Below, one piece after another: positions 1 through 64,000 of a stretch of 64,000 nt of DNA. Source of the DNA: an uncultured Planctomycetota bacterium. Lineage in GTDB: Bacteria; Planctomycetota; Planctomycetia; Isosphaerales; Isosphaeraceae. The position numbers and the translations under genes are program-made. The DNA is taken from positions 96,001-160,000 of the forward strand of contig CAWGMQ010000005.1 in the NCBI GenBank assembly GCA_963823665.1. The letters run 5' to 3'. The notes below the pieces were generated by a model, which saw only the letters and a program-made list of their open reading frames with translations, was not told the DNA's origin and made no database searches. Position 1 is the stretch's first letter, and each line of letters opens with the position of its first letter.

Positions 1-3
1 GTT

Positions 4-606
4 TCACGTGAATCCGGGATCTTCGAAGTTACCCGATACGTGAATCAAGAAAACGAGCTTTCCTTCGCGACTGGCTTCGCCGGCGGCCTCCGCGGGTGAT
101 TTGGCCCAGGTGAGCGCGGTGTCGAGCGAACGGTTGGCGGAGCAAACTTTCGCGGCGCCATTGCACGATTCTGGTTCCGCAAGCGTGAGGTCGGCCAGCG
201 CAAACCACGGCTTCTCCGGGAGCACGAATGGTGCAGCCGTTGCAACCGCGCCTGGCGAAAGAGCAAACTGATCGACCGGCGGCGACTTCTCAAAGCGAGG
301 TCCAGCGATCTGTTCCTTTTCGACCTGGGTCTCTGAACCCGGCAGACGGCCGGCTTTCGCGATCGGCACCGCCGCGTGCTCAGGCGGTGTGCCCACGTCC
401 TCAGCCGGTGCGGTTTTCGAGGCGACCGGTTGCCCGCTGTCTGCCAGCGCGCGCTTCGGACCATGCGTGCACCAGGTGTACGCCGCCAGGATGAGAGCGA
501 TTGACGCACAAAACCCCACGCCCGCGGCATAACCCACGAGCATTCCACGAAGCCAGCCCTGTGACAGTCTCGGCCCCATCGCCGGCAAGTTCCCACGAAC
601 ACTCAT
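4..606 (-). CDS. Membrane-anchored protein ending in the N-terminal part of a thioredoxin-like fold; may continue past an in-frame UGA beyond the window edge
   Basis: N-terminal hydrophobic segment and low-complexity linker, then WAKSPAEAAGEASREGKLVFLIHVSGNFEDPGFT-TGA-AAC. Confidence 0.6.
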   Translation of the reverse strand: MSVRGNLPAMGPRLSQGWLRGMLVGYAAGVGFCASIALILAAYTWCTHGPKRALADSGQPVASKTAPAEDVGTPPEHAAVPIAKAGRLPGSETQVEKEQIAGPRFEKSPPVDQFALSPGAVATAAPFVLPEKPWFALADLTLAEPESCNGAAKVCSANRSLDTALTWAKSPAEAAGEASREGKLVFLIHVSGNFEDPGFT

Positions 607-687
607 GGCGCGCCCCCCAATGAGAGTCGGAACAAGGCTTCCGTCCTTGGTTACGAACCTCCCGCGCGAGGTGTTCGCGGCTAATTT

Positions 688-1849
688 TCAGATCGTCGCG
701 CTGGCACCGGCCTGCACTGCCGCTTTCACTTTCTCGATGAACGCCGGCCAGCGTGGGTCCGATTCCAAGCTCATGAGCTCGATGTGGCTGTGCCGAACGG
801 GCAACCACGCCAGGAAGAACTCACGCTCGACGAGCGCCTGTTCCAGCGCGGCGAAGGCCAGGTCATTTTCTCCCAGGGCGGCATGAAGATGAGACAGGAA
901 ATACGGACGTGTGGGGGCGGGGATCGTGCGCTCGGCCAGCTCGCGTTGAATCTGCCGCGCTTGGCCTACATCCCCGGAGAGCGCCAGCGCCTGACCCAGT
1001 GTGGATAAGAACATGGGCAACCGTCCGGAAAGCTCAACGGCCCGGTGCAATTCCCCGAACGCAGCCTCGCGATCTCCCAGGAACCAGCATGCCCGGCCAA
1101 GCTGCTGGTGACTGACGGCAAAATTCGGGTCGAGTTCCAGAGAGCGGCGCAGCGGCGGGAGCGCCTCGGCGAACGATTTCAGGGAGTTAAACGACATGCC
1201 GAGGTATGCGTGGGCTGCTTTGGAGAGCGGGTCGCCTTCCACGGCACGTCGATTCTGGGCAATGGATTCCTGGTCACGTCCCCTATGGATCAGAAGCCAC
1301 CCATACCAGTAGCGGGCCGGAGTGTAGTTCGAATTCAATTCCAGGGCCTTCAGCAAGTGCCGTTCGGACCCGTACCAGTCCCAGTCGCACCAGCCAAGCA
1401 CGACGCCGAGTGAACAGTGGGCCTCGGCGGAATTGTCGTCCAAAGCTGATGTCATATACCCGGCAAACGTTGGGATGAGCGAGCTGCCGGGACAAGCGCA
1501 CGTCACTCACAAATAACTGAAAGCGCCTCGAACTCTCGGCGACGCCGCGCGGCAGAAATTTGAGCGCCACCGGATGACCGAGCTTCAAGTCATCGGCGCG
1601 ATAGACCTCTCCCATGCCGCCCCGGCCGGCGAGGGACACGATGCGATAGCGGCCGGCGATTTTGGTTCCCGACAGGAACCGGCCATGAGCCGACGAATCC
1701 GGGTCGGAAATCGATGGGGAAGCGCTTGGGTCGGTCGGAGGGTCGTGATCGATCGTTGCCTCCGGCTCCGGCACGAGCAGGCCGCCGCAGGCCGAGCAGA
1801 ACTTGCTGTCAGCGTTGTTTTCGGCGGAGCAGGCGGGGCAGGTTTTCAT
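688..1849 (-). pseudogene. Internally deleted Ser/Thr protein kinase-TPR gene (zinc ribbon plus kinase N-lobe joined out of frame to a TPR C-terminus)
   Basis: CPAC...CSAC ribbon, GRGGMGEVY, VALKFL and HPNVCRVYDI, then an abrupt switch near 1447 to TPR repeats (ALDDNSAEAHCSLG...ALELDPNFAVSHQQLG); HRD and DFG motifs absent. Confidence 0.8.
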
Positions 1850-2026
1850 GGGTCATCCGGCCCCCGTCGCGGTGCCGAATCTCCATAGCCGTTTGGCAAT
1901 CATCGCAACGATTCTGAGAATGGAGCGATTTTAGCAATGCGGTTTCGAAATGCCACCAGCGAGTCGCGTTCGAACGACGAAAAGACGGGCCGCGCAAGTG
2001 GTTTACGGCAAAGGCGACAAAGGTGG

Positions 2027-3437
2027 TCAGCCGCCAAGCCCCGGAATCGGCCGGCCGCCTTCCGTGACGATGGGGTGGGGCCGTCCCAGCGGGTCGGTCC
2101 AGTGGGCATCGGGGTCGATCCCAAGGTGGCGGAAGACGGTGGCCCCGAGGTCGCTCGGAGTTACCCGGCCGGTGCGGATCTCGGAGGCGGTGCGGTCGGT
2201 GCTGCCGATCGCCTGGCCATGCGCCAGCCCGCCGCCGGCGACGAGCATCGACATGCAGGTCAGGTAGTGTTCGCGGCCTCCCGTCGCGGTGATCGCCGGC
2301 GACCGGCCGAACTCCCCCATCATCAAGATCAGGGTGCTGTCGAGCAGGCCCCGTGCCTCCAGGTCGTTGACCAGTGCATAAATCGCGCGGTCGATGCGCG
2401 GCAAGAGCGGCTTGAGGCCCTTGATCAGACCGCCCCAGATCACGTCGTCGCCGTGGTTGTCGAAGAGCCCGAAGAAGCCGCTGACGACCACGAAGGTGAC
2501 ACCCGCCTCGACCAGCCGCCGCGCCAGAAGAGCGCGCTCGCCCAGGGTGTTACGGCCGTAGAGATTCCGGACCCGGTCCGGTTCCTGGTCGATCTGAAAA
2601 GCTTGCCGCGCTTTACCGGAAAGGACCATTGATAGCGCTTGACGATTGTAGATGTCCATGCTCGCCATGGTGTCGCCGGTGTCCAGCGAGCTTTGCAGGC
2701 GGTCGAATTGCGCAAGCAGCACGGCGCGGTCATTGGCGCGGGCGACGTTGACCGCCGGGTGCAACGCGAGGCGCCCGGCGAACTCGCCGCCGTCGACCGG
2801 CTGGTAGGCGGGGCCGAGAGGGCCGGCGCCCCAGACGTCGGCCTTCCAGTTGTTCCCCGCATCCGCCAGGCCGACGAAGGCCGGCATGCCCGGCTGGTTC
2901 GGCCCTCGAAACCGCGCGGCGAGCGAGCCCATCGACGGGTGACGGCCGCCGTCGGCGAACGTTGGCGACTGCGACAGCGTGTTGCCGGATTGCATGGTGG
3001 CCGGGTGATGATCGCGGCTTTCCCGGCAATCCACGGAGCGGATCAAGGTCAGCCGGTCCATGATACTGGCCTGCAGCGGCAAGTGCTCGCACACTCGGAT
3101 GCCGGGGACCCTGGTGTCGATCGTCCCAAAGGGACCGCGAATTTCGCCGGGGGCATCGGGTTTGGGGTCCCACGTATCGATGTGGCTGGGACCGCCGGAG
3201 AGCCAGAAGAGAATCACCGAAGTTTTGCGCTGTGCCACCCGCCGTGGTCGCCCGAGCACGGCTTTGCAAGAGGGCGGGTAGCGACAGCCCCGCCAGGCCT
3301 GTCAGGCCTGTTTGCAGAAACCACCGCCGCGAGCCGACTCGGATCAGGTCGGAAGCCGCCGGTTGTAGCGGATTTTCGCAAGCGGCGCCGGCGTGCTCGG
3401 CGTCATGATACCGGTTGGACTGGGCTGGGGCGATCAC
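2027..3437 (-). CDS. DUF1501 family protein, Tat-type signal (one frameshift near 3255)
   Basis: SRRWFLQTG signal, WLSGGPSHIDTWDPKP, LLARRLVEAGV, MGEFGRSP; GTG start preceded by CAGGAGA. Confidence 0.9.
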
Positions 3438-3560
3438 GACGAGTCTCCTGCCGGGTATCCCAAACACCCCTGACGATACAATCAACGCGGCTCATGGTCG
3501 ACCGCCCGACCCTATGCGGTATCATCCTTGCCTGTCAAGCATACGGGCCCTCGGGGCGGG

Positions 3561-3577
3561 AAAAGGTGTCAGGAACC
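3561..3577 (+). repeat. AAAAGGTGTCAGGAACC motif, possible remnant of a REP/MITE-like end
   Basis: Shares the GGTGTC core with the right end of the 140-bp elements; sits at the left edge of the accessory zone; no partner end visible. Confidence 0.35.
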
Positions 3578-3704
3578 GAAAATGGCTTTCCCGTCACGCG
3601 TCACTTGATGGATGCCAGCCCGCGAATACCCGGTACGCTCGCACAATCCGTGCATCAGGATCGCCGGCATGATCACGCGGCACGACGAGCATCCGCCCCA
3701 CCAC

Positions 3705-4511
3705 TCAGCGGCTGATCTTCAGGCTCGGCAACGCCCGCTGTAGTTCATTCACTCCGGCGTCGGTGACCTGCGTCGACATGAGATCGAGATCCGACAGTTT
3801 GGTCAGCCCGTGCAGGTGCGCCAGCCCGGCGTCGGTGACGTGAGTGCGAGTGAGGTTAAGTTCCGAGAGATCGGTCAGTCCCTTAAGCTGCTCCAGCCCG
3901 GCATCGGTGATTTGTGTACCACCAAGGCTGAGTGAGGTAAGGTGCTTCAGCGCCGTCAAATGCGCAAGTCCGGCGTCCGTGACCCGATTGCCGTCAAGGA
4001 AAAGAGCCGTGAGGTTTGTGAGGCCCTTCAGATACAACAGCCCAGCATCTCTGACCCGAGTGTCTCGGACGCAAAGGACCGAGAGGTTTGTCAGTCCCGT
4101 AAGCTGCGATAGCCCGGTGTCGCTCAGGGTAGAAGGGATGACAATACAATCCCAGGACGATTGATCGTGAAACAGAGCCTGTAGCCGGGTGAGACGTCCG
4201 ACCTGTGCGATCGCTGCATCGTCGGCTTCGCTTGGGGTGAGAAAGACAAACGTGACGTGATCGAAATAGTCGACCCCGATCAGATCGATGAGCCACCGTG
4301 GCCCCCAGGGTTTTCCCCCCGAAATCGACGCTCCGTTGTTCCACTCCCAGTCATAACCGACGTTGCCGCCGACTTTCTGGATCGCCGCCACCGCCTCACG
4401 CTGAATCCGAGCGTTGCGAACGAGCCAGCCAAGCCAAACACCGATCACAAGCACCAGAACGATCAGCCCCCGCACGCTGAAGCGCAGGAATCTTCGCCAG
4501 GGCCGCCGGAT
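3705..4511 (-). CDS. Leucine-rich repeat (RNI-like) protein with planctomycete RFSVRGL N-terminal anchor; native start apparently removed by repeat copy 1
   Basis: 24-aa repeats LxxLxLxxTxVTDAGLxxLxxLxx; RRPWRRFLRFSVRGLIVLVLVIG abuts the repeat. Confidence 0.85.
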   Translation of the reverse strand: MRRPWRRFLRFSVRGLIVLVLVIGVWLGWLVRNARIQREAVAAIQKVGGNVGYDWEWNNGASISGGKPWGPRWLIDLIGVDYFDHVTFVFLTPSEADDAAIAQVGRLTRLQALFHDQSSWDCIVIPSTLSDTGLSQLTGLTNLSVLCVRDTRVRDAGLLYLKGLTNLTALFLDGNRVTDAGLAHLTALKHLTSLSLGGTQITDAGLEQLKGLTDLSELNLTRTHVTDAGLAHLHGLTKLSDLDLMSTQVTDAGVNELQRALPSLKISR

Positions 4512-4690
4512 GGGAAGCAAGACACCCACCCTTTCGTCGTGAATCAAAGATGAAACCGTTCGGGGAAAGGCGCAGCCGGACACCCATTCTCTCCGAGTGA
4601 TCCATCCACGGCTGCCTCAAACTCGCCAAAACGCTGGGTGTCTTGAAACCTGGTGTCTTGAATCCCAAAACGCTGGGTGTCTTGAATCCC
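4512..4690 (+). mobile_element. ~140-bp TIR element, copy 1, with triplicated right end
   Basis: GGGAAGCAAGACACCCA at 4512; TGGGTGTCTTG at 4635-4645; extra right ends at 4651-4666 and 4667-4690. Confidence 0.85.
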
Positions 4691-5171
4691 TGCGCCGTCC
4701 AGCCGATCCGCTCGTCCTTCAACCGATGGACCCGGCCACGGGTCGCGAGGGGCTGCTCCCGCGCCGACTGTTCGAGCTCGCTGTCGGACAGCCCATCGAT
4801 CAGGCCAACTCCGAACAGTGGCGGAGTATTGCGTGCCGTCAACCGGAACCCCACGCGATTGCTCCCCAAGCCGTTCTCCACGTCCCGCTCGGTGGCCATG
4901 GTCTCCCTGTTCAGCTCCTCCATGGTCGGGTTCGGAAAACACTTGCTGGGCCTGTCCTCATATCGAATTCGGGGGCCGACAGTCGTGTGTCGGCGACCGG
5001 AGTGGCTGGTCGAGTCCATCGAGACGATTTTAGCCCTGATCGAGGCTGCCGAGACGCGAGCACTCGTGCGGCATCGAGAACGACCTGCCCCGCGGTTGTC
5101 AGACCGATCAGGCCCGCCAGCGCCCACCGCCAGGCGCGGGACGGTCGCACCGCCGGCGCCCGGACTCGCAT
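4691..5171 (-). pseudogene. Di-haem oxidoreductase family remnant, 3'-truncated at repeat copy 1
   Basis: RNTPPLFGVGLIDGLSD...GRVHRL...IGWTAQ runs directly into the repeat; signal-like N-terminus is in another frame; no CxxCH left. Confidence 0.65.
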
Positions 5172-5415
5172 CGGCGGCACACCGCGAGAAATCGCGCCCG
5201 TCACAGTCATACCTGAAGCCTTCATCGGGGAAGGAGTCCGCGTCCGACCGGTTCGTTGGCCTCTATTGAGGCATTCGTCCCCGGTCGCGGTTTTGTTCGA
5301 GGGACCTCCGGTGAAATGGGACTCAGGTCGGATCGACCGAATCAACTCCAGATCAATCGACTTCGGTATCGTCGGACCGAAGCGGACAGTCTCCGCTGCT
5401 ATCGGAACCCCAGCG

Positions 5416-6168
5416 TTACTTTTTTGCCTTGGCCTTCTCCCGCGCGGCGGCCTCGGCGAGGACCGACTCGGGGTCGTCGTTGAACGTGTCGCGGCAGCCG
5501 GTGCAGCAGACCCAGTAGGTCTTGCCCTTGTAGTTGACCTTGATCGTGCCGCGGCCCTCGGTAACGACGCAGAGCGGGTACGACTCGCCCGTGGCGAAGG
5601 CGACTCCCTCGCGGGTGTAGCCGACCTCGCCGAGCCGGGAGAAGGTGTGGAGCTCGGGGTCCTCGGCCTCCAGCAGGACGAGCAGGCGGGTGTCGTGCAG
5701 CGGGGTGATCGAGACCCGGCGCACTCCGCCGGCCGGGGCCTTGGCGTCGGCCGTCAGGACCAGCGGCTTCTTTTCCTCCGCCGCACCGGCGAAGGTGCGG
5801 GACGTGCCGTCGGCGAGGGTCGCCTTGAGGACGAACGTGCCGGGCGCCTTGCCCGCCCGAAGTACGCCCGACTTGAGGTACTTGCCCTTCTTGACCGTTA
5901 TCTCCAGTCCGGCCGAGTCGCTGGTGAGCTTCCAGGCCCAGACCGCCGACTCCATCCACGCCCCGCGCACCCGTCCCCGCTGGACCTGCCCGACCCCGCG
6001 CCACGAGCCCACGAGCGGGGCGTACGCCTTCAGCGCCTCCTGGTCGGCGCGCCGGGCCGGCGCGACCTTGTCCTTGTCGTCGACAGCCCGCACCGTGACC
6101 GCGGCCGCCGCCACGACCCCCAGCGCCGCCAACAGGCCGACGCCCGACGAAACCCTGGCCCTTCGCAT
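5416..6168 (-). CDS. Secreted protein with C-terminal YHS/TRASH-like metal-binding domain
   Basis: Signal peptide MRRARVSSGVGLLAALGVVAAAA; CVVTEG...YKGKTYWVCCTGCRDTFNDDPE. Confidence 0.8.
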   Translation of the reverse strand: MRRARVSSGVGLLAALGVVAAAAVTVRAVDDKDKVAPARRADQEALKAYAPLVGSWRGVGQVQRGRVRGAWMESAVWAWKLTSDSAGLEITVKKGKYLKSGVLRAGKAPGTFVLKATLADGTSRTFAGAAEEKKPLVLTADAKAPAGGVRRVSITPLHDTRLLVLLEAEDPELHTFSRLGEVGYTREGVAFATGESYPLCVVTEGRGTIKVNYKGKTYWVCCTGCRDTFNDDPESVLAEAAAREKAKAKK

Positions 6169-6267
6169 CGTGGACTCGCCCCCCTGAAGACTGACCCTCC
6201 CGTCGCCGACCCCGACCCCGACCATTGTAGGATGAAACCCCGCCCGGAAGCCATACTCTGTTTCGAT

Positions 6268-6414
6268 GGGAAGCAAGAAGCAAGACACCCACCCTTTCGT
6301 CGGGAATCAAAGATGAAACCGCGCGGGGAAAGGCGCAGCCGGACACCCATGCTCTCCGAGTGATCCATCCATGGCTGCCTCAAACTCGCCAAAACGCTGG
6401 GTGTCTTGGATCCC
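6268..6414 (+). mobile_element. ~140-bp TIR element, copy 2 (duplicated GAAGCAA at left end)
   Basis: CAAGACACCCA at 6281 to TGGGTGTCTTG at 6398-6408, 128-bp core. Confidence 0.85.
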
Positions 6415-6512
6415 TCTTTGATCAATCATCGTCAACAATCAAGAAGTTTGAGACAATGGGTGCTTGGCCTCCGATCAAAGGAAGATGGAGGCGGTGCCGC
6501 CAAGAGGTCGCG

Positions 6513-6956
6513 ATGAAAGTACCCCACTTCCGAATCGCCTCGATCATGGTGGTCGTCGCCATCGTCGCACTCAACCTCGTGGCGATTCGGGCTTTGCTTG
6601 GATTCCGTTCTCTAATGGGTGAATTGTTGATACTGAGTGCCCTGCCGATGGCGAACCTCTTGGCAGTCGGCCTGCTGATTGGTAGACGGCGTCCTGGGAA
6701 CCGTCCATTCCTCCTGGGCTTCGCGCCGTTCGGTGCGATGGCGCTCGCCCTTTACGTCGCCGTGACGACGTCTGTTCCTCGTGAGATTGTGGTATCCTGG
6801 CTGGCGCCGGTGAGCGACTACTTGGTGAGAATGATCGGGGCACATCGACCGTTGCTCTTCATCCGAGCCCTGACCTTCGCCTGTCTGCTCATACTGGTCT
6901 TGCCTCAAGTGATCTTCGCTCTGATCGGTGGCTTCCTATCCCGGAGATTCAAGTGA
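6513..6956 (+). CDS. Planctomycete-type small membrane protein
   Basis: MKVPHFRIASIMVVVAIVALNL, about 4 TM segments, GAGG RBS; paralog of 28521-29051. Confidence 0.75.
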   Translation: MKVPHFRIASIMVVVAIVALNLVAIRALLGFRSLMGELLILSALPMANLLAVGLLIGRRRPGNRPFLLGFAPFGAMALALYVAVTTSVPREIVVSWLAPVSDYLVRMIGAHRPLLFIRALTFACLLILVLPQVIFALIGGFLSRRFK

Positions 6957-6982
6957 GGAGGCAGACACTCGTCAGTCGCATG

Positions 6983-7122
6983 GGGAAGCAAGACATCCAC
7001 CCTTTCGTCGGGAATCAAAGATGAAACCGTGGGAGGAAAGGCGCAGCGGGACACCCATTCTCGTCGAGTGATCCGTCCATGGCTGCGTCAAACTCGCCAA
7101 AACGCTGCGTGTCTTGAATCCC
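6983..7122 (+). mobile_element. ~140-bp TIR element, copy 3 (simple ends, most diverged TIRs)
   Basis: GGGAAGCAAGACATCCA ... TGCGTGTCTTGAATCCC, exactly 140 bp. Confidence 0.85.
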
Positions 7123-7337
7123 CATCCCAATGGACAAGGACGTTTCATAGGGTACGCTATTTGTCTATGCCTTCCGATGGCCGCTCCCTCGGTCCGATTC
7201 CTGAGAACAGGCATCCAACGACGACTGACTGGAGGGCGTCGCCGCAAGAAGAACGCGCGAAGTCCGAGATCTGAGGGGAAGATGGTGGATTCAAATACTC
7301 CGGCGCCGGCCGCGAGTATGGCAGGTACGGGATCGAC

Positions 7338-8388
7338 ATGCGAAGACTCAAGGTCGACCTTCAAGACGTGGCGATCGCCTTTGAAGACCACGGTTCCGAG
7401 TTGAGCCACTACCTCGACATGCAGACCGGCCGGGTCGTTTCCGTCGGCGCAAACGACTTCTCGGAGATCGATGAAGACGACGATGTACTCCGGGAAGATG
7501 AGCTCCGAGAAGATGACTACGAAGGGCCCGAACTGCCTAGCGAGCCTGACTGGATTCGAGCCGAACATGCACTTCGCGCGGAAGTCTGCAATGGGCTGGG
7601 CACGCGGTACATTGAAATCCCCGCCGACGACCGTCGCGAAGCCTACCGCGACATGGAAGAGTTTGTTGACACCGTGCAGGACAGTCGCCTCCAGGCTTGG
7701 CTGGCACGCGACATCGTGGGCCGCGGCGCATTTCGCCGGTTCCAAGATAGGCTTTCCGGGGACTTTCACGAGCGACGCCGTTGGTTTGAATTCAAGAATG
7801 CGCGGCTGGAAGCGCGAATACGCGATTGGTTGGCGTCCGAGGAGATCGAGCCAATCGAAGATCCCCGCGATCAGGAGCGGGAAGAACAGCGGAAGGCCCA
7901 GGAGTTGGTCGATATTCGACTCGACCTGGTCGCCGCGGTCTTGGATTTCGTTGGTTCCGTGGCGCGGACTCCCGGGGGTGCTGCGGATCGCGCTCATCGG
8001 GTCCTTGACAACCGATCGGCTAGACCCGAAGGATGCCGACCTTCTCGTCACTGTGGCAGATGACGCCGGCCTTGGCGCGCTCGCCAAGTCTGCCCGTCGC
8101 ATGCAGGGTCGTGCGCAGAGTTCCAACCGCGGAGCCGATGTTTTTCTACTGGATCCGCGCGGACGCTATATCGGGCGCACGTGTCAGTGGAAAGACTGTG
8201 GTCCCGGAATTCGTCAGAGCTGCGACGCCCTCCATTGCGGCCAACGGCACTACCTTCACGATGACCTGGCCGCGGTCACTCTCCCGAGAGAGATCACAGA
8301 TTCCCCAGCCATCGAGCTATGGCCCGGGCTGGTCACCCGCGTGCCGGTTCCACAAGACCTCAAGGCGGGGCTAATCGACAAGTTGTGA
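7338..8388 (+). CDS. UPF0158-like domain fused (frameshift near 7975) to a Pol-beta-type nucleotidyltransferase-like domain with Cys/His tail
   Basis: YLDMQTGRV...AYRDMEEFV...GRGAFRRFQD...W; then IALIGSLTTDRLDPKDADLLV and CxxxxCxPGIRxxCDALHCGxRHYLHDD. Confidence 0.7.
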
Positions 8389-8439
8389 TCGTCGTCCTCT
8401 CTCTTTTGTCGCTAGCTGATTCGAAAGGTCGTTTCATCC

Positions 8440-8736
8440 ATGAACCAGTCACCTGAACTCACGCCGGCCGAGCAAGTTCATGCTGGCCTTTACCGAGACC
8501 CGTCGCAGCTTTTCAAACGGGCGCTAGGTCGCAAGCTTTCCTTCATCATCCCGTCGCTCGTGCTCATGATTGTCTGGCTTTTCACGCGTGAGCTCCCCTA
8601 CGTCATTCTCGGTTATGGGATCTTGCTTTACGAAGAGGTGCTTGGAATCTTCTTGGCCAAGAGAGGCATTCAGACCACCAATCAAGTCCTCACGAGATAT
8701 CAGCAAAAGGTCCCAAATCAAGCAGACGCTCCCTGA
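8440..8736 (+). CDS. Small hypothetical membrane protein
   Basis: 98-aa ATG ORF with two TM segments, ending 33 bp before repeat copy 4. Confidence 0.6.
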   Translation: MNQSPELTPAEQVHAGLYRDPSQLFKRALGRKLSFIIPSLVLMIVWLFTRELPYVILGYGILLYEEVLGIFLAKRGIQTTNQVLTRYQQKVPNQADAP

Positions 8737-8769
8737 CAGGGCGATCCCGATTTCTGCATCTACAACGAG

Positions 8770-8939
8770 GGGAAGCAGGAAGCAAGACACCCATCCGTTC
8801 GTCGGGAATAAAAGATGAAACCGTCCGGGAAAAGCGCATCCGGACACTCATTCTCTCCGAGTGATCCATCCATGGCTGCCTCAAACTCGCCAAAACGCTG
8901 GGTGTCTTGAATCCCAAAACTCTGGGTGTCTTGAAACCC
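8770..8939 (+). mobile_element. ~140-bp TIR element, copy 4 (both ends duplicated)
   Basis: GGGAAGCAGGAAGCAAGACACCCA; TGGGTGTCTTG at 8899-8909; second right end AAAACTCTGGGTGTCTTGAAACCC at 8916-8939. Confidence 0.85.
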
Positions 8940-8991
8940 ATCTGACCTATGGATGCTGCAGAAAATTCCCGGCCGGAGTTCAACTGAAAGC

Positions 8992-9545
8992 CTAAGCCAG
9001 TGATAGCTTGAACAACTCTTGCGCCACTGCGTGACGCCCTAGAACAACATGCGTCGCACGCTCGCCCGCGACGTGCTCCGTACAGGTGTATCCGAGCTTG
9101 ACGAGATCAATTTCGCCAAGGAAGCGTTCGCCCGAGCCGAGGAGCACCGGGCATATCGCCAGATTCAGCTCATCGATCAGTCCGGCGCGAAGATACTGCT
9201 GATCGGTGGCGACGCCGCCTCCGATACAAACGTCTTTCCCATTCGCGGCCGCTGTGGCTCTCTCGAGGGCGCGGTGGATTCCATCCGTCATGAAATGGAA
9301 CGTCGTTCCTCCCTGCATCGGGATCGATTCGCGCGGGTAGTGGGTCAGCACGAACACGGGGCTGCGAAACGGCGGCGTCTCTCCCCACCCGCCCTTCCAG
9401 GAGTTGTCAGGCCACGGCCCTCGAACGGGTCCGAGCATGTTTCTGCCGAAGATGTAGGCGCCCACGTTCAGGAACCTCCGAGCGAAGAAGTCATCGTCGA
9501 TCCCGGTCGTTCCTGCGTCCTTGCCGTGAATGGGCTGGAACGTCC
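8992..9545 (-). pseudogene. Dihydrofolate reductase/RibD C-terminal family gene, 5'-truncated
   Basis: IFGRNMLGP, PVFVLTH, DVCIGGG, LIDELNLAICPVLLGSGERF; the usual N-terminal SLDG strand is missing. Confidence 0.75.
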
Positions 9546-10064
9546 ACTCCTTGCGTACTTGGTTGAGGTATGGCAACTGGAGCGGGATCTGGAAGCAGGC
9601 CGGGGCGACCCGAGCACGGCTGGGTTGCGCGACCGTCCGTCGGCGCTCCCCAAACCGCCGCCCGGGGCGGCACCTTGTGCCGCAGATAGCATCAATTCTC
9701 TTCGCTAATCGATTCCGCCGCTGGAACCCGGAAAGTCTCTTGAAATTTCCCAGTTGACGGCGTGTCGAATCCGTAAAGTCGTCGCATAATCTATGTCAGG
9801 CGGACCGCTGTGTCGCGATGCGCTGCGGCCTGGCAGGGCCGACTCGATGCGTCGCGTTCTGGAGGCGCACCCAACGCCCCGAAGGTTTTGTTGCCGAGGG
9901 ATGTGTTCCAGCGGGCTGGAAGTCCCTGGGTATTGACCTGCGCACCGTTGGGGCGGGGCATGGCGGGGGCGAGGCCGCCCGGAGTCGTCGGCCCTACGGT
10001 GACTGCACCAGGCCCTGAGGAGTGGGCCGGATTTGGGCTGCGGCTGGGTTGTCGGAGGCGAAAT

Positions 10065-10157
10065 GAGATTAACATTAAGATTCGGATCAGGATTAAGATT
10101 ATGATCAAAATTAACGGTAAAACTACGATCAGGATTGGGATCTGGAGGAAGATCAGG
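10065..10157 (+). repeat. Degenerate 6-bp periodic tract (AAGATT/AGGATC-like)
   Basis: gagatt aacatt aagatt cggatc aggatt aagatt atgatc aaaatt ... Confidence 0.7.
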
Positions 10158-10167
10158 GCGCGGCCGG

Positions 10168-10389
10168 TTTACACTAGTGTACGGATGCTGGAAGGCCCCC
10201 GTAATATTGCCACTTTTTGCCATTTTTTCGATGGGATCGACGATTGCTTCGGGTGCAGTGGCTGCTCTGCAAGTTCAATGGGCATAATCGAATGGGAACA
10301 GAGCGAAGGCGTTCTTCGGCAATGGCAAAACCACTTGGCACGTGCCACGAAAAATTGCCAAAACAAATCGATGGTCTTGTTCACTATGT
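10168..10389 (+). repeat. Three-block non-coding element, copy A
   Basis: Blocks at 10168-10230, 10334-10360 and 10378-10389 match the reverse complement of 35325-35544. Confidence 0.8.
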
Positions 10390-10593
10390 TTTTAACCCGT
10401 TTTTTCACGGCACTCGAGAGGGCATTCGCGCCGGCTGGGGCGCGCGGTCTTCCCTGGGCGCAAGCCCCCTCCGCCCTCTGCGGTGGCACCTTCCCCACGA
10501 GGGCGGATGAATCCCTTCGCAGAGCGAAGGGCGACAATGGGGTGGTTCGTGAGAGCCGCTTCAGCACGATCAATTTGGAACTGAATTCCGATT

Positions 10594-10704
10594 TTTCCTG
10601 CGTCACACTCAACTCGTTCTGGCATAACGGGTTCTGGCTTGTCCGAGCGCGCTCCAATTTCCTGCGTCACACCTAAGTCCAAGCCCTGCAAGGACGTGAC
10701 GCAG
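10594..10704. repeat. Two TTTCCTGCGTCACAC direct repeats, each followed by an 8-7-8 dyad
   Basis: Repeats at 10594 and 10658; AACTCGTT-N7-AACGGGTT at 10611-10633; AAGTCCAA-N7-AAGGACGT at 10675-10697. Confidence 0.6.
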
Positions 10705-10937
10705 TGACGAAGGCCTGGCCCACTTGTGTGCGCGGGCGGCGGGTTTTCAATGGTCTGACGGGGAGGGATGAGGCGAGGGTTCGTTCCCTTAAAGTGGCCC
10801 GTTGGCGCGCCCGAAGTCGGATTGTCGCTTCCGTCCAATCATGGTACACATCCAGCGCTCGAGCACCGGTGCCCACGCGAGAGCCCGGTGACGCATGGAG
10901 GCTCTCGGGTAATCCCCTCCGCGATATCCCCTCCCAC

Positions 10938-13190
10938 ATGACGAATTTCGTTCGCTTGGTCCAATTCGCGTGGCGCTATCGGGTCCGCTTCGGGCTGTCG
11001 ATCGGCTGCGCCGCCATGGTGGCCTTGCTGTTCTTCACCGAGCTAGGGGCCGTCTATCCCCTGTTGCACATTCTTTTTGACAGCCAAAATCCGAAGCGCT
11101 GGGTATCCGAAAAAATTGTCTCGATCGAGGATGAGATCGTCATTCTCGATGCACGCGCGGTGGAAGCCAATATTGCGTTTCAAGTTATGCATGGCGGCGA
11201 GCGCGTTCACGACTTGCTCAAGGAGCGTCTGGAAACGCTACGCAACGATCATAAATCGAAGGCGGATGTACTCGAAGCGCGTGAGCACCAGCTCGGTCTC
11301 ACGGAGATCAACGAGACGATCGGTGAGTCTCGGCGGCCCGAGATGGTCGAGCTCGATGGACTGCGCCACGCCGTGCGCCTGGCCGACTGGCGGCTCAAGG
11401 AGTTACGCGAATGCCGGCGGCTGCTGGATAGAGACGGCAGCGCCGGGCTTTCGCGCCGACTGCGCGACATTGCGCAGGAGAAGGCCGATCGAGCCCGAGT
11501 GCTCGCGCGGTTACCAGCGTCGCTCAGCCGTACATCAATCGCTATCTGCCCGACGAGCCCTACACGAGTTTGCTGCTCTTGATGGGGCTTGTGATGGTTG
11601 GCGTGGCCTTCAAGGGCTTCTTCATGTTTCTGCAGGAGACGCTCGTCGCATCGGTCATGCAGCTCACGCTTTTTGACATCCGCAACGTGTTCTTTCGGCG
11701 CACGATCAACCTGGATCTTGCGAGCTTTTCGGACCAGGGCTCTTCGGAGCTGATGACCCGCTTCACGAATGACATGGACTCATTCGGTCAGGGGCTCAAT
11801 ACCTTGATGAGCAAGGTGATCCGGGAACCGCTTCGATTCGCAAGCTGTTTGGGCGGAGCACTTTGGTTCAACTGGCGGCTCACGTGCTTGACCCTGATTC
11901 TGGTGCCGATCTCTGGAGCTACGACCTACCGCGTGGGCAGGATCATGAAGCGGGCGGTGAGGCGGTCGCTCGAGAGTATGTCGACGATCTACAAGATCCT
12001 CCAGGAGAGCTTCCAGGGCATCAAGGTGATCAAGGCGTTCTGCACCGAGCGGGTCGAGCGCAGGCGGTTCTTCGGCGAGACCAAGAACCTGTACAAGAAG
12101 AGCGTGCGAGTGGCGATGATCGACGCGATGAGCGACCCGGTTCTCGAGATGCTGACGCTGCTCGACGGTGGTCATCGCTCTGCTGGCTGGCTCGTATCTG
12201 GTCCTCAACCACACGATCTACCTTGAATCTCGGATTGTTCCGGCTTGCAGCTTGCCGCCGAGCCGATGGCGATCCAGGACTTGCTCACGCTTTACACCAT
12301 GCTGGCGGCGGCGGCCGACCCGATTCGAAAGCTGGCGAACGTGCACTCGAAGATCCAGCGGGCTGCGGCGGCGGCGGACCGGATCTGTGCGCTGATGGAC
12401 CGGCGGCCCAAGGTTGCGGAAAACAAGCGCGGACCGCGGCTGCCGCGGCATCGGCATAGCATCGAGATTGACGAACGTGACCTTCGGCTACCGGAACGCA
12501 GTGCCCGTCGTGTCTGGTATCAACCTTACCGTCCGGCACGGGGAAACGATCGCGCTGGTGGGCCCCAACGGCTGCGGCAAGACCACCCTCATGAACCTTG
12601 TGCCGCGGTTCTGGGACGTCGACTCGGGGGCCATTCGAATCGACGGCCACGACATCCGGGACATCCAGCTCCGGAGTCTGCGCACCCAGATCGGCATGGT
12701 GATTCAGGAAACGATCCTGTTTCAGGACACGATCGCCAACAACATCGCGTACGGTTTCACGCATGCCAGCCGAGCCGACGTCGAGCGGGCGGCCGAGCGG
12801 GCTTACGCCCACCAGTTCATCACGGCGCTGCCGCGGGGATACGACACGTTGATCGGCGAACGCGGCTACGGACTCTCCGGGGGTCAGCGGCAGCGAATCG
12901 CGCTGGCGCGGGCCATGCTGCGCGATCCGGCCATCCTGATTCTCGACGAGGCGACGAGCGCCGTTGATATTCAGGACGAGGTGCTGATTCGCAAAGCGAT
13001 CGAGGAATTCACCAAAGGCCGCACGACGTTTCTGATCTCCCACAGCCTGGCGTCGATCCAGGTTGCGGATCGCATCGTGCTGCTGGACGGTGGCCGGATC
13101 GAGGCGATCGGCACCGACATCGAGCTCAAGCGCACATCGGCCCTCTATCGCCGACTGCACGAAATTCACTACCACCGCGAGACGGCGTGA
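10938..13190 (+). CDS. ABC exporter, fused permease/ATPase (MsbA-like); several frameshifts
   Basis: TM domain across frames; GPNGCGKT, LSGGQRQRIALARA, ILILDEATS, ISH. Confidence 0.9.
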
Positions 13191-13248
13191 ATCAGGCCTG
13201 GTTCAAACGTAGCGAGAGTAGGGTCACACCCGCGATGTTTCACCGCAC

Positions 13249-13311
13249 GTAGGGTGGGTGCAACCCACCACCCCATATCGTATTACGACCGGTGGGTTGC
13301 ACCCAGCCAAC
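13249..13311. repeat. GTAG-type REP inverted pair (REPIN-like)
   Basis: GTAGGGTGGGTGCAACCCACC ... GGTGGGTTGCACCCAGCCAAC. Confidence 0.75.
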
Positions 13312-13635
13312 GTACTGGCGCCCATCAACGGTGTTACCTTAGCGTCGCTTCCGTTGAACCACGCCCCGGCGACCCCTTGCTTTTGAGAGTCACGGAGGGA
13401 GAAAATTGTAAGAGTGCATTGTTCTGGCGCGGCAGGTTGGCGTCACATCGCCCGTTCTTCCCCGTATGAGTTAGGTGGTTGGAATCACGCCGCCTTGCAC
13501 GCAATCGTCTGCGCGACCGGGGATGCAGGACTTCAAAGAGGGCGGCGTGCGGGGCAAGCGGCACCGCGACAGGACGTTGAGAAGCTCGGCCGGGCTTTCG
13601 CGTAGATGGCTGATCGCGAACTCTGGATCTAAGGA

Positions 13636-15307
13636 ATGATTTCCATGGAAACACGGCAGGCGCGATTCGCTCCGGCGAGTGGCGGTGCGATCAAGTGGGT
13701 CGCGGTTGGGTATGCGGTTGTCGTCGCGGCTGCTCTTTCGAGCGGCATGCTGGCGCGTGGTGGTGACGACTCGACGAAAACGAGCCGCAAGGAGATTGGG
13801 TCGAATTCCGCTTTCATCGACAAGTTGATCGAGGACGGATGGAAGAAGGCGGGAGTGAAGCCGGGGAAGGTGGCCTCGGACGAAGAATTCATGCGCCGCG
13901 TGTACGTTGACATGCTGGGCCGAATTCCGAACGTGCAAGAGGCCCGGGCGTTTCTGGGGACGAAGGAATCGGGCAAGCGGGCGAAGCTGATCGAGTATCT
14001 CCTCGAGCATCCCGACTTCGGCAACAATTTCGCGACTCAGTGGACGATCTTGCTGATCGGTCGCGGCAATCAGGGCATGATGGTTGACCGGGGAGCACTG
14101 TCGAGCTGGCTGCGAAAGCAGTTTGCTACTGATCGGCCGTGGAACGAGGTGGTGCGGGAGCTGGTGTCGGCGAAGGGATCGAACAAGGAGAACGGGGCGG
14201 TCAATTACGTCCTGGCCCATCTCGAGTTTGATGCTGTGCCGCTCACGTCGCGAACGACCCGGCTATTTCTCGGGCAGCAGGTCCAATGCACGCAGTGCCA
14301 TGACCACCCGTCGAACGACTGGAAACAAGGCGATTTTTGGGGGATCAACGCGTTCTTCAAGGGGATCAAAGCGGAGCGCGTGACGGCCCCCAGCGCAACT
14401 GGCCAGGAGGCGTATGACCACACCGACGTGAGCGACATGCCCACGGATACCTACGCGCGGTTTGACCGCCGCGACGGGATGGTGGGAATTGCGTTCCCGC
14501 GGTTCCTGGATGGTCGCAAGATCAGTCAGGGGGAGGATGTCGATCGCCGTGTCGAGCTCGCAAAACTGATCGCCGACCCGGATAACCAGGCGATGGCCAA
14601 GGCCTTCGTCAACCGAACGTGGGCCCACTTCCTCGGGCGAGGCTTCGTGGAGCCGGTTGATGACTTCGGACCTCACAATCCCCCGAGTAATCCGGAGCTG
14701 CTGGACCAGATCGCGAAGGAGTTCAAGGAGAGCGGGTACAGCCTCAAGAAGCTGTGCCGATGGATCACGAACTCGCGCCCGTATCAGCTCAGCTAGCGTG
14801 AAAGTTCGCCCTTCGGACAAAGAGGAGGGTCTTTTCTGCCAGATGCAGACCAAGCCCATGACCCCCGAGCAGTTCTTCGATTCGCTGGTCACGGCGACGA
14901 GGGCTCATCGGTCCGGCGTCGGCGGTGCCGAGGAGAACAAGAAGCGCGATGCTTGGCTCAGACAGTTCCTCTTCACGTTCGCCAACGACGAAGCCGAGGA
15001 GTCGACGAATTTCCAGGGCACGATCCCGCAGGCGCTCATGATGATGAACGGCCAAATGATGCAAGAAGCCCTTTCCGGTAAGCCGGGGAGCTTCCTCGGA
15101 GAGATATGTGAACAGGCTGGAAACTCGAGATCTCCTGCGGCATTCATGGTTGATTCGATCTATCTGGCGGCGCTCAGCCGGCATCCGAATGGCAAGGAGG
15201 TCACACAGGCGAAGGAGTACTTCGACTCGTACCCGGATAGTCTTCAGATCTTGCAGGATTTGTTCTGGGCACTGCTGAACTCGAATGAGTTTGTCCTGGT
15301 TCATTGA
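13636..15307 (+). CDS. DUF1549/DUF1553 protein (frameshift near 14790)
   Basis: DEEFMRRVYVDMLGRIP, CTQCHDHP, VNRTWAHFLGRGFVEPVDD, DLFWALLNSNEF. Confidence 0.9.
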
Positions 15308-15392
15308 AGTTTCACCCGGCATGCCGGCCGGCACATCGCGACTTTGCGAGGTGCGTGGGCCGCGCAAGCACCTTGGGCAAAGAGGGGATCCC

Positions 15393-16680
15393 ATGTCAGA
15401 GACTTCGCGATTTCTTGGCGGGATGACGCGGCGGCACTGGATGGGGCATCTTGCTTCCACGGCGCTGGGGATTCCGGCGATCCAGTTCTTCTCGTCGCTT
15501 GACGCCTCGGCCCAGCAGCTTCGCAAGACCAACCGGAGCTGCATCGTGCTCTGGATGGGGGGAGGCCCGAGCCATCTCGACATCTGGGACTTGAAGCCCG
15601 ACAGCGAGAAGAACGCCGGCGAGTTCAGACCGATTGACACCTCGGCGCCGGGCGTGAAGATCACGCAGCACCTGCCCAAGGTCGCCAAGCAGATGCATCA
15701 CCTGAACATCATTCGATCGCTGGATTCCAAGGAAGGCAACCACGACCGCGGCACGTACATGATGCACACCGGGATACACGCCCAACCCGACGGTTGTGCA
15801 CCCGGGCTTCGGATCATACTGCGCGGTCGAGCTGGGCGAGAAGCTGCAGAACTTCGACCTCCCGCACTGCGTTGCGATCAATTCGCCCAGCGTGGCTGCG
15901 GGGTTCCTGGGAATGTCGTACGCTCCGTTCGTCGTGCAAAACCCGAACGCGCCGATCGCCAATCTCAAGCCCGCGGCCGACGTCAACGATCTGAGGATGC
16001 GGCGGCGGCTGCATATGCTGGCGGGCGTGGAGAGGCAATTTGCGGTGACGCGTGCCAGCCAGTCGGCCGTCGATCACAAGGCGGTGTACGAGAAGACTCT
16101 TCGCATGATGACTTCGCAGCATCAAGACAGCTTCAACCTTGAGCGGGAGCCGGCCGATGTGCGCGACAAGTACGGGCGCGGCTCATTTGGCTCGGGCTGT
16201 CTCATGGCCCGGCGGCTGGTCGAGCGCGGTGTGACGTACGTGGAGGTTTCGCTGGACGGCTGGGACACGCACGCCAATAACTTCACGACGCTCTCGAATC
16301 GGCTCCTCCCCGAACTGGACAAGGGGATGTCGTCCCTCGTCGCTGACCTGGCCGAGCGCCGGCTGCTCGACACCACGACAATCGTCTGGATGGGTGAATT
16401 TGGCCGCACTCCCCGGATCAATCAGAACGCCGGCCGCGATCACTGGCCGCGGAGCTGGTCGGTTGTCGTGGGTGGCGGCGGCATGAAGGGGGGTCAAGTT
16501 GTCGGCGCGACCGACAAAGACGGAATCGAGGTCGTCGACCGTCCGGTCGGGGTGATGGACTTGATCGCCACCATGACGAAGGGCATGGGAATCAACGTCG
16601 CCACTCAGTTCACGACCCCGCGCGGCCGGCCGATCAAGATCGTAGACGGCGGCAAGCCGATCCAGGAGCTGTTTGGTTGA
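15393..16680 (+). CDS. DUF1501 family protein (frameshift near 15775)
   Basis: MTRRHW Tat-like motif, WMGGGPSHLDIWDLKP, GWDTH, MGEFGRTP, GRDHW. Confidence 0.9.
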
Positions 16681-16966
16681 CTCTGACCATGCTGACGCTC
16701 GGGCCCGGCGCGACAGGCTTGGGCCCGTGCCGGATCATCAGCTTCCAGACCGCGGCCAGAAACAGCAGCGCCACAACGATGGCCGCGGCCCAGAGCATCG
16801 CGCGCACGACACCCGACATGGGAGACGCGGGTGTCTCTCGCAGGTAAACCGGGAAGGGCTTCGTCGACCGCCCTCGCACCTCAGGTTCGGCTTTGGCGAA
16901 GACCTCATGGGATCGCGACTTGATCGAGATTTCCTGCTCGTGCAGGTTGCGTGATTCAGAAGGCAT
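16634..16966 (-). CDS. Small hypothetical protein with one TM helix
   Basis: ATG ORF, AMLWAAAIVVALLFLAAVW; short convergent overlap with DUF1501 end. Confidence 0.6.
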   Translation of the reverse strand: MPSESRNLHEQEISIKSRSHEVFAKAEPEVRGRSTKPFPVYLRETPASPMSGVVRAMLWAAAIVVALLFLAAVWKLMIRHGPKPVAPGPSVSMVRVNQTAPGSACRRLRS

Positions 16967-17146
16967 GGCACAGTGCCTACAGCGGCGCGGAACTAGAGGC
17001 GGCCTGGATTCTGACGCTCGAAAGGCATCAAATCGACTTCTAAGCCTAGCACGCCGGGCTCACGATTGGGAGAGCGGATTGGCGCGATCCGGCTCCTCCG
17101 TGGTAGGGTTGATACCGAAATCCGGAAGTTAATGCCGACCTGTTCC

Positions 17147-17950
17147 TCAGACGCGTGCTCGGAAGAACCAGTCCCAGCTCGGCGGAAATGCGGCGAGAAC
17201 CCCGCCGCTGGCGAGGTTCTCATCCCAAGGATAGAGCACTTTTTTGAGCACGGGCGCGGAAAACCCGGCCTTTTTCAAACGGTACTCGATCTCGAACGGC
17301 TGCCAGAACTTCTGTCTCAGGCCTTCGAATTGAAACCTTCCGAAAGCGAAGTCGTACTGTCGGCGCTCGACGTGGAGGGCGGCCAGCTTTTCCGCCTCGA
17401 CGAGCGGAAAGCCCTGGTCGAGAGAGCGGTCGATCAAGAGCATCATGTGGTAATAGATGGCGTCGATCGACGGGACAACCCCCATGAAGAGCCCGTCCGA
17501 CTTCAAGCTTTTGCGAATCGCGCACAGCGTGCGGTCAATCAGCCGCACGTCAGGCATGACCAGGGAATTGACGGCGACAGCAACGTCGATCTTGCCCGCA
17601 AGATCGTCGAGCTCGTGCATCGCCCGCTCGAGAAAAGTGACCCTGGCCAGTGTATCGCTCTCGAGCCGGCTTCGCGCGCGCCGGAGCATATCGGGGGCGA
17701 AGTCAAGCGCGACCACGGATTGGAACTGGTCCGCGAGGTGAGGGAGCAGGGTGCCAGTGCCGCAGCCGAGATCAGCCGCGGTCTTGCGCTTGGCGGCTGG
17801 GATTTCCGCCAGCTCTTCCCAGAGTGGGTTGACGACGTCGGGCCCGTACGGGTCGAGAAAGATCTCGTCGTAACGCGCTTCCTGGCGGTTCCAGTGCTCG
17901 GCCTGCTTTTGGATGGGTTCTTTGGCCAAGGGACAGTCGAAGCTCCCCAT
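17147..17950 (-). CDS. Class I SAM-dependent methyltransferase
   Basis: ADLGCGTG, VALDFAPDML. Confidence 0.9.
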   Translation of the reverse strand: MGSFDCPLAKEPIQKQAEHWNRQEARYDEIFLDPYGPDVVNPLWEELAEIPAAKRKTAADLGCGTGTLLPHLADQFQSVVALDFAPDMLRRARSRLESDTLARVTFLERAMHELDDLAGKIDVAVAVNSLVMPDVRLIDRTLCAIRKSLKSDGLFMGVVPSIDAIYYHMMLLIDRSLDQGFPLVEAEKLAALHVERRQYDFAFGRFQFEGLRQKFWQPFEIEYRLKKAGFSAPVLKKVLYPWDENLASGGVLAAFPPSWDWFFRARV

Positions 17951-18025
17951 GCTCGGAACGGTGTTCGTCGCGTGCCGACTTTCGCTTCTGGCAATCGCGG
18001 ATTCACGGTACCATCGTAGTACAGT

Positions 18026-18568
18026 TCAATCTTTTTTTGCCGGCTCCGAAACCCCGGTGACCGGACTCACCCGCACGATGTCAATCCTCGCACTTCGTGA
18101 CGCGCCCATGACATCGCGGCGATACCATTCCGGGTAGCCGAGCTCGGGGTTTGGCTTGAATTTCATCACAATCGTGGTGCCCTTGGGTTCGTCGAACGGG
18201 CGGTCTTGCTTGAGCTGGGCCAGCTCGTCGGCAATCGTGGTGAAGATCCCATCGACGCTGTAATATCGGGGCGCAGCAATCCGAAGCTCGGTTCGCTCGC
18301 CTTGAGGCCCGATTCCTTCAACTTTCTTCACAGCGCCGTCGCGCACGGTCACGAAGAAGTGGCCGTGAGCCGGTGCGGTGGTGTACTCGAGGTCGTAGTC
18401 GCGAATTCCAGCCTTGGACCAGATTTGCCGGGCCGCAACGATCTTCTCAGCCGTGACATTTTCGCCCCCGGAGCAGCCTGTCCCGAAGCATGCCGTAAGG
18501 ACGCCGAGGAGGAACAGCACCGTAGACCGGAGCAGTCGCTCACGTAAGCTATGTCTCATGATGAACAT
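18026..18568 (-). CDS. Lipoprotein, DUF6174-like
   Basis: Lipobox-like GTGC; WSKAGIRDYDL...VTVRDG...SVDGIF...PELGYP. Confidence 0.7.
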   Translation of the reverse strand: MFIMRHSLRERLLRSTVLFLLGVLTACFGTGCSGGENVTAEKIVAARQIWSKAGIRDYDLEYTTAPAHGHFFVTVRDGAVKKVEGIGPQGERTELRIAAPRYYSVDGIFTTIADELAQLKQDRPFDEPKGTTIVMKFKPNPELGYPEWYRRDVMGASRSARIDIVRVSPVTGVSEPAKKD

Positions 18569-18887
18569 TGCTCGCAGAAAATGCTTGCTCGGCGCGTCTT
18601 GCGGATGATGCGCCCGCGTATGCGTGCCGCTTTCCCCGCAGGATCGTCGATGAACGAGCCCCGACCGACCTGTGCGCTTCTCCAGAATGCCAGGAGAACA
18701 ACGAATTCGCCAGCCCGTCGTCTGCAGTTGTTGTTCGAGGTAAGAGTCGGTACTTTGAAGAGAGCGCCTCCGACGATCGGGTTCGGGGCGGAACTTACTT
18801 CGCAGTTGCGGCCCGATTGAACTTCCGTCCGCGGCAACCAGGACCGACGCTCCGCCCGCTCATCGCCTACCAACCAGGACTCACTTC

Positions 18888-19388
18888 ATGTTGCGCCCCC
18901 GTCGCTACGCCCTCGCATTGGCCTTTACCACGCCCCTGCTCGCCCTTTCCGCCGGTTGCGGCGAGGAGCCCTCAAACAAGCCGAGGGTCGAGGCTCGTGA
19001 CACGCTCCACAAGACCACCCAGAATGTCTACGAGCTGAAGGCCGAGCTTGCCAAGGGCGCCATACTCGCCGACACCGAGATCCAGGTTGCCGATCCCCTT
19101 ACACAGGCCGCCGATGCCTACCGCACCACGGTGGCCAAAGGCGGCAAGATGAGGGTCCAGATGGACATGGCGATGTACGAGGCGACCAACGGCGAAAAGC
19201 CGAAAACGTACGAAGAGTTCATGGAAAAGATCATCAAGAAGGGCAATGCCGACGGCATCCAGCTCCCGATGCTCCCCTATTACCAGGAATACGCGTACGA
19301 CGTCGATAAGAAGGAGCTCGTCGTCATCGAGTACCCCGCGAAAAAGAAGGCGATGCAGGAGCAGAGCGACAAGGACCACGGCCGTTAG
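18888..19388 (+). CDS. Hypothetical lipoprotein
   Basis: LSAGC lipobox, CAGGA RBS, strongly biased GC3 codon usage. Confidence 0.8.
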   Translation: MLRPRRYALALAFTTPLLALSAGCGEEPSNKPRVEARDTLHKTTQNVYELKAELAKGAILADTEIQVADPLTQAADAYRTTVAKGGKMRVQMDMAMYEATNGEKPKTYEEFMEKIIKKGNADGIQLPMLPYYQEYAYDVDKKELVVIEYPAKKKAMQEQSDKDHGR

Positions 19389-19417
19389 TCAGGCGACCGA
19401 GGCGCTCGCAGTGGCCG

Positions 19418-20098
19418 TCAGCGATCGTCCGGCTCGAGAGCCATGATCACGTCCGACCGGCCGAGCGCCAGTCCGTTGAGCTTGGGCAGGGCAACCAGAT
19501 CAAAGCCATTGCTGATGTCAAACGCCCAGGTCGCCACGGCCGCCCGCATTCGTGTGCGCCAGGGAAGCTGCTTCCAGACGCTCCTTGCCAGAGCGTCGAT
19601 GGGCGTACTTGACTGCACGATGACCCGGCGCCTTTGCTTGATCGCCGATACGATCCCCTTCAATTGTGGGCTGGTGTCGGGCGAGGCCCCGGATCGAATG
19701 GCGGGCCACGCCTTCAGCCGGCCGGCCGGAAGGGCTCGGTTCTGGTCTTCCGCCTGCCAGTCGTGGCGAAGCTCGTGCTTGAGTCGAAACGGGTCACCAC
19801 CCATCCAGTGATAGGCAAACCGCCCCACGAATAGTGCGTGAAACGCGAGCGCACCTGGCCGGCCGCGGTCATCGCAGCCTTGTGAATGGACTCCGGCCAC
19901 GAGCCATGGCCCACTGTGTAGCCGCAACGCGAAGAGGCCATCGACGTGCGGGGTTCCCGCCGGCGGCTCGCCGAACCGCTGACAGACTGCGCGTAGCTCG
20001 GCCAGCCACTCGGGCCGGCATCCCGTTGAATGCGCGAGCACACCGTAGCCACGGTTCCAGAACGGGAAGCTGCCGTACACCGCCTGCTCGAATCGCAC
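19418..20098 (-). CDS. GAP1-N2-like (GTPase-associated protein 1 N-terminal type) protein
   Basis: EQAVYGS...GYGVLAHS...GCDDRGRPGALAFHAL pattern; directly downstream of a GTPase gene. Confidence 0.6.
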   Translation of the reverse strand: MRFEQAVYGSFPFWNRGYGVLAHSTGCRPEWLAELRAVCQRFGEPPAGTPHVDGLFALRLHSGPWLVAGVHSQGCDDRGRPGALAFHALFVGRFAYHWMGGDPFRLKHELRHDWQAEDQNRALPAGRLKAWPAIRSGASPDTSPQLKGIVSAIKQRRRVIVQSSTPIDALARSVWKQLPWRTRMRAAVATWAFDISNGFDLVALPKLNGLALGRSDVIMALEPDDR

Positions 20099-20210
20099 GG
20101 ATAGACCGCCCTCAAGCAGTCGATCGCCGTCGGCCCGAGCGAGCCCGCGGTCGATAACCAGGGGCCGCGAGCTTCCGGCACTTTCGCCAATATATCCCGT
20201 GGCGCTTCCG

Positions 20211-22596
20211 TTAATCCGGCACGCTCAGTGTCGGCATGGCAAAATCCGACGCGAAAACCAGGGTGGTCTTCCCTCCCTTTGTGGGCGTGACCGTGCCCGA
20301 GAGCACACGTATGGCCAGTGGGTCTCCCTGACGGCTATGGAGCACGTAGACCTCGCTCGCCGACCAGTCGTAATCGATGATGCGCACCGTCACCGGATCG
20401 CCGAGCTTCCAGGTGATGGGCTGGGGGAACGTGTAGTCCCAGACCGGCCGGTGAGAGTCGCGAATGACGGTCGAGGGCCCGTATACGGCGCCGGCGACTT
20501 CGATCACCACGCCCAGGTCGGGTGCCCCTCCGGCGAAATACTTGCCGACGCGCGGCTCGACCTCACCGCGCCGGAGCGTGACGCGGTATTGCCCGGGCAC
20601 GGAGATCTTGTCCCACCATTCCTGATAGCGCTCTGCATCCGCGGCAAACCGGCCGTCGGCATGATCGCGAAGGTAATCCTTCAGCCGCCTGGCGACTTCG
20701 GCGACATCATCGGGATGGGCCTGAGCGTGATCAAACGCCTGGCGGTACGCGTAGACATCCCACTCGCGGAGGATCCGGTCCTTGGCTTCGATCGCCTCGC
20801 TGACAAACCGCCCGCCGGCTTCGTGGTTCTTGAGGTAGTGCTCGAATCGCTCGATCCGCGCCGCGAATCGCGTGGGATTCTTGTGCGAAAACTCGCGGGC
20901 TTCATCGATATCGTGCTCGTCCAGGCGCTTCAGGTACATCTCCAGCCGGCTATTGACCTCTGCGCGAACGGCGCTCGAGGGATGGTCGGTCAGGAACTGA
21001 CGCGCCCGTTCGATCTGGTCGGCGAGCGACATGGTCGGCAGCGACTCCGATCGGACCAGGTCGTCGACGAACTGGCGTTCGACGGCCGTCCGGCGCTTCG
21101 CCAGATCGTCCTTGAGCGTGCGTGCCAGTGCCAGCGCCTCGACCCGGCGCGGCGTGTCTGGATATTCGCGCAAGAAGGCGTCGATGGAGGCGAGCGGTGG
21201 AGCTGGGTCGTCAAGTGCGGCGAGCGAGAGGGCTTCTCCCTGGACGGACTTCCAGCGCTCGTCATGCCTGGTCTGCGCCTGCGCCGCTTCGACCTGCCTG
21301 ATTGCCGGCGCCAGGCGAGGCGCCTGGTCTTTGAGCTGCCCCAGCCTGACCTCGAGATCAGCCGGTGCCGTTCCGTTGGCGACCTGCACGCCCGCTGCTT
21401 TCACTTGCCACTCGTCGCGCTTCTGGCGTGCTGCGCGGCCCTTGTTCGGCCAGAACCATGAGAGCGAGGGATGCCACTCGAGCACCTCGGACCAGCGGCG
21501 CGCGACGGCCGGTGGCGCAGCCTCGCCGGCTCTTTCAAATGCCTGTGCGCTTTCAAACGCGAGCAGGTCCCATCCCGCCAATCCGCCCGCGACGACGATC
21601 GCCGCGGCCGCGAAGCGGGCCAGGCGGCGCCAGCCGCGCCTTCTTTGCAGCTTCTTGAGCCGGTCGAGGAATTCGAAGGAGCGATTGGATCTCGGATAGC
21701 GCTTCTCATAGGCGGCCAGGCACCGCGCGAGGCGCGCGCAAGTCACCGGGTGCCAGCTTCCAGAGCAGCTCCATATCGGCCCGATCGCGTGCCTCGAGCT
21801 GCTCGGCCACCCAGGCCAGCGGCCCTTCGAGCCCAAGTGGATGAAGCTCTGGCGGCGGCTGATTACCCGAGGCCCCGGCGCCGAAGGAGCTGACGGCGAA
21901 CACTCCTCCCTGGGGGGCGTGGGCCGCCAGGGCGTGACGCGTCATGCCATATCGCTCATTGAGCAGCCGCTCAACGAGGCCCGACCACTGGCCCGCCGCA
22001 AACCCGGGGTTCGTCTCAGCGAGCGAGCCCGCCATGACCTGGTCAAACTTCGTCAGGACCAGAGCGATCGGACGGCCGACCCCACCGTCATCGGACCGAT
22101 CGATGTAGCCCTCGAGCAAGCCTTCGACTTCCTGCTGCCGGCGCCTGACCTCCGCGGGATCAGCCGTTGCCGCGGGGTCCAGACACAAGAGCACCGCATC
22201 GCAATCGGCGAAGAACTGATGGATCGACCGATCCGAGCCCAGCGACACGTGTTCGCCTTGATAGTCCTTGAGGATCAGCTCGATGCGAGACGGCCCATGA
22301 TAGAGCCGAAGATTGAGCTCGGTCTCGGCCAGCGTGCCGGCCATCGGCTGGCCCGACTCGATCTGGGCGATCTTCTCGGCGAGGTACTCCGCAGTTCGGG
22401 CGTCAGCCGCGGCCATCCGCATCCCGGCGAAGCGTCCGCTCGACGCTTCGCGATAAAACATCGCCAGGAGAGTGGTCTTGCCCACGTGGCGATGCCCGAA
22501 GAGGGCGACCCGCTTGGGCCCCGTAAGGCGAGCCTCCAGAAGATCGAGCCGGCTCGCGCGGCGCCTCGTCTTGCTCTTGCTCATGTCTCTGTTCAT
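20211..22596 (-). CDS. TRAFAC-class GTPase - TM helix - helical repeats - C2-like domain fusion (frameshift near 21738)
   Basis: G1 GHRHVGKT, G3 DYQGE, G4 TKFD, G5-like SSFG; TM FAAAAIVVAGGLAGW; C-terminal APDLGVVIEV...STVIRDSHRPVWDYTF...VTVRIIDYD. Confidence 0.8.
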
Positions 22597-22625
22597 GGCG
22601 GGAGCCTGGCTCCAGACCGGTTGTG

Positions 22626-23672
22626 TCAGACGACTTTTGAATTGACGCGCACTTGTCTGTTACGACCAAACACCAGACGATCGAAGAGAAATGCAACCGG
22701 CCGGAAGAGAATGGCGAACGGCCGGAACATCCATCGGACCGGCAGGCCGAGGAGAATCAACAGCGCGGTCCCGGCAACAATTCCGGCGACGCCCATACCG
22801 ACCCAACGGATGACGGCAAAGTTGAGTCCAAAGGCGGACAGGGTTTCTCCGATCGAGCTTTCGAGCCCGCGTGCTGCGCCCAGTCCGGCGGCCGAGGCAA
22901 GCTGAATACCGGCCTTCGCAAACTCGCGCACGGCGAACTCGGTGGCCCGGCCGGCGTAGTCAACGAACTTCTCGGGGTTGGCCAGGAAAACCGCCAGCAC
23001 CCCCGCGGCGGCCAGTTTCTTCTTATTGGGCAAGACCGTGTTCGTGAAGAAGGACCAGCCGCCTCGCCCGGCCTTGCGCAAGACGCTCAGACTCTCGGGC
23101 CCTTCCTTGACGAGGACTTCGGCGACATCATCACCGAAAACGCGAACCGCGCTCGATCCCTCGGGCCCGAGCCGGCGAACCATCGCTTCTGCATTGGCAG
23201 GATAGCGCCTTGCCAGAAGCTGTGCAGTCTCGCCTAGCTCAACGACGAGCCGCTTTTCGGCGGGAGCGAGTGCTTCAAACGTTCGCAGCACCTGCGGATC
23301 TTGCTTCAACAATCGAGAGAATCGGGCCTTGAGGAGTGCTTCGGACGGCTGCTCGAACTGCCGTCCAGCCTTGGCTAGCTCATCGGATTGACGCACAAGC
23401 TGCTCGAGCCCGTCGTCGGCTCCACGTGCCAGAAACAGCCGGCCCGCGCGAAGCTCGGTCCGCGCGCCATTGCCACTGCGCACCAGGCGCTTGCCGCCGG
23501 CCTTGGCTTCGACGATCACGTTTTGCACGACGTCATCGAGCCAGGAGAGTTTTCCGGCTTGAGCGAGCGCTGGCGAGATGAGCATGAGCAGCGCAGGCGC
23601 GAGCACGGCGGCCAAACGCACGAGCAGAGTGCTCTTCGCCCAACCGCCACGGCGTTTTGAATTTACATTCAT
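22626..23672 (-). CDS. Hypothetical exported/membrane helical protein
   Basis: Signal peptide, xGPE/FGDD helical repeats, C-terminal TM; 29 bp upstream of the GTPase gene. Confidence 0.75.
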   Translation of the reverse strand: MNVNSKRRGGWAKSTLLVRLAAVLAPALLMLISPALAQAGKLSWLDDVVQNVIVEAKAGGKRLVRSGNGARTELRAGRLFLARGADDGLEQLVRQSDELAKAGRQFEQPSEALLKARFSRLLKQDPQVLRTFEALAPAEKRLVVELGETAQLLARRYPANAEAMVRRLGPEGSSAVRVFGDDVAEVLVKEGPESLSVLRKAGRGGWSFFTNTVLPNKKKLAAAGVLAVFLANPEKFVDYAGRATEFAVREFAKAGIQLASAAGLGAARGLESSIGETLSAFGLNFAVIRWVGMGVAGIVAGTALLILLGLPVRWMFRPFAILFRPVAFLFDRLVFGRNRQVRVNSKVV

Positions 23673-24075
23673 CGGCACGAACCCTCGGATTGTCGGCTGA
23701 CTTTGCGGGATGCCGTGGTTTTCCGTATTGCAGGATATTCGACCAGGACAGCGGATTGTTTGGTCAAAAGTGATCGAATTGCTGAAGACCGGCTGGATTG
23801 CTCCGGCCGTTCCGTTTCGATCAAGTTTTCGGGCCATCCGTCGGGCCTTGCTGCCGGTTGTCCATTGGCTTTTGCGAGACAGGATCTCCCGCTGCTATTC
23901 TACCATGCGGGGAAGGGGCGCCGGTTCGATCAGGAGCTGTGCGGCATCGGAAAGTCGACCTGCCGCAAGGAGACGGTAGAGCGAAGTTCCTCATGCTCGG
24001 TTGGTGATGGTCGCCGGAGATCGAGCGAATCGTCGAGAGCCTTCCGTCACAGATCGAGCTGTCCCGCGAAGACTC

Positions 24076-25837
24076 TCATCGATCTCGGCCCAGTGATCGC
24101 CACGGCAAGACTGGTGTCGGTGAAGTCTGTATCGTTGTCGTGCTCGCATGGCTTCGCAATAAGTGATCGGCAATGGCTTGATGCCCGCGATTGTTGAGAT
24201 GCAACATGCCGGGTGCGATCTCTCCGCGGAGGTAGCCGACCGCGGTCAGGATTGGACCCTGGATTTGCTCGGATTCCTTCGCTCTCACGAACCAGGTGTC
24301 TTCGGCCGCGTAGCCGTGAGCGCCGAATGACTCGAAGACTCCGTCGGTGAAGTTCCACCCATGGCGCCGGGCCGTCTCGCTCTGTGCCTTGTGCAGTGGA
24401 CGCAAGAGGCGCTCGCGGACCATCTCCAGCTCGCGACGATTGACACGAAGCGCGGGGACCAGATCGTCGAGAATGGCCGCAGCGGTGGCACCGCTTGATT
24501 CACGAGTCAAGTCGGGGTAGCCAAGCAGGTGAACCTGGGCGCCGGCCAGAATCTGATCGCTGGCGACCGCGCTTGCGACGCGCTCGAGTTGCTCTCGGGC
24601 CGACGCCAGACCAGACTCGATGGCCTGCGAGAGGCCGTAGATCAATTTGACGTCCTGGTCGATTGCCTCGCGCCGGGCGTTCGGGCTCTCGTTCGTGAGC
24701 GTGCAAGCCGCGGTGGGGTCGATCAGCGAATCGAGGTCAGTCGGACGAGCCGCCGAACCGGCTTGACGAGTCGGGTAGGCGGCAAGCAGGCGCAGCGGGT
24801 CGACGCACCGGATCTCGCGTCGCAAGAGCTCGCCGACCAATTCCATCCCGCGCATCGTTGCAGCCGATGGAGAGGATCAGAATGTCGACCGGCCGAGTGG
24901 CGGCGATAGCATGAAGCTCGTCGAGCTGTGCTGGCAGCGGCGGCCCGGGACCCAGTGCCTTGTTGTCATTCGAACGATCGCTACGGAAGAGATCGTCGGC
25001 TCGTGCACCGGTGGCGGCCAGGCAAACGAATGTGACCGAGGTATGCGGATCCAACGCTTCCAGGCGCATGGCAAATTGTGCTGGGCCGGAACGGGTCGAG
25101 CGATGGGACCGCCCGTGCAACAAATTGGCCGGCGGCAGCGGGCCAGTGGGCGTCTTGCGCGACTGGTTTCCCTCGGGCCCTCCATCAGCCCACACTGGCG
25201 GCGTGGACGGGTCAACGCGACCACGAAGTATTGATCCGCGTTCGGAAGACTTGATCGCATCCCAGCGGGCAGGCAATTCGGGATTGCCTTCGCCGGTGGC
25301 GAGCGAGTCGCCCAGCGCGACGATGAGGATATCCTTGACGCGGATTATCGCTTGCGCTGCCGCAGTGCGCCCATCGCCGAGGCGAACAGTCACCTTCACG
25401 ACATGGTCGCCTTGCGGGAGATGGGTGATCGCTTTCGGCCCGGTTGAGACGAACTCGCTCGATCCTGTGGGGCCGGCGATCGTCCAGTGGCAGGATATGT
25501 CTTCTGTAGATACTTGAGCCGTTTCGATGCTGGCTTCGAGCTGGACTTCGTAGCGCCCGGGATTGACGTACTCGTAGGAGTTCGGGAGGTCGGGCCGGCC
25601 GTTTCGGTTGAGGTCATATCCCGGTCCGAAACGATCGGCCATTTTCCAGGCGATCGTCGCGGGAGTGTGCGCATGGGCGGTGGATCGCTCGGCGGTCGCT
25701 GCGGCGCGGTCGGCTGCTCGTCCGGGACGATGATCAGCGCGCGCCAGCGGCGCGGCCGCGAGGGCAATGATGAGGAGGGGGTTCGTCCCGACCATTCGAT
25801 TGAGCCGACGGAGGCTCGCCTGCGCGTGCTTGTTCAT
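24076..25837 (-). CDS. Secreted PKD-like plus SGNH/GDSL hydrolase (frameshift near 24850)
   Basis: VALGDSLATGEG, AATGA, SIGCND, LHLNNRGHQAIA. Confidence 0.8.
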
Positions 25838-26179
25838 GGAAAGATCCCTCCAGGGCGACCTGCATCGTAGGGTGCACATGGCCCCAGGTACCAATCAATG
25901 CACTCGGGATGCCACTCTATGACTGGTACGCAAAATCGCTGCGGATCTTTCAAAGAAAACTAGTCTTCGAACGAGGTGCCTGTTCGCGTGACGCTCAGAA
26001 GCAACGTCACGCGGGCAGGATTCGTCGTTCACTGACGGGAGCAGAGCGGCAGGCTGAAATCGATTTCATGGAAGAAATTGAAGAGCTGACGGGCGCGAGC
26101 CCGCCTGAGCGTCACGGGATCGGCGCGAGCTGAAGCTTGTCGATGCTTGATCGGTCGCAGTCGAGACGGTGACTGGTCG

Positions 26180-28171
26180 CTATTGGCCCGCTGTCGAATC
26201 GGTGCGCCGACTCTTCAGATACTCTTCCATCTTGTGAAACCCAACCACGCCGACCCCGGCCTGCACAGCCTGGGCTGCGACGTATTTTACGCCGCGCGCT
26301 GGCGGAATTCGCAGCACGACCTCGACACCGCCCCTCAACAGCCGGACTGCGCGCCACTGACTCAGTCGCAACCCGGCCTTCGACGCCATCGGGCCCGCCG
26401 TCTCCGTCAACTGTGCGAGACTCAGCCGCGGCAGCGCTTCGGGCCAGCGCCTTAGCACCTGGTAAAAGCCACCGGCCGAGCGCACGGACCACCAACGCGC
26501 CAGCCTTTTTCCCGCGCCCGCCTCGCTTCGTGCCAGCGCCTTCCCGGCCGCCTCGCTGCCGGTTGCCACGAGGTCTCGGCCGAGAGTCTTCGCGCCCTCG
26601 CGCACGGCCGCTTTCACTTCGCTCCGCACCGCCTCGGCCGCGACCGCTCCCTCGGGCTGGAGCGCCGCCAGGCTTAACACGTCGGTGATCACAAAGCAAC
26701 CGTCGACGAGCGCCCAGGCCGCCTCGCCGGAGGTCGGGGCATACCCCCTTCGCAGGACGTTACCCAGGTGGATCACGTCGTACAGAGGAAGGAACTGGTA
26801 GTACTGAACGCTTGTCTGATCGAGCTCGGCCACGCGATTCAGCCCGTCGTTTTTGATCGTGCGGATCGTCGCCTGGCCGTTGTCGCCGGAAGCAAAAAGG
26901 GCGGCCAAAGCGAGTGATTCGGTGACCGTGCGCTTGTTTTTGCGCTGGAGAAAATCGATCGTTCCAGGACCCGAGTCGGTTCGGGCGATGGGAGGGATGA
27001 CCGCAGGACCATGGGCACGGAGGATCTCGCAAAAGTCGGGATCGGCCGAGTACTTCTCGAGCATGGCCAGCGCCATCGTTCCGTGCTCGGCCAGGGCCCG
27101 CACAGCCTGGCGCCGCAGGGAGGAATCGGCGTAGTCGCCGAAGACGACGTCGGCCGCATCCGGCCCCGCTTGTTTGAGCGCCCGCTCACCGGCATCTCCA
27201 TATTCGACGATCAGCCGAAGGGCATCCGGGCTGCCCGATGCCGGTTCAGTGAGCCCGGCTGCCGCGGCGTGGCGAATGTGCGCGGCGACGGTCTCCGGTC
27301 GGTGCGACTGGAGCAATTCGTCAATGTAAGGCGCATTGACCCGGACCAGAATCAATGCCTGATCCAGGGGGATGGCGTCTTCCAACGCGTCGAGGATCGG
27401 CCCGTAGAGCTTGACGAGAGCAAACCCCTCGGGCCCCTGCTTGCGGAAAGCGTCGAGTGCGAGCGGGCCGTGCTGTTCGAGTGTTTCCAGGCCCGACTTC
27501 AGGTCAGCCGGGCCTTGCTCGAGGCTCATGAAGCAGAGCACGGCCAGGGAGTCGCCCAGGGCGTGCTCATCGTTCTTCAGACGATCGATCAAGTCGCTCA
27601 TGCCGCCTGGATCAGCCAGGATGAGCGGGAGCACCGATGGAAATCGCGCCGCGGTTTTCTGCTGAGACGGCGTCAACCTGGCAATCTGCCCGATGAGTGC
27701 CTTCCGGTCGGTGTCATCCGCTCGCTTGAGGCCGAAGTACTCGCGCCAGTGGAGCAGCACGTCGGCCGCTGCGTCGCTGCCGAGCGAGTCGCGGAGCCGG
27801 CGGAATTCATCGGGATGTTTCTCGTAAAGAAAGATCGCCTCGATGTCCAGACGATCGAGGAGCACCAAGCCGCGCAGGCCGTCGGTCTGCTCGATCAACT
27901 GGGCGTTGCGGCCAAACCGGTGGGCGACCCTCGCAACGAGCTCGCGATCTGTTGCGCTGGCCGACGGATAATTGCGAAGCAGCGCCGTCTCAACCTCTGG
28001 TTCAACCGGAGCAGGGTTCTCACCGTCGCCTGCGGGCGGCCGTGCGGCGGCAGACGATCCATCCGGTCGCGCACCGGGCTTGAGCGCCAGCTTGAACAGC
28101 ACGGCAACTGCGGAAAGCAACACGGCTATGGCGAGCGTTCGCTTCATCAAGGGTCTCGAGAGCACGTTCAT
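26180..28171 (-). CDS. Large hypothetical helical protein with N-terminal anchor, related to 22626-23672
   Basis: 663-aa intact ORF; repeated QHGP/KQGPE/LYGP/QAGPDAADVVFGD motifs. Confidence 0.8.
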   Translation of the reverse strand: MNVLSRPLMKRTLAIAVLLSAVAVLFKLALKPGARPDGSSAAARPPAGDGENPAPVEPEVETALLRNYPSASATDRELVARVAHRFGRNAQLIEQTDGLRGLVLLDRLDIEAIFLYEKHPDEFRRLRDSLGSDAAADVLLHWREYFGLKRADDTDRKALIGQIARLTPSQQKTAARFPSVLPLILADPGGMSDLIDRLKNDEHALGDSLAVLCFMSLEQGPADLKSGLETLEQHGPLALDAFRKQGPEGFALVKLYGPILDALEDAIPLDQALILVRVNAPYIDELLQSHRPETVAAHIRHAAAAGLTEPASGSPDALRLIVEYGDAGERALKQAGPDAADVVFGDYADSSLRRQAVRALAEHGTMALAMLEKYSADPDFCEILRAHGPAVIPPIARTDSGPGTIDFLQRKNKRTVTESLALAALFASGDNGQATIRTIKNDGLNRVAELDQTSVQYYQFLPLYDVIHLGNVLRRGYAPTSGEAAWALVDGCFVITDVLSLAALQPEGAVAAEAVRSEVKAAVREGAKTLGRDLVATGSEAAGKALARSEAGAGKRLARWWSVRSAGGFYQVLRRWPEALPRLSLAQLTETAGPMASKAGLRLSQWRAVRLLRGGVEVVLRIPPARGVKYVAAQAVQAGVGVVGFHKMEEYLKSRRTDSTAGQ

Positions 28172-28520
28172 CCCGGCAACTCAGCACGCGACGGGCGCCG
28201 CCAGTGGAATTCTCCACCCCAGGGCTCGAATGTCAATTCGCACGGAACGAAGCCATTCGTTATCCGTGCCCCCATCCGCGCAAATCGTTCTCAGACGGTG
28301 TATTCGACCGGTAGGGGTGAATCTTCATTCCCAGTCCGGGGGACCGCCGCGTCGTTCTGGTAATCTGCGGAGAATATCAGGGATTTGACAGACATGCCGG
28401 GTTGCCGGCCGATGCCGACGTCGGGTAAACCGGTTTCATTTCCAATTTGAGGCCGTTACAATTGTCAGGGACAGCCACTTGATGCATGGACCGAGTTCCT
28501 CGGCTCCGCGGAGGGCCGTG

Positions 28521-29051
28521 ATGAATCAGCGTCGCACGACGATTGCCTCGTTGATGAAGTTGGTGGCGATCGTTGCGCTCAATCTGTGTATAGGACAGAT
28601 GATTTTCTGGTACGAGCCATGGCGGCTGGCGGGAATTGGTCCGATCGCGGTAGCGATCCAGGTGGGATTGTTCTTTCTGCTCCGTTCGCGTGGCCGTCCG
28701 CGGCCTTATGCATTCTGGGTCGGCTTCGAGATGGGCGGTTTGCTCGGGCTCAGTTCATTCTTGTATCTGCGGGTACCTGACTCGGTGGTGGGTGCCATCT
28801 GGGACGATTATGCCGAATTCATCGACGACCTGTTGAGCGTGCATCTCGGGCTCTCCGTGCTTAACCGCGGCCCGTTCGATCCCACGTTGCTGATTGCCGT
28901 CGCGGTGTTTGCTTCACTGCCACAGATGCTGATGGCGATCGCCGGAGGTTCGACGGGCTTGTTTCTGGGATGGTCCCGGCAAAGTCGCATGCTTGCGTTC
29001 AAGGTGGTCGCGATCGCGGCGGTGCTCTACGGCCTCTTCATGTTATTGTAA
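28521..29051 (+). CDS. Planctomycete-type small membrane protein
   Basis: MNQRRTTIASLMKLVAIVALNL, AFWVGF, LPQML; paralog of 6513-6956. Confidence 0.75.
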   Translation: MNQRRTTIASLMKLVAIVALNLCIGQMIFWYEPWRLAGIGPIAVAIQVGLFFLLRSRGRPRPYAFWVGFEMGGLLGLSSFLYLRVPDSVVGAIWDDYAEFIDDLLSVHLGLSVLNRGPFDPTLLIAVAVFASLPQMLMAIAGGSTGLFLGWSRQSRMLAFKVVAIAAVLYGLFMLL

Positions 29052-29065
29052 GCGCGGTCACTCAC

Positions 29066-31051
29066 TCAGGGTGGTCTGCCTGGTTTGCGGCGATCGTGCA
29101 CTCGGATGTAATGATCGGTGAGGCTCGTGTGCAAGTCGGCGACCGGCACCCTCGGCATGTGACACTCCAGGCAGTTCCTCGCGGGGCTGACCGGGCAGGC
29201 GCCAGCGTGCTTTTCCCCGGCCGGGGCCTTCTTAGGCACCGCCTGCGAGACGTGGCACGTGAGGCATTTCGCCTCGTAGAACGCGGCGGGCGCCGGGTCG
29301 GCTTGATGCGGGTCGTGGCAAGTCAGGCAGCTCATCCCGCCGTCGCTCTCGGAAAAACACCGGCTGAAGGTCAAGGTGAGCCCCGGCGAGCGGACGTACG
29401 CCGGTTCCTCGGCGCGCGCTGGACATCCGCGATCTGGTCGACGATATGGCAGTCCGCACATTGCTCGACGATTGCTCGGGCGCCCGCGGTCCCGGCATTC
29501 ACGATCGCTCTGTCCTTGAAACCGGCGCTGATCGCTTTCAAGTGGTTTCCGCCTGGCCCGTGGCACCGCTCGCAGCCGATGCCTGAATCCGCGACCTCCG
29601 GGCCGACCCCGCTATCGGGAGGCGGGAGGCGAAAGTCGCGCGGATAGGTGACGTGACAGTAGAGGCAGCGGACCACTCCGTCGCGGACCGGAATCGTGTC
29701 GCCCCGGAAGTTGTCTGCGGGAGGATTCGAGTCGGGAGCGGCAAGCGAGGTGCGGCCCCAGGCCACGCCGCTCGGACTGTGATACGACGATAACCTCAAG
29801 ACTCGGTACGATCGTTCGTCGTCTCGCCCGATCATCGTCACGTAGCGGTCGCTCGCCCCGAAGGCGTACTCGACAACGAGCTGGTAGACCTTGTCGGCGG
29901 CGCGGGTCTCAACGTTGATCGCATCCTTGTCGCGGCGGAATGTGTGTGTCACCTTCGGGTCGTCGGGGTCACTCAGGGGCCGTTGCGGGATCGGGAGCGC
30001 GAGCAGGGCCCGGTCATGGTGGAACGTCCGGGCGTGCCGGCTATTTTCGTGACTGCGCGACACCTTGCGGTGACAGGAGACACAGCTCGCCGCGCCGACG
30101 AACGGACTCGGCTCGGGAATCAGCGGGTTCTCCGCGCGATAAGTGCCGGCCGATATCAGTGCGGCTGCGGCCTCCGCGAGCTTCCCCTCCTGGAGCCAGG
30201 CGCGACTCGAGAGCCAGTGGGCTTCGCCGTCGAGGCCGCCGGTCGCATCGCCAGCGCGGATCGCTTCGAGCGCCCGGCGAGCCTCCTCGGGCCGTCCGAG
30301 CTGTAGCAAACTCCGTGCGAGCAGCTTTCGAAAATGCGATGGCGGCTGCAACGCGCCCTGGGCACGCGGGTCCAGCTCCAGGCCGCGTGCGAGCGCATCG
30401 ACGGCTCTTTTCCGGTCCTCGAGCAGCACCCGGATCTCGCCCAGCAGCAAGAACCCGCGGGCTTCCCATGACGGCTGGAGTGCGAGTTGCTTGGCCGCCG
30501 CCGCCGCCTCGTCCATCCGCTGCAGATCGCGCCAGAAGCCGCGCCATGCTGTCAAGAAGCTCAGGATTGTCTGGCCGGTCATGGGCCGACTTTTCCCAGA
30601 AATGGAGGGCCGCGTCCAGTTGGCCGGCACGGGCGTTCATGAGGCCCAACAGGTACAAATCCTCGGCCTGCAACTGCGCCGAGTCGAGCCGGTTCTCATA
30701 GATCGCCATGGCGGCCTGGTCGCGCTGCGAGCGGGCCGCCGCGCGTGCGTAAATCCGGAGCGTTTCCGTATCCTGAGGGTTGGATTTCAACGAGCGACGG
30801 CTCAATTCCGCGGCTTTTTCCCACTCGCGGCGGTCGTAGGCGCGAGCGGCGTCGGCGAGCCCGCTCGTTTCTCCGCGCGTCCACTCCGCGAGCCGTCGCT
30901 CGAGCGGCTCGCGCCACGTCACCCATCCGAACGCGAGCGCGCAGGCGATGGCCAGGACCGCGAGCATCGAGCCGGCGAGAACGCGGTATCGTCTCATGGC
31001 GGGCTTCGGTGTGGTGGTGGGCTGCATGGAAAACGACTCGCTGTCACTCAT
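29066..31051 (-). CDS. TPR protein with C-terminal multiheme cytochrome c domain (7 CxxCH; frameshifted)
   Basis: CVSCH, CLYCH, CERCH, CADCH, CLTCH, CLTCH, CLECH, terminal TDHYIR; ATGA overlap with upstream gene. Confidence 0.85.
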
Positions 31052-32342
31052 TCGGGCCCGTCGGCCTGGCGATTCCACGCCTGCGCGGCCCGGGCCCAGC
31101 CGAGCGTCTCGCAAATCGCGGCGAGGCGCTGGGCCGCCGCCGCCGGGGTGATCTTGGGCTGTTCCTTGGAACGGACGCTCTCGAAGAAAGCGGCGTAGGC
31201 TCCCTGAAACCGACCGCGGGCCTCGCTGATCTCCGTGGACTTTTTGCGGCTGGCGATGGCTGTATCGCGGAGGCCGAGCCGGTCCTGTGCCGTGCCCAGC
31301 CGATAGTGGTATTTGTTGAGAAACGGATTGAGATCGATCGCCTTCTGGAAGTGCGAGGCAGCCATGCGCCAATCACCCGCTTTCTCGCTGGCGACGCCGC
31401 GATTGAACCAGGTTTCCGAGTCGTTGTCGGCCGACGGCGGAGGGACTCGCAGCATGGCGAGAAAGCGTTCGAGGTCTCCTTCTTCCAGGAATGCAGCGAG
31501 CGAGCTGCGCCAGGCTCGAAGATAGTCTGGCCGCAGCTTGAGACAATCCTCGAGACGACGCTCGCCCTCGGCCCGCTGGCCCATTGCGATCTCGGCCAGA
31601 GCCAGGGCGTGGAGCGCATCGCAATCACTCGAGTCGGCAGCAACGTAGCGCCTCAATTCGATGATCGACTCCTTGGGAGAGACGCGCTCGAGCTCGCGCG
31701 CATGCGCATGGTCAGCCAGTACAGTCGTTCCTGCGTGCCGGAGGCGCGGTCGTACGCACTCCAGATCACCGGATAAGCGTCTTCCCAGCGATCCTCGATC
31801 GCATAGAGTTTCAACAATGCGTTGTAGGCGTCGGTCAGCAGCTCCGGAGGCGCAGGGTGCAAGGGATCGTCCTTGATCAGCTCGAGCCACGCACGCTCGG
31901 CATCCCTGGCCCGGTCGAGATGGAGATAGGCCTGCCCTTCCCGGAGTAGTGCGTCGGGCTTGTGGGCGGACCAGTAGGGTACCTCGTGCAACTGCCGGGC
32001 GCAGCCGAGCAGGTCGCCACGAGCGGCGAGCGCCCGGGCCAGCAGGGTTCTCAGCTCGCCGTCGTGCGACGATCGGCGCACGTGCTCTCGCGCGGCGGTC
32101 TCGGCGGCGGCGGCGTTGCCCTGTCTCAGCAAACGTTCAACGGCGGCGGTGTCTGACAGAGGGCGAGTATCGCGCCAGTACCACCAGGCGTTCCAGCCGG
32201 CGCCAGCCGCGCAAAGGGCAAGGACGAACAGCTTCCCGAAGATCGCAAGGAACCGGCGGAGGGGAACCGGCGACCGAGGCGACCGGACCGGAGGGCGCTC
32301 GGGGATTTCGGCAGGGGCGACGGCGTCGATCACTCGGGTCAT
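31048..32342 (-). CDS. Membrane-anchored TPR protein (frameshift near 31700)
   Basis: N-terminal TM; TPR repeats such as FQKAIDLNPFLNKYHYRLG. Confidence 0.8.
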
Positions 32343-32405
32343 GACAGATGAATCGCACGAGAGGAGGGCGGCAGCGCGGACATCGCCCCGACGGGTAGTT
32401 CCATG

Positions 32406-33721
32406 TTACCGGAGACGCGCGAGCGCCGCCAAGCTGAGTGCGTCGCCGGGTGAATCGCGCAGCACCAGGCGATGCCAGGCGCTGCGCTTCGTCGAACCGG
32501 CCCATTTTTTCTCGAAGAGACGCCAGATGCTGGTAGAGCTCGGGATGTGGCTGGAGGCCGAGCGTCTTGATCTCGAGCACTTCGTAATAGACTCCACTCC
32601 GGTCTGACGCCCCTCTGGCATCCGGGACGGGAACATCATCGGTCTGGTCCGTGCCGGAGTAGGACCGGCGCATCTGCACCGCGGCGGATTTGAAATCCTT
32701 GTAGAAGCGGTCGACCCGAGCGTATTCCGCGTCATCGCGCACCTGGCGCAGCACGAATCGGTAGCGGTAGCAGACTCCCTCGTTGAACGGCTCGAACTCA
32801 AAGGCCCGGCGGTACGCCGCTGCGGCGCGCGGCCAATCGCGCAGGTTCTGGGCAATCATCGCGTCGTGCTTGGCGAAGCGTGCATCCCCGACGAGTACGC
32901 GGGGGAGCCTGGTGAACTCGGCGGCCAGCCGCTCGACCTGGGAAGCATTGAACAAGGCGGTGAACCAGGCGTCCCATGCTTCGGGTGAATCCGCGTGGCG
33001 CTCGAGTGCATCGCCCAAGATTTTCAGGCCCTCGTCGCTGCGGTTCACGCGGATCAAGCGCTTGCCCCAGCGTGATGCAGAGCGGAAGATGCTCGGGGTG
33101 CTCCTTCACGAGCGGCTCGAAGAGCAAGACCTGCATCAGCGGGTCAGGAGTTTCGATGTCGATTCGACACGTCTCGAGCAGGATTCGCACCCGGTCCCGG
33201 GGGTCGGGCTCGACCTCATGCACCTTCATGGCAAGGCGGTGGGCCTCCTCGCGGCGGCTCTCCTTGTCGAGAAGATCGACGAGTGCCCAGCCCGCTTCCG
33301 GCACGGTCGGGTCGAGCTCGAGCGCCTCGCGCCAGCACGACTCGGCCAGGTCAAAACGTTGCTGTTGATACTGAGCTTTGCCCTCGAAGAACTTCACTCG
33401 CGCGGCCTGTTTGTTCGTGCCGGGCCGGACGGCACGAAGATGGCCGAGGGCGAGCTCCGGACGCGCGTCGGCGGGCTCGGTGGCGAACTGAGCCATGAGC
33501 AGATGGGCACCGCTGTCATCGGAATGCACGCGCAGGTAGCGGTCGAGAAGCGCCTCGGCCCGCTTGAACTCTCCGACCCGCGCGAGTGCTTTGACCTCAT
33601 CGAGGCTGGGCGCGCGTGCCTGCGCCCGGCGAATTCCCAGGGCGAATACTGTGACGAGGGCCAACATGACCGCGGTCAGCAAAACGATCAGGATCTGGGG
33701 CCTACGATCAACCGAGCTCAC
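32406..33721 (-). CDS. Membrane-anchored TPR protein (frameshifted)
   Basis: N-terminal TM; WREALELDP, YRRAFEFEP; ends AWHRLVLRDSPGDALSLAALARLR. Confidence 0.8.
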
Positions 33722-33768
33722 ACGCGGAATCCGAGCGCCATTGTGGTCCGGATTCTATTATAGCGGAC

Positions 33769-34842
33769 TCAGAGTGAATAGCGCGGCCAGTTCTGGATCG
33801 AGGCCGGAGCTTGCAGGGCAGACTGCTCGCGGAGGCGCTTCACCGTCTGCCCAAGGAGATCGGCTTCGGCCGTGCGTCCGAGCAGACGATAGACGAGCTG
33901 GAGTTTGTACAAGATGTTGTACCGCCTGGGCGAGAGGGATCGCGCTCGGTTCAGTTGCCGCAAGGCCTCTGCCTGATCGTGGCGCGACTGGGCGAGCTTG
34001 GCGAGATTCATATAGGCCAGATAGTCGCCCGGCGCCATGTCTGCCGCCTGGAGGAAACAGCGCTCGGCGTCATCGAGGGAGCCGCGCAGAAAGTAGGTTT
34101 CGCCGAGGCGATTCATCAGCGAAGGATCGGAACTCTTCGACACGGCGATCGAGAGGAAGCGGCTGGCATCCTCGATTCGACCGACGCTGACCAGGTCTTC
34201 GGCGAATTGCCCGCAGAAGAGCGGGGGCATCTCGTGAAGCTCCGGGTCGAGCTTCACAACCTGTTCGAATGCAGCCACGGCTTGTTGCGGGTTGTTGTCG
34301 TTATGATAGACGACGGCGCGCAGCGTGGGCCCCAGCACGGAGCCGCCGGCAACCTGCTCGAGGCGATCGGCCAGCGCAAGAAGGTCGTCGATATCGTTCT
34401 GGACGAGCAAGACGCCGGCGAGCCGGCGCATGGCCGTCACGTTCTCGGGTGAGCGGGCGAGTACCTCATGGAAGGCCGGGATTGCCAGCTCGGGTCGCGG
34501 CCCGAGCGCCAGATGGTAAGCGCGCACCTGCAAGTCTGCCAAATCAAGATGACCGGCCAGCCGGTAGTAGGGCTCGGCTTCCAGCGCGTAGTTGAGCCGG
34601 CTCAGGCACTTCGCGGCGAGCAGGGCTGCTTCGCGGCTCCACGGCTGTTTGTCCAGGTATGCGAGCGAGCGTGAGAGTCCAACCGCGAAATCATCCCGGG
34701 AGTAGGCCTGCTGTCCGTCAACAAGCGCGGTGGAGCGCGTCAAGTTCCACGCCGTAGCGACGATGAGCCCGAGCGGCAGTACGGCGAAGATGATCAGCTT
34801 CAGCGATCTGTGTGACCTTCTCGCACGCGATTGAGGCGTCAT
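33769..34842 (-). CDS. Membrane-anchored TPR protein
   Basis: TM then TPR repeats (FEQVVKLDP, AADMAPGDYLAYMNLAK). Confidence 0.85.
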   Translation of the reverse strand: MTPQSRARRSHRSLKLIIFAVLPLGLIVATAWNLTRSTALVDGQQAYSRDDFAVGLSRSLAYLDKQPWSREAALLAAKCLSRLNYALEAEPYYRLAGHLDLADLQVRAYHLALGPRPELAIPAFHEVLARSPENVTAMRRLAGVLLVQNDIDDLLALADRLEQVAGGSVLGPTLRAVVYHNDNNPQQAVAAFEQVVKLDPELHEMPPLFCGQFAEDLVSVGRIEDASRFLSIAVSKSSDPSLMNRLGETYFLRGSLDDAERCFLQAADMAPGDYLAYMNLAKLAQSRHDQAEALRQLNRARSLSPRRYNILYKLQLVYRLLGRTAEADLLGQTVKRLREQSALQAPASIQNWPRYSL

Positions 34843-35324
34843 GGGGCGTCGACCTGTGCTACGCTCGCTTCCGTAGCCAACCGGCAGAAGCGGGAGTAGA
34901 GACAGAGCACGGCGGGGTGCACACTGGTGCGCCCTACGGAATGTGCCCTTTCCTTCGTTCCAGCTTGACATAAAATTCGCGGCGCGTGAAGGGTTGGCTT
35001 CCGCGTCAGGCTGCTCCGCACGGATCATGATCAAGCGGCTCGCCTACGTCTTTCCGAGCTCCCCTGATAAGCAGTTCGATCCGACGGGTTTGCGTGTGAA
35101 AGAGATGCTGCCCTGCGACATCTGCGTCATTTCTCGGCTCCGATTTTCCACATTGGAGCGATCGTTCCGTGTATGCGGTTGCCGCCCGTGCTGCCGTAGG
35201 TCCGGCACTCCTGCCGGCCGCGCTGCCCCGGGATTGTCGCCTTTCGCTCCGCGACGGGATTCCTCGTCCACCCCACGCCACGACCGAGAGGGCCACTGAA
35301 ATCCACGACAGTGACACCCGCTAG

Positions 35325-35544
35325 ACATAGTGAACAGCCACGGAGACGGAAACTGGCAATCTTGCGTGGCATATGCCAAGGCACTTTTCGCGCGCCGAAA
35401 ACCGCGAACTTAGGTTCCGATCCTTGTACGTGAATTGGAGTTCCGGCTGACTAGCTCCGCGTGGCACGACCGATCGCCGACCCGAAAAGTGGCAAAAAGT
35501 GGCAATATCTAGAGGGCCTTCCAGCATCCGTACACCAGTGTAAA
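35325..35544 (-). repeat. Three-block non-coding element, copy B (inverted relative to copy A)
   Basis: Reverse complement matches 10168-10389 in three blocks with near-identical spacing. Confidence 0.8.
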
Positions 35545-35750
35545 TTGGCAGTGCTGAGAGGTGGTACGTGGCCGTCGGCCGTCTTGCTTCGTCCATTGTT
35601 CCAAACGAACGATAAACGCGGCGCAACGCCGCTGCCGAGACCATCGAGTTCACCGCTCCCACATCTGGATCGAAATGCCAGAAGCGAGCGCAAACGCAAG
35701 TCGACACGACACACTTTCACGACATCCTCCGCTCATCGACGCGAGCTTTA

Positions 35751-35816
35751 CGTAGGTCAGGCTTTAGCCTGACGATTTCCTCGCGTAGATCAGGCTTAAC
35801 CCTGACGATCTCCCTC
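35751..35816 (+). repeat. Tandem GTAG-type REP units (33-bp period)
   Basis: CGTAGGTCAGGCTTTAGCCTGACGATTTCCTCG then CGTAGATCAGGCTTAACCCTGACGATCTCCCTC. Confidence 0.75.
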
Positions 35817-37015
35817 CGGATACGGCCACGCTTCCCCAAAAACTGGTACGACATGGTACTGGATGGTACGAATTTCAAAGAATCCTCCTCCCTCCCAATC
35901 GCGTTTCTCAGCCCGCCGCAAGGCTTTGCGTTGCGCACCCGAGGCGAGCGGGCAAGCTGGTGGTCACACGGGCGAACAACGAGGACCGTATTGCGATCCC
36001 AAAGCCAGTGAGATCGAGATTTGAGCCACGGACGGACCAACCAGCACGCTCGTCCCGGCAACCCGCAGCCTCGCGACGCCGACCAGCCCAGCCCGGTCCC
36101 GCGCCTGCGACGCACTTCCCCCCTTCATTATATGTGCGACCGGTTTGCGGCCCCGACAACATTTCGTGCCTAGTTTTTCATTCGACAAGAAACGCAAAGT
36201 CAAGCGAGCAAAAGAATTAACCGCTGCTCTCATTTCGCTCTGTTGTGCCCGTTCAACGCGCATTGAAAACGGCCCAGCGGAACATTCTTGATCGCAAGAA
36301 AACAACACAAACGCCCCGCCCTCATGAGGCGGCCATGCCGGGTCGGTTCAACTCCGTCTCGCGTTCCGGACTCATTCTACCGCGCGCCGATCCCGTCCAA
36401 TGGCCTGTGCGAGCTCCGGAGATAGCGACAGCGGCCGAGCCGAGCTCCTCCGGCGGTCGGTTGCTTCGACGACGGCCTCCGCTGCTACTCTTGCGGATCA
36501 CTGGGACGGAATAGCCGATACGGCGACGTCGTTCCCATGCGCCGTTTTGATCACATCGAGAATGGCCGGGGCCCGCGTTAACCTCCGTGAGGTTCCAGCC
36601 CATGGAACTCCAAGCGTCAAACCCATCGTCACCAGCGTCTTCGAGTCCCCAGAACACTTCCCTCGCTACTGAATTCCCCCGCGCTCCGCGTGAGGACCCA
36701 GACATCCACCCTCTGCTGTCGGTCCCGCGGAAAGGCACACGCACTCGACTCGCACCGGTTTGCGTCCCGCGATCGCTGGGTACCTCGCGGCCGACGCCGC
36801 ACACAGCACGCGCTTTGCCGCGCACGGTCAGCAACCGGATGCGCTCGGCTACGTCGCCGGCGTTTTGCACGCGTCGGTTGCTGCGAACCGCTCGATATCG
36901 ACGGCCGTGCTTCGTCGCTTGCCGCGCCAGCGAAGGAAACGACTCAGGTTGGCGTCGAATCCAATCGAATTCCGCGTACACCGCTGCGACCAGCGCTTGC
37001 GAGCGGGCCGCTTAC

Positions 37016-38233
37016 TTACAGAAACGCGACCTGCGCGGCCGCCTTGCCCTGAAACCAGCGCCGTGAGCAACGCGGCGCAGCGTGCACAAGCGAACTCGCT
37101 CGACCCGCCGCTTGCTTGAACATGCGACCGAAGTCGCGCACCGTGTCCACCCAATTCGATCGATCCACTCCCAGTCGGTCCAGGATGGGCGCCAGGTCTT
37201 CAGGAATTACCCCACGCTTGTCCCGCCGCAGTTCCCGGCCCGTCCAATCGAGCAGCATGGCATACTTTCTGGTCTCGATCGGCAGAAACCCTTGATCCGA
37301 CGCCCGCGCAGGGAGCGGCCGTTTTGACGCCGCCCGGACTGGCACGGTCGAGAACCGCGGCAGAAGAGCCTGCCGGTGCCCGACGCCCCGACACATCGAC
37401 ATCGTCACTCGCGATTCGTTCACGCGGCGCAACCGTTTCCGACGGTGCAGCCAATGAGCTTTCGGCCTGGGCCGTTCTGTGAACGACATCGGTCTCCCGC
37501 AATGTCAGTTCGCACAACCATCCATCCGGGCGATCAAAAATTTCGGGCGAGCTTTCCTCGCGCGATGTATGCAACCCACCCGGAGTTCCGGCGAGGCCCA
37601 GAATGCGGTTACACCCCGACGTGAAATGCGATTCCTCCGGCGTACGGGCGATTCCCGCCCGAATCGGGTTGAGATCGACATAGACGCTGCATGCCAAAAG
37701 CGCCGCCTCATCGAGAAGCGGCTGTGACTTGAAGCGCCCGGCCCAGAATCTGCCGGCCGAGCCTTCATCGCGATTGGCCGCTCGGGCAACCCATTCGCAC
37801 AAACTCATCATGAACCACGACAGACTCGACAACCGCCCGCGCAGCGCCGCCATCCTGCCAGCGTCGGCCATGAGCATTGCCAGGTCGTTGTCGTCGGGCT
37901 CCGCCGGCTCGCCGGTAAGCTCGTCACGTTGCGGAAAGAGCCTGCGCAGCGCAGTGCGACTTCGGCGTCGGACCACTGCTCCACGCTGTCAGGTCGATTG
38001 CGGAGCACGAGATGCAGGTGGTTGCTCATAATGGCATAACCGCACACTAGAGCGCCGAAGAGTCCGGCGAGGGCGCGTAGCCGATCGAGAATCCAGGCCT
38101 TACGGTGAGAGTAATCACGACCGGAGTAAGAGTCGGTGCCGCACAGGAAAGCTCTTCGGACGCACCGAGCAATGCAGTGATAAACGCCCACGCACTCTTC
38201 GTGGACGATGTAGCGGCGAGCAGAGGCCGGCAC
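37016..38233 (-). mobile_element. HUH/Y1 tyrosine transposase (IS200/IS605 superfamily, long RAYT-like form), frameshifted
   Basis: YHCIARCVRRAFLCG, YAIMSNHLHLVLR (HUH), FWAGRFKSQ, YVDLNPIRAG (catalytic Tyr), LLDWTGR. Confidence 0.85.
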
Positions 38234-38513
38234 GTAAGGCTCCATCACCAGGCAGGAACTCCTCCGATCTCCGGGTGTTCCTCCAAAACGTCGGTGGTCC
38301 CACCAGCCGGCTCACGCCGGCTGCAAATCGCCCGAACGCTACTTCCTCATGTACAATATGCGTCGACTTTGCAGATTCGTCGCGCGGTAGACACCCGCAG
38401 CGCGTGAAGGGTTAATATCCTGAGAAAGCCGAGCGGCACTTCTGAAGGCTGGGCGACGAGCCGGCCTGCTGTGGGCAGCACTCCGCTATGTCTACCTGAT
38501 TCGATGGAGCACC

Positions 38514-41500
38514 GTGTTGAGATTCGCACCCCTGCCGCTCATTGCCGGTTGTTTCATCTCGCTGTTCTTGCTGTGTTTCTTTCCAGTGCTCTTTCAGGAC
38601 CGGCAGTTTGGTTTTCGTGACGCGGGTCATTTCTACTACCCGCTCCACGAACGTGTGCAGAAAGAATGGAACGAGGGCCGCTGGCCGCTCTGGGAGCTGG
38701 AAGAGAACGCGGGCACACCGCTCTTGGGAAACCCGGCGGCAGCCGTGCTCTACCCCGGAAAACTTGTGTTCGCTGCGTTCCCTTATGCATGGGCAGCGCG
38801 GATTTACATCGTGATGCACACAGCGCTCGCATTCGTTGCGATGCTCGTGCTCCTGCGATCGTGGGCCATCAGCCCCTCGGGAGCAGCCATGGCGCGCTGG
38901 CCTACGCCTTCGGCGCTCCGATCCTGTTCCAGTACTGCAACGTGGTCTATCTGGTTGGTGCGGCGTGGATGCCGCTGGGAATGCACGCGATTGACGGCTG
39001 GGTGCGCCTCGGCCGCCGGTGGGCTCTCTGCGAGCTGGCGGCGGTGCTGGCGCTGCAAGTGCTTGGAGGCGACCCGCAGGCTGCATACCTGCTTGGTCTT
39101 GCGGCAGCCGGCTACGCACCGGGTCTGGCGTGGAGCCGGGCCCGCGCAAGCGCGGCCATGGCGGCTGCGGAAGGGGATTCTGTGAGCGGCAAACAGATTC
39201 GTTTCTTTGTTCGCGTTCTTGGTTTGATCGCCGCGCTTTTGCTATGGGCGATCGCGACGGTCGCGGTGGCTATGTTGCTGCCGAAACTGCGAGAGCCCCA
39301 TCCGGGCGGGCCGACACCTCCGCTCCGATGGATGCCGCTGATGCCCCTGGCGGTTGCGATCGGGTGGGCCCTCTGCGGACTGGGAGTGCTCTACTTTTAT
39401 TACTGGCGCCGCCGCGGCTGGCGAAAACCGCTGGGGGCCATGTGGCTTGGCCTCGTCACGGCGGCTCTGCTGGCGGCGAGCCTGACCGCGGCGCAGCTCC
39501 TTCCAGTCATCGAATTCATGCAGCGGACGACCAGGGCAACCGCGGCCGGTCCCCACGGCATCTACGTCTTCAGCGTCGAGCCGCATCGCCTGGCCGAGCT
39601 CCTCTGGCCTGATATCGGGGGCATGCCGTTTGGCGAGAACAGCTACTGGCCTGACGCCGTCAAGATACCGGGTGTTTATCCCAGAATTTGGGTACCGTCG
39701 CTCTACGTGGGAGGGATGACCTTCCTCCTCGCGCTCTGTGCGCTTTCGCTGCGGCGCGGTCCGGCCTGGCGCGTCTGGGTCTCGGCGATCGCGATTGTCA
39801 GCTCGCTCGGCGGAATGGGGCAATACACCAGCCCGATCTGGGCGGCACGAACGGCCCTCGCCGTGGCCAATTCGCCGCGGCTCGAACGCCTCGCCGGGGA
39901 GCTGGGGCCACTTGGCGCTCCCGGCGATGCGCCAATCCGCCAGGACGGGTTTCTCAAGGATGGTGATGGGAGCATCTACTGGTGGATGGCAACGGTACTA
40001 CCGGGCTTTCGCCAGTTTCGCTACCCGGCCAAGCTGTTTTCGGTCACTTCGCTCGCGTTGGCCGTCCTCGCCGGAGCGGGATGGGACTCGATCTCCGCCG
40101 GCCAACGAAGGCGAGCGATCGTGACCAGCGGTGTTCTCATCGGGCTCAGCCTTTGCGTCCTTGTAGGGGTCGCCGTCTGGCAACAGCCGATTCTGGAGGC
40201 ATTCCGATCGTATGCGGGCACTGCGGAAACGGGACCGCTCGACGCGGTCGGGAGCTACGCTGCGATCGTGCGCAGCTTGGTGCATTCTTTGATCGTGCTG
40301 GGACTGTCGCTTGTGATCTTCACAATTGGTCGTGCGCGCCTGCGCCTTGCAGGCGCAGCCGCACTCGTGCTGATGACGATCGACCTGGCCGCAGCCAACT
40401 CGCGGTACGTGATGACCGTCGCGCAATCGCTTTTTGATCGACGGCCGATGCTCGTGAAGATCATCGAGAAAGCCGAAGCGGACCGGAACCCGCCCACGGC
40501 CGGCCCATTCCGGGTGCATCGAATGCACGAGTGGAGCCCAGTTATTTGGAACGTCACGCGATCGCCGGAACGAGAAGCCGACATTGTCGCGTGGGAGCGC
40601 GATACCATCGGGGCGAAGTACGGCATCAACTTCGGCATCAACTACACGCATTCGACAGGCTCGGGTGAGCTTTCTGACCACGAATGGTACTTCGCGGCGC
40701 TCATCGTGTTCTGGCCGGCCCGGAAATCGCGAGCTGGCTGGGCACCAAGGTGGGTGAGCCTGTCATCTACCTCCCCCGCCGCGCCTATGACTTGTGGAAC
40801 ACGCGTTATTTCATCGTCCCCGCCTTTGCAAACGGCTGGCGCGACGAGGCGCGCGCCTCGGCTGCGTTCCGATTTGAAAGCGAGCTGGTCTATCCCGAAG
40901 CTGGTCGCTTCGACGGACCTCACGGAAAGGAAGACTCGAAGCACTGGATCGACTCACAGGACTACGAGGTTCTGCGCAATGCGCAGGAGTTTCCTCGTTC
41001 GTGGGTCGTGCACATCGCCAGACCGATCCAGTCGTTCGAGGAGTCGTCGCGCGACCTTCGAGCGGCAGCGATGAAGGAGATCCTCTACGCGGGGGACCTG
41101 TTCTGGAATGAACAGGGGCTCACGCCGTTCGACCCGCGCGGCGTGGCATGGGTCGACAGCGCGGATATCGCGCGGATTGCACCGAAGCTCTCGGGCCTGC
41201 CGCCCGAAAAAAGCGAAACGGTCAAGGTCCGTTATCCAGACCCGCAACGGGTTATTCTTGAGGTCACTCTCCAATCGTCCGGCCTGGTGATCCTGAGCGA
41301 CGTGCACTACCCGGGCTGGCAGCTCAAGATCGACGACGACCCGGCACCGATTTATCGCGTGAACGTCTCGATGCGCGGGGCGCTCGTCGCCGCCGGCCCG
41401 CATCGCCTCGAGTATTCGTTTGCGCCGCGATCGTTTCAGATCGGGTTCATTGGCTCCTTCGCCGGGATCTGCGCATGGCTGGCGCTCGGACTGTATTGCA

Positions 41501-41580
41501 CCGTTCGACCCGTTCATCCGGTGCTGGCGATGGGCCGGGAGATCAAGCGGACACGTCGAATCAGCGGTTCGATGGGCTGA
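38514..41580 (+). CDS. YfhO-like polytopic GT-C membrane protein (frameshifted)
   Basis: WPLW...AGTPLLGNP...LYP; FRQFRYPAK; C-terminal LVILSDVHYPGW...RVNVSMRG. Confidence 0.85.
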
Positions 41581-41609
41581 ATCGACGTGGATCTTGCCGA
41601 GCGATTTGA

Positions 41610-42713
41610 TCAGAGCTGACCGCTGTCGAAAGCCTCGTTGCCGTCCGGAGTTGCGATCGCATACCAAGGCTGCCAGTTCACGCTGGTCTTGACGAACCGC
41701 ACCGAGCCGTCCATGAACAGGACGTTTACACCGCCCGGGTGGTTCGAGCTGGCGTTTTCCAGCGTGACGGTGGCGCGGCTATCGACGTTTGCGTCGGAAT
41801 ACTCGCAGCAGTAGCGATTCGGCAGGTTCGTGTGCGAGTAAATCTGGCTCGGCCCCCACATCCACCACTCGCCCTTATAGCTCGAGGCTTGATTGGCATT
41901 AATCGGCTGGACCGTGGCACAGGATTGAGCGAACTGAAGATCGGTGGGGAACGCGCCGGTTTGCGCTTGACCGGGCAGGTAGTAGACCATGCCCAGGCCG
42001 TTCGTGTCCGGACTGCCATGTGCAGGGCCTTTCACCCATTCACTGAAGATCGCGGTGCCGCTCGTTCCGTCTGTGAAATTGTTCGTCCCGATCATACGCT
42101 GGCCGATGCCGTCCCAGGTGGACAGAATATAGTTCGGTCCGTTCATCTGCCAGTTGAAGCAGACACCGCCGCCGTTGATGCGCCTGTTCTGGCCGATGTT
42201 TGACGGGTAGTTGCTGGCCCCGGTGATCGAGGTTGTCTGGCTTACAAAATTGTTGGGGGTTGTTCCGCCTTTGTTGTTGTCGGACGGGCAGATGAAGTAC
42301 GGAATCTGCATGACGACCACGGTACCGTTCGGCATCTCGTTCTGGATCTGAGAACCGCCGGGGTCATTCCAGCGCGCGCCGAAGGCATGGTTCCACGCGT
42401 TGTACGCGGCCGTTTGTTCCATGTACGGCAGCAGCCGGAGCTTCTGCGAGTAGTTCTGGTGTGGTTGTTGAAGCGCCGTGGTGCTGTTGGGCAACCAGGC
42501 TTGATCAACCGAGACGGGCGGCAAGAGAGTCATTGCCGTCACGTAATTGTTCATCGCGAGGCCGATCTGCTTCAAGTTATTGGTGCACTGCGCCCGCCGT
42601 GCGGCTTCGCGCGCCGCCTGGACCGCGGGCAACAGCAGCGCGATCAAGACCGCGATGATGGCGATCACCACGAGCAGCTCGATCAATGTAAAACCCCGAC
42701 GTCTCTGGATCAT
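41610..42713 (-). CDS. DUF1559 prepilin-like protein, copy 1
   Basis: [54 protein letters not shown] (H-X9-DG). Confidence 0.95.
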
Positions 42714-43373
42714 TGCCGGATTCCCTGTGTTAAGCCAGTAGAACCGAAAAAAAGACAACGGCGTGCACAAATCGCGTTCCGATCGACAAAGCGGTGAATT
42801 GTGGACGAACCCCCCAGCCAACCCGGCGCGCGCACCGAACGCCCGCTCGTTCTCAGAGCGATCAAAACGATCCCCTAATTGTTTAGGCGTCGTTTCTCTG
42901 AAGGCTGTCCGGAGAATCTGCAATGACGAACGACTCGAAGAACTGCGTCGCTGGTTGACTGCCGGCATATCGAGCCACGCCTGCGCGTGGATCGGTGGGA
43001 CTCAACGACCCGAATGGCCCCACCGCAGTTCGTCTGACGTTCGAGACTCCTTGCGCCGCGGCGGCATTCTAAATGAAGTAATTAGGACTAAAAATTTAGG
43101 ATAGCCGAACCTTCACGCCACTGTCAACCAGTTGTGGAGCAACAACGTATGCGAAGTTGTGGTGCTGCGGCTGCGGTACAGTGCGACTTTACTCGAGTAC
43201 CCTGTCGTTGTGCGCCGAATCGGCGATCAACAGCGATCGGCCGAGCGGGGCAGGAGAGAAGACGGCAAACGCTCCGAATGACGGACAGTTTGCGCTCAGA
43301 GAGTGCGCGAAGTAAGGAACAGGCCGGAAATAACTTCCCGATTTCGGTCTCAATCCTACCACGACGGAAAGCC

Positions 43374-43400
43374 CTCGTTCCGACGCTCTGCGTCGGAACG
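43374..43400. repeat. REP-like palindrome
   Basis: CGTTCCGACGC-TCT-GCGTCGGAACG perfect 11-bp stem. Confidence 0.7.
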
Positions 43401-43608
43401 GTCTTTGTGCCGCTCCGCGGCGCACTTCACGTAAATCGACGGAATTTGGTTCCGGCCCGTTCCTAAGCGCCAGCGGACCGGGCGCGAACCGCGAGCCCGA
43501 CGTTCAACAAAGACGAAACACCCCCACGCCCTCCGTCGCCCGAAAAGGGAGACGGAGGAGGGAGGGTGTAAAACCGAGTTCGGGTCGATTGCGTGAGCCC
43601 AACGGGAC

Positions 43609-44704
43609 TCAGAGCTGGCCTGAGTCGAAAGCCTCGTTGCCGTCAGGAGTCGAGATCGCATACCAAGGCTGCCAGTTCACGCTGGTCTTGACGAACCGCA
43701 CCGAGCCGTCCATGAACAGCACGTTCACACCACCCGGGTGGTTCGAGCTGGCGTTCTGCAGTGTGACGGTGGCGCGGCCATCGACGTTTGCGTCGGAATA
43801 CTCACAGCAATACCGATTCGGGAGGTTCGTATGCGAGTAAATCTGGCTCGGCCCCCACATCCACCACTCGCCCTTCCAGCTCTGGGCTTGATTGCCATTA
43901 ATGGGTTGAACCGTAGCACAGGCCTGAGCGAACTGAAGATCGGTCGGGAACGCCCCGGTACCCGCTTGACCGGGCAGGTAGTAGACCATGCCCAACCCGT
44001 TCGTGTCCGGACTGCCATGCGCGGGGCCTTTCACCCATTCGCTGAAGATCGCGGTGCCGCTCGTTCCGTCTGTGAAATTGTTCGTCCCGATCATACGCCC
44101 GCCGATGCCGTCCCAAGTCGACAGGATGTAATTCGGCCCGTTCATCTGCCAGTTGAAGCAAACTCCACCGCCGTTGATGCGCCTGTTCTGGCCGATGTTT
44201 GACGGGTAATTACTGCACCCAGAAATCTGGGTTGAGACGGCTGAGAACTGGTTCGGCTGTGATCCGCCTTTGTTGTTGTCGGACGGGCAGAGGAAGTACG
44301 GAATCACCATGATGACCACGGTGCCGTTCGGCATCTCGTTCTGGATCTGGTTCACGTCGGTCCAGCGGGCGCCGAAGGCATGATTCCAGGCATTGTATGC
44401 CGCAGTCTGTTCCATGTAAGGCAACAGCCGCAGCTTCTGCGAGTAGTTCTGATGCGGTTGTTGAAGCGCCGTGCCATTGGGCTGCCACGCTTGATCAACC
44501 GCGACAGGCGGCAAAAGCGTGAACGACGTCACGTAATTGTTCATCGCGAGACCGATTTGCTTCAGGTTGTTCGTACATTGGCCCGCGCCTCGCGGCCTCG
44601 CGCGCCGCCTGCACGGCAGGCAATAACAGTGCGATCAACACTGCGATGATGGCGATCACCACCAGCAGTTCGATCAACGTAAAACCCCGACTTCTTCGGA
44701 TCAT
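43609..44704 (-). CDS. DUF1559 prepilin-like protein, copy 2 (frameshift near 44585)
   Basis: Same motifs as copy 1; near-identical protein. Confidence 0.95.
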
Positions 44705-44837
44705 TTTGGAATTCCCTGTATGAGACCGTTCGAATCGAAAAAAACACCGGCGAACACTGGCCACGTTCTCGTCGTAAAACAATCAATCAAAGGTCGGGAA
44801 GCGTCCTGCACCCCGCCCGATGGACAGACTCCAACCG

Positions 44838-45089
44838 TCATTTCGTCGCTGGCTGCGCTTTCGGCTTGCCCTCCGGCGCCCCGATCATTGCCCCAGGCTT
44901 GCGCTGGTCGTTGGACTTCGGCGGCACGATCTTCTCCTTGGGCAGTGCATTGGGATCGGCTTTTCCGGAGTCGCCCAACTTCTTATTCGCGTCCACACCT
45001 GCCGACTCGTTGTCCGGCCCGCAGCCCGTAACGGCCAGCATGCCCATCGTTACGAGCGCCAAGCAAAGCCTACGGGTGAATGACTTCAC
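44838..45089 (-). CDS. Small lipoprotein upstream of the DUF1559 pair
   Basis: GTG start after CAGGAGA; LAVTGC lipobox. Confidence 0.75.
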   Translation of the reverse strand: MKSFTRRLCLALVTMGMLAVTGCGPDNESAGVDANKKLGDSGKADPNALPKEKIVPPKSNDQRKPGAMIGAPEGKPKAQPATK

Positions 45090-46057
45090 GGCTGTCGATC
45101 TCCTGTCGCAAAACAATGAGATGAAGAACTGCGCTAAACCCGCTGCGCTGCGACCGAACGATCACACGCACAGTCTCACAGCGAAAAGACCCTTCTACTT
45201 ATCGGCTACGACCCATCGCTCGACCAACACCTTCGCCCGTCAACGCTTCGCGGTTGTACGTCCGACCCCGCCAGTGTCGTTCATCCCCTTCGCAGGCACT
45301 GACCAGCAGAACCCCACCGCAAGTCGCCTGACATTCGGAGTTAATCGTGCCTCCGGCGCCTCATAACCGGAAAAGTGAAGAATCTGCGGAGAGAATACGC
45401 GAACGGTCTCGGCGGTGTCAACAAAAATCTCAATCTTTTGATATCTCCTATTTCTTTAGTAGTACAAGTGGGTTCTACAGACGTACGTGGAGAGCAGTTT
45501 TTCGTCATATCGGAGCGGCGTGCTCACACCCTCCCGCGGGCCACCGGACACTCAGTGATAACCCGGAACAGAACGCAGTTGATCGCCTCGGTCGCCCCGC
45601 CAATTTCGTTCTACGAACAAGCGAGCGAGAATTGTGCGGCCATCAGGGTGAATGCCCATCGAAGTGATATCCGCACCTTGCCCGGGTGATGGCTTGGCAC
45701 CGCGAGCGAAGGCTCGCCGGCAAGTTGGGAATCACGCGGCGAAGCAGCCCCGATGCGGCGTACGCGCGTTTCCGCGCGGCAAACATGTTGTAAAGATATG
45801 TAAACTGAATTGGCGGTGTTCCGATCTGGATTATCATCGTGTGAAAAATACAGCAAATGGTTTGAAAATAAGGGCTTAGAGATTGTCGACTCACGTTCAT
45901 GGACAGCTTCGATGCGAATGACGCCTAAACCATTTAGTACTGCCGATTATGCATTGCCGAGCAGTGGTCGCGCGAATTTGCATCACGGTCAATCGTGGAT
46001 CTGCGCGTCTTCTCGTCCAATGCGAGACTCGATCAACACGCGAAGGAATAGTCTCGG

Positions 46058-48090
46058 ATGACGACGACATCGCGGGAAAACGTTGCCGCGCCCCCGAGCC
46101 GCACGTTTCTCGCACCTGCGGCCGCCATGATGCTTTCGATCTCACTGGGCCTCTGCGGGGGCTACCTTGACCTGGTGATCACGCTCCTCGGCAAGTACTG
46201 CTGGAACAGCGACGGTTATTCCCGAAACGCGCGTGATTTTCCGTGGACCGTGCCGGCCGGACACGTCATCCTGTTGCTGGGCCCCGGGCTGGTGATCGCC
46301 GTGATCAACTCGCGTTGGCGAGCGAGTATCTCGCAGCGCGCGGGCGTGTGGGTGCTTGCCTCACTGGCGATCTGGGGTGCTCTTCTCAGGGCGCCCTTGT
46401 ATGGCGCTTGCACGCTCCTGCTGGCTGTCGGGCTTGGGCTGCTCGTGGCCGACCGCATCGTGTTGCATGGGTTAGCCCCGCGGCGGTTGTGGTGTGTCGC
46501 TTCCGGGCTGCTGGGGCTTCTGGCGGTGCTCGCAGCACTTTCGACGGGCTGGCAGACCCTCGATGAGTACCGCGCGGTCACAGGGCTGCCGGCTGCCCCG
46601 TCGGGCGCAGGGAATGTCGTGTTGATCGTCTGGGATACCGTCAGCGCCTACAATGTAAGCTCTTACGGCGCGTATCATGACACCACTCCGAACCTCTCGC
46701 GGTGGGCTCGTAAAGGGGTGCAGTTCAACCGCGCCATGGCGGCTGCCCCTTGGACTTATCCGTCGCATTGCTCGTTCATGACCGGCCAGTGGGCGCACAA
46801 AATGAATGCGCAGTGGAAGTTCGCGCTCGATGTTCCTGATCCCACCCTGGCTGAGTATCTGGCGTCCAAAGGGTATCAAACCGCCGGCTTCGCGGCGAAC
46901 ACGAACTGGTGCACGTACGAAACCGGGTTGGCTCGTGGCTTCGCGCACTTCGAGGATTATCCGCTTTCGCCGCGAGCGCTGCTCTCTCGTACCGTTCCGG
47001 GAAAGTGGCTCCTCGAAGGAATCTTGACTGTCGGCGCCTGGTACGACCCGAGCCTCGGTGCCTTCTACGAAAAGAAGTGGGCGACGCTCCAATCTCGCGG
47101 TGCGCGGCAAATCAATGAGAGCTTTCTCGGCTGGCTAAAGCGGCGCAGATCCGACCGGCCGTTCTTCGCATTTCTGAACTACTTCGACGTGCACGACCCG
47201 TTCATTCCGCCGGCGGAATTCAAGAATCGCTTCGGGATCGCGCCCAGCACACGAGAGGATTATCAGTTTCTGTTCGACTACGCATTGCTGAGGAAGGAAT
47301 CGCAGGGAGAACGGAAGCTGGGGATGGCCTTCAACAGCTATAATGCCTGCATCGCATTCCTCGATGAGCAGCTCGATCAACTGCTTCGCGAGCTTGAGGC
47401 GCAAAAGCTGCTCGAGAATACCACGGTGATCATCACGTCTGACCATGGCGAAGCCTTTGGCGATCACGGCTTCTACGGCCACGTTTACGGTCTATCCCTC
47501 GAGGAAATCGGCGTGCCGCTGGCGATTCTTTCCCCGGGCGCGCCGCGCGAAAAGAGGTGAATGCGCCCGTCAGCCTGCGTGACCTGCCTGCGACCGTCGT
47601 CGACCTGGTCGGAGTGGGTGCCGGATCCCCATTTCCCGGAAGCTCGCTCAGAGCCCGCTGGAATCCGCAGGAATCGAGGAGTCCCGCCGCGGAAGTGAAG
47701 ATCTCGCCGGCCTTTTCGGAACAGGCGGATTGGAGCACGCTTGAAACGAAGCAGCCGCACACGCGGGAATTCGGTGAGTTCCAGATGTCTCTGGTCGCGG
47801 AGGGCAAACAGTATGTCCGCGACGGCTCGGGCGCCGAACATCTGTTCGATCTCGCCGTTGATCCGTTCGAGATGGACAACCTGATGCAACATCCCGGCGC
47901 CGAGCAAAGGGTGGCACCTTTCCGGAAGATGCTGCTCGACTTCCTCGTCGCCAACCCGGCCTCGGTCGCGGTGGAACGCGGTTACTTGAGTCGCTACCGG
48001 GAACAGCTCCGAGCCGCCGTTGGAGCCACCAGCCCGAAAATCGCCAGCGCGATTCGCGCCGCGCCGCAGAAACTTCGCCCCGCGCACTGA
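46058..48090 (+). CDS. Membrane-bound sulfatase-fold (alkaline phosphatase superfamily) protein, copy 1 (frameshift near 47555)
   Basis: About 5 TM helices; NVVLIVWDT, APWTYPSH, DVHDP, TSDHGE. Confidence 0.85.
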
Positions 48091-48324
48091 CACGCCAGAT
48101 CCACGACGATCCGGCTTCGGCCTTCGCGCGCGGGAAGGTGGCGCATCCACTCACCTTGGGCCGGGATGTTGACAATTACGTCGGGGCGATGAGACACTCA
48201 CTGAAGAGATGTTGGCGACACTGAGCGCCGCGCTCGCGCCGGGCGGTTTCCATCCTTTGTAAGAATCCGCGGAAATCTGTCAGATTGGGCTCGATCCGGG
48301 CGATCCGGACCCGAAGGAGATTCC

Positions 48325-48492
48325 GTGCAGAGTTTTCCGGCAGTGTTCGCGTATTTCGGCCCGGAAGTGCAGTTGCCGGTGCTATCGTTCATCGCGGCGG
48401 TGTCGGGCCTTGTGTTGACGATCGGCGGTGCACCCATCCGAGCGATCAAGCGATGGCTCAGTGCACGCAGAGCGAGGAAGACGCTCTCGTAG
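48325..48492 (+). CDS. 55-aa small membrane protein, absent from the ORF track
   Basis: GAAGGAGA RBS, GTG start; MQSFPAVFAYFGPEVQLPVLSFIAAVSGLVLTIGGAPIRAIKRWLSARRARKTLS. Confidence 0.7.
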   Translation: MQSFPAVFAYFGPEVQLPVLSFIAAVSGLVLTIGGAPIRAIKRWLSARRARKTLS

Positions 48493-48518
48493 ATCAACCT
48501 TTGAAGGAACAGTCTCGG

Positions 48519-50530
48519 ATGGCGGCGACATCGCCGGAAACCGGTGTGGTGCGCCCTCCGAGCCGCGCGTCGCTCACGCCAGCGGCGGCGATCGTGCTTT
48601 CGATCTTGCTCGGCCTCTGCGGCGGCTATCTCGATGTATTGATCACGGTGCTCGGAAAGTACTGCTGGAACAAGGACGGGTACTTTCGCAATGCGCGAGA
48701 TTTCCCGTGGACGATCCCGGCAGGACACGCCCTCTTGTTATTGATACCGGGGCTCGTGGTGGCGGCGCTGAACGGTCCGCTGCGCAGGCGCATTTCGCTG
48801 CGCACCGGGCTATGGTTGTTCGCGTCGCTTTCGATCTGGGGAGCTGTGCTCAGGGCGCCGATCAATGCGGTTTGCAGCCTTCTTCTGGCTGTCGGGCTCG
48901 GCAGGGTGATCGCCGACCAGGTCGCGGCCCGCGGCCTTTCCCCGCGGCGACTCCGGTACGTCGCAACAGCGCTCCTGGGGCTGCTCGGTGTGCTCGCGGC
49001 GTGTTCGTCGGGTTGGCAGGCGCTGCGTGAATACCGCGCAATCGCCGGGCTGCCACCGGCCCCGTCGCCGGGCCGAAACGTGATCTTGATCGTGTGGGAT
49101 ACCGTGTGCGCGTACAATGTCGAGCTCTTTTGGCTCGCACCGCGACACCACCCCCAACCTGTCGCGGTGGGCCCGACAGGGCGTCCAGTACAACCACGCC
49201 GTGGCACCGGCCCCGTGGACCTATCCCTCGCATTGCTGCTTCATGACCGGCCAGTGGCCGTACCGACTGAATTCCCAGTGGAAATTCACGCTCGAGGGTC
49301 CAGATCCGACGCTTGCCGAGTATCTGGCAGCCCGCGGCTACCAAACCGCCGGATTCGTGGCGAACACGAATTGCTGCTCATACGAGACAGGGCTCGCTCG
49401 CGGATTTGCCCATTTCGAGGACTACCCGCTCTCGCCGCGGGCCTTACTGACGCGCACGGTGCCGGGGAAATGGATCCTCAAGCAATTCCTGACTCTGGGC
49501 GCCTACTACGACGCGAGATGGGGTGCCTTCTACGACACGAAGTGGGCCACGATCCAGTCTCGCGGCGCGCCGAGATCAACAATGGCTTTTTCGACTGGCT
49601 CAGCCGGCGAAGAAGCGATCGTCCGTTCTTCGCCTTCCTGAATTACTTCGACGCTCACGACCCGTACGTGCCCCCCGCAGGCTACGACCACCGATTCGGA
49701 AGCCCGCCCAGAACTCGGCGTGATTTCCAGTTCCTTTTCGACTACGTGAACTTGATCAAGCGCCCGCAGCAAATACGTGAGCTGCGCATGGCCCTCGACT
49801 GCTACAACGACTGCATCTCATTCCTGGATGACCAACTCGATCAATTGCTGGGACAGCTCCGGGGCCAAGGCCTGCTCGAGAACACGACTGTGGTCATCAC
49901 GTCCGATCACGGCGAAGGCTTTGGCGAGCATGGCTTCTTCGGCCACGCCTACGGTACCTGCCTCGACGAAACCGGCGTGCCGCTGGTGATTCTTTCTCCG
50001 GCGCACCGCCGGGAAAGGAAGTGGACACGGCTGTGAGCCTGCGCGACCTGCCGGCGACGGTGGTCGACCTGCTCGGGCTGGAGTCCGGCGCACGGTTTCC
50101 CGGCCGCTCGCTGGCGGTGCACTGGCGGCCGGCTCAGCCGAGCCGGGTCGCCGCGGAAATGACCTCACCTGCGTTTTCGGAACAGGCCGATTGGGCACTG
50201 TTTGAGCCAAACGATGCAAGCAAGCCGCGGCTCGGTGACTTCCAGATGTCGCTGATGGCCGACGGCCGGCATTACACCCGCGACGGCCTTGGTAACGAGC
50301 GGCTATTCGATGTGACCGAAGATCCGTTCGAAATCGAGAACCTCGCTCAGGGACCGAAGGCGGAAAAGAGCGTGGCGGTCTTCCGGAAGATGCTGCTCGA
50401 CTTCCTCATCGATAACCCCGCGTCGGCCGAGGTCGAACGCGCCTACTTGAAGCGCTACCGCGAAGAGCTCAGAGCCGCGGTTCTGGCGCCTGGCCCGAAA
50501 ATCGCGAGTGACCTCGGAATATCACCCTGA
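48519..50530 (+). CDS. Membrane-bound sulfatase-fold protein, copy 2 (several frameshifts)
   Basis: Paralog of 46058-48090 with the same motifs. Confidence 0.85.
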
Positions 50531-50802
50531 AGCGGTCGCCTCGCCAGACCACATCGCGGCTCCGCCGCCATCGAGCTCTCGCGCTTACTCGCGGGTAGTC
50601 GTTGTGGAAAAAGCCAAATCGATCCGGGTATTCGCGCCTTTGCGCAATTTAATGGTTCCCCAATTTACGCAATCTATCGCATCACCTCATCATGAGGGAC
50701 CAGTCGGGCTAGGAAGATCGACGGCGCACGACTATGATGCTGCCGAGCAGAGGAGCCCATGCCGGCGGAGCTTGATCTCTGCGTTTCGTCAGGGAGGACG
50801 GC

Positions 50803-51918
50803 ATGAAACTACTCGCGCTGGTCGAAGCGCCGGATCATGTCTGCTGCCGATACCGCATCCGAGCGTTCGAGCGCGCGCTCGAGACGGCTGGTTGTTCGCT
50901 CCATTGCGAGGGGCTCGATCGGGGTGCGTTCTTCCGGATGATCCAGCTTCAGCGGGCCCGATCGTTCGACGCGGTGATCCTGCAGCGAAAGCTGCTGGCG
51001 AGCTGGCAATTGAAGGCCCTGCGGCGGGCCTCGCGCCGGCTGGTCTTTGACTTCGACGACGCGGTGATGCTTCGCGACTCGTATTCGGGGCGCGACGGGC
51101 AAAGCCGTTCCAGGTCGCGGCGGTTCGCGCAGACGGTTTGTGCGGCGGACACGATCATCGCCGGGAATGACTTCCTTGCAGACGCGGCGCTTCGAGCCGG
51201 GGCGAGCGTCGAGCGCGTGCATGTGATTCCGACGTGTGTGGACCCCCTGCTCTATCCAGTCGCTCGAGGGGAGGGACCTGCCGAGCTTGTCTGGATTGGT
51301 TCATCGAGCACGTTGCAGGGACTCGAGCAATCGCGACCGATCTGGCAGCGTGTGGCCGAAACGATTCCGGGAGTGAAGCTCCGTGTGATCTGCGATCGCT
51401 TTCCCGAGTCGTTTCCGCTGCCAATTGAACCGGTGGCGTGGGACGAGCAGACCGAGGCGCGGGAGATTGCCGCGGCGCAGATCGGGATAAGCTGGATTCC
51501 GGACGACCTCTGGAGCCGGGGGAAATGCGGTCTCAAGGTCTTGCAGTACCAGGCGGCGGGGCTGCCGGTGGTGGCCAATCCGGTGGGAGCGCACCGGGAG
51601 ATGATCCGAGACGGACAGACCGGCTACCTGGCGACCACGGCCGGGGAGTGGGCGGACGCGCTCGGGAGGCTCGTCGCCGACCTATCATTGCGGCTTTCGC
51701 TGGGTCGAGCGGCCCGTCGTCAGGTTGAGGCGAGCTATTCGGTCTCGGCGTGGGCCGAGACGTTCGTGACGAGCGTGACGGGGTTGGCGGCGCATTCGTC
51801 TCGCGCCTCCTGGAAGATTGATCGAGCTCTTGGACCGAATGAGAGACGCAAAGGGTTTGAGCCGCATCTCGCTCGGAGCGGACCATCTCGAACATTGAAC
51901 CAGATTGGCGATCGATGA
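50803..51918 (+). CDS. Glycosyltransferase family 4
   Basis: VFDFDDAV, WIGS, GKCGLKVLQYQAAGLPVV; GGAGG RBS. Confidence 0.9.
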   Translation: MKLLALVEAPDHVCCRYRIRAFERALETAGCSLHCEGLDRGAFFRMIQLQRARSFDAVILQRKLLASWQLKALRRASRRLVFDFDDAVMLRDSYSGRDGQSRSRSRRFAQTVCAADTIIAGNDFLADAALRAGASVERVHVIPTCVDPLLYPVARGEGPAELVWIGSSSTLQGLEQSRPIWQRVAETIPGVKLRVICDRFPESFPLPIEPVAWDEQTEAREIAAAQIGISWIPDDLWSRGKCGLKVLQYQAAGLPVVANPVGAHREMIRDGQTGYLATTAGEWADALGRLVADLSLRLSLGRAARRQVEASYSVSAWAETFVTSVTGLAAHSSRASWKIDRALGPNERRKGFEPHLARSGPSRTLNQIGDR

Positions 51919-53738
51919 GCGTGTGCACGCGGCAGCCGCGAACGATTCGACGGGTGGGCGGGGGGGCGCCGGTTTCGGAACCGCTCTCTCCCGAGGCCCT
52001 GGTGAAGCGCATGTTCAAGCCCCCCGACTGGCAATGGCGGCAAGCGCCGGGCGTCGGCTGGTGGTATCGCGACGGCTGGGGCGAGGTGCTGCTCGGACCG
52101 GAAGGGCTGCGTCTGGACGAATGGCGGGCCGCGGGCGTGCTCACGACTGTGAAGTCGGGACCTCATCGGACTGTCTACCGTGTCCGACTGGACGAGTCCA
52201 CGATCTACATCAAACATTTCCTGGTGCCCAACCGGCGTGCGGTGCTGAGGCAGTGGGTTCGTCGCGGTAAGGGTCGAAACGAGGGCAAGCGATCGGTGCA
52301 TCTGGCCACGATCGGGGTGCCGACGATCACGCCGGTTGCGCTCGGTGAGCAGCGAAAGCGCAAGTTCTTGTTCGAGAATTACCTGGTCACGCCCGCGATT
52401 TCGGACACGATTCCGCTGGATGAGTTCGTCGAGCGGCGGCTGCCGGAATGGAGAGAGCCGGAGCGATCACGGGTTCGCCGGAAACTGGCGCGGGCGGTGG
52501 CGGCGATGACGGCCCAGCTTCACGACGCGGGGCTCTTGCATCACGACTTTCATCCCGGGAACATCCTGGTGCGGCTGCGGAATGCCGACCAACTCGAGCT
52601 GTTCATGATCGATCTCGACGCCATGAGGAAGTGCCGCCGGGTCACGTGGAAGCTGGCCAGGCAGAACCTGGCGCTCCTGGACCATTACTTCTGGCTCAGA
52701 AGCAGCAGGACCGACCGCTATCGTTTTCTCAAGACTTATCTGGATACGCGCAGCGAGCCGCCGCCGGAGGTGGGCCCGTTTGCCAGGCGGATCGAAGACT
52801 CGACGCGGCTCTGGGCGGAACGGCTGTGGCGGCGGTGGGGCCGCCGATGCCGGTCATCGAACAAGTACTTTGAAGTCCATCGCGGGCCGCTCGCGCGGAG
52901 TGTGGCCTCGCGGGACCTGGATGCTTCTGAAATCGGTCCCTTGCTGGAAAACCCGGACAGGCCGTTTGAGCAGCCCGGGGCGATCCTGCTCAAGAACTCG
53001 CGGACCACGTCGGTCGTCGAGACAACGATGCTCGTTCGCGGGCAGCCGACTCAGGTGATTTACAAGCGATTCAACCGCAAGAAGTGGCTCGACCCATTCT
53101 TCACGCTGTTCCGCCCGCCGCGGGCATGGCGGTCATGGCAGGCCGGGCAGGACCTGGCGAGCCGGGGGATCCCGACCCCGCAGAACCTCGCGTACGTGTC
53201 ACGGCGGCGAACGTTCAAAAGCGACCCTCTCTTCTGGTTCCTGCCTCATGAGACCTATCTGGTCACCGTCAGGCAACCCGGTGCACAGAGCCTGGCCGAA
53301 TACGTGAACAAAGTGCTCCCAGCGCTTGCGCTCCCGGAGCGGCGGGCGAGGATCCGGGAGCTGACAGCCTCGCTCGCGCAGTTGATTCGATCGCTGCACG
53401 ACCGTTCGCTCTCGCACCGGGATTTGAAGGGATCGAACATCCTGCTCGAGGTGAATTCCGACGGTGGGATTGAACGAGTCAGCTTGATCGATCTGGTCGG
53501 GGTTGCGCTCAAACACCCGCTTCCCTGGGGCAGACGGGTGCAGAACCTGGCGCGGCTGTGCGTGAGCCTGAACCTGGTCAAGGGGCGCACGCGGACCGAT
53601 CTTCTTCGATTCCTGCGGCTGTATCTGCCGTGGGGACTTTCGCCGCTGGGCGACTGGAAGGGACTCTGGCGAAGAATCGAACGCGCCGTCGGTGCCAAGC
53701 GAGCGCGCAATCTCAAGCGCGGGCGGCCACTTTCCTGA
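51915..53738 (+). CDS. Tandem-domain LPS kinase (Kdo/WaaP/InaA family)
   Basis: Two kinase cores: HHDFHPGNIL...IDL and HRDLKGSNIL...IDL; ATGA overlap with GT4. Confidence 0.85.
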   Translation: MSVCTRQPRTIRRVGGGAPVSEPLSPEALVKRMFKPPDWQWRQAPGVGWWYRDGWGEVLLGPEGLRLDEWRAAGVLTTVKSGPHRTVYRVRLDESTIYIKHFLVPNRRAVLRQWVRRGKGRNEGKRSVHLATIGVPTITPVALGEQRKRKFLFENYLVTPAISDTIPLDEFVERRLPEWREPERSRVRRKLARAVAAMTAQLHDAGLLHHDFHPGNILVRLRNADQLELFMIDLDAMRKCRRVTWKLARQNLALLDHYFWLRSSRTDRYRFLKTYLDTRSEPPPEVGPFARRIEDSTRLWAERLWRRWGRRCRSSNKYFEVHRGPLARSVASRDLDASEIGPLLENPDRPFEQPGAILLKNSRTTSVVETTMLVRGQPTQVIYKRFNRKKWLDPFFTLFRPPRAWRSWQAGQDLASRGIPTPQNLAYVSRRRTFKSDPLFWFLPHETYLVTVRQPGAQSLAEYVNKVLPALALPERRARIRELTASLAQLIRSLHDRSLSHRDLKGSNILLEVNSDGGIERVSLIDLVGVALKHPLPWGRRVQNLARLCVSLNLVKGRTRTDLLRFLRLYLPWGLSPLGDWKGLWRRIERAVGAKRARNLKRGRPLS

Positions 53739-53761
53739 ACTGAACCGATCGGAGTGAAGTC

Positions 53762-54730
53762 GTGACGGCCGGAATGCCATTTCGCCCGATTGACCGGTCC
53801 GGCAGGCGGCTTGCCTTTTGGTCGACGCTGCTGGTCTTTTCTGCCGCGAGCTGCTCGAGTATCTCCGAGCGCACGCAGCCTCTGGTGCCCACGCGGCACC
53901 AGGTTCGCACCGGGGGCTTTGTCCTCTTCTCGAACTTTCCGCTCAAGGAAGACCCGCCGGTGGTGAGCGTGCTGCAGGCGCTCGAGCGAGACCTGGCAGC
54001 GCACCTCGATTTTTCGCCGTCAGGGCAGGATGATCCGGTCGAGATCTACGTGCTCGACGACAAGAACTCGTTCATCCACTTTCTCAAGTTCTATTATCCC
54101 GAGCTGCCGCAGCGACGTGCGTTTTTCCTGGCACAGGGCAACCAGAGGGTCGTGTACACATACGCGAGCGCAAAGCTGGAAGAGGACCTGAGACACGAGG
54201 CGACCCACGCCCTGCTTCGAGGGGCATACGGAGATCTGCCGCTGTGGCTGGACGAGGGGCTTGCCGAGTACTTCGAGTCGGACCTGACCCGACCCGGCGC
54301 GCTGGCAGAGCGGATGGCGCCGATTTCCAACGACATGGAGAGTGGCTGGCGGCCGAATTTGAAGCGGCTTGAATCCCTTTCGGACATCCGCGAAATGACA
54401 CCGCGCGACTATCGCGAGTCGTGGGCGTGGGTGCATCTGCTCCTGAACGGATCGGAGCCGGACCGATCGGTCCTGCTCACTTCTCTCACCAGCTTGAAAG
54501 CGAAGCCCGGCCCGCTCGGGCTCTCGGAGAAGGGCGCGACGAGCGGTCGGCTGATCGAGCATTTACATGAGCTACAAACTCGGGGGCCGCGGGTCGAGCC
54601 GGCCGCCCTGGACCGGCATACCGTTCGGCTGCAAGACAAGAAAGTCGTTGAGCCGGCTCGTGCCAATGCTTCCGAAGGCCCACCGGCACGCGGTTTCTGG
54701 CAACGGGTGCGCGGGTGGGTGGGGATGTAA
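53762..54730 (+). CDS. DUF1570-like zincin protein
   Basis: HEATH, PLWLDEGLAEYFE, YRESWAWVH. Confidence 0.8.
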   Translation: MTAGMPFRPIDRSGRRLAFWSTLLVFSAASCSSISERTQPLVPTRHQVRTGGFVLFSNFPLKEDPPVVSVLQALERDLAAHLDFSPSGQDDPVEIYVLDDKNSFIHFLKFYYPELPQRRAFFLAQGNQRVVYTYASAKLEEDLRHEATHALLRGAYGDLPLWLDEGLAEYFESDLTRPGALAERMAPISNDMESGWRPNLKRLESLSDIREMTPRDYRESWAWVHLLLNGSEPDRSVLLTSLTSLKAKPGPLGLSEKGATSGRLIEHLHELQTRGPRVEPAALDRHTVRLQDKKVVEPARANASEGPPARGFWQRVRGWVGM

Positions 54731-54734
54731 TGCG

Positions 54735-55538
54735 TTATCGAAAGCTCTCGCGTTCTGTGGGGAAGCGGCCTTCGGAGACGTCGGCGACGTACCTGGCGGC
54801 GGCCGTGCGGATCTGGGAGCCGAGGTCGGCGTACTGCCTGACAAATTTCGGCTGGTGATATCCCTCGAGAATGCCCAGCAAGTCGTGAAGCACGAGGACC
54901 TGGCCGTCGCAGTGAAGGCCGGCGCCGATGCCGATGGTGGGAATTGGCGACTGCTCGGTGATCCTGGCGGCAACATCTCGCGGGATGCATTCGAGAACGA
55001 TGCCGAACGCCCCGGCCTCGGCGACCGCCTGGGCGTCGGCCAAGAGCTCGTCAGTGGAGCGCTGAACCTTGTAGCCGCCCAGGCGGCGAATGGCCTGGGG
55101 CCGCAGCCCGATATGCGCCATGGCGGGGATTTCGGCATCAATCAAGGCCTTGATCGTGGGCGCGATCTTGCGGCCCCCTTCGAGCTTGACGGCCTGGCAG
55201 TTGGTCTTTTTCAAGATGCGGCCGGCGGAGCGCACGGCCTGCGCCGGAGAGACCTGGAAGCTCAAGAACGGGAGGTCGGCGATCACGAGAGCACGCTGCG
55301 CTGCGCGTGCGACCATCTCGGTGTGGTAGATCATCTGTGCCAGCGTGACGCGGAGGGTGGTTTCCCAGCCCTGGACGGCGGTTCCGAGCGAGTCTCCGAC
55401 CAGGATGCAATCGACGCCGGCCGAGTCGAGCAGGCGCGCGGTCGGATAGTCATAGGCGGTCAGCACGGAGATCTTGCGTTTCTCCGCCTTCCATTTCGCG
55501 AAGTCCGGAACCGTGACGCGCTCGGCCTCAGTTGGCAT
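54735..55538 (-). CDS. panB: 3-methyl-2-oxobutanoate hydroxymethyltransferase
   Basis: LTAYD, ILVGDSLG, VKLEGG, IGIGAG..CDGQVLV. Confidence 0.97.
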   Translation of the reverse strand: MPTEAERVTVPDFAKWKAEKRKISVLTAYDYPTARLLDSAGVDCILVGDSLGTAVQGWETTLRVTLAQMIYHTEMVARAAQRALVIADLPFLSFQVSPAQAVRSAGRILKKTNCQAVKLEGGRKIAPTIKALIDAEIPAMAHIGLRPQAIRRLGGYKVQRSTDELLADAQAVAEAGAFGIVLECIPRDVAARITEQSPIPTIGIGAGLHCDGQVLVLHDLLGILEGYHQPKFVRQYADLGSQIRTAAARYVADVSEGRFPTERESFR

Positions 55539-57100
55539 TCCAGTGCGTCCCCGAATTGGAGAGGTCGGCGATCAAAACGTCGGGGGTATCCACAATCACC
55601 TTGTATCGTTCGCGGACAGCGTCGTGCAAGCCCTTTCGCGGCGAGAGAGGATCGCGACAGCCCAGGTCGGCGAAGTAGCGGGCACCCGTGAGTCGGTAAT
55701 AATCGATCAGTTCCAGGGGAGTTTCCACCTGGGGAACACGCACCCACTCTCCGGCCGCTCTTCGGGCCGCGTCGCTCGTCCATTCCATCCGGCATCCGCG
55801 GCGGTCGGCCTGGAACAACAGCGCTTCGAGCGCCGCGACCCACGATTGCTGTGGCACGTTCGCAGAGACCGCTCGGGCTGCCACCTCAAGGCTCGCCCAC
55901 TCGGCAGGAGTTCGCCAGGTGGAGCGCGTCTGGAATGCGCAAAGAAACAGGACCGCAGCCGCCACGCTCACCGACAACTGCGCGGCTGTGCTCGGCGAGG
56001 CACGCGAGTGCGCGGGCAACTCCCACGGCGGCCACAGGGGCCAGGGGCAACCAGTAATATTCATGGTGGAGCTTGCTTGCCAGGAACGCCATGGCCGCGA
56101 AGGTGGAACCGGCCCAGATCAGCCACAGGGCGCTCGAAGGACGAGCGGGCGGCACACGGAGCGTGCCTGCTACGACCTGTCTGGCCGGAGCAAGCGATAA
56201 AGCGCCCTTCTGTCTCCGCTTCCAGAACCCGAGCAGAGCCAGGCCGGCGCCGAGAGGGGTGAACGCGCGGACGAGCAGTGATGAGCCGACCACCTTGATC
56301 GTTGCCGGGTTGAAAATTGCTTTCGGGCCCAGCAGCGCCAGCCAGATCGAGCGGTTGTCGGCGGCGGCGTGCGAGCCGGTTCCCTGCGCAATCAGGTGAT
56401 TGGCCCATCCGTACCAGAGCAACGCCGGAAGCAACGTCGCGAACGCGGCGACGAGATCACGGCGCCGGCCGTGGTGGAAGATGATGAACAGGAGGGGAAC
56501 GAGGAGGAACGCGGACGTGATCTTGATCGCAAAGCCAGCCGCGAGCAAGCACCAGCCGGCGACGCGCCAGGACGCGCTGCGGGTCCGGAGCGAATGGTCC
56601 CAGCAGGCGAGGCCGGCGACCGTCGCGCCGAGCATTGCCGCGTCCGGCTGGAAAGCGCGCCCGTACCTGATGGTGAGCGGTAAGACGGAAAAGATGAAAA
56701 CAGCCAGGAGCGCCAGGCGCGCGCCCTCGCGATTCCGCACGAGCCAATAAAGACCCCACGCCGCCATCGCCGAGAACAAGGCGGAGACGAGCCGCCCTGC
56801 CTGTGGCAATTCAAGCGATGTCAATCGTTTGAGACCAACGACGAGCAGCTCGTAGATCGGCGGCTCGACAACGAAATAATTCGGAAACGGAGCGGTCTCG
56901 AGCTGAGGCCGGAAGAAGCCCGAGCCGCGGTCGAGGTTTCGCGCCACCATGGCGGTTGGAATCTGGCGGCCAACGTAGTTTTCGACCAGTGGCTGGTCAG
57001 GGTGGAGAGCGCGCACCAGGAACGTGAAGAACAGGAGCAGGACCATTGCGGCCGTGTACGGCAGCGCGCGTCCGTTTTCGATCGATCGCGTGTCTTCCAT
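55528..57100 (-). CDS. ArnT/GT39-like membrane glycosyltransferase (frameshift near 55950)
   Basis: RQ...MVARN...EPPIY...GRLVS...YGRAFQPD...HHEYY, polytopic. Confidence 0.8.
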
Positions 57101-57312
57101 GACTTACCTGAGGTCCTTCGACCGGTCATAATTGACAACCGTCAACTGACAACGAACTCCTAGCATTTTGTGCCAGATTTGATTTGCAAGCCCGTATCGA
57201 TCATGTCAGTATAACTTAACGTCCCACATCGCTCAGTCAGTTCGAGAGCGTCGGTCGATGGACTCTCGGGTCGAAGGCTGCGCTCGCACGCTCCGTAGCC
57301 GGGAGGTACCTC

Positions 57313-57747
57313 ATGCTGGTTCGACACGTCCTTGAATCCAAAGGCCGCCGGATCATTTCGATTGATTCCGAGGCAACCGTCAGCGAAGCGGTCGCCAAGC
57401 TCGTTCAGAACAACATCGGGTCGCTGCCCGTGGTCGACCAGAGCGGAAGCCTGGTGGGCGTCTTCAGCGAGCGTGACGTCTTGCGCGTGATTCACAGCCG
57501 GGGTGAAGGGTTCGGGCGGCTGCGGGTGGCCGAGGTGATGACCGCCCGGCCGATCACTTGCTCGCAGGAAGACGACGTCAACGACGTGATGGGCAAAATG
57601 AGCGAGCGGCATATCGCGAAAGTTCCCGTCTTGAGCAACGAACAGCTCGTCGGCGTGATCTCCGTCGGAGACGTCATCAAGGTCATGTACGACAAGGTCC
57701 ATGCCGAAAATCAGCACTTGCTCTCCTATATTCAAGGGAACACTTGA
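57313..57747 (+). CDS. CBS domain protein
   Basis: IGSLPVVD...GVFSERD; VPVL...GVISVGD; GGAGG RBS. Confidence 0.92.
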   Translation: MLVRHVLESKGRRIISIDSEATVSEAVAKLVQNNIGSLPVVDQSGSLVGVFSERDVLRVIHSRGEGFGRLRVAEVMTARPITCSQEDDVNDVMGKMSERHIAKVPVLSNEQLVGVISVGDVIKVMYDKVHAENQHLLSYIQGNT

Positions 57748-57749
57748 CG

Positions 57750-59351
57750 TTATTTCAGGAAGGCGAGGCGCCCGGCGCGTGGTTTGCCCGGCGAGCCTGC
57801 TGTTCTTCCTTGGGTCCTGACCTTCGGGGATCACCCCGTTCCAGCGGCTGTAGATGGCCGTCAGCTCGGCGAGGGTGTACCGCGCGCGGGCGTCGATCTG
57901 GCTCTTCGTGAACCGCCAGGTCCAGTTCCCCTCCGGTTTTCCGGGCGTGTTCATGCGGGCTTGTGAATCAAGCCCCAGGATATCCTGCAAGGGGCTGATG
58001 GCGGTGTCGGCGACCGACTGGAACGCCAGGCGGATCATGTCCCAGTGGATCTCGGCTCCATTCGAGTTCAGATAGCGCAAGGCGAACGCTCTCTCGGTTG
58101 CGATTTCCTGCGGGGACTGCGTGGTCGCGACCTCGGTCGAGGTGAACCAGCCTTTCGTTGTGTCGTTGTCATGCGTGCCCGTGTAGACGACGCAGTGCGG
58201 CACGTGGCGATGCGGCAGGGCCTTGTCGGCGCCCTGATCGGGCCCGAAGCCAAACTGGAGGACGCGCATACCGGGCAGGCCGAAGTCGTCTCGCAGGGCT
58301 TCGACGGCCGGAGTGATGACGCCCAGGTCTTCGGCCACCAGAGGAAGTGAGCCGAGCTTTCGCCGGAGCGCCTCGAAGAAGTGATTCCCGGGCCCGGGCA
58401 CCCAGCGGCCCGGAGCGGCCGTGGCTGAGCCCGCCGGGATTTCCCAGTAGGCCTCGAAGCCGCGGAAATGGTCGATGCGCACAACGTCGACGCGGGAGAG
58501 CAGAGACGAAAGCCGCGAAACCCACCAGGCGTAATCCTCGGCGGCGTGGACCTCCCACTTGTAAAGCGGGTTTCCCCAGAGCTGGCCCGTCTCGCTGAAA
58601 TAGTCAGGAGGTACACCGGCGACGACCAGCGGCCGGCCGCGCTCATCGAGGTAGAACAGCTCGGGCCGCGCCCAGACGTCGGCACTGTCATGCGCCACGA
58701 AGATGGGCACGTCGCCCATCAACTTGATGCCATGCTCGCGGCAAGCGGCCCGGAGCGCTTGCCACTGGAGCTCGAAGGCGTACTGCACGAACGAATGGTA
58801 GCTGACCCCGTCTTTCAAGCGATCGCGCCAGAGTGCGAGGGCTGTTTGGTCGCGAGCGACGAGCTCGTGCTCCCACTCAGACCAGGCTTGGCGTCCGTGC
58901 GCGTCCTTGAGGGCTTCGTACAAGGCGTAATCGTCGAGCCAGGCGTGGCTGGCTGCCACGAATTCCTGGAACCGAGAGTCGTCGCCAAGTTTCTTCCAAG
59001 TCTCATGCGCCCGGCGCAGCAAGTGCTCCTTCCGCGGCGTACGGCGTCGAAGTCGACCCGATCTTCGGGCAATGACGGATCGTCCGTGCAATCCTCGGCC
59101 GCGAGCCACTTCCGGGAGACCAGGTCATCCAGGTCGATCAAAAGCGCATTACCGGCGAACGATGAATGCGACTGATAGGGCGAGTTACCGTAGCCAGTCG
59201 GACCCAGGGGCAACATCTGCCACCAGCGCTGGCCGGTTCCGGCGAGGAACCGGACAAAAGCGTGGGCTTCCTCACCGAGGTTGCCGATGCCGTGACGGCC
59301 CGGCAAGCTCGTTGGATGCAACAAGACGCCGCTCGACCGAGGGAACCTCAT
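57750..59351 (-). CDS. malQ: 4-alpha-glucanotransferase (frameshift near 59035; 3' end approximate)
   Basis: GVLLHPTSLP, WQMLPLGPT, GDVPIFV, RIDHFRGF, AEDLG, YTGTHDNDT, RMNTPG. Confidence 0.95.
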
Positions 59352-59396
59352 CCGTCATTTCTCCGCACGTTCTTGCGAGAGTTGTCTCCGATCGAA

Positions 59397-60203
59397 TCAG
59401 GCATCGGAGCGCTCCAGAAATTGTTCGATCTCGAGGCGGAATTTCATCTGGTCCTCGACGTGCGGCATGTGCGCCACGCCGGGAATGACAACGAGCCTGG
59501 CATCAGGGATGCGCTCCGCGAGCTCAGCCGCGACGCGGGGCGGGTTGAGCAGATCGAGCTCGCCGACGAGCACGAGCGTGCGCGATTGAATCGTCGCCAG
59601 GCGTTCTCGCGTGTCGTGTTCGATCGCCGCGGCAGCCTGGCGCGCGAACGCGTCGGCATCCTGGGGCCATGGGTTTCGCTCGGCGAACTCAATCAGGCCC
59701 TGAATCTGGCCCGGCTGATGATAGAAGGCCGGGGCAACAAGCCAGGGGAGCACCGCCCGGCTGAACTCCCCGCCGCTCGCGGCCGAGCGCCTGAGGCAGA
59801 CCCACGACGCGATGACGGCTTTGCGCCAGGCGTCGGAGCCGGCATGTGTCGAGACCAGGATCAGGCTTTTCACGAGGCGAGGGTGGCGCAGCGCCAGCTC
59901 TTGAGCCACCAGGCCGCCCAGCGACTGACCGACGACGTGTGCGGGGATCGCATTTTTGGCCGCGAGCCAATCCGCGACGTCGTCTGCCATGTCGCCGGTC
60001 GTGTAGCCGGGCTCTGCCCGGTCGCTGCGGCCGGCATCGCGGGAGTCGAAAGCCATCGCGCGATATCTGGCCGCAAAGTAGCGCTGAGGGCGGTTGAACG
60101 CCCGATGATCGCCCCCGAGGCCACTCAAGAACACGAGCGGGTCACCGTGGCTGCCCGCCTGCTCATAAAAGAAAGAGCGGCCGCGTAAGTTGATGATCGG
60201 CAT
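59397..60203 (-). CDS. Alpha/beta fold hydrolase
   Basis: GQSLGG nucleophile elbow, GELD, AHMP. Confidence 0.9.
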
Positions 60204-60514
60204 GAGTGGATTCGCCGGGCCGTGATCGGTTGCCGTCCATTCTGTCCGGTTCTCACGTCCTCAGCCTAAAGGGATCGCCCGCGATGAAAAGCCCAAATTG
60301 AATGGTTTTCGGAACGGGTGGAGGGATTGGCGTCCAGTATGACGACGTGTGTGGGTACGGAAAAGGCCGCGTCGGACCGGTACGGGCAAATCGGTACGAT
60401 ACAAAGCTTTATGACGTAGTGGGTTGGAAACGCCACCGTTCGTTCAGGTCGAATTCCAGGACCGAGGAAATGGCGGGGGAAGCGAAGGACCTCGGTCCTG
60501 GATCGACGTGCGCG

Positions 60515-61294
60515 TCACTCTTGCTCGACGCAGACGGATTCGGACTCGCCGTCGGGGAAGTTGACTTCGGCGGAGCCTTCGTCATCGACGAATGCCACGG
60601 AGCAGCGCTCGCTGCCGGAGTGGTCGCGGCAGGCGAACTTCCGGGGGCCGGTTTCGACCCATCCATCAGACAAGAGCGAGCTGAGCGCGGCCTCGGAGAC
60701 GCCCAGATCGAGGAAGTACTGGCGGTGAGCACGCTTTGCGTCGGTGACCGAGTAGGACCTGCGCCTTGAGTGCCCGAAAAAAGATCGCTTGCCGGGTTCT
60801 TCCCGGGGCGGTGGTGATGCCTCGGTTTCGCCGCCGAGCATCTCTTGGATCGTCGCGGCGGTGTCGTTGGCGGTCTTGAGCAGCGCCTCGGCGTTCTTGA
60901 TGATGATGTCGAGCAGGGCCGGGAGCTTTTCCGAGGCCTTCAATTTCAACTCGCGGCTGCATGAGGACCAGAGGATTCGTTCTTCATTGAGGCGCGTCGA
61001 TGTGACGGCCTCGGTGCTCGGTTCGGGGTTTTGACGATTGGTCACAATGCACACATTGATACGGTAACCCGCGGAGCCCACGCGACTGAAGGCGAGGTAG
61101 TGCTCGCGGGTGACGCCCGGCTCGCCGCCGGGCTCGCTCATGAACCAAACGCTCGCATCGATGCCGATCTTGAGCTCGTCGACGAGTGTCTTCTCGACGC
61201 TTCTGACGATTTCGGTGACCTGATCGGTCACGGAATTGAGATGGGGGTTGATTCCGCGAAGCGCGGAGAGGCGCTTCAACAACTCGTGGGTCAT
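60515..61294 (-). CDS. Hypothetical protein
   Basis: ATG after AAGGAAAG; coding-like codon bias. Confidence 0.7.
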   Translation of the reverse strand: MTHELLKRLSALRGINPHLNSVTDQVTEIVRSVEKTLVDELKIGIDASVWFMSEPGGEPGVTREHYLAFSRVGSAGYRINVCIVTNRQNPEPSTEAVTSTRLNEERILWSSCSRELKLKASEKLPALLDIIIKNAEALLKTANDTAATIQEMLGGETEASPPPREEPGKRSFFGHSRRRSYSVTDAKRAHRQYFLDLGVSEAALSSLLSDGWVETGPRKFACRDHSGSERCSVAFVDDEGSAEVNFPDGESESVCVEQE

Positions 61295-61596
61295 CGGACT
61301 TTCCTTTCTTTCTTCCGGGCCATCGGCCCGCACAAACGGCCCCCGGCGGGGGCAAAAGGCGCCGCGATACTCTCGCGACTGGGTGTATCTTATCCCGAGG
61401 CAATGCGAGCGGCAAGTCGGTGGGGAGCGTTTTCTGGAGAAAGTTGTCATTGATCGGTTCGGTGGCACCATTTTCCCGACGTCGAAAAAAGGAGACATGC
61501 GTTGGGGTGGGAGAGAAGTTACCTGGGAACTCGAACCGTGTTAACATTGTAATTTGAAGAGTTTCCCTGTTCCGTTCCTGATACCGTTTTCGAAAA

Positions 61597-62193
61597 ATGA
61601 GCACGATTCAACGAACGAAGAGGAAGTCGAACCGCTTCCGCTGGACCCCCGAGCAGTTCCAGAAGGCCGCCGAGGAGGGCTGGTTTGGGGACCGCAAGGT
61701 CGAGCTGCTCGATGGCGAGGTTTACTACATGGTCCGCGACCCGTTGCATCGCAACTGCGTTTGGAAGCTGTTCGAGCTGTTGAGTGCCCTGCTTGAAAAA
61801 GCGCGCTGGACCATCACGCGAGAGGATGACGTCGAGATGGGGGACGACTGGGTTCCATCGCCGGATGTCGCGGTACTTCGGGGCAATTTTGACGTGCTCA
61901 AGGATGAATTGCTCAAGGGTACGGACGTGGCCCTGCTGGTCGAGGTGTCGCACAAGACCTATCGGCGCGATCGCGGTCGAAAGCTACCGCGGTATGCTCA
62001 TAACAAGATCCCGGTGTATTGGATCGTGAGCATCGAGGGACGAACGGTGGAGGTGTTTTCGGGGCCTGTCGGCCAGGGTGACCTGGCGACCTACGCGGGC
62101 ACACCGCTCGTGTTTCGCGAGGGCGACCGTGTACCTGTGGAGCTGGATGGGCACGTGGTCGGGCACCTGGAGGTCAGCGAGATCTTCTCGTGA
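61597..62193 (+). CDS. Uma2 family PD-(D/E)xK endonuclease
   Basis: VELLDGEV, PDVAV, LLVEVS, K...YA...IPVYWIV. Confidence 0.92.
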   Translation: MSTIQRTKRKSNRFRWTPEQFQKAAEEGWFGDRKVELLDGEVYYMVRDPLHRNCVWKLFELLSALLEKARWTITREDDVEMGDDWVPSPDVAVLRGNFDVLKDELLKGTDVALLVEVSHKTYRRDRGRKLPRYAHNKIPVYWIVSIEGRTVEVFSGPVGQGDLATYAGTPLVFREGDRVPVELDGHVVGHLEVSEIFS

Positions 62194-62380
62194 CCGGGCG
62201 TGAGTGCGTCCGGAACGGTCACTGAGCGTCGTTGCGAGCGAAGAATTCGGGGTGGGCGGCGCGGAAGGCGGCCAACTGCTGGTCGGCCCACGTCTGGTCT
62301 TCACGTGCCAAACGCGGCTTGCATTTCTCGTCATATCGGAGTGGTGTGACGCCCGTGGTGACGTCCGCGGCGTGAGCCGC

Positions 62381-62411
62381 TTGACTTGGCCGCGCGGAGT
62401 TGTGATACACT
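62381..62411 (+). promoter_or_regulatory. Putative sigma70 promoter of tRNA-Glu
   Basis: TTGACT followed by TGTGATACACT just upstream of the tRNA; spacing not ideal. Confidence 0.45.
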
Positions 62412-62421
62412 TGTACGCGCT

Positions 62422-62494
62422 GCCCCCATCGTCTAGCGGCCTAGGATACTTGGTTCTCAGCCAAGGGACCGGGGTTCGAGTCCCCGTGGGGGTG
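62422..62494 (+). tRNA. tRNA-Glu (anticodon CTC), CCA not encoded
   Basis: Acceptor GCCCCCA/TGGGGGT, anticodon arm CTTGG-TTCTCAG-CCAAG, T arm CGGGG-TTCGAGT-CCCCG. Confidence 0.95.
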
Positions 62495-62546
62495 CTTGCA
62501 AGGACTCGCTGAGCCGCTTGGCCGACCAGGAGTGCTCAGCCGAGCC

Positions 62547-62577
62547 GTTCGGCGGGGTCGGGAGACCCGCGCCGAAC
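62547..62577. repeat. REP-like hairpin downstream of the tRNA
   Basis: GTTCGGCGGGGTC-GGGA-GACCCGCGCCGAAC. Confidence 0.55.
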
Positions 62578-62663
62578 AGCAGCCTGCGGCTGGATGCAAG
62601 GGCTTTCCGACCGATGTTCGGTCAGACGCCTACAGGCACTGATTCTTCTTCGGTCGCTGCGAT

Positions 62664-63563
62664 CTAGGCGATTTTCTTCCCCATTTTAGTGACGCCGACC
62701 GTGACGAAGAAGTGACCCTCGGATGAGGGGTCTGAAGGACCGGTGATGGGGTTGCCGGTGGTATCGGTGATCGGCGAGATCGCCGGCAAGGGCGCAGTCG
62801 CTGTCGCTGCGCTCTCGCCGACAGCGTTCGTTTCCTCCTCGAGGGGAGCGTCGGTGATCGTGATCAGCGGGTATTTCTTGATGCGATGGGCCAGCGTGAG
62901 CGTGACGGAGTGAGTCGTTGAGTCATACACGGCCGAGCCCAGCGGCACCGTCGCGCCGGTGAGCCATTCCTTGCCTTTCACGCGGCGATACCCACGGGGG
63001 TTCACGACGGAGTAATTGCTGACATCCTGAACGGGGCCGGGGGCCATGTCCTTGCTGAAGGTCAGCACGAATCCGGTAATGTTCGGTCCCTTGGTGAGCG
63101 CCCGGCTTGCGATGATCTGCGGAGGGGTGGTGTCCGAGCTATGAGTGATGACAAGGAATGCCTCCGATGTCGGCGCCCCGCCCGGTGCCGACGAGACGTC
63201 CAGATCCAGGACCCGCGTTCCGTCGGAGGCCGGCGCCGGCAACACCGGGATTTGAATGGTCTGGAAGCTCTGTCCCGCTGGAAATGTGACGGCATCGTTC
63301 ACCGGAGTGTAGTCGACTCCGGCGACCGCCGTCCCGCCGGCGGTCGACACGTACGCCACATCGGCGCCTTGAGTCGCTGTGACCGATCCGGGGACAGGAG
63401 AAGCCACAAAGTCCTCGAGCGTGACGGTGGCAGGGCCCAACTGGCCGTTCGCGGTGTATAGGGTGTTCCCGAACGTGACCGTCATGAGCTGGCGAACCTC
63501 AAGCTGCTGGGCCTCTAGCAACGCCTTTCGCGCCCGCCTCGGCGCGCTCAGTCCGTTTTGCAT
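62664..63563 (-). CDS. Planctomycete extracellular protein with LEPR-XLL-type N-terminus and Calx-beta domain
   Basis: LEVRQLM; GGTAVAGVDYTPVNDAVTFPAGQSFQTIQIPV. Confidence 0.8.
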   Translation of the reverse strand: MQNGLSAPRRARKALLEAQQLEVRQLMTVTFGNTLYTANGQLGPATVTLEDFVASPVPGSVTATQGADVAYVSTAGGTAVAGVDYTPVNDAVTFPAGQSFQTIQIPVLPAPASDGTRVLDLDVSSAPGGAPTSEAFLVITHSSDTTPPQIIASRALTKGPNITGFVLTFSKDMAPGPVQDVSNYSVVNPRGYRRVKGKEWLTGATVPLGSAVYDSTTHSVTLTLAHRIKKYPLITITDAPLEEETNAVGESAATATAPLPAISPITDTTGNPITGPSDPSSEGHFFVTVGVTKMGKKIA

Positions 63564-64000
63564 CTCACCGTCCTTGGATGAATTGAGTTTTAGGTGCAGA
63601 TCGTTTGTGCCGGGCGTTCCATGCGAAAGCAAGCACGGGCCCCGGAGAGCGACTTCGTCAGCCGCATTGCCGACGGGACGTGAATCGGCGATCCGCGTGA
63701 GTGTCGATGACGAAATGAACGTCAGGAAGCAGCAACCGCGCCGCGGCTCTGACTGCTGCGGATCATTCCGGGCTGGTGCGGGCAAGGCGGGTCTCGCTGT
63801 CCCGAGTAAACGGATATGGCAGACGCTGGCGGAAACATTGGTAAATACCGATCCGCCGCACCGGTTTGCCAGACCGCTCTACCCAGAAATCCGAGACCAA
63901 CTCGACGCGAGAGAACCACCGCCGGTAGTAACGAGCCCACGCCTCGTGCTCGCCGACGACGACGAGGATTCCATCATGATCGACCCAGTCATCGGGTTTG

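Follow-up and report, generated by a model that had tools for sequence, protein, structure and literature searches.

Four co-oriented copies of a 138-bp element with imperfect terminal inverted repeats (TIRs) sit at joints of formerly non-adjacent DNA, at the ends that could be checked. On sequence comparison, the element is well supported as a putative non-autonomous, TIR-only derivative of a subclass-2.3 TnpA-Y1 (HUH) transposable element, and the best overall explanation of the array is probably that TIRtron-like mini-elements undergo HUH one-ended joining, which would give IS26-like direct arrays. The copies start at 4512, 6268, 6983 and 8770 in the 64-kb window (the whole stretch of DNA analysed), and they and the surrounding genes are as follows.

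3705..4511, - strand: LRR-repeat gene; first ~7 codons replaced by copy 1
4512..4690, + strand: copy 1; core 4512-4651, right TIR reiterated twice (4652-4690)
4691..5320, - strand: multihaem gene fragment; internal deletion, cut at copy 1 right end
5416..6168, - strand: YHS-domain gene; intact
6268..6414, + strand: copy 2; left tip reiterated (6268-6276)
6513..6956, + strand: 147-aa membrane protein gene; intact, stop 26 bp before copy 3
6983..7122, + strand: copy 3; most diverged of the four
7338..8388, + strand: UPF0158-family gene; split across two frames (7338-8063 and 7471-8388), possibly a sequencing error
8440..8736, + strand: gene for a 98-aa membrane protein; its stop lies 33 bp short of copy 4
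8770..8939, + strand: copy 4; tips reiterated at both ends
8992..9576, - strand: RibD_C-family gene, right of copy 4

Gapped alignment of the four window copies gave 90-96% identity over ~138 bp and contained an internal GGACACYCAT echo; the left end GGGAAGCAAGACACCCA and the reverse-complemented right end disagree at two of 17 positions (a 15/17 TIR), and a search of the window for further copies returned none. On these points, as on the shared orientation and the distances of the two stops, the earlier note on this DNA proved accurate. The tips are reiterated in tandem at copies 1, 2 and 4 (4652-4690, 6268-6276, 8770-8778 and 8916-8939), and a GTAG foot, sought in the alignment, was absent. 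On single-stranded DNA the TIR pair is predicted to form an 11-bp stem, the ends pairing with each other and not each within itself. In this family (family A) the whole element folded only modestly better than shuffles, with z between -1.8 and -3.2; in its sister family (family B) it folded no better.

That the elements act as recombination joints, as had been proposed from the sequence, was supported by comparison with related genomes. At nine ends on eight copies (those ends for which a relative was found, and thus not a random sample) the relatives' homology ends at the tip or a few bases from it, and the relative's continuation was missing from the element locus in 10 of 10 tests. At copy 2, five relatives align to exactly 6267 and thereafter share a different continuation; relatives were informative at neither end of copy 3. 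Three ends with nearby homology break off-tip (37, 63 and 89 bp away), the relatives' homology on the right side of copy 4 ending 89 bp short of the element. Furthermore, a unique 141-bp flank (4 mismatches, 97% identity) adjoins two copies that differ at 21 of 140 positions (85%; Fisher P=3e-4), with the exchange point at the left TIR and the whole element body mismatched. It is because homology stops at the TIR, the continuation is missing and one flank adjoins two unlike copies that we take the elements to be joints. In genome G008, a second copy of 308 bp of flank together with the left TIR lies at a distance of 5 kb; an 868-bp unit of element plus antitoxin (90% identity) sits in different arrays in genomes G000 and G001; and a 335-bp contig from a soil sequencing run holds a whole element between different flanks. 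Contiguous-flank empty sites were found for none of the eight testable copies, including the isolated copy at C6:1127 kb, and a search for an empty site beside an autonomous copy (L157) matched another multi-copy element instead. The reported lack of target-site duplications (TSDs) held for 32 intron-free elements of both families, which showed no excess over randomly paired flanks (longest flanking direct repeats of 0 nt in 14, 2 nt in nine, 3 nt in seven and 4 nt in two).

The intervals had been described as unrelated genes packed tightly against the elements; the stop distances agree with this, but copy 1 has a truncated gene on each flank and interval 1 is a mosaic. The LRR-repeat gene keeps an open reading frame into copy 1, and each of the four soil runs showed its natural N-terminus, as loose ends at 4501-4506. 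The 4691..5320 fragment, presumably di-haem oxidoreductase-like, gave no Pfam match. Orthologues of the YHS-domain gene occur in eight relatives (88-96% identical) and are flanked by an element in none of the eight. Some joints inside the intervals carry no element, so the region has also been rearranged by other means. A tRNA anchor sought near the arrays was not found.

Genome-wide, 19 distinct copies or right-end fragments were counted, mostly in four clusters; the sister family (135 bp, same TIR) gave at least 45 matches. Neighbours within 15 kb were co-oriented in 12 of 12, 20 of 21 and 17 of 19 pairs. Pairs more than 15 kb apart were random in the sister family (6/10 and 8/15 co-oriented, with 40 candidates scored from a list of 113 and 40 from one of 73), and co-oriented in both of two cases in family A; orientation switches between clusters 60 kb apart. 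The earlier note had named as counter-evidence a random scatter and orientation of copies together with empty-site alleles; this pattern was looked for and not found. GC skew was uninformative for leading and lagging strand, as coding strand dominates it, and replication bias was therefore tested solely via the orientation of far pairs. Identity within and between clusters gave no signal of local copying in family A (0.903 versus 0.897; P=0.22); in family B the signal was weak in G000 (P=0.04; nearest neighbour in the same cluster for 9 of 27) and strong in G001 (P=0.0006; 13 of 14, three clusters only). The window array is an old product, its copies being ~90% alike. The exact family is narrow, with matches in 3 of 40 relatives, one of them weak, and a collection scan with a 21-22-nt end pattern yielded a single genome record with two right-half copies; the scan's second match sits inside a gene and was discarded as chance. 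AGACACCCAYC sites numbered 160, against two for the control.

The search for a transposase bounded by the same TIR led to elements of ~1.65-1.8 kb that encode a subclass-2.3 TnpA-Y1 (HUH) protein, in agreement with the earlier suggestion of an HUH transposase. The left 21 nt of the mini-element match the right TIR of one such element (L162) at 20 of 21 positions, and its right end matches another (L153) at 17 of 18. Among 19 long-clade Y1 loci in five genomes the left TIR was present in 13, the right in 17 and both in 11, as compared with 0% for the motif in control windows; in the pairs L151/L162 (95.3% identical) and L147/L154 (99.7%) homology ends at the TIRs. A damaged transposase element lies in the same window, 28 kb from the four copies.

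36690..36712, - strand: right TIR of the transposase element; GGGTGGATGTCT core, polarity as in the mini-element TIRs
37016..38245, - strand: subclass-2.3 TnpA-Y1 (HUH) transposase gene, a member of the candidate cognate family; frameshifted, left TIR lost

The candidate cognate protein (408 aa) carries NHLH, YVDLNP and TS motifs with an HUH-Y distance of ~112, and H75/H77, Y188 and T208-S209 are conserved in at least 90% of 95 homologues; the subclass-2.3 description in PMC6006769 lists NHxH, YVDLNP, TS, a long HUH-Y spacing of ~110 aa and a median length of 325 aa. A structure model (pLDDT 86.4) had TnpA-REP 4ER8 as its best Foldseek match (E=5e-4), followed by ISDra2/IS608 TnpA. The NCBIfam REP_Tyr_transpos match (E=2.9e-8) fell under the family cut-off, Pfam gave no match, and a sequence search of the PDB gave transposase matches only at E 0.3-0.9. 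At E<=1e-30 the family takes in 1,120 protein clusters. Homologues in records of Pseudoalteromonas and Aeromonas are bordered by this TIR core as well; it was found at none of six loci of a ~355-aa sub-clade, and most distant-phylum homologues lack it, related GGACA-type inverted ends being common instead. BLASTN of the element against 26 Y1 loci returned TIR-length matches only, and no parent was found. Two other origins were rejected: an antisense peptide of similar appearance and bioRxiv 10.1101/2020.03.09.984088 had suggested a remnant of a subclass-2.1 RAYT C terminus, but a profile built from 27 RAYT tails gave scores of 17-25 for 16 copies, a mean of 20 and a maximum of 38 for shuffles, and more than 100 for true tails; and subclass-2.1 TIRtrons differ as cognates in TIR sequence and polarity.

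The integron-like array proposed in the earlier note was not upheld, and we consider improbable a true cassette system, in which the elements would be attC-like sites and individual genes would enter, leave and change order as discrete units. The direct orientation of the elements speaks for it, as do the intact genes of intervals 2 and 3, which stop 26-33 bp short of an element, the spread of GC content among intervals (56.7-67.8%, the lowest in that of the 147-aa membrane protein gene) and the toxin-antitoxin genes found between sister elements. The TIR serves as the homing site of a group II intron (5' ends: 21 of 21), as attC sites do for some introns. However, element ends truncate LRR, trehalose-phosphatase, PNKP ligase and oxygenase genes within their reading frames, cargo genes face both directions and cargo orthologues in relatives carry no such element; the GTTRRRY/RYYYAAC core is absent from all four copies, as had been noted, no sigma-70-type promoter was detected in 4400-9100, and none of 18 matches to the integron integrase TIGR02249 exceeded the cut-off or lay near the arrays (genome 92% complete). 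The mid-frame cuts, the two directions and the interval joints lacking elements mean that the cargo does not form tidy integron-style cassettes. It is still less probable that a DDE insertion sequence gave rise to the element as a classical MITE and that adjacent deletions then removed the TSDs. MITEs in general are compatible with TIRs ending in GGG, a length of ~140 bp and joints resembling adjacent deletions, all of which suit this element, but the sole coding elements found with this TIR (in a non-exhaustive DDE search) encode an HUH Y1 protein, and neither a TSD excess among 32 elements nor a contiguous-flank empty-site allele (0/8) was observed.

A rather unlikely but more serious alternative is that Y1 mini-elements inserted simply and that RecA recombination between direct copies, deletions and large inversions later made their flanks unrelated, local co-orientation stemming from lagging-strand use by Y1 enzymes and inversions scrambling it over long range; the elements would then mark joints in an array that the transposase did not build. 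Lagging-strand use is documented for Y1 enzymes in PMC6006769, recombination between identical insertion sequences together with adjacent deletions is given as a cause of missing TSDs in PMC11708052, and the TIRtron account in PMC3733652 already notes TIR repeats as dimers or clusters. The age of the copies suits this reading, fragments and further joints abound in the host regions, and RecA can also produce a flank swap. Yet no clean insertion was found even at the isolated copy, the flank exchange lies at the left TIR beside a wholly mismatched element body, the tip stutters point to repeated tip reactions, and orientation flips between clusters 60 kb apart.

One-ended joining by an HUH enzyme is the account that we prefer, and we infer that the enzyme uses the mini-element ends. 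The transposase would cut near a tip and join that single end to new DNA, often at a short GGG/CCC-like or tip-like sequence, the tip of another element included. Such joins could leave stuttered tips and deletions next to an element, and could close one element and the DNA beside it into a circle; these units might re-enter at an existing copy via the transposase, or via RecA across the 138 bp. Arrays of direct repeats enclosing arbitrary cargo would result, in the manner of IS26 translocatable units. The flank exchange and the shared element-antitoxin units would fit integration of circular units; neither circles nor informative skips were seen in soil sequencing-run contigs (best share 0.17). 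On this account the array is an old product of the joining process and not a promoter-read cassette library. More tentatively, subclass-2.3 HUH enzymes may themselves run IS26-like shuffling, in which one-end joining, element-DNA circles and RecA-independent docking lead to growing direct arrays. Were this route correct, direct arrays of captured DNA would grow at hotspots in giant planctomycete genomes, by a capture system that works on single strands with a tyrosine, differs from integrons, ISCR and IS26, and has a group II intron of its own that specialises on the end sequence; HUH transposases that build arrays would reshuffle arbitrary DNA like IS26, and this would go some way towards explaining why gene order is a patchwork in 10-16 Mb genomes of soil planctomycetes. 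Subclass 2.3, one of the many TnpA-Y1 subclasses outside the IS200/IS605 and REP systems, was presented in PMC6006769 without known ends or substrates. At this locus the end sequence is defined, two natural mini-substrates and intact enzymes are at hand, and the products (joints, tip stutters and a flank exchange) are resolved to the base, so that what these enzymes do can be tested directly.

The candidate cognate shares with subclass 2.3 the motifs, the HUH-Y spacing of ~112 and a multi-copy, IS-like distribution, and differs in its defined TIRs, two non-autonomous families, direct arrays and length (408 aa versus a median of 325); for subclass-2.3 genes, the description in PMC6006769 reports no REP-like structure and names no TIR or mini-element. 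As in TIRtrons (TIRYTs), a Y1 gene lies between TIRs that also form a repeat family, dispersed, according to the account in PMC3733652, as dimers and clusters too; joining of unrelated flanks is not part of that account, and none of the 26 TIRYTs is placed in subclass 2.3 in the classification of PMC6006769. Here the TIR core AGACACCCA points inward with the G-run outermost, a polarity opposite to that of the GGGGWSAS-type TIRs at this family's subclass-2.1 genes. In the majority TIRYT type the GGGGWSAS motif reads inward; here the core, GGGTGTCT, faces outward. REPINs and their RAYT enzymes resemble this system in the non-autonomous inverted pair, the ~100-bp spacer, an HUH enzyme presumably acting in trans, the lack of TSDs and the closest solved structure (TnpA-REP); unlike REPINs, the element has no GTAG-tagged palindromic REP unit and its single ends are not hairpins, and the transposase is multi-copy and mobile, in contrast to the single-copy RAYT of REPtrons. 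Integron arrays likewise have direct-repeat sites between heterogeneous cargo and are targeted by group II introns, but here attC cores and IntI are missing, genes are truncated and the cargo is not made of single co-oriented genes. With IS26 translocatable units (PMC4196232) the array shares direct repeats, arbitrary intervening segments, the lack of new TSDs and, apparently, the use of existing copies as targets. IS26 itself is autonomous, a DDE (IS6-family) element that requires intact transposase genes in both copies (PMC4196232), whereas the element here is non-coding, 138 bp long and linked to an HUH enzyme. By analogy, the element array may work like IS26 units, with putative targeted conservative integration.

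Re-inspection of the window confirmed that the four copies of the ~138-bp non-coding element (family A) lie in direct orientation with terminal inverted repeats (TIRs) matching at 15 of 17 positions; the internal echo and the gene stops 26 and 33 bp ahead of elements, also described in the earlier note, were found as well.

Element copies and adjoining genes in the window
3705..4511, minus strand: truncated LRR gene
4512, plus strand: start of element copy 1
4691..5320, minus strand: multihaem gene fragment
5416..6168, minus strand: YHS gene
6268, plus strand: start of copy 2
6983, plus strand: start of copy 3
8770, plus strand: start of copy 4

Copies 1, 2 and 4 have their own tips repeated in tandem (stutters). 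The echo (stretch from the internal echo to the right end, window 4570-4650) is similar to the TIR variant found at loci L144/L145 and in family C, so the element may consist of two nested left ends. In-frame GTG codons for the truncated LRR gene (3705-4511) are supplied by the element (4512-4583), a possible fusion start. Derivation of the element from a RAYT gene remnant was rejected.

The genome-wide search yielded at least 21 family A matches in the 16.5-Mb genome of the window (16 near-full and 5 right-end-only, among 40 of 44 candidates scored), and at least 19 copies after leaving out two matches on contig C9; C9:1-7555 duplicates the opening 7.5 kb of C3 (C3:1-7544) at 96.9% and may be a strain variant within the bin. 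The copies are clustered on C5 (4), C3 (7), C8 (3) and C4 (2), with three singles on C6. Of 40 relatives searched, two members of the same family had clear copies and one further relative matched weakly; a scan of the genome-contig collection returned a single matching record, from an uncultured Isosphaeraceae bacterium. Genes of the window, DUF1501 among them, are of planctomycete character. Family B, a 135-bp sister element with the same TIR, gave at least 45 matches in this genome (G000) and at least 48 in genome G001.

The genome has 160 occurrences of the 11-nt TIR core and 2 of a control, and a frameshifted HUH transposase gene lies inside the window at 37,016-38,245. Part of this gene, used as a query in 12 genomes, gave 17 (G000), 24 (G001), 23 (G068) and 15 (G072) matches. 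In the long (~410-aa) clade the element's TIR, in the same polarity, borders the locus on the left in 13 of 19 cases, on the right in 17 and on both sides in 11; the TIR was absent from control windows. Locus L154, kept out of this count by a coordinate offset, has the TIR at both ends. The right TIR of L162 is identical to the element's left 21 nt at 20 positions, and L153 agrees with the right end at 17 of 18. The long-clade units are mobile: identity is 95.3% between L151 and L162 and 99.7% between L147 and L154, with homology stopping at the TIRs; their ends stutter in the same way as the element tips. The protein carries the subclass-2.3 signature described by Quentin et al. 2018 (PMC6006769), and its model matches TnpA-REP and IS200/IS605 TnpA structures. 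Homologues in Pseudoalteromonas (with a perfect 15-bp inverted repeat) and in Aeromonas are flanked by the TIR core as well; counted over five gammaproteobacterial loci, the core was at both ends (2), one end (2) or neither (1). The element very probably belongs to this family. The interior of the mini-element gave no match to any autonomous copy found.

The proposal that the elements serve as joints was upheld, with tips at breakpoints and unrelated flanks. In five relatives, homology to the YHS gene and its leader runs to window base 6267, beyond which all five have a common continuation; the window has copy 2 in its place. At copy 1 the LRR gene start is replaced on the left and the multihaem gene is cut on the right; the isolated C6 copy has on one side the end of a gene that occurs in G073 and on the other the 3' half of a trehalose-phosphatase gene, which G072 carries intact; beyond a C4 copy lie the final 77 codons of a PNKP ligase domain; and a B copy cuts an oxygenase gene. 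The relative's continuation, sought in the 17-64-kb locus for 9 ends of 8 copies, was found in none of 10 tests, one B case being weak because that boundary varies among relatives. Homology stops 37, 63 and 89 bp from the element at three ends, no relative was informative on the flanks of copy 3, and the intervals between elements also hold joints without any element. Target-site duplications (TSDs) were absent, as first noted, with no TSD excess; several joints have 2-4 nt of GGG/CCC or tip-like microhomology, judged by eye. In G001 (L066 and L069; C6) the YHS gene stands 16 kb before the multihaem gene, and in the window (4691-6267) the two are adjacent in reversed order, a difference that circular permutation would explain.

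A 141-bp segment present at just two places in G000 adjoins the left TIR of a C3 copy and of a C4 copy; between the two places the segment has 4 differences, and the copies it adjoins have 21 in 140 (P=3 × 10−4). The flank therefore became linked to another copy through an exchange at the TIR rather than being co-duplicated. In G008 a 308-bp flank plus left TIR is repeated 5 kb away at 94%, and an element-plus-antitoxin unit is located in different arrays in G000 and G001.

With stutters closer than 300 bp merged, neighbouring copies no more than 15 kb apart pointed the same way in 12 of 12 pairs for A, 20 of 21 for B in G000 and 17 of 19 for B in G001, with 0.3-1.4 such close pairs expected at random; one B array holds nine copies within 28 kb, eight in one direction. 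Among B neighbours further apart, 6 of 10 and 8 of 15 pairs agreed in orientation, and among distant A pairs 2 of 2 did. Orientation is therefore a local feature. Strand bias with later inversions could yield this pattern too; GC skew here is dominated by the coding strand.

The observations comprise shared TIRs, an HUH enzyme, absence of TSDs, local co-orientation, breakpoint tips, unrelated flanks and tip stutters. We favour, with moderate confidence, a Y1-family element on which the HUH enzyme would act in trans, using single-stranded DNA in which the two TIRs are predicted to pair; one-ended transfer would generate deletions and element-plus-DNA circles, and the circles would re-enter at existing copies. 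The main rival, which we consider less likely, is that elements inserted simply but with a strand bias and were later reworked by RecA recombination and deletion; PMC11708052 describes a recombination/deletion route. The integron-like cassette array of the earlier note was not supported, since genes are cut at elements and run in both directions, the copies have no attC core, and no integron integrase above cut-off was found in the genome, making a real cassette system highly improbable.

The TIR is the homing site of a group II intron (Rfam group-II-D1D4-6; RVT_1 protein of 424 aa where complete): across 33 stretches inspected, all 21 of the intron's 5' ends come after GGGTGTCT. Many of its copies lack an ORF, measure ~750 bp and are 98-100% alike, and in G008 introns are inserted at the echo as well. 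Nested in it is a second, 2.5-kb group II intron (RVT_N/GIIM/HNH, 564 aa), 99% identical at six places, whose 3' end at L025 and L264 adjoins an element without its first ~11 bases.

Group II introns by locus
TIR-homing intron: L029:8461, L264:6026/15197/17645, L274, L275, L255, L256, L259, L272 (G000)
Second intron: L025:8154-10656, L029:10396-12896, L264, L274, L256, L259

A solo terminal repeat of the subclass-2.1 TIRtron type flanking L037 lies at window 3563-3586, 950 bp left of copy 1, and a ~500-bp repeated element in G073 (L081, L084, L089) has the same GGGTGTCTTGAAACCC tip, with stutter. Acido-Lenti-1 REP-like arrays lie between two C8 copies (L025:7730-7950); in L036 comparable repeats stand ahead of a short Y1 gene of IS200 type, and a CRISPR-like array of 36-bp repeats (L046:900-1380; G000:C10) lies directly upstream of a shorter-clade subclass-2.3-like Y1 gene. 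Elsewhere in the window, an AT-rich degenerate short tandem repeat (10060-10140) is followed by a 70-nt sequence (10158-10227) that recurs 25 kb away in inverted orientation at 86% (35485-35554), and tandem paralogous duplications occupy 41610-44752 and 46031-50508 (periods ~2.0 and ~2.46 kb, 70-91% alike). Single frameshifts split genes at 7338-8388, 10704-13190, 15285-16680 and 37016-38245, representing either long-read errors or pseudogenes.

For subclass 2.3, the passages of PMC6006769 consulted report no associated repeats, and the literature searched, largely open-access, contained no description of subclass-2.3 TIRs, mini-elements or arrays made by them. The locus contributes base-precise evidence that the element ends form joints and that a flank passed from one copy to another. 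By descent, subclass 2.3 and TIRtrons (PMC3733652) are closest to the element; the arrays work like the IS26 translocatable-unit arrays (PMC4196232), but are not IS26.
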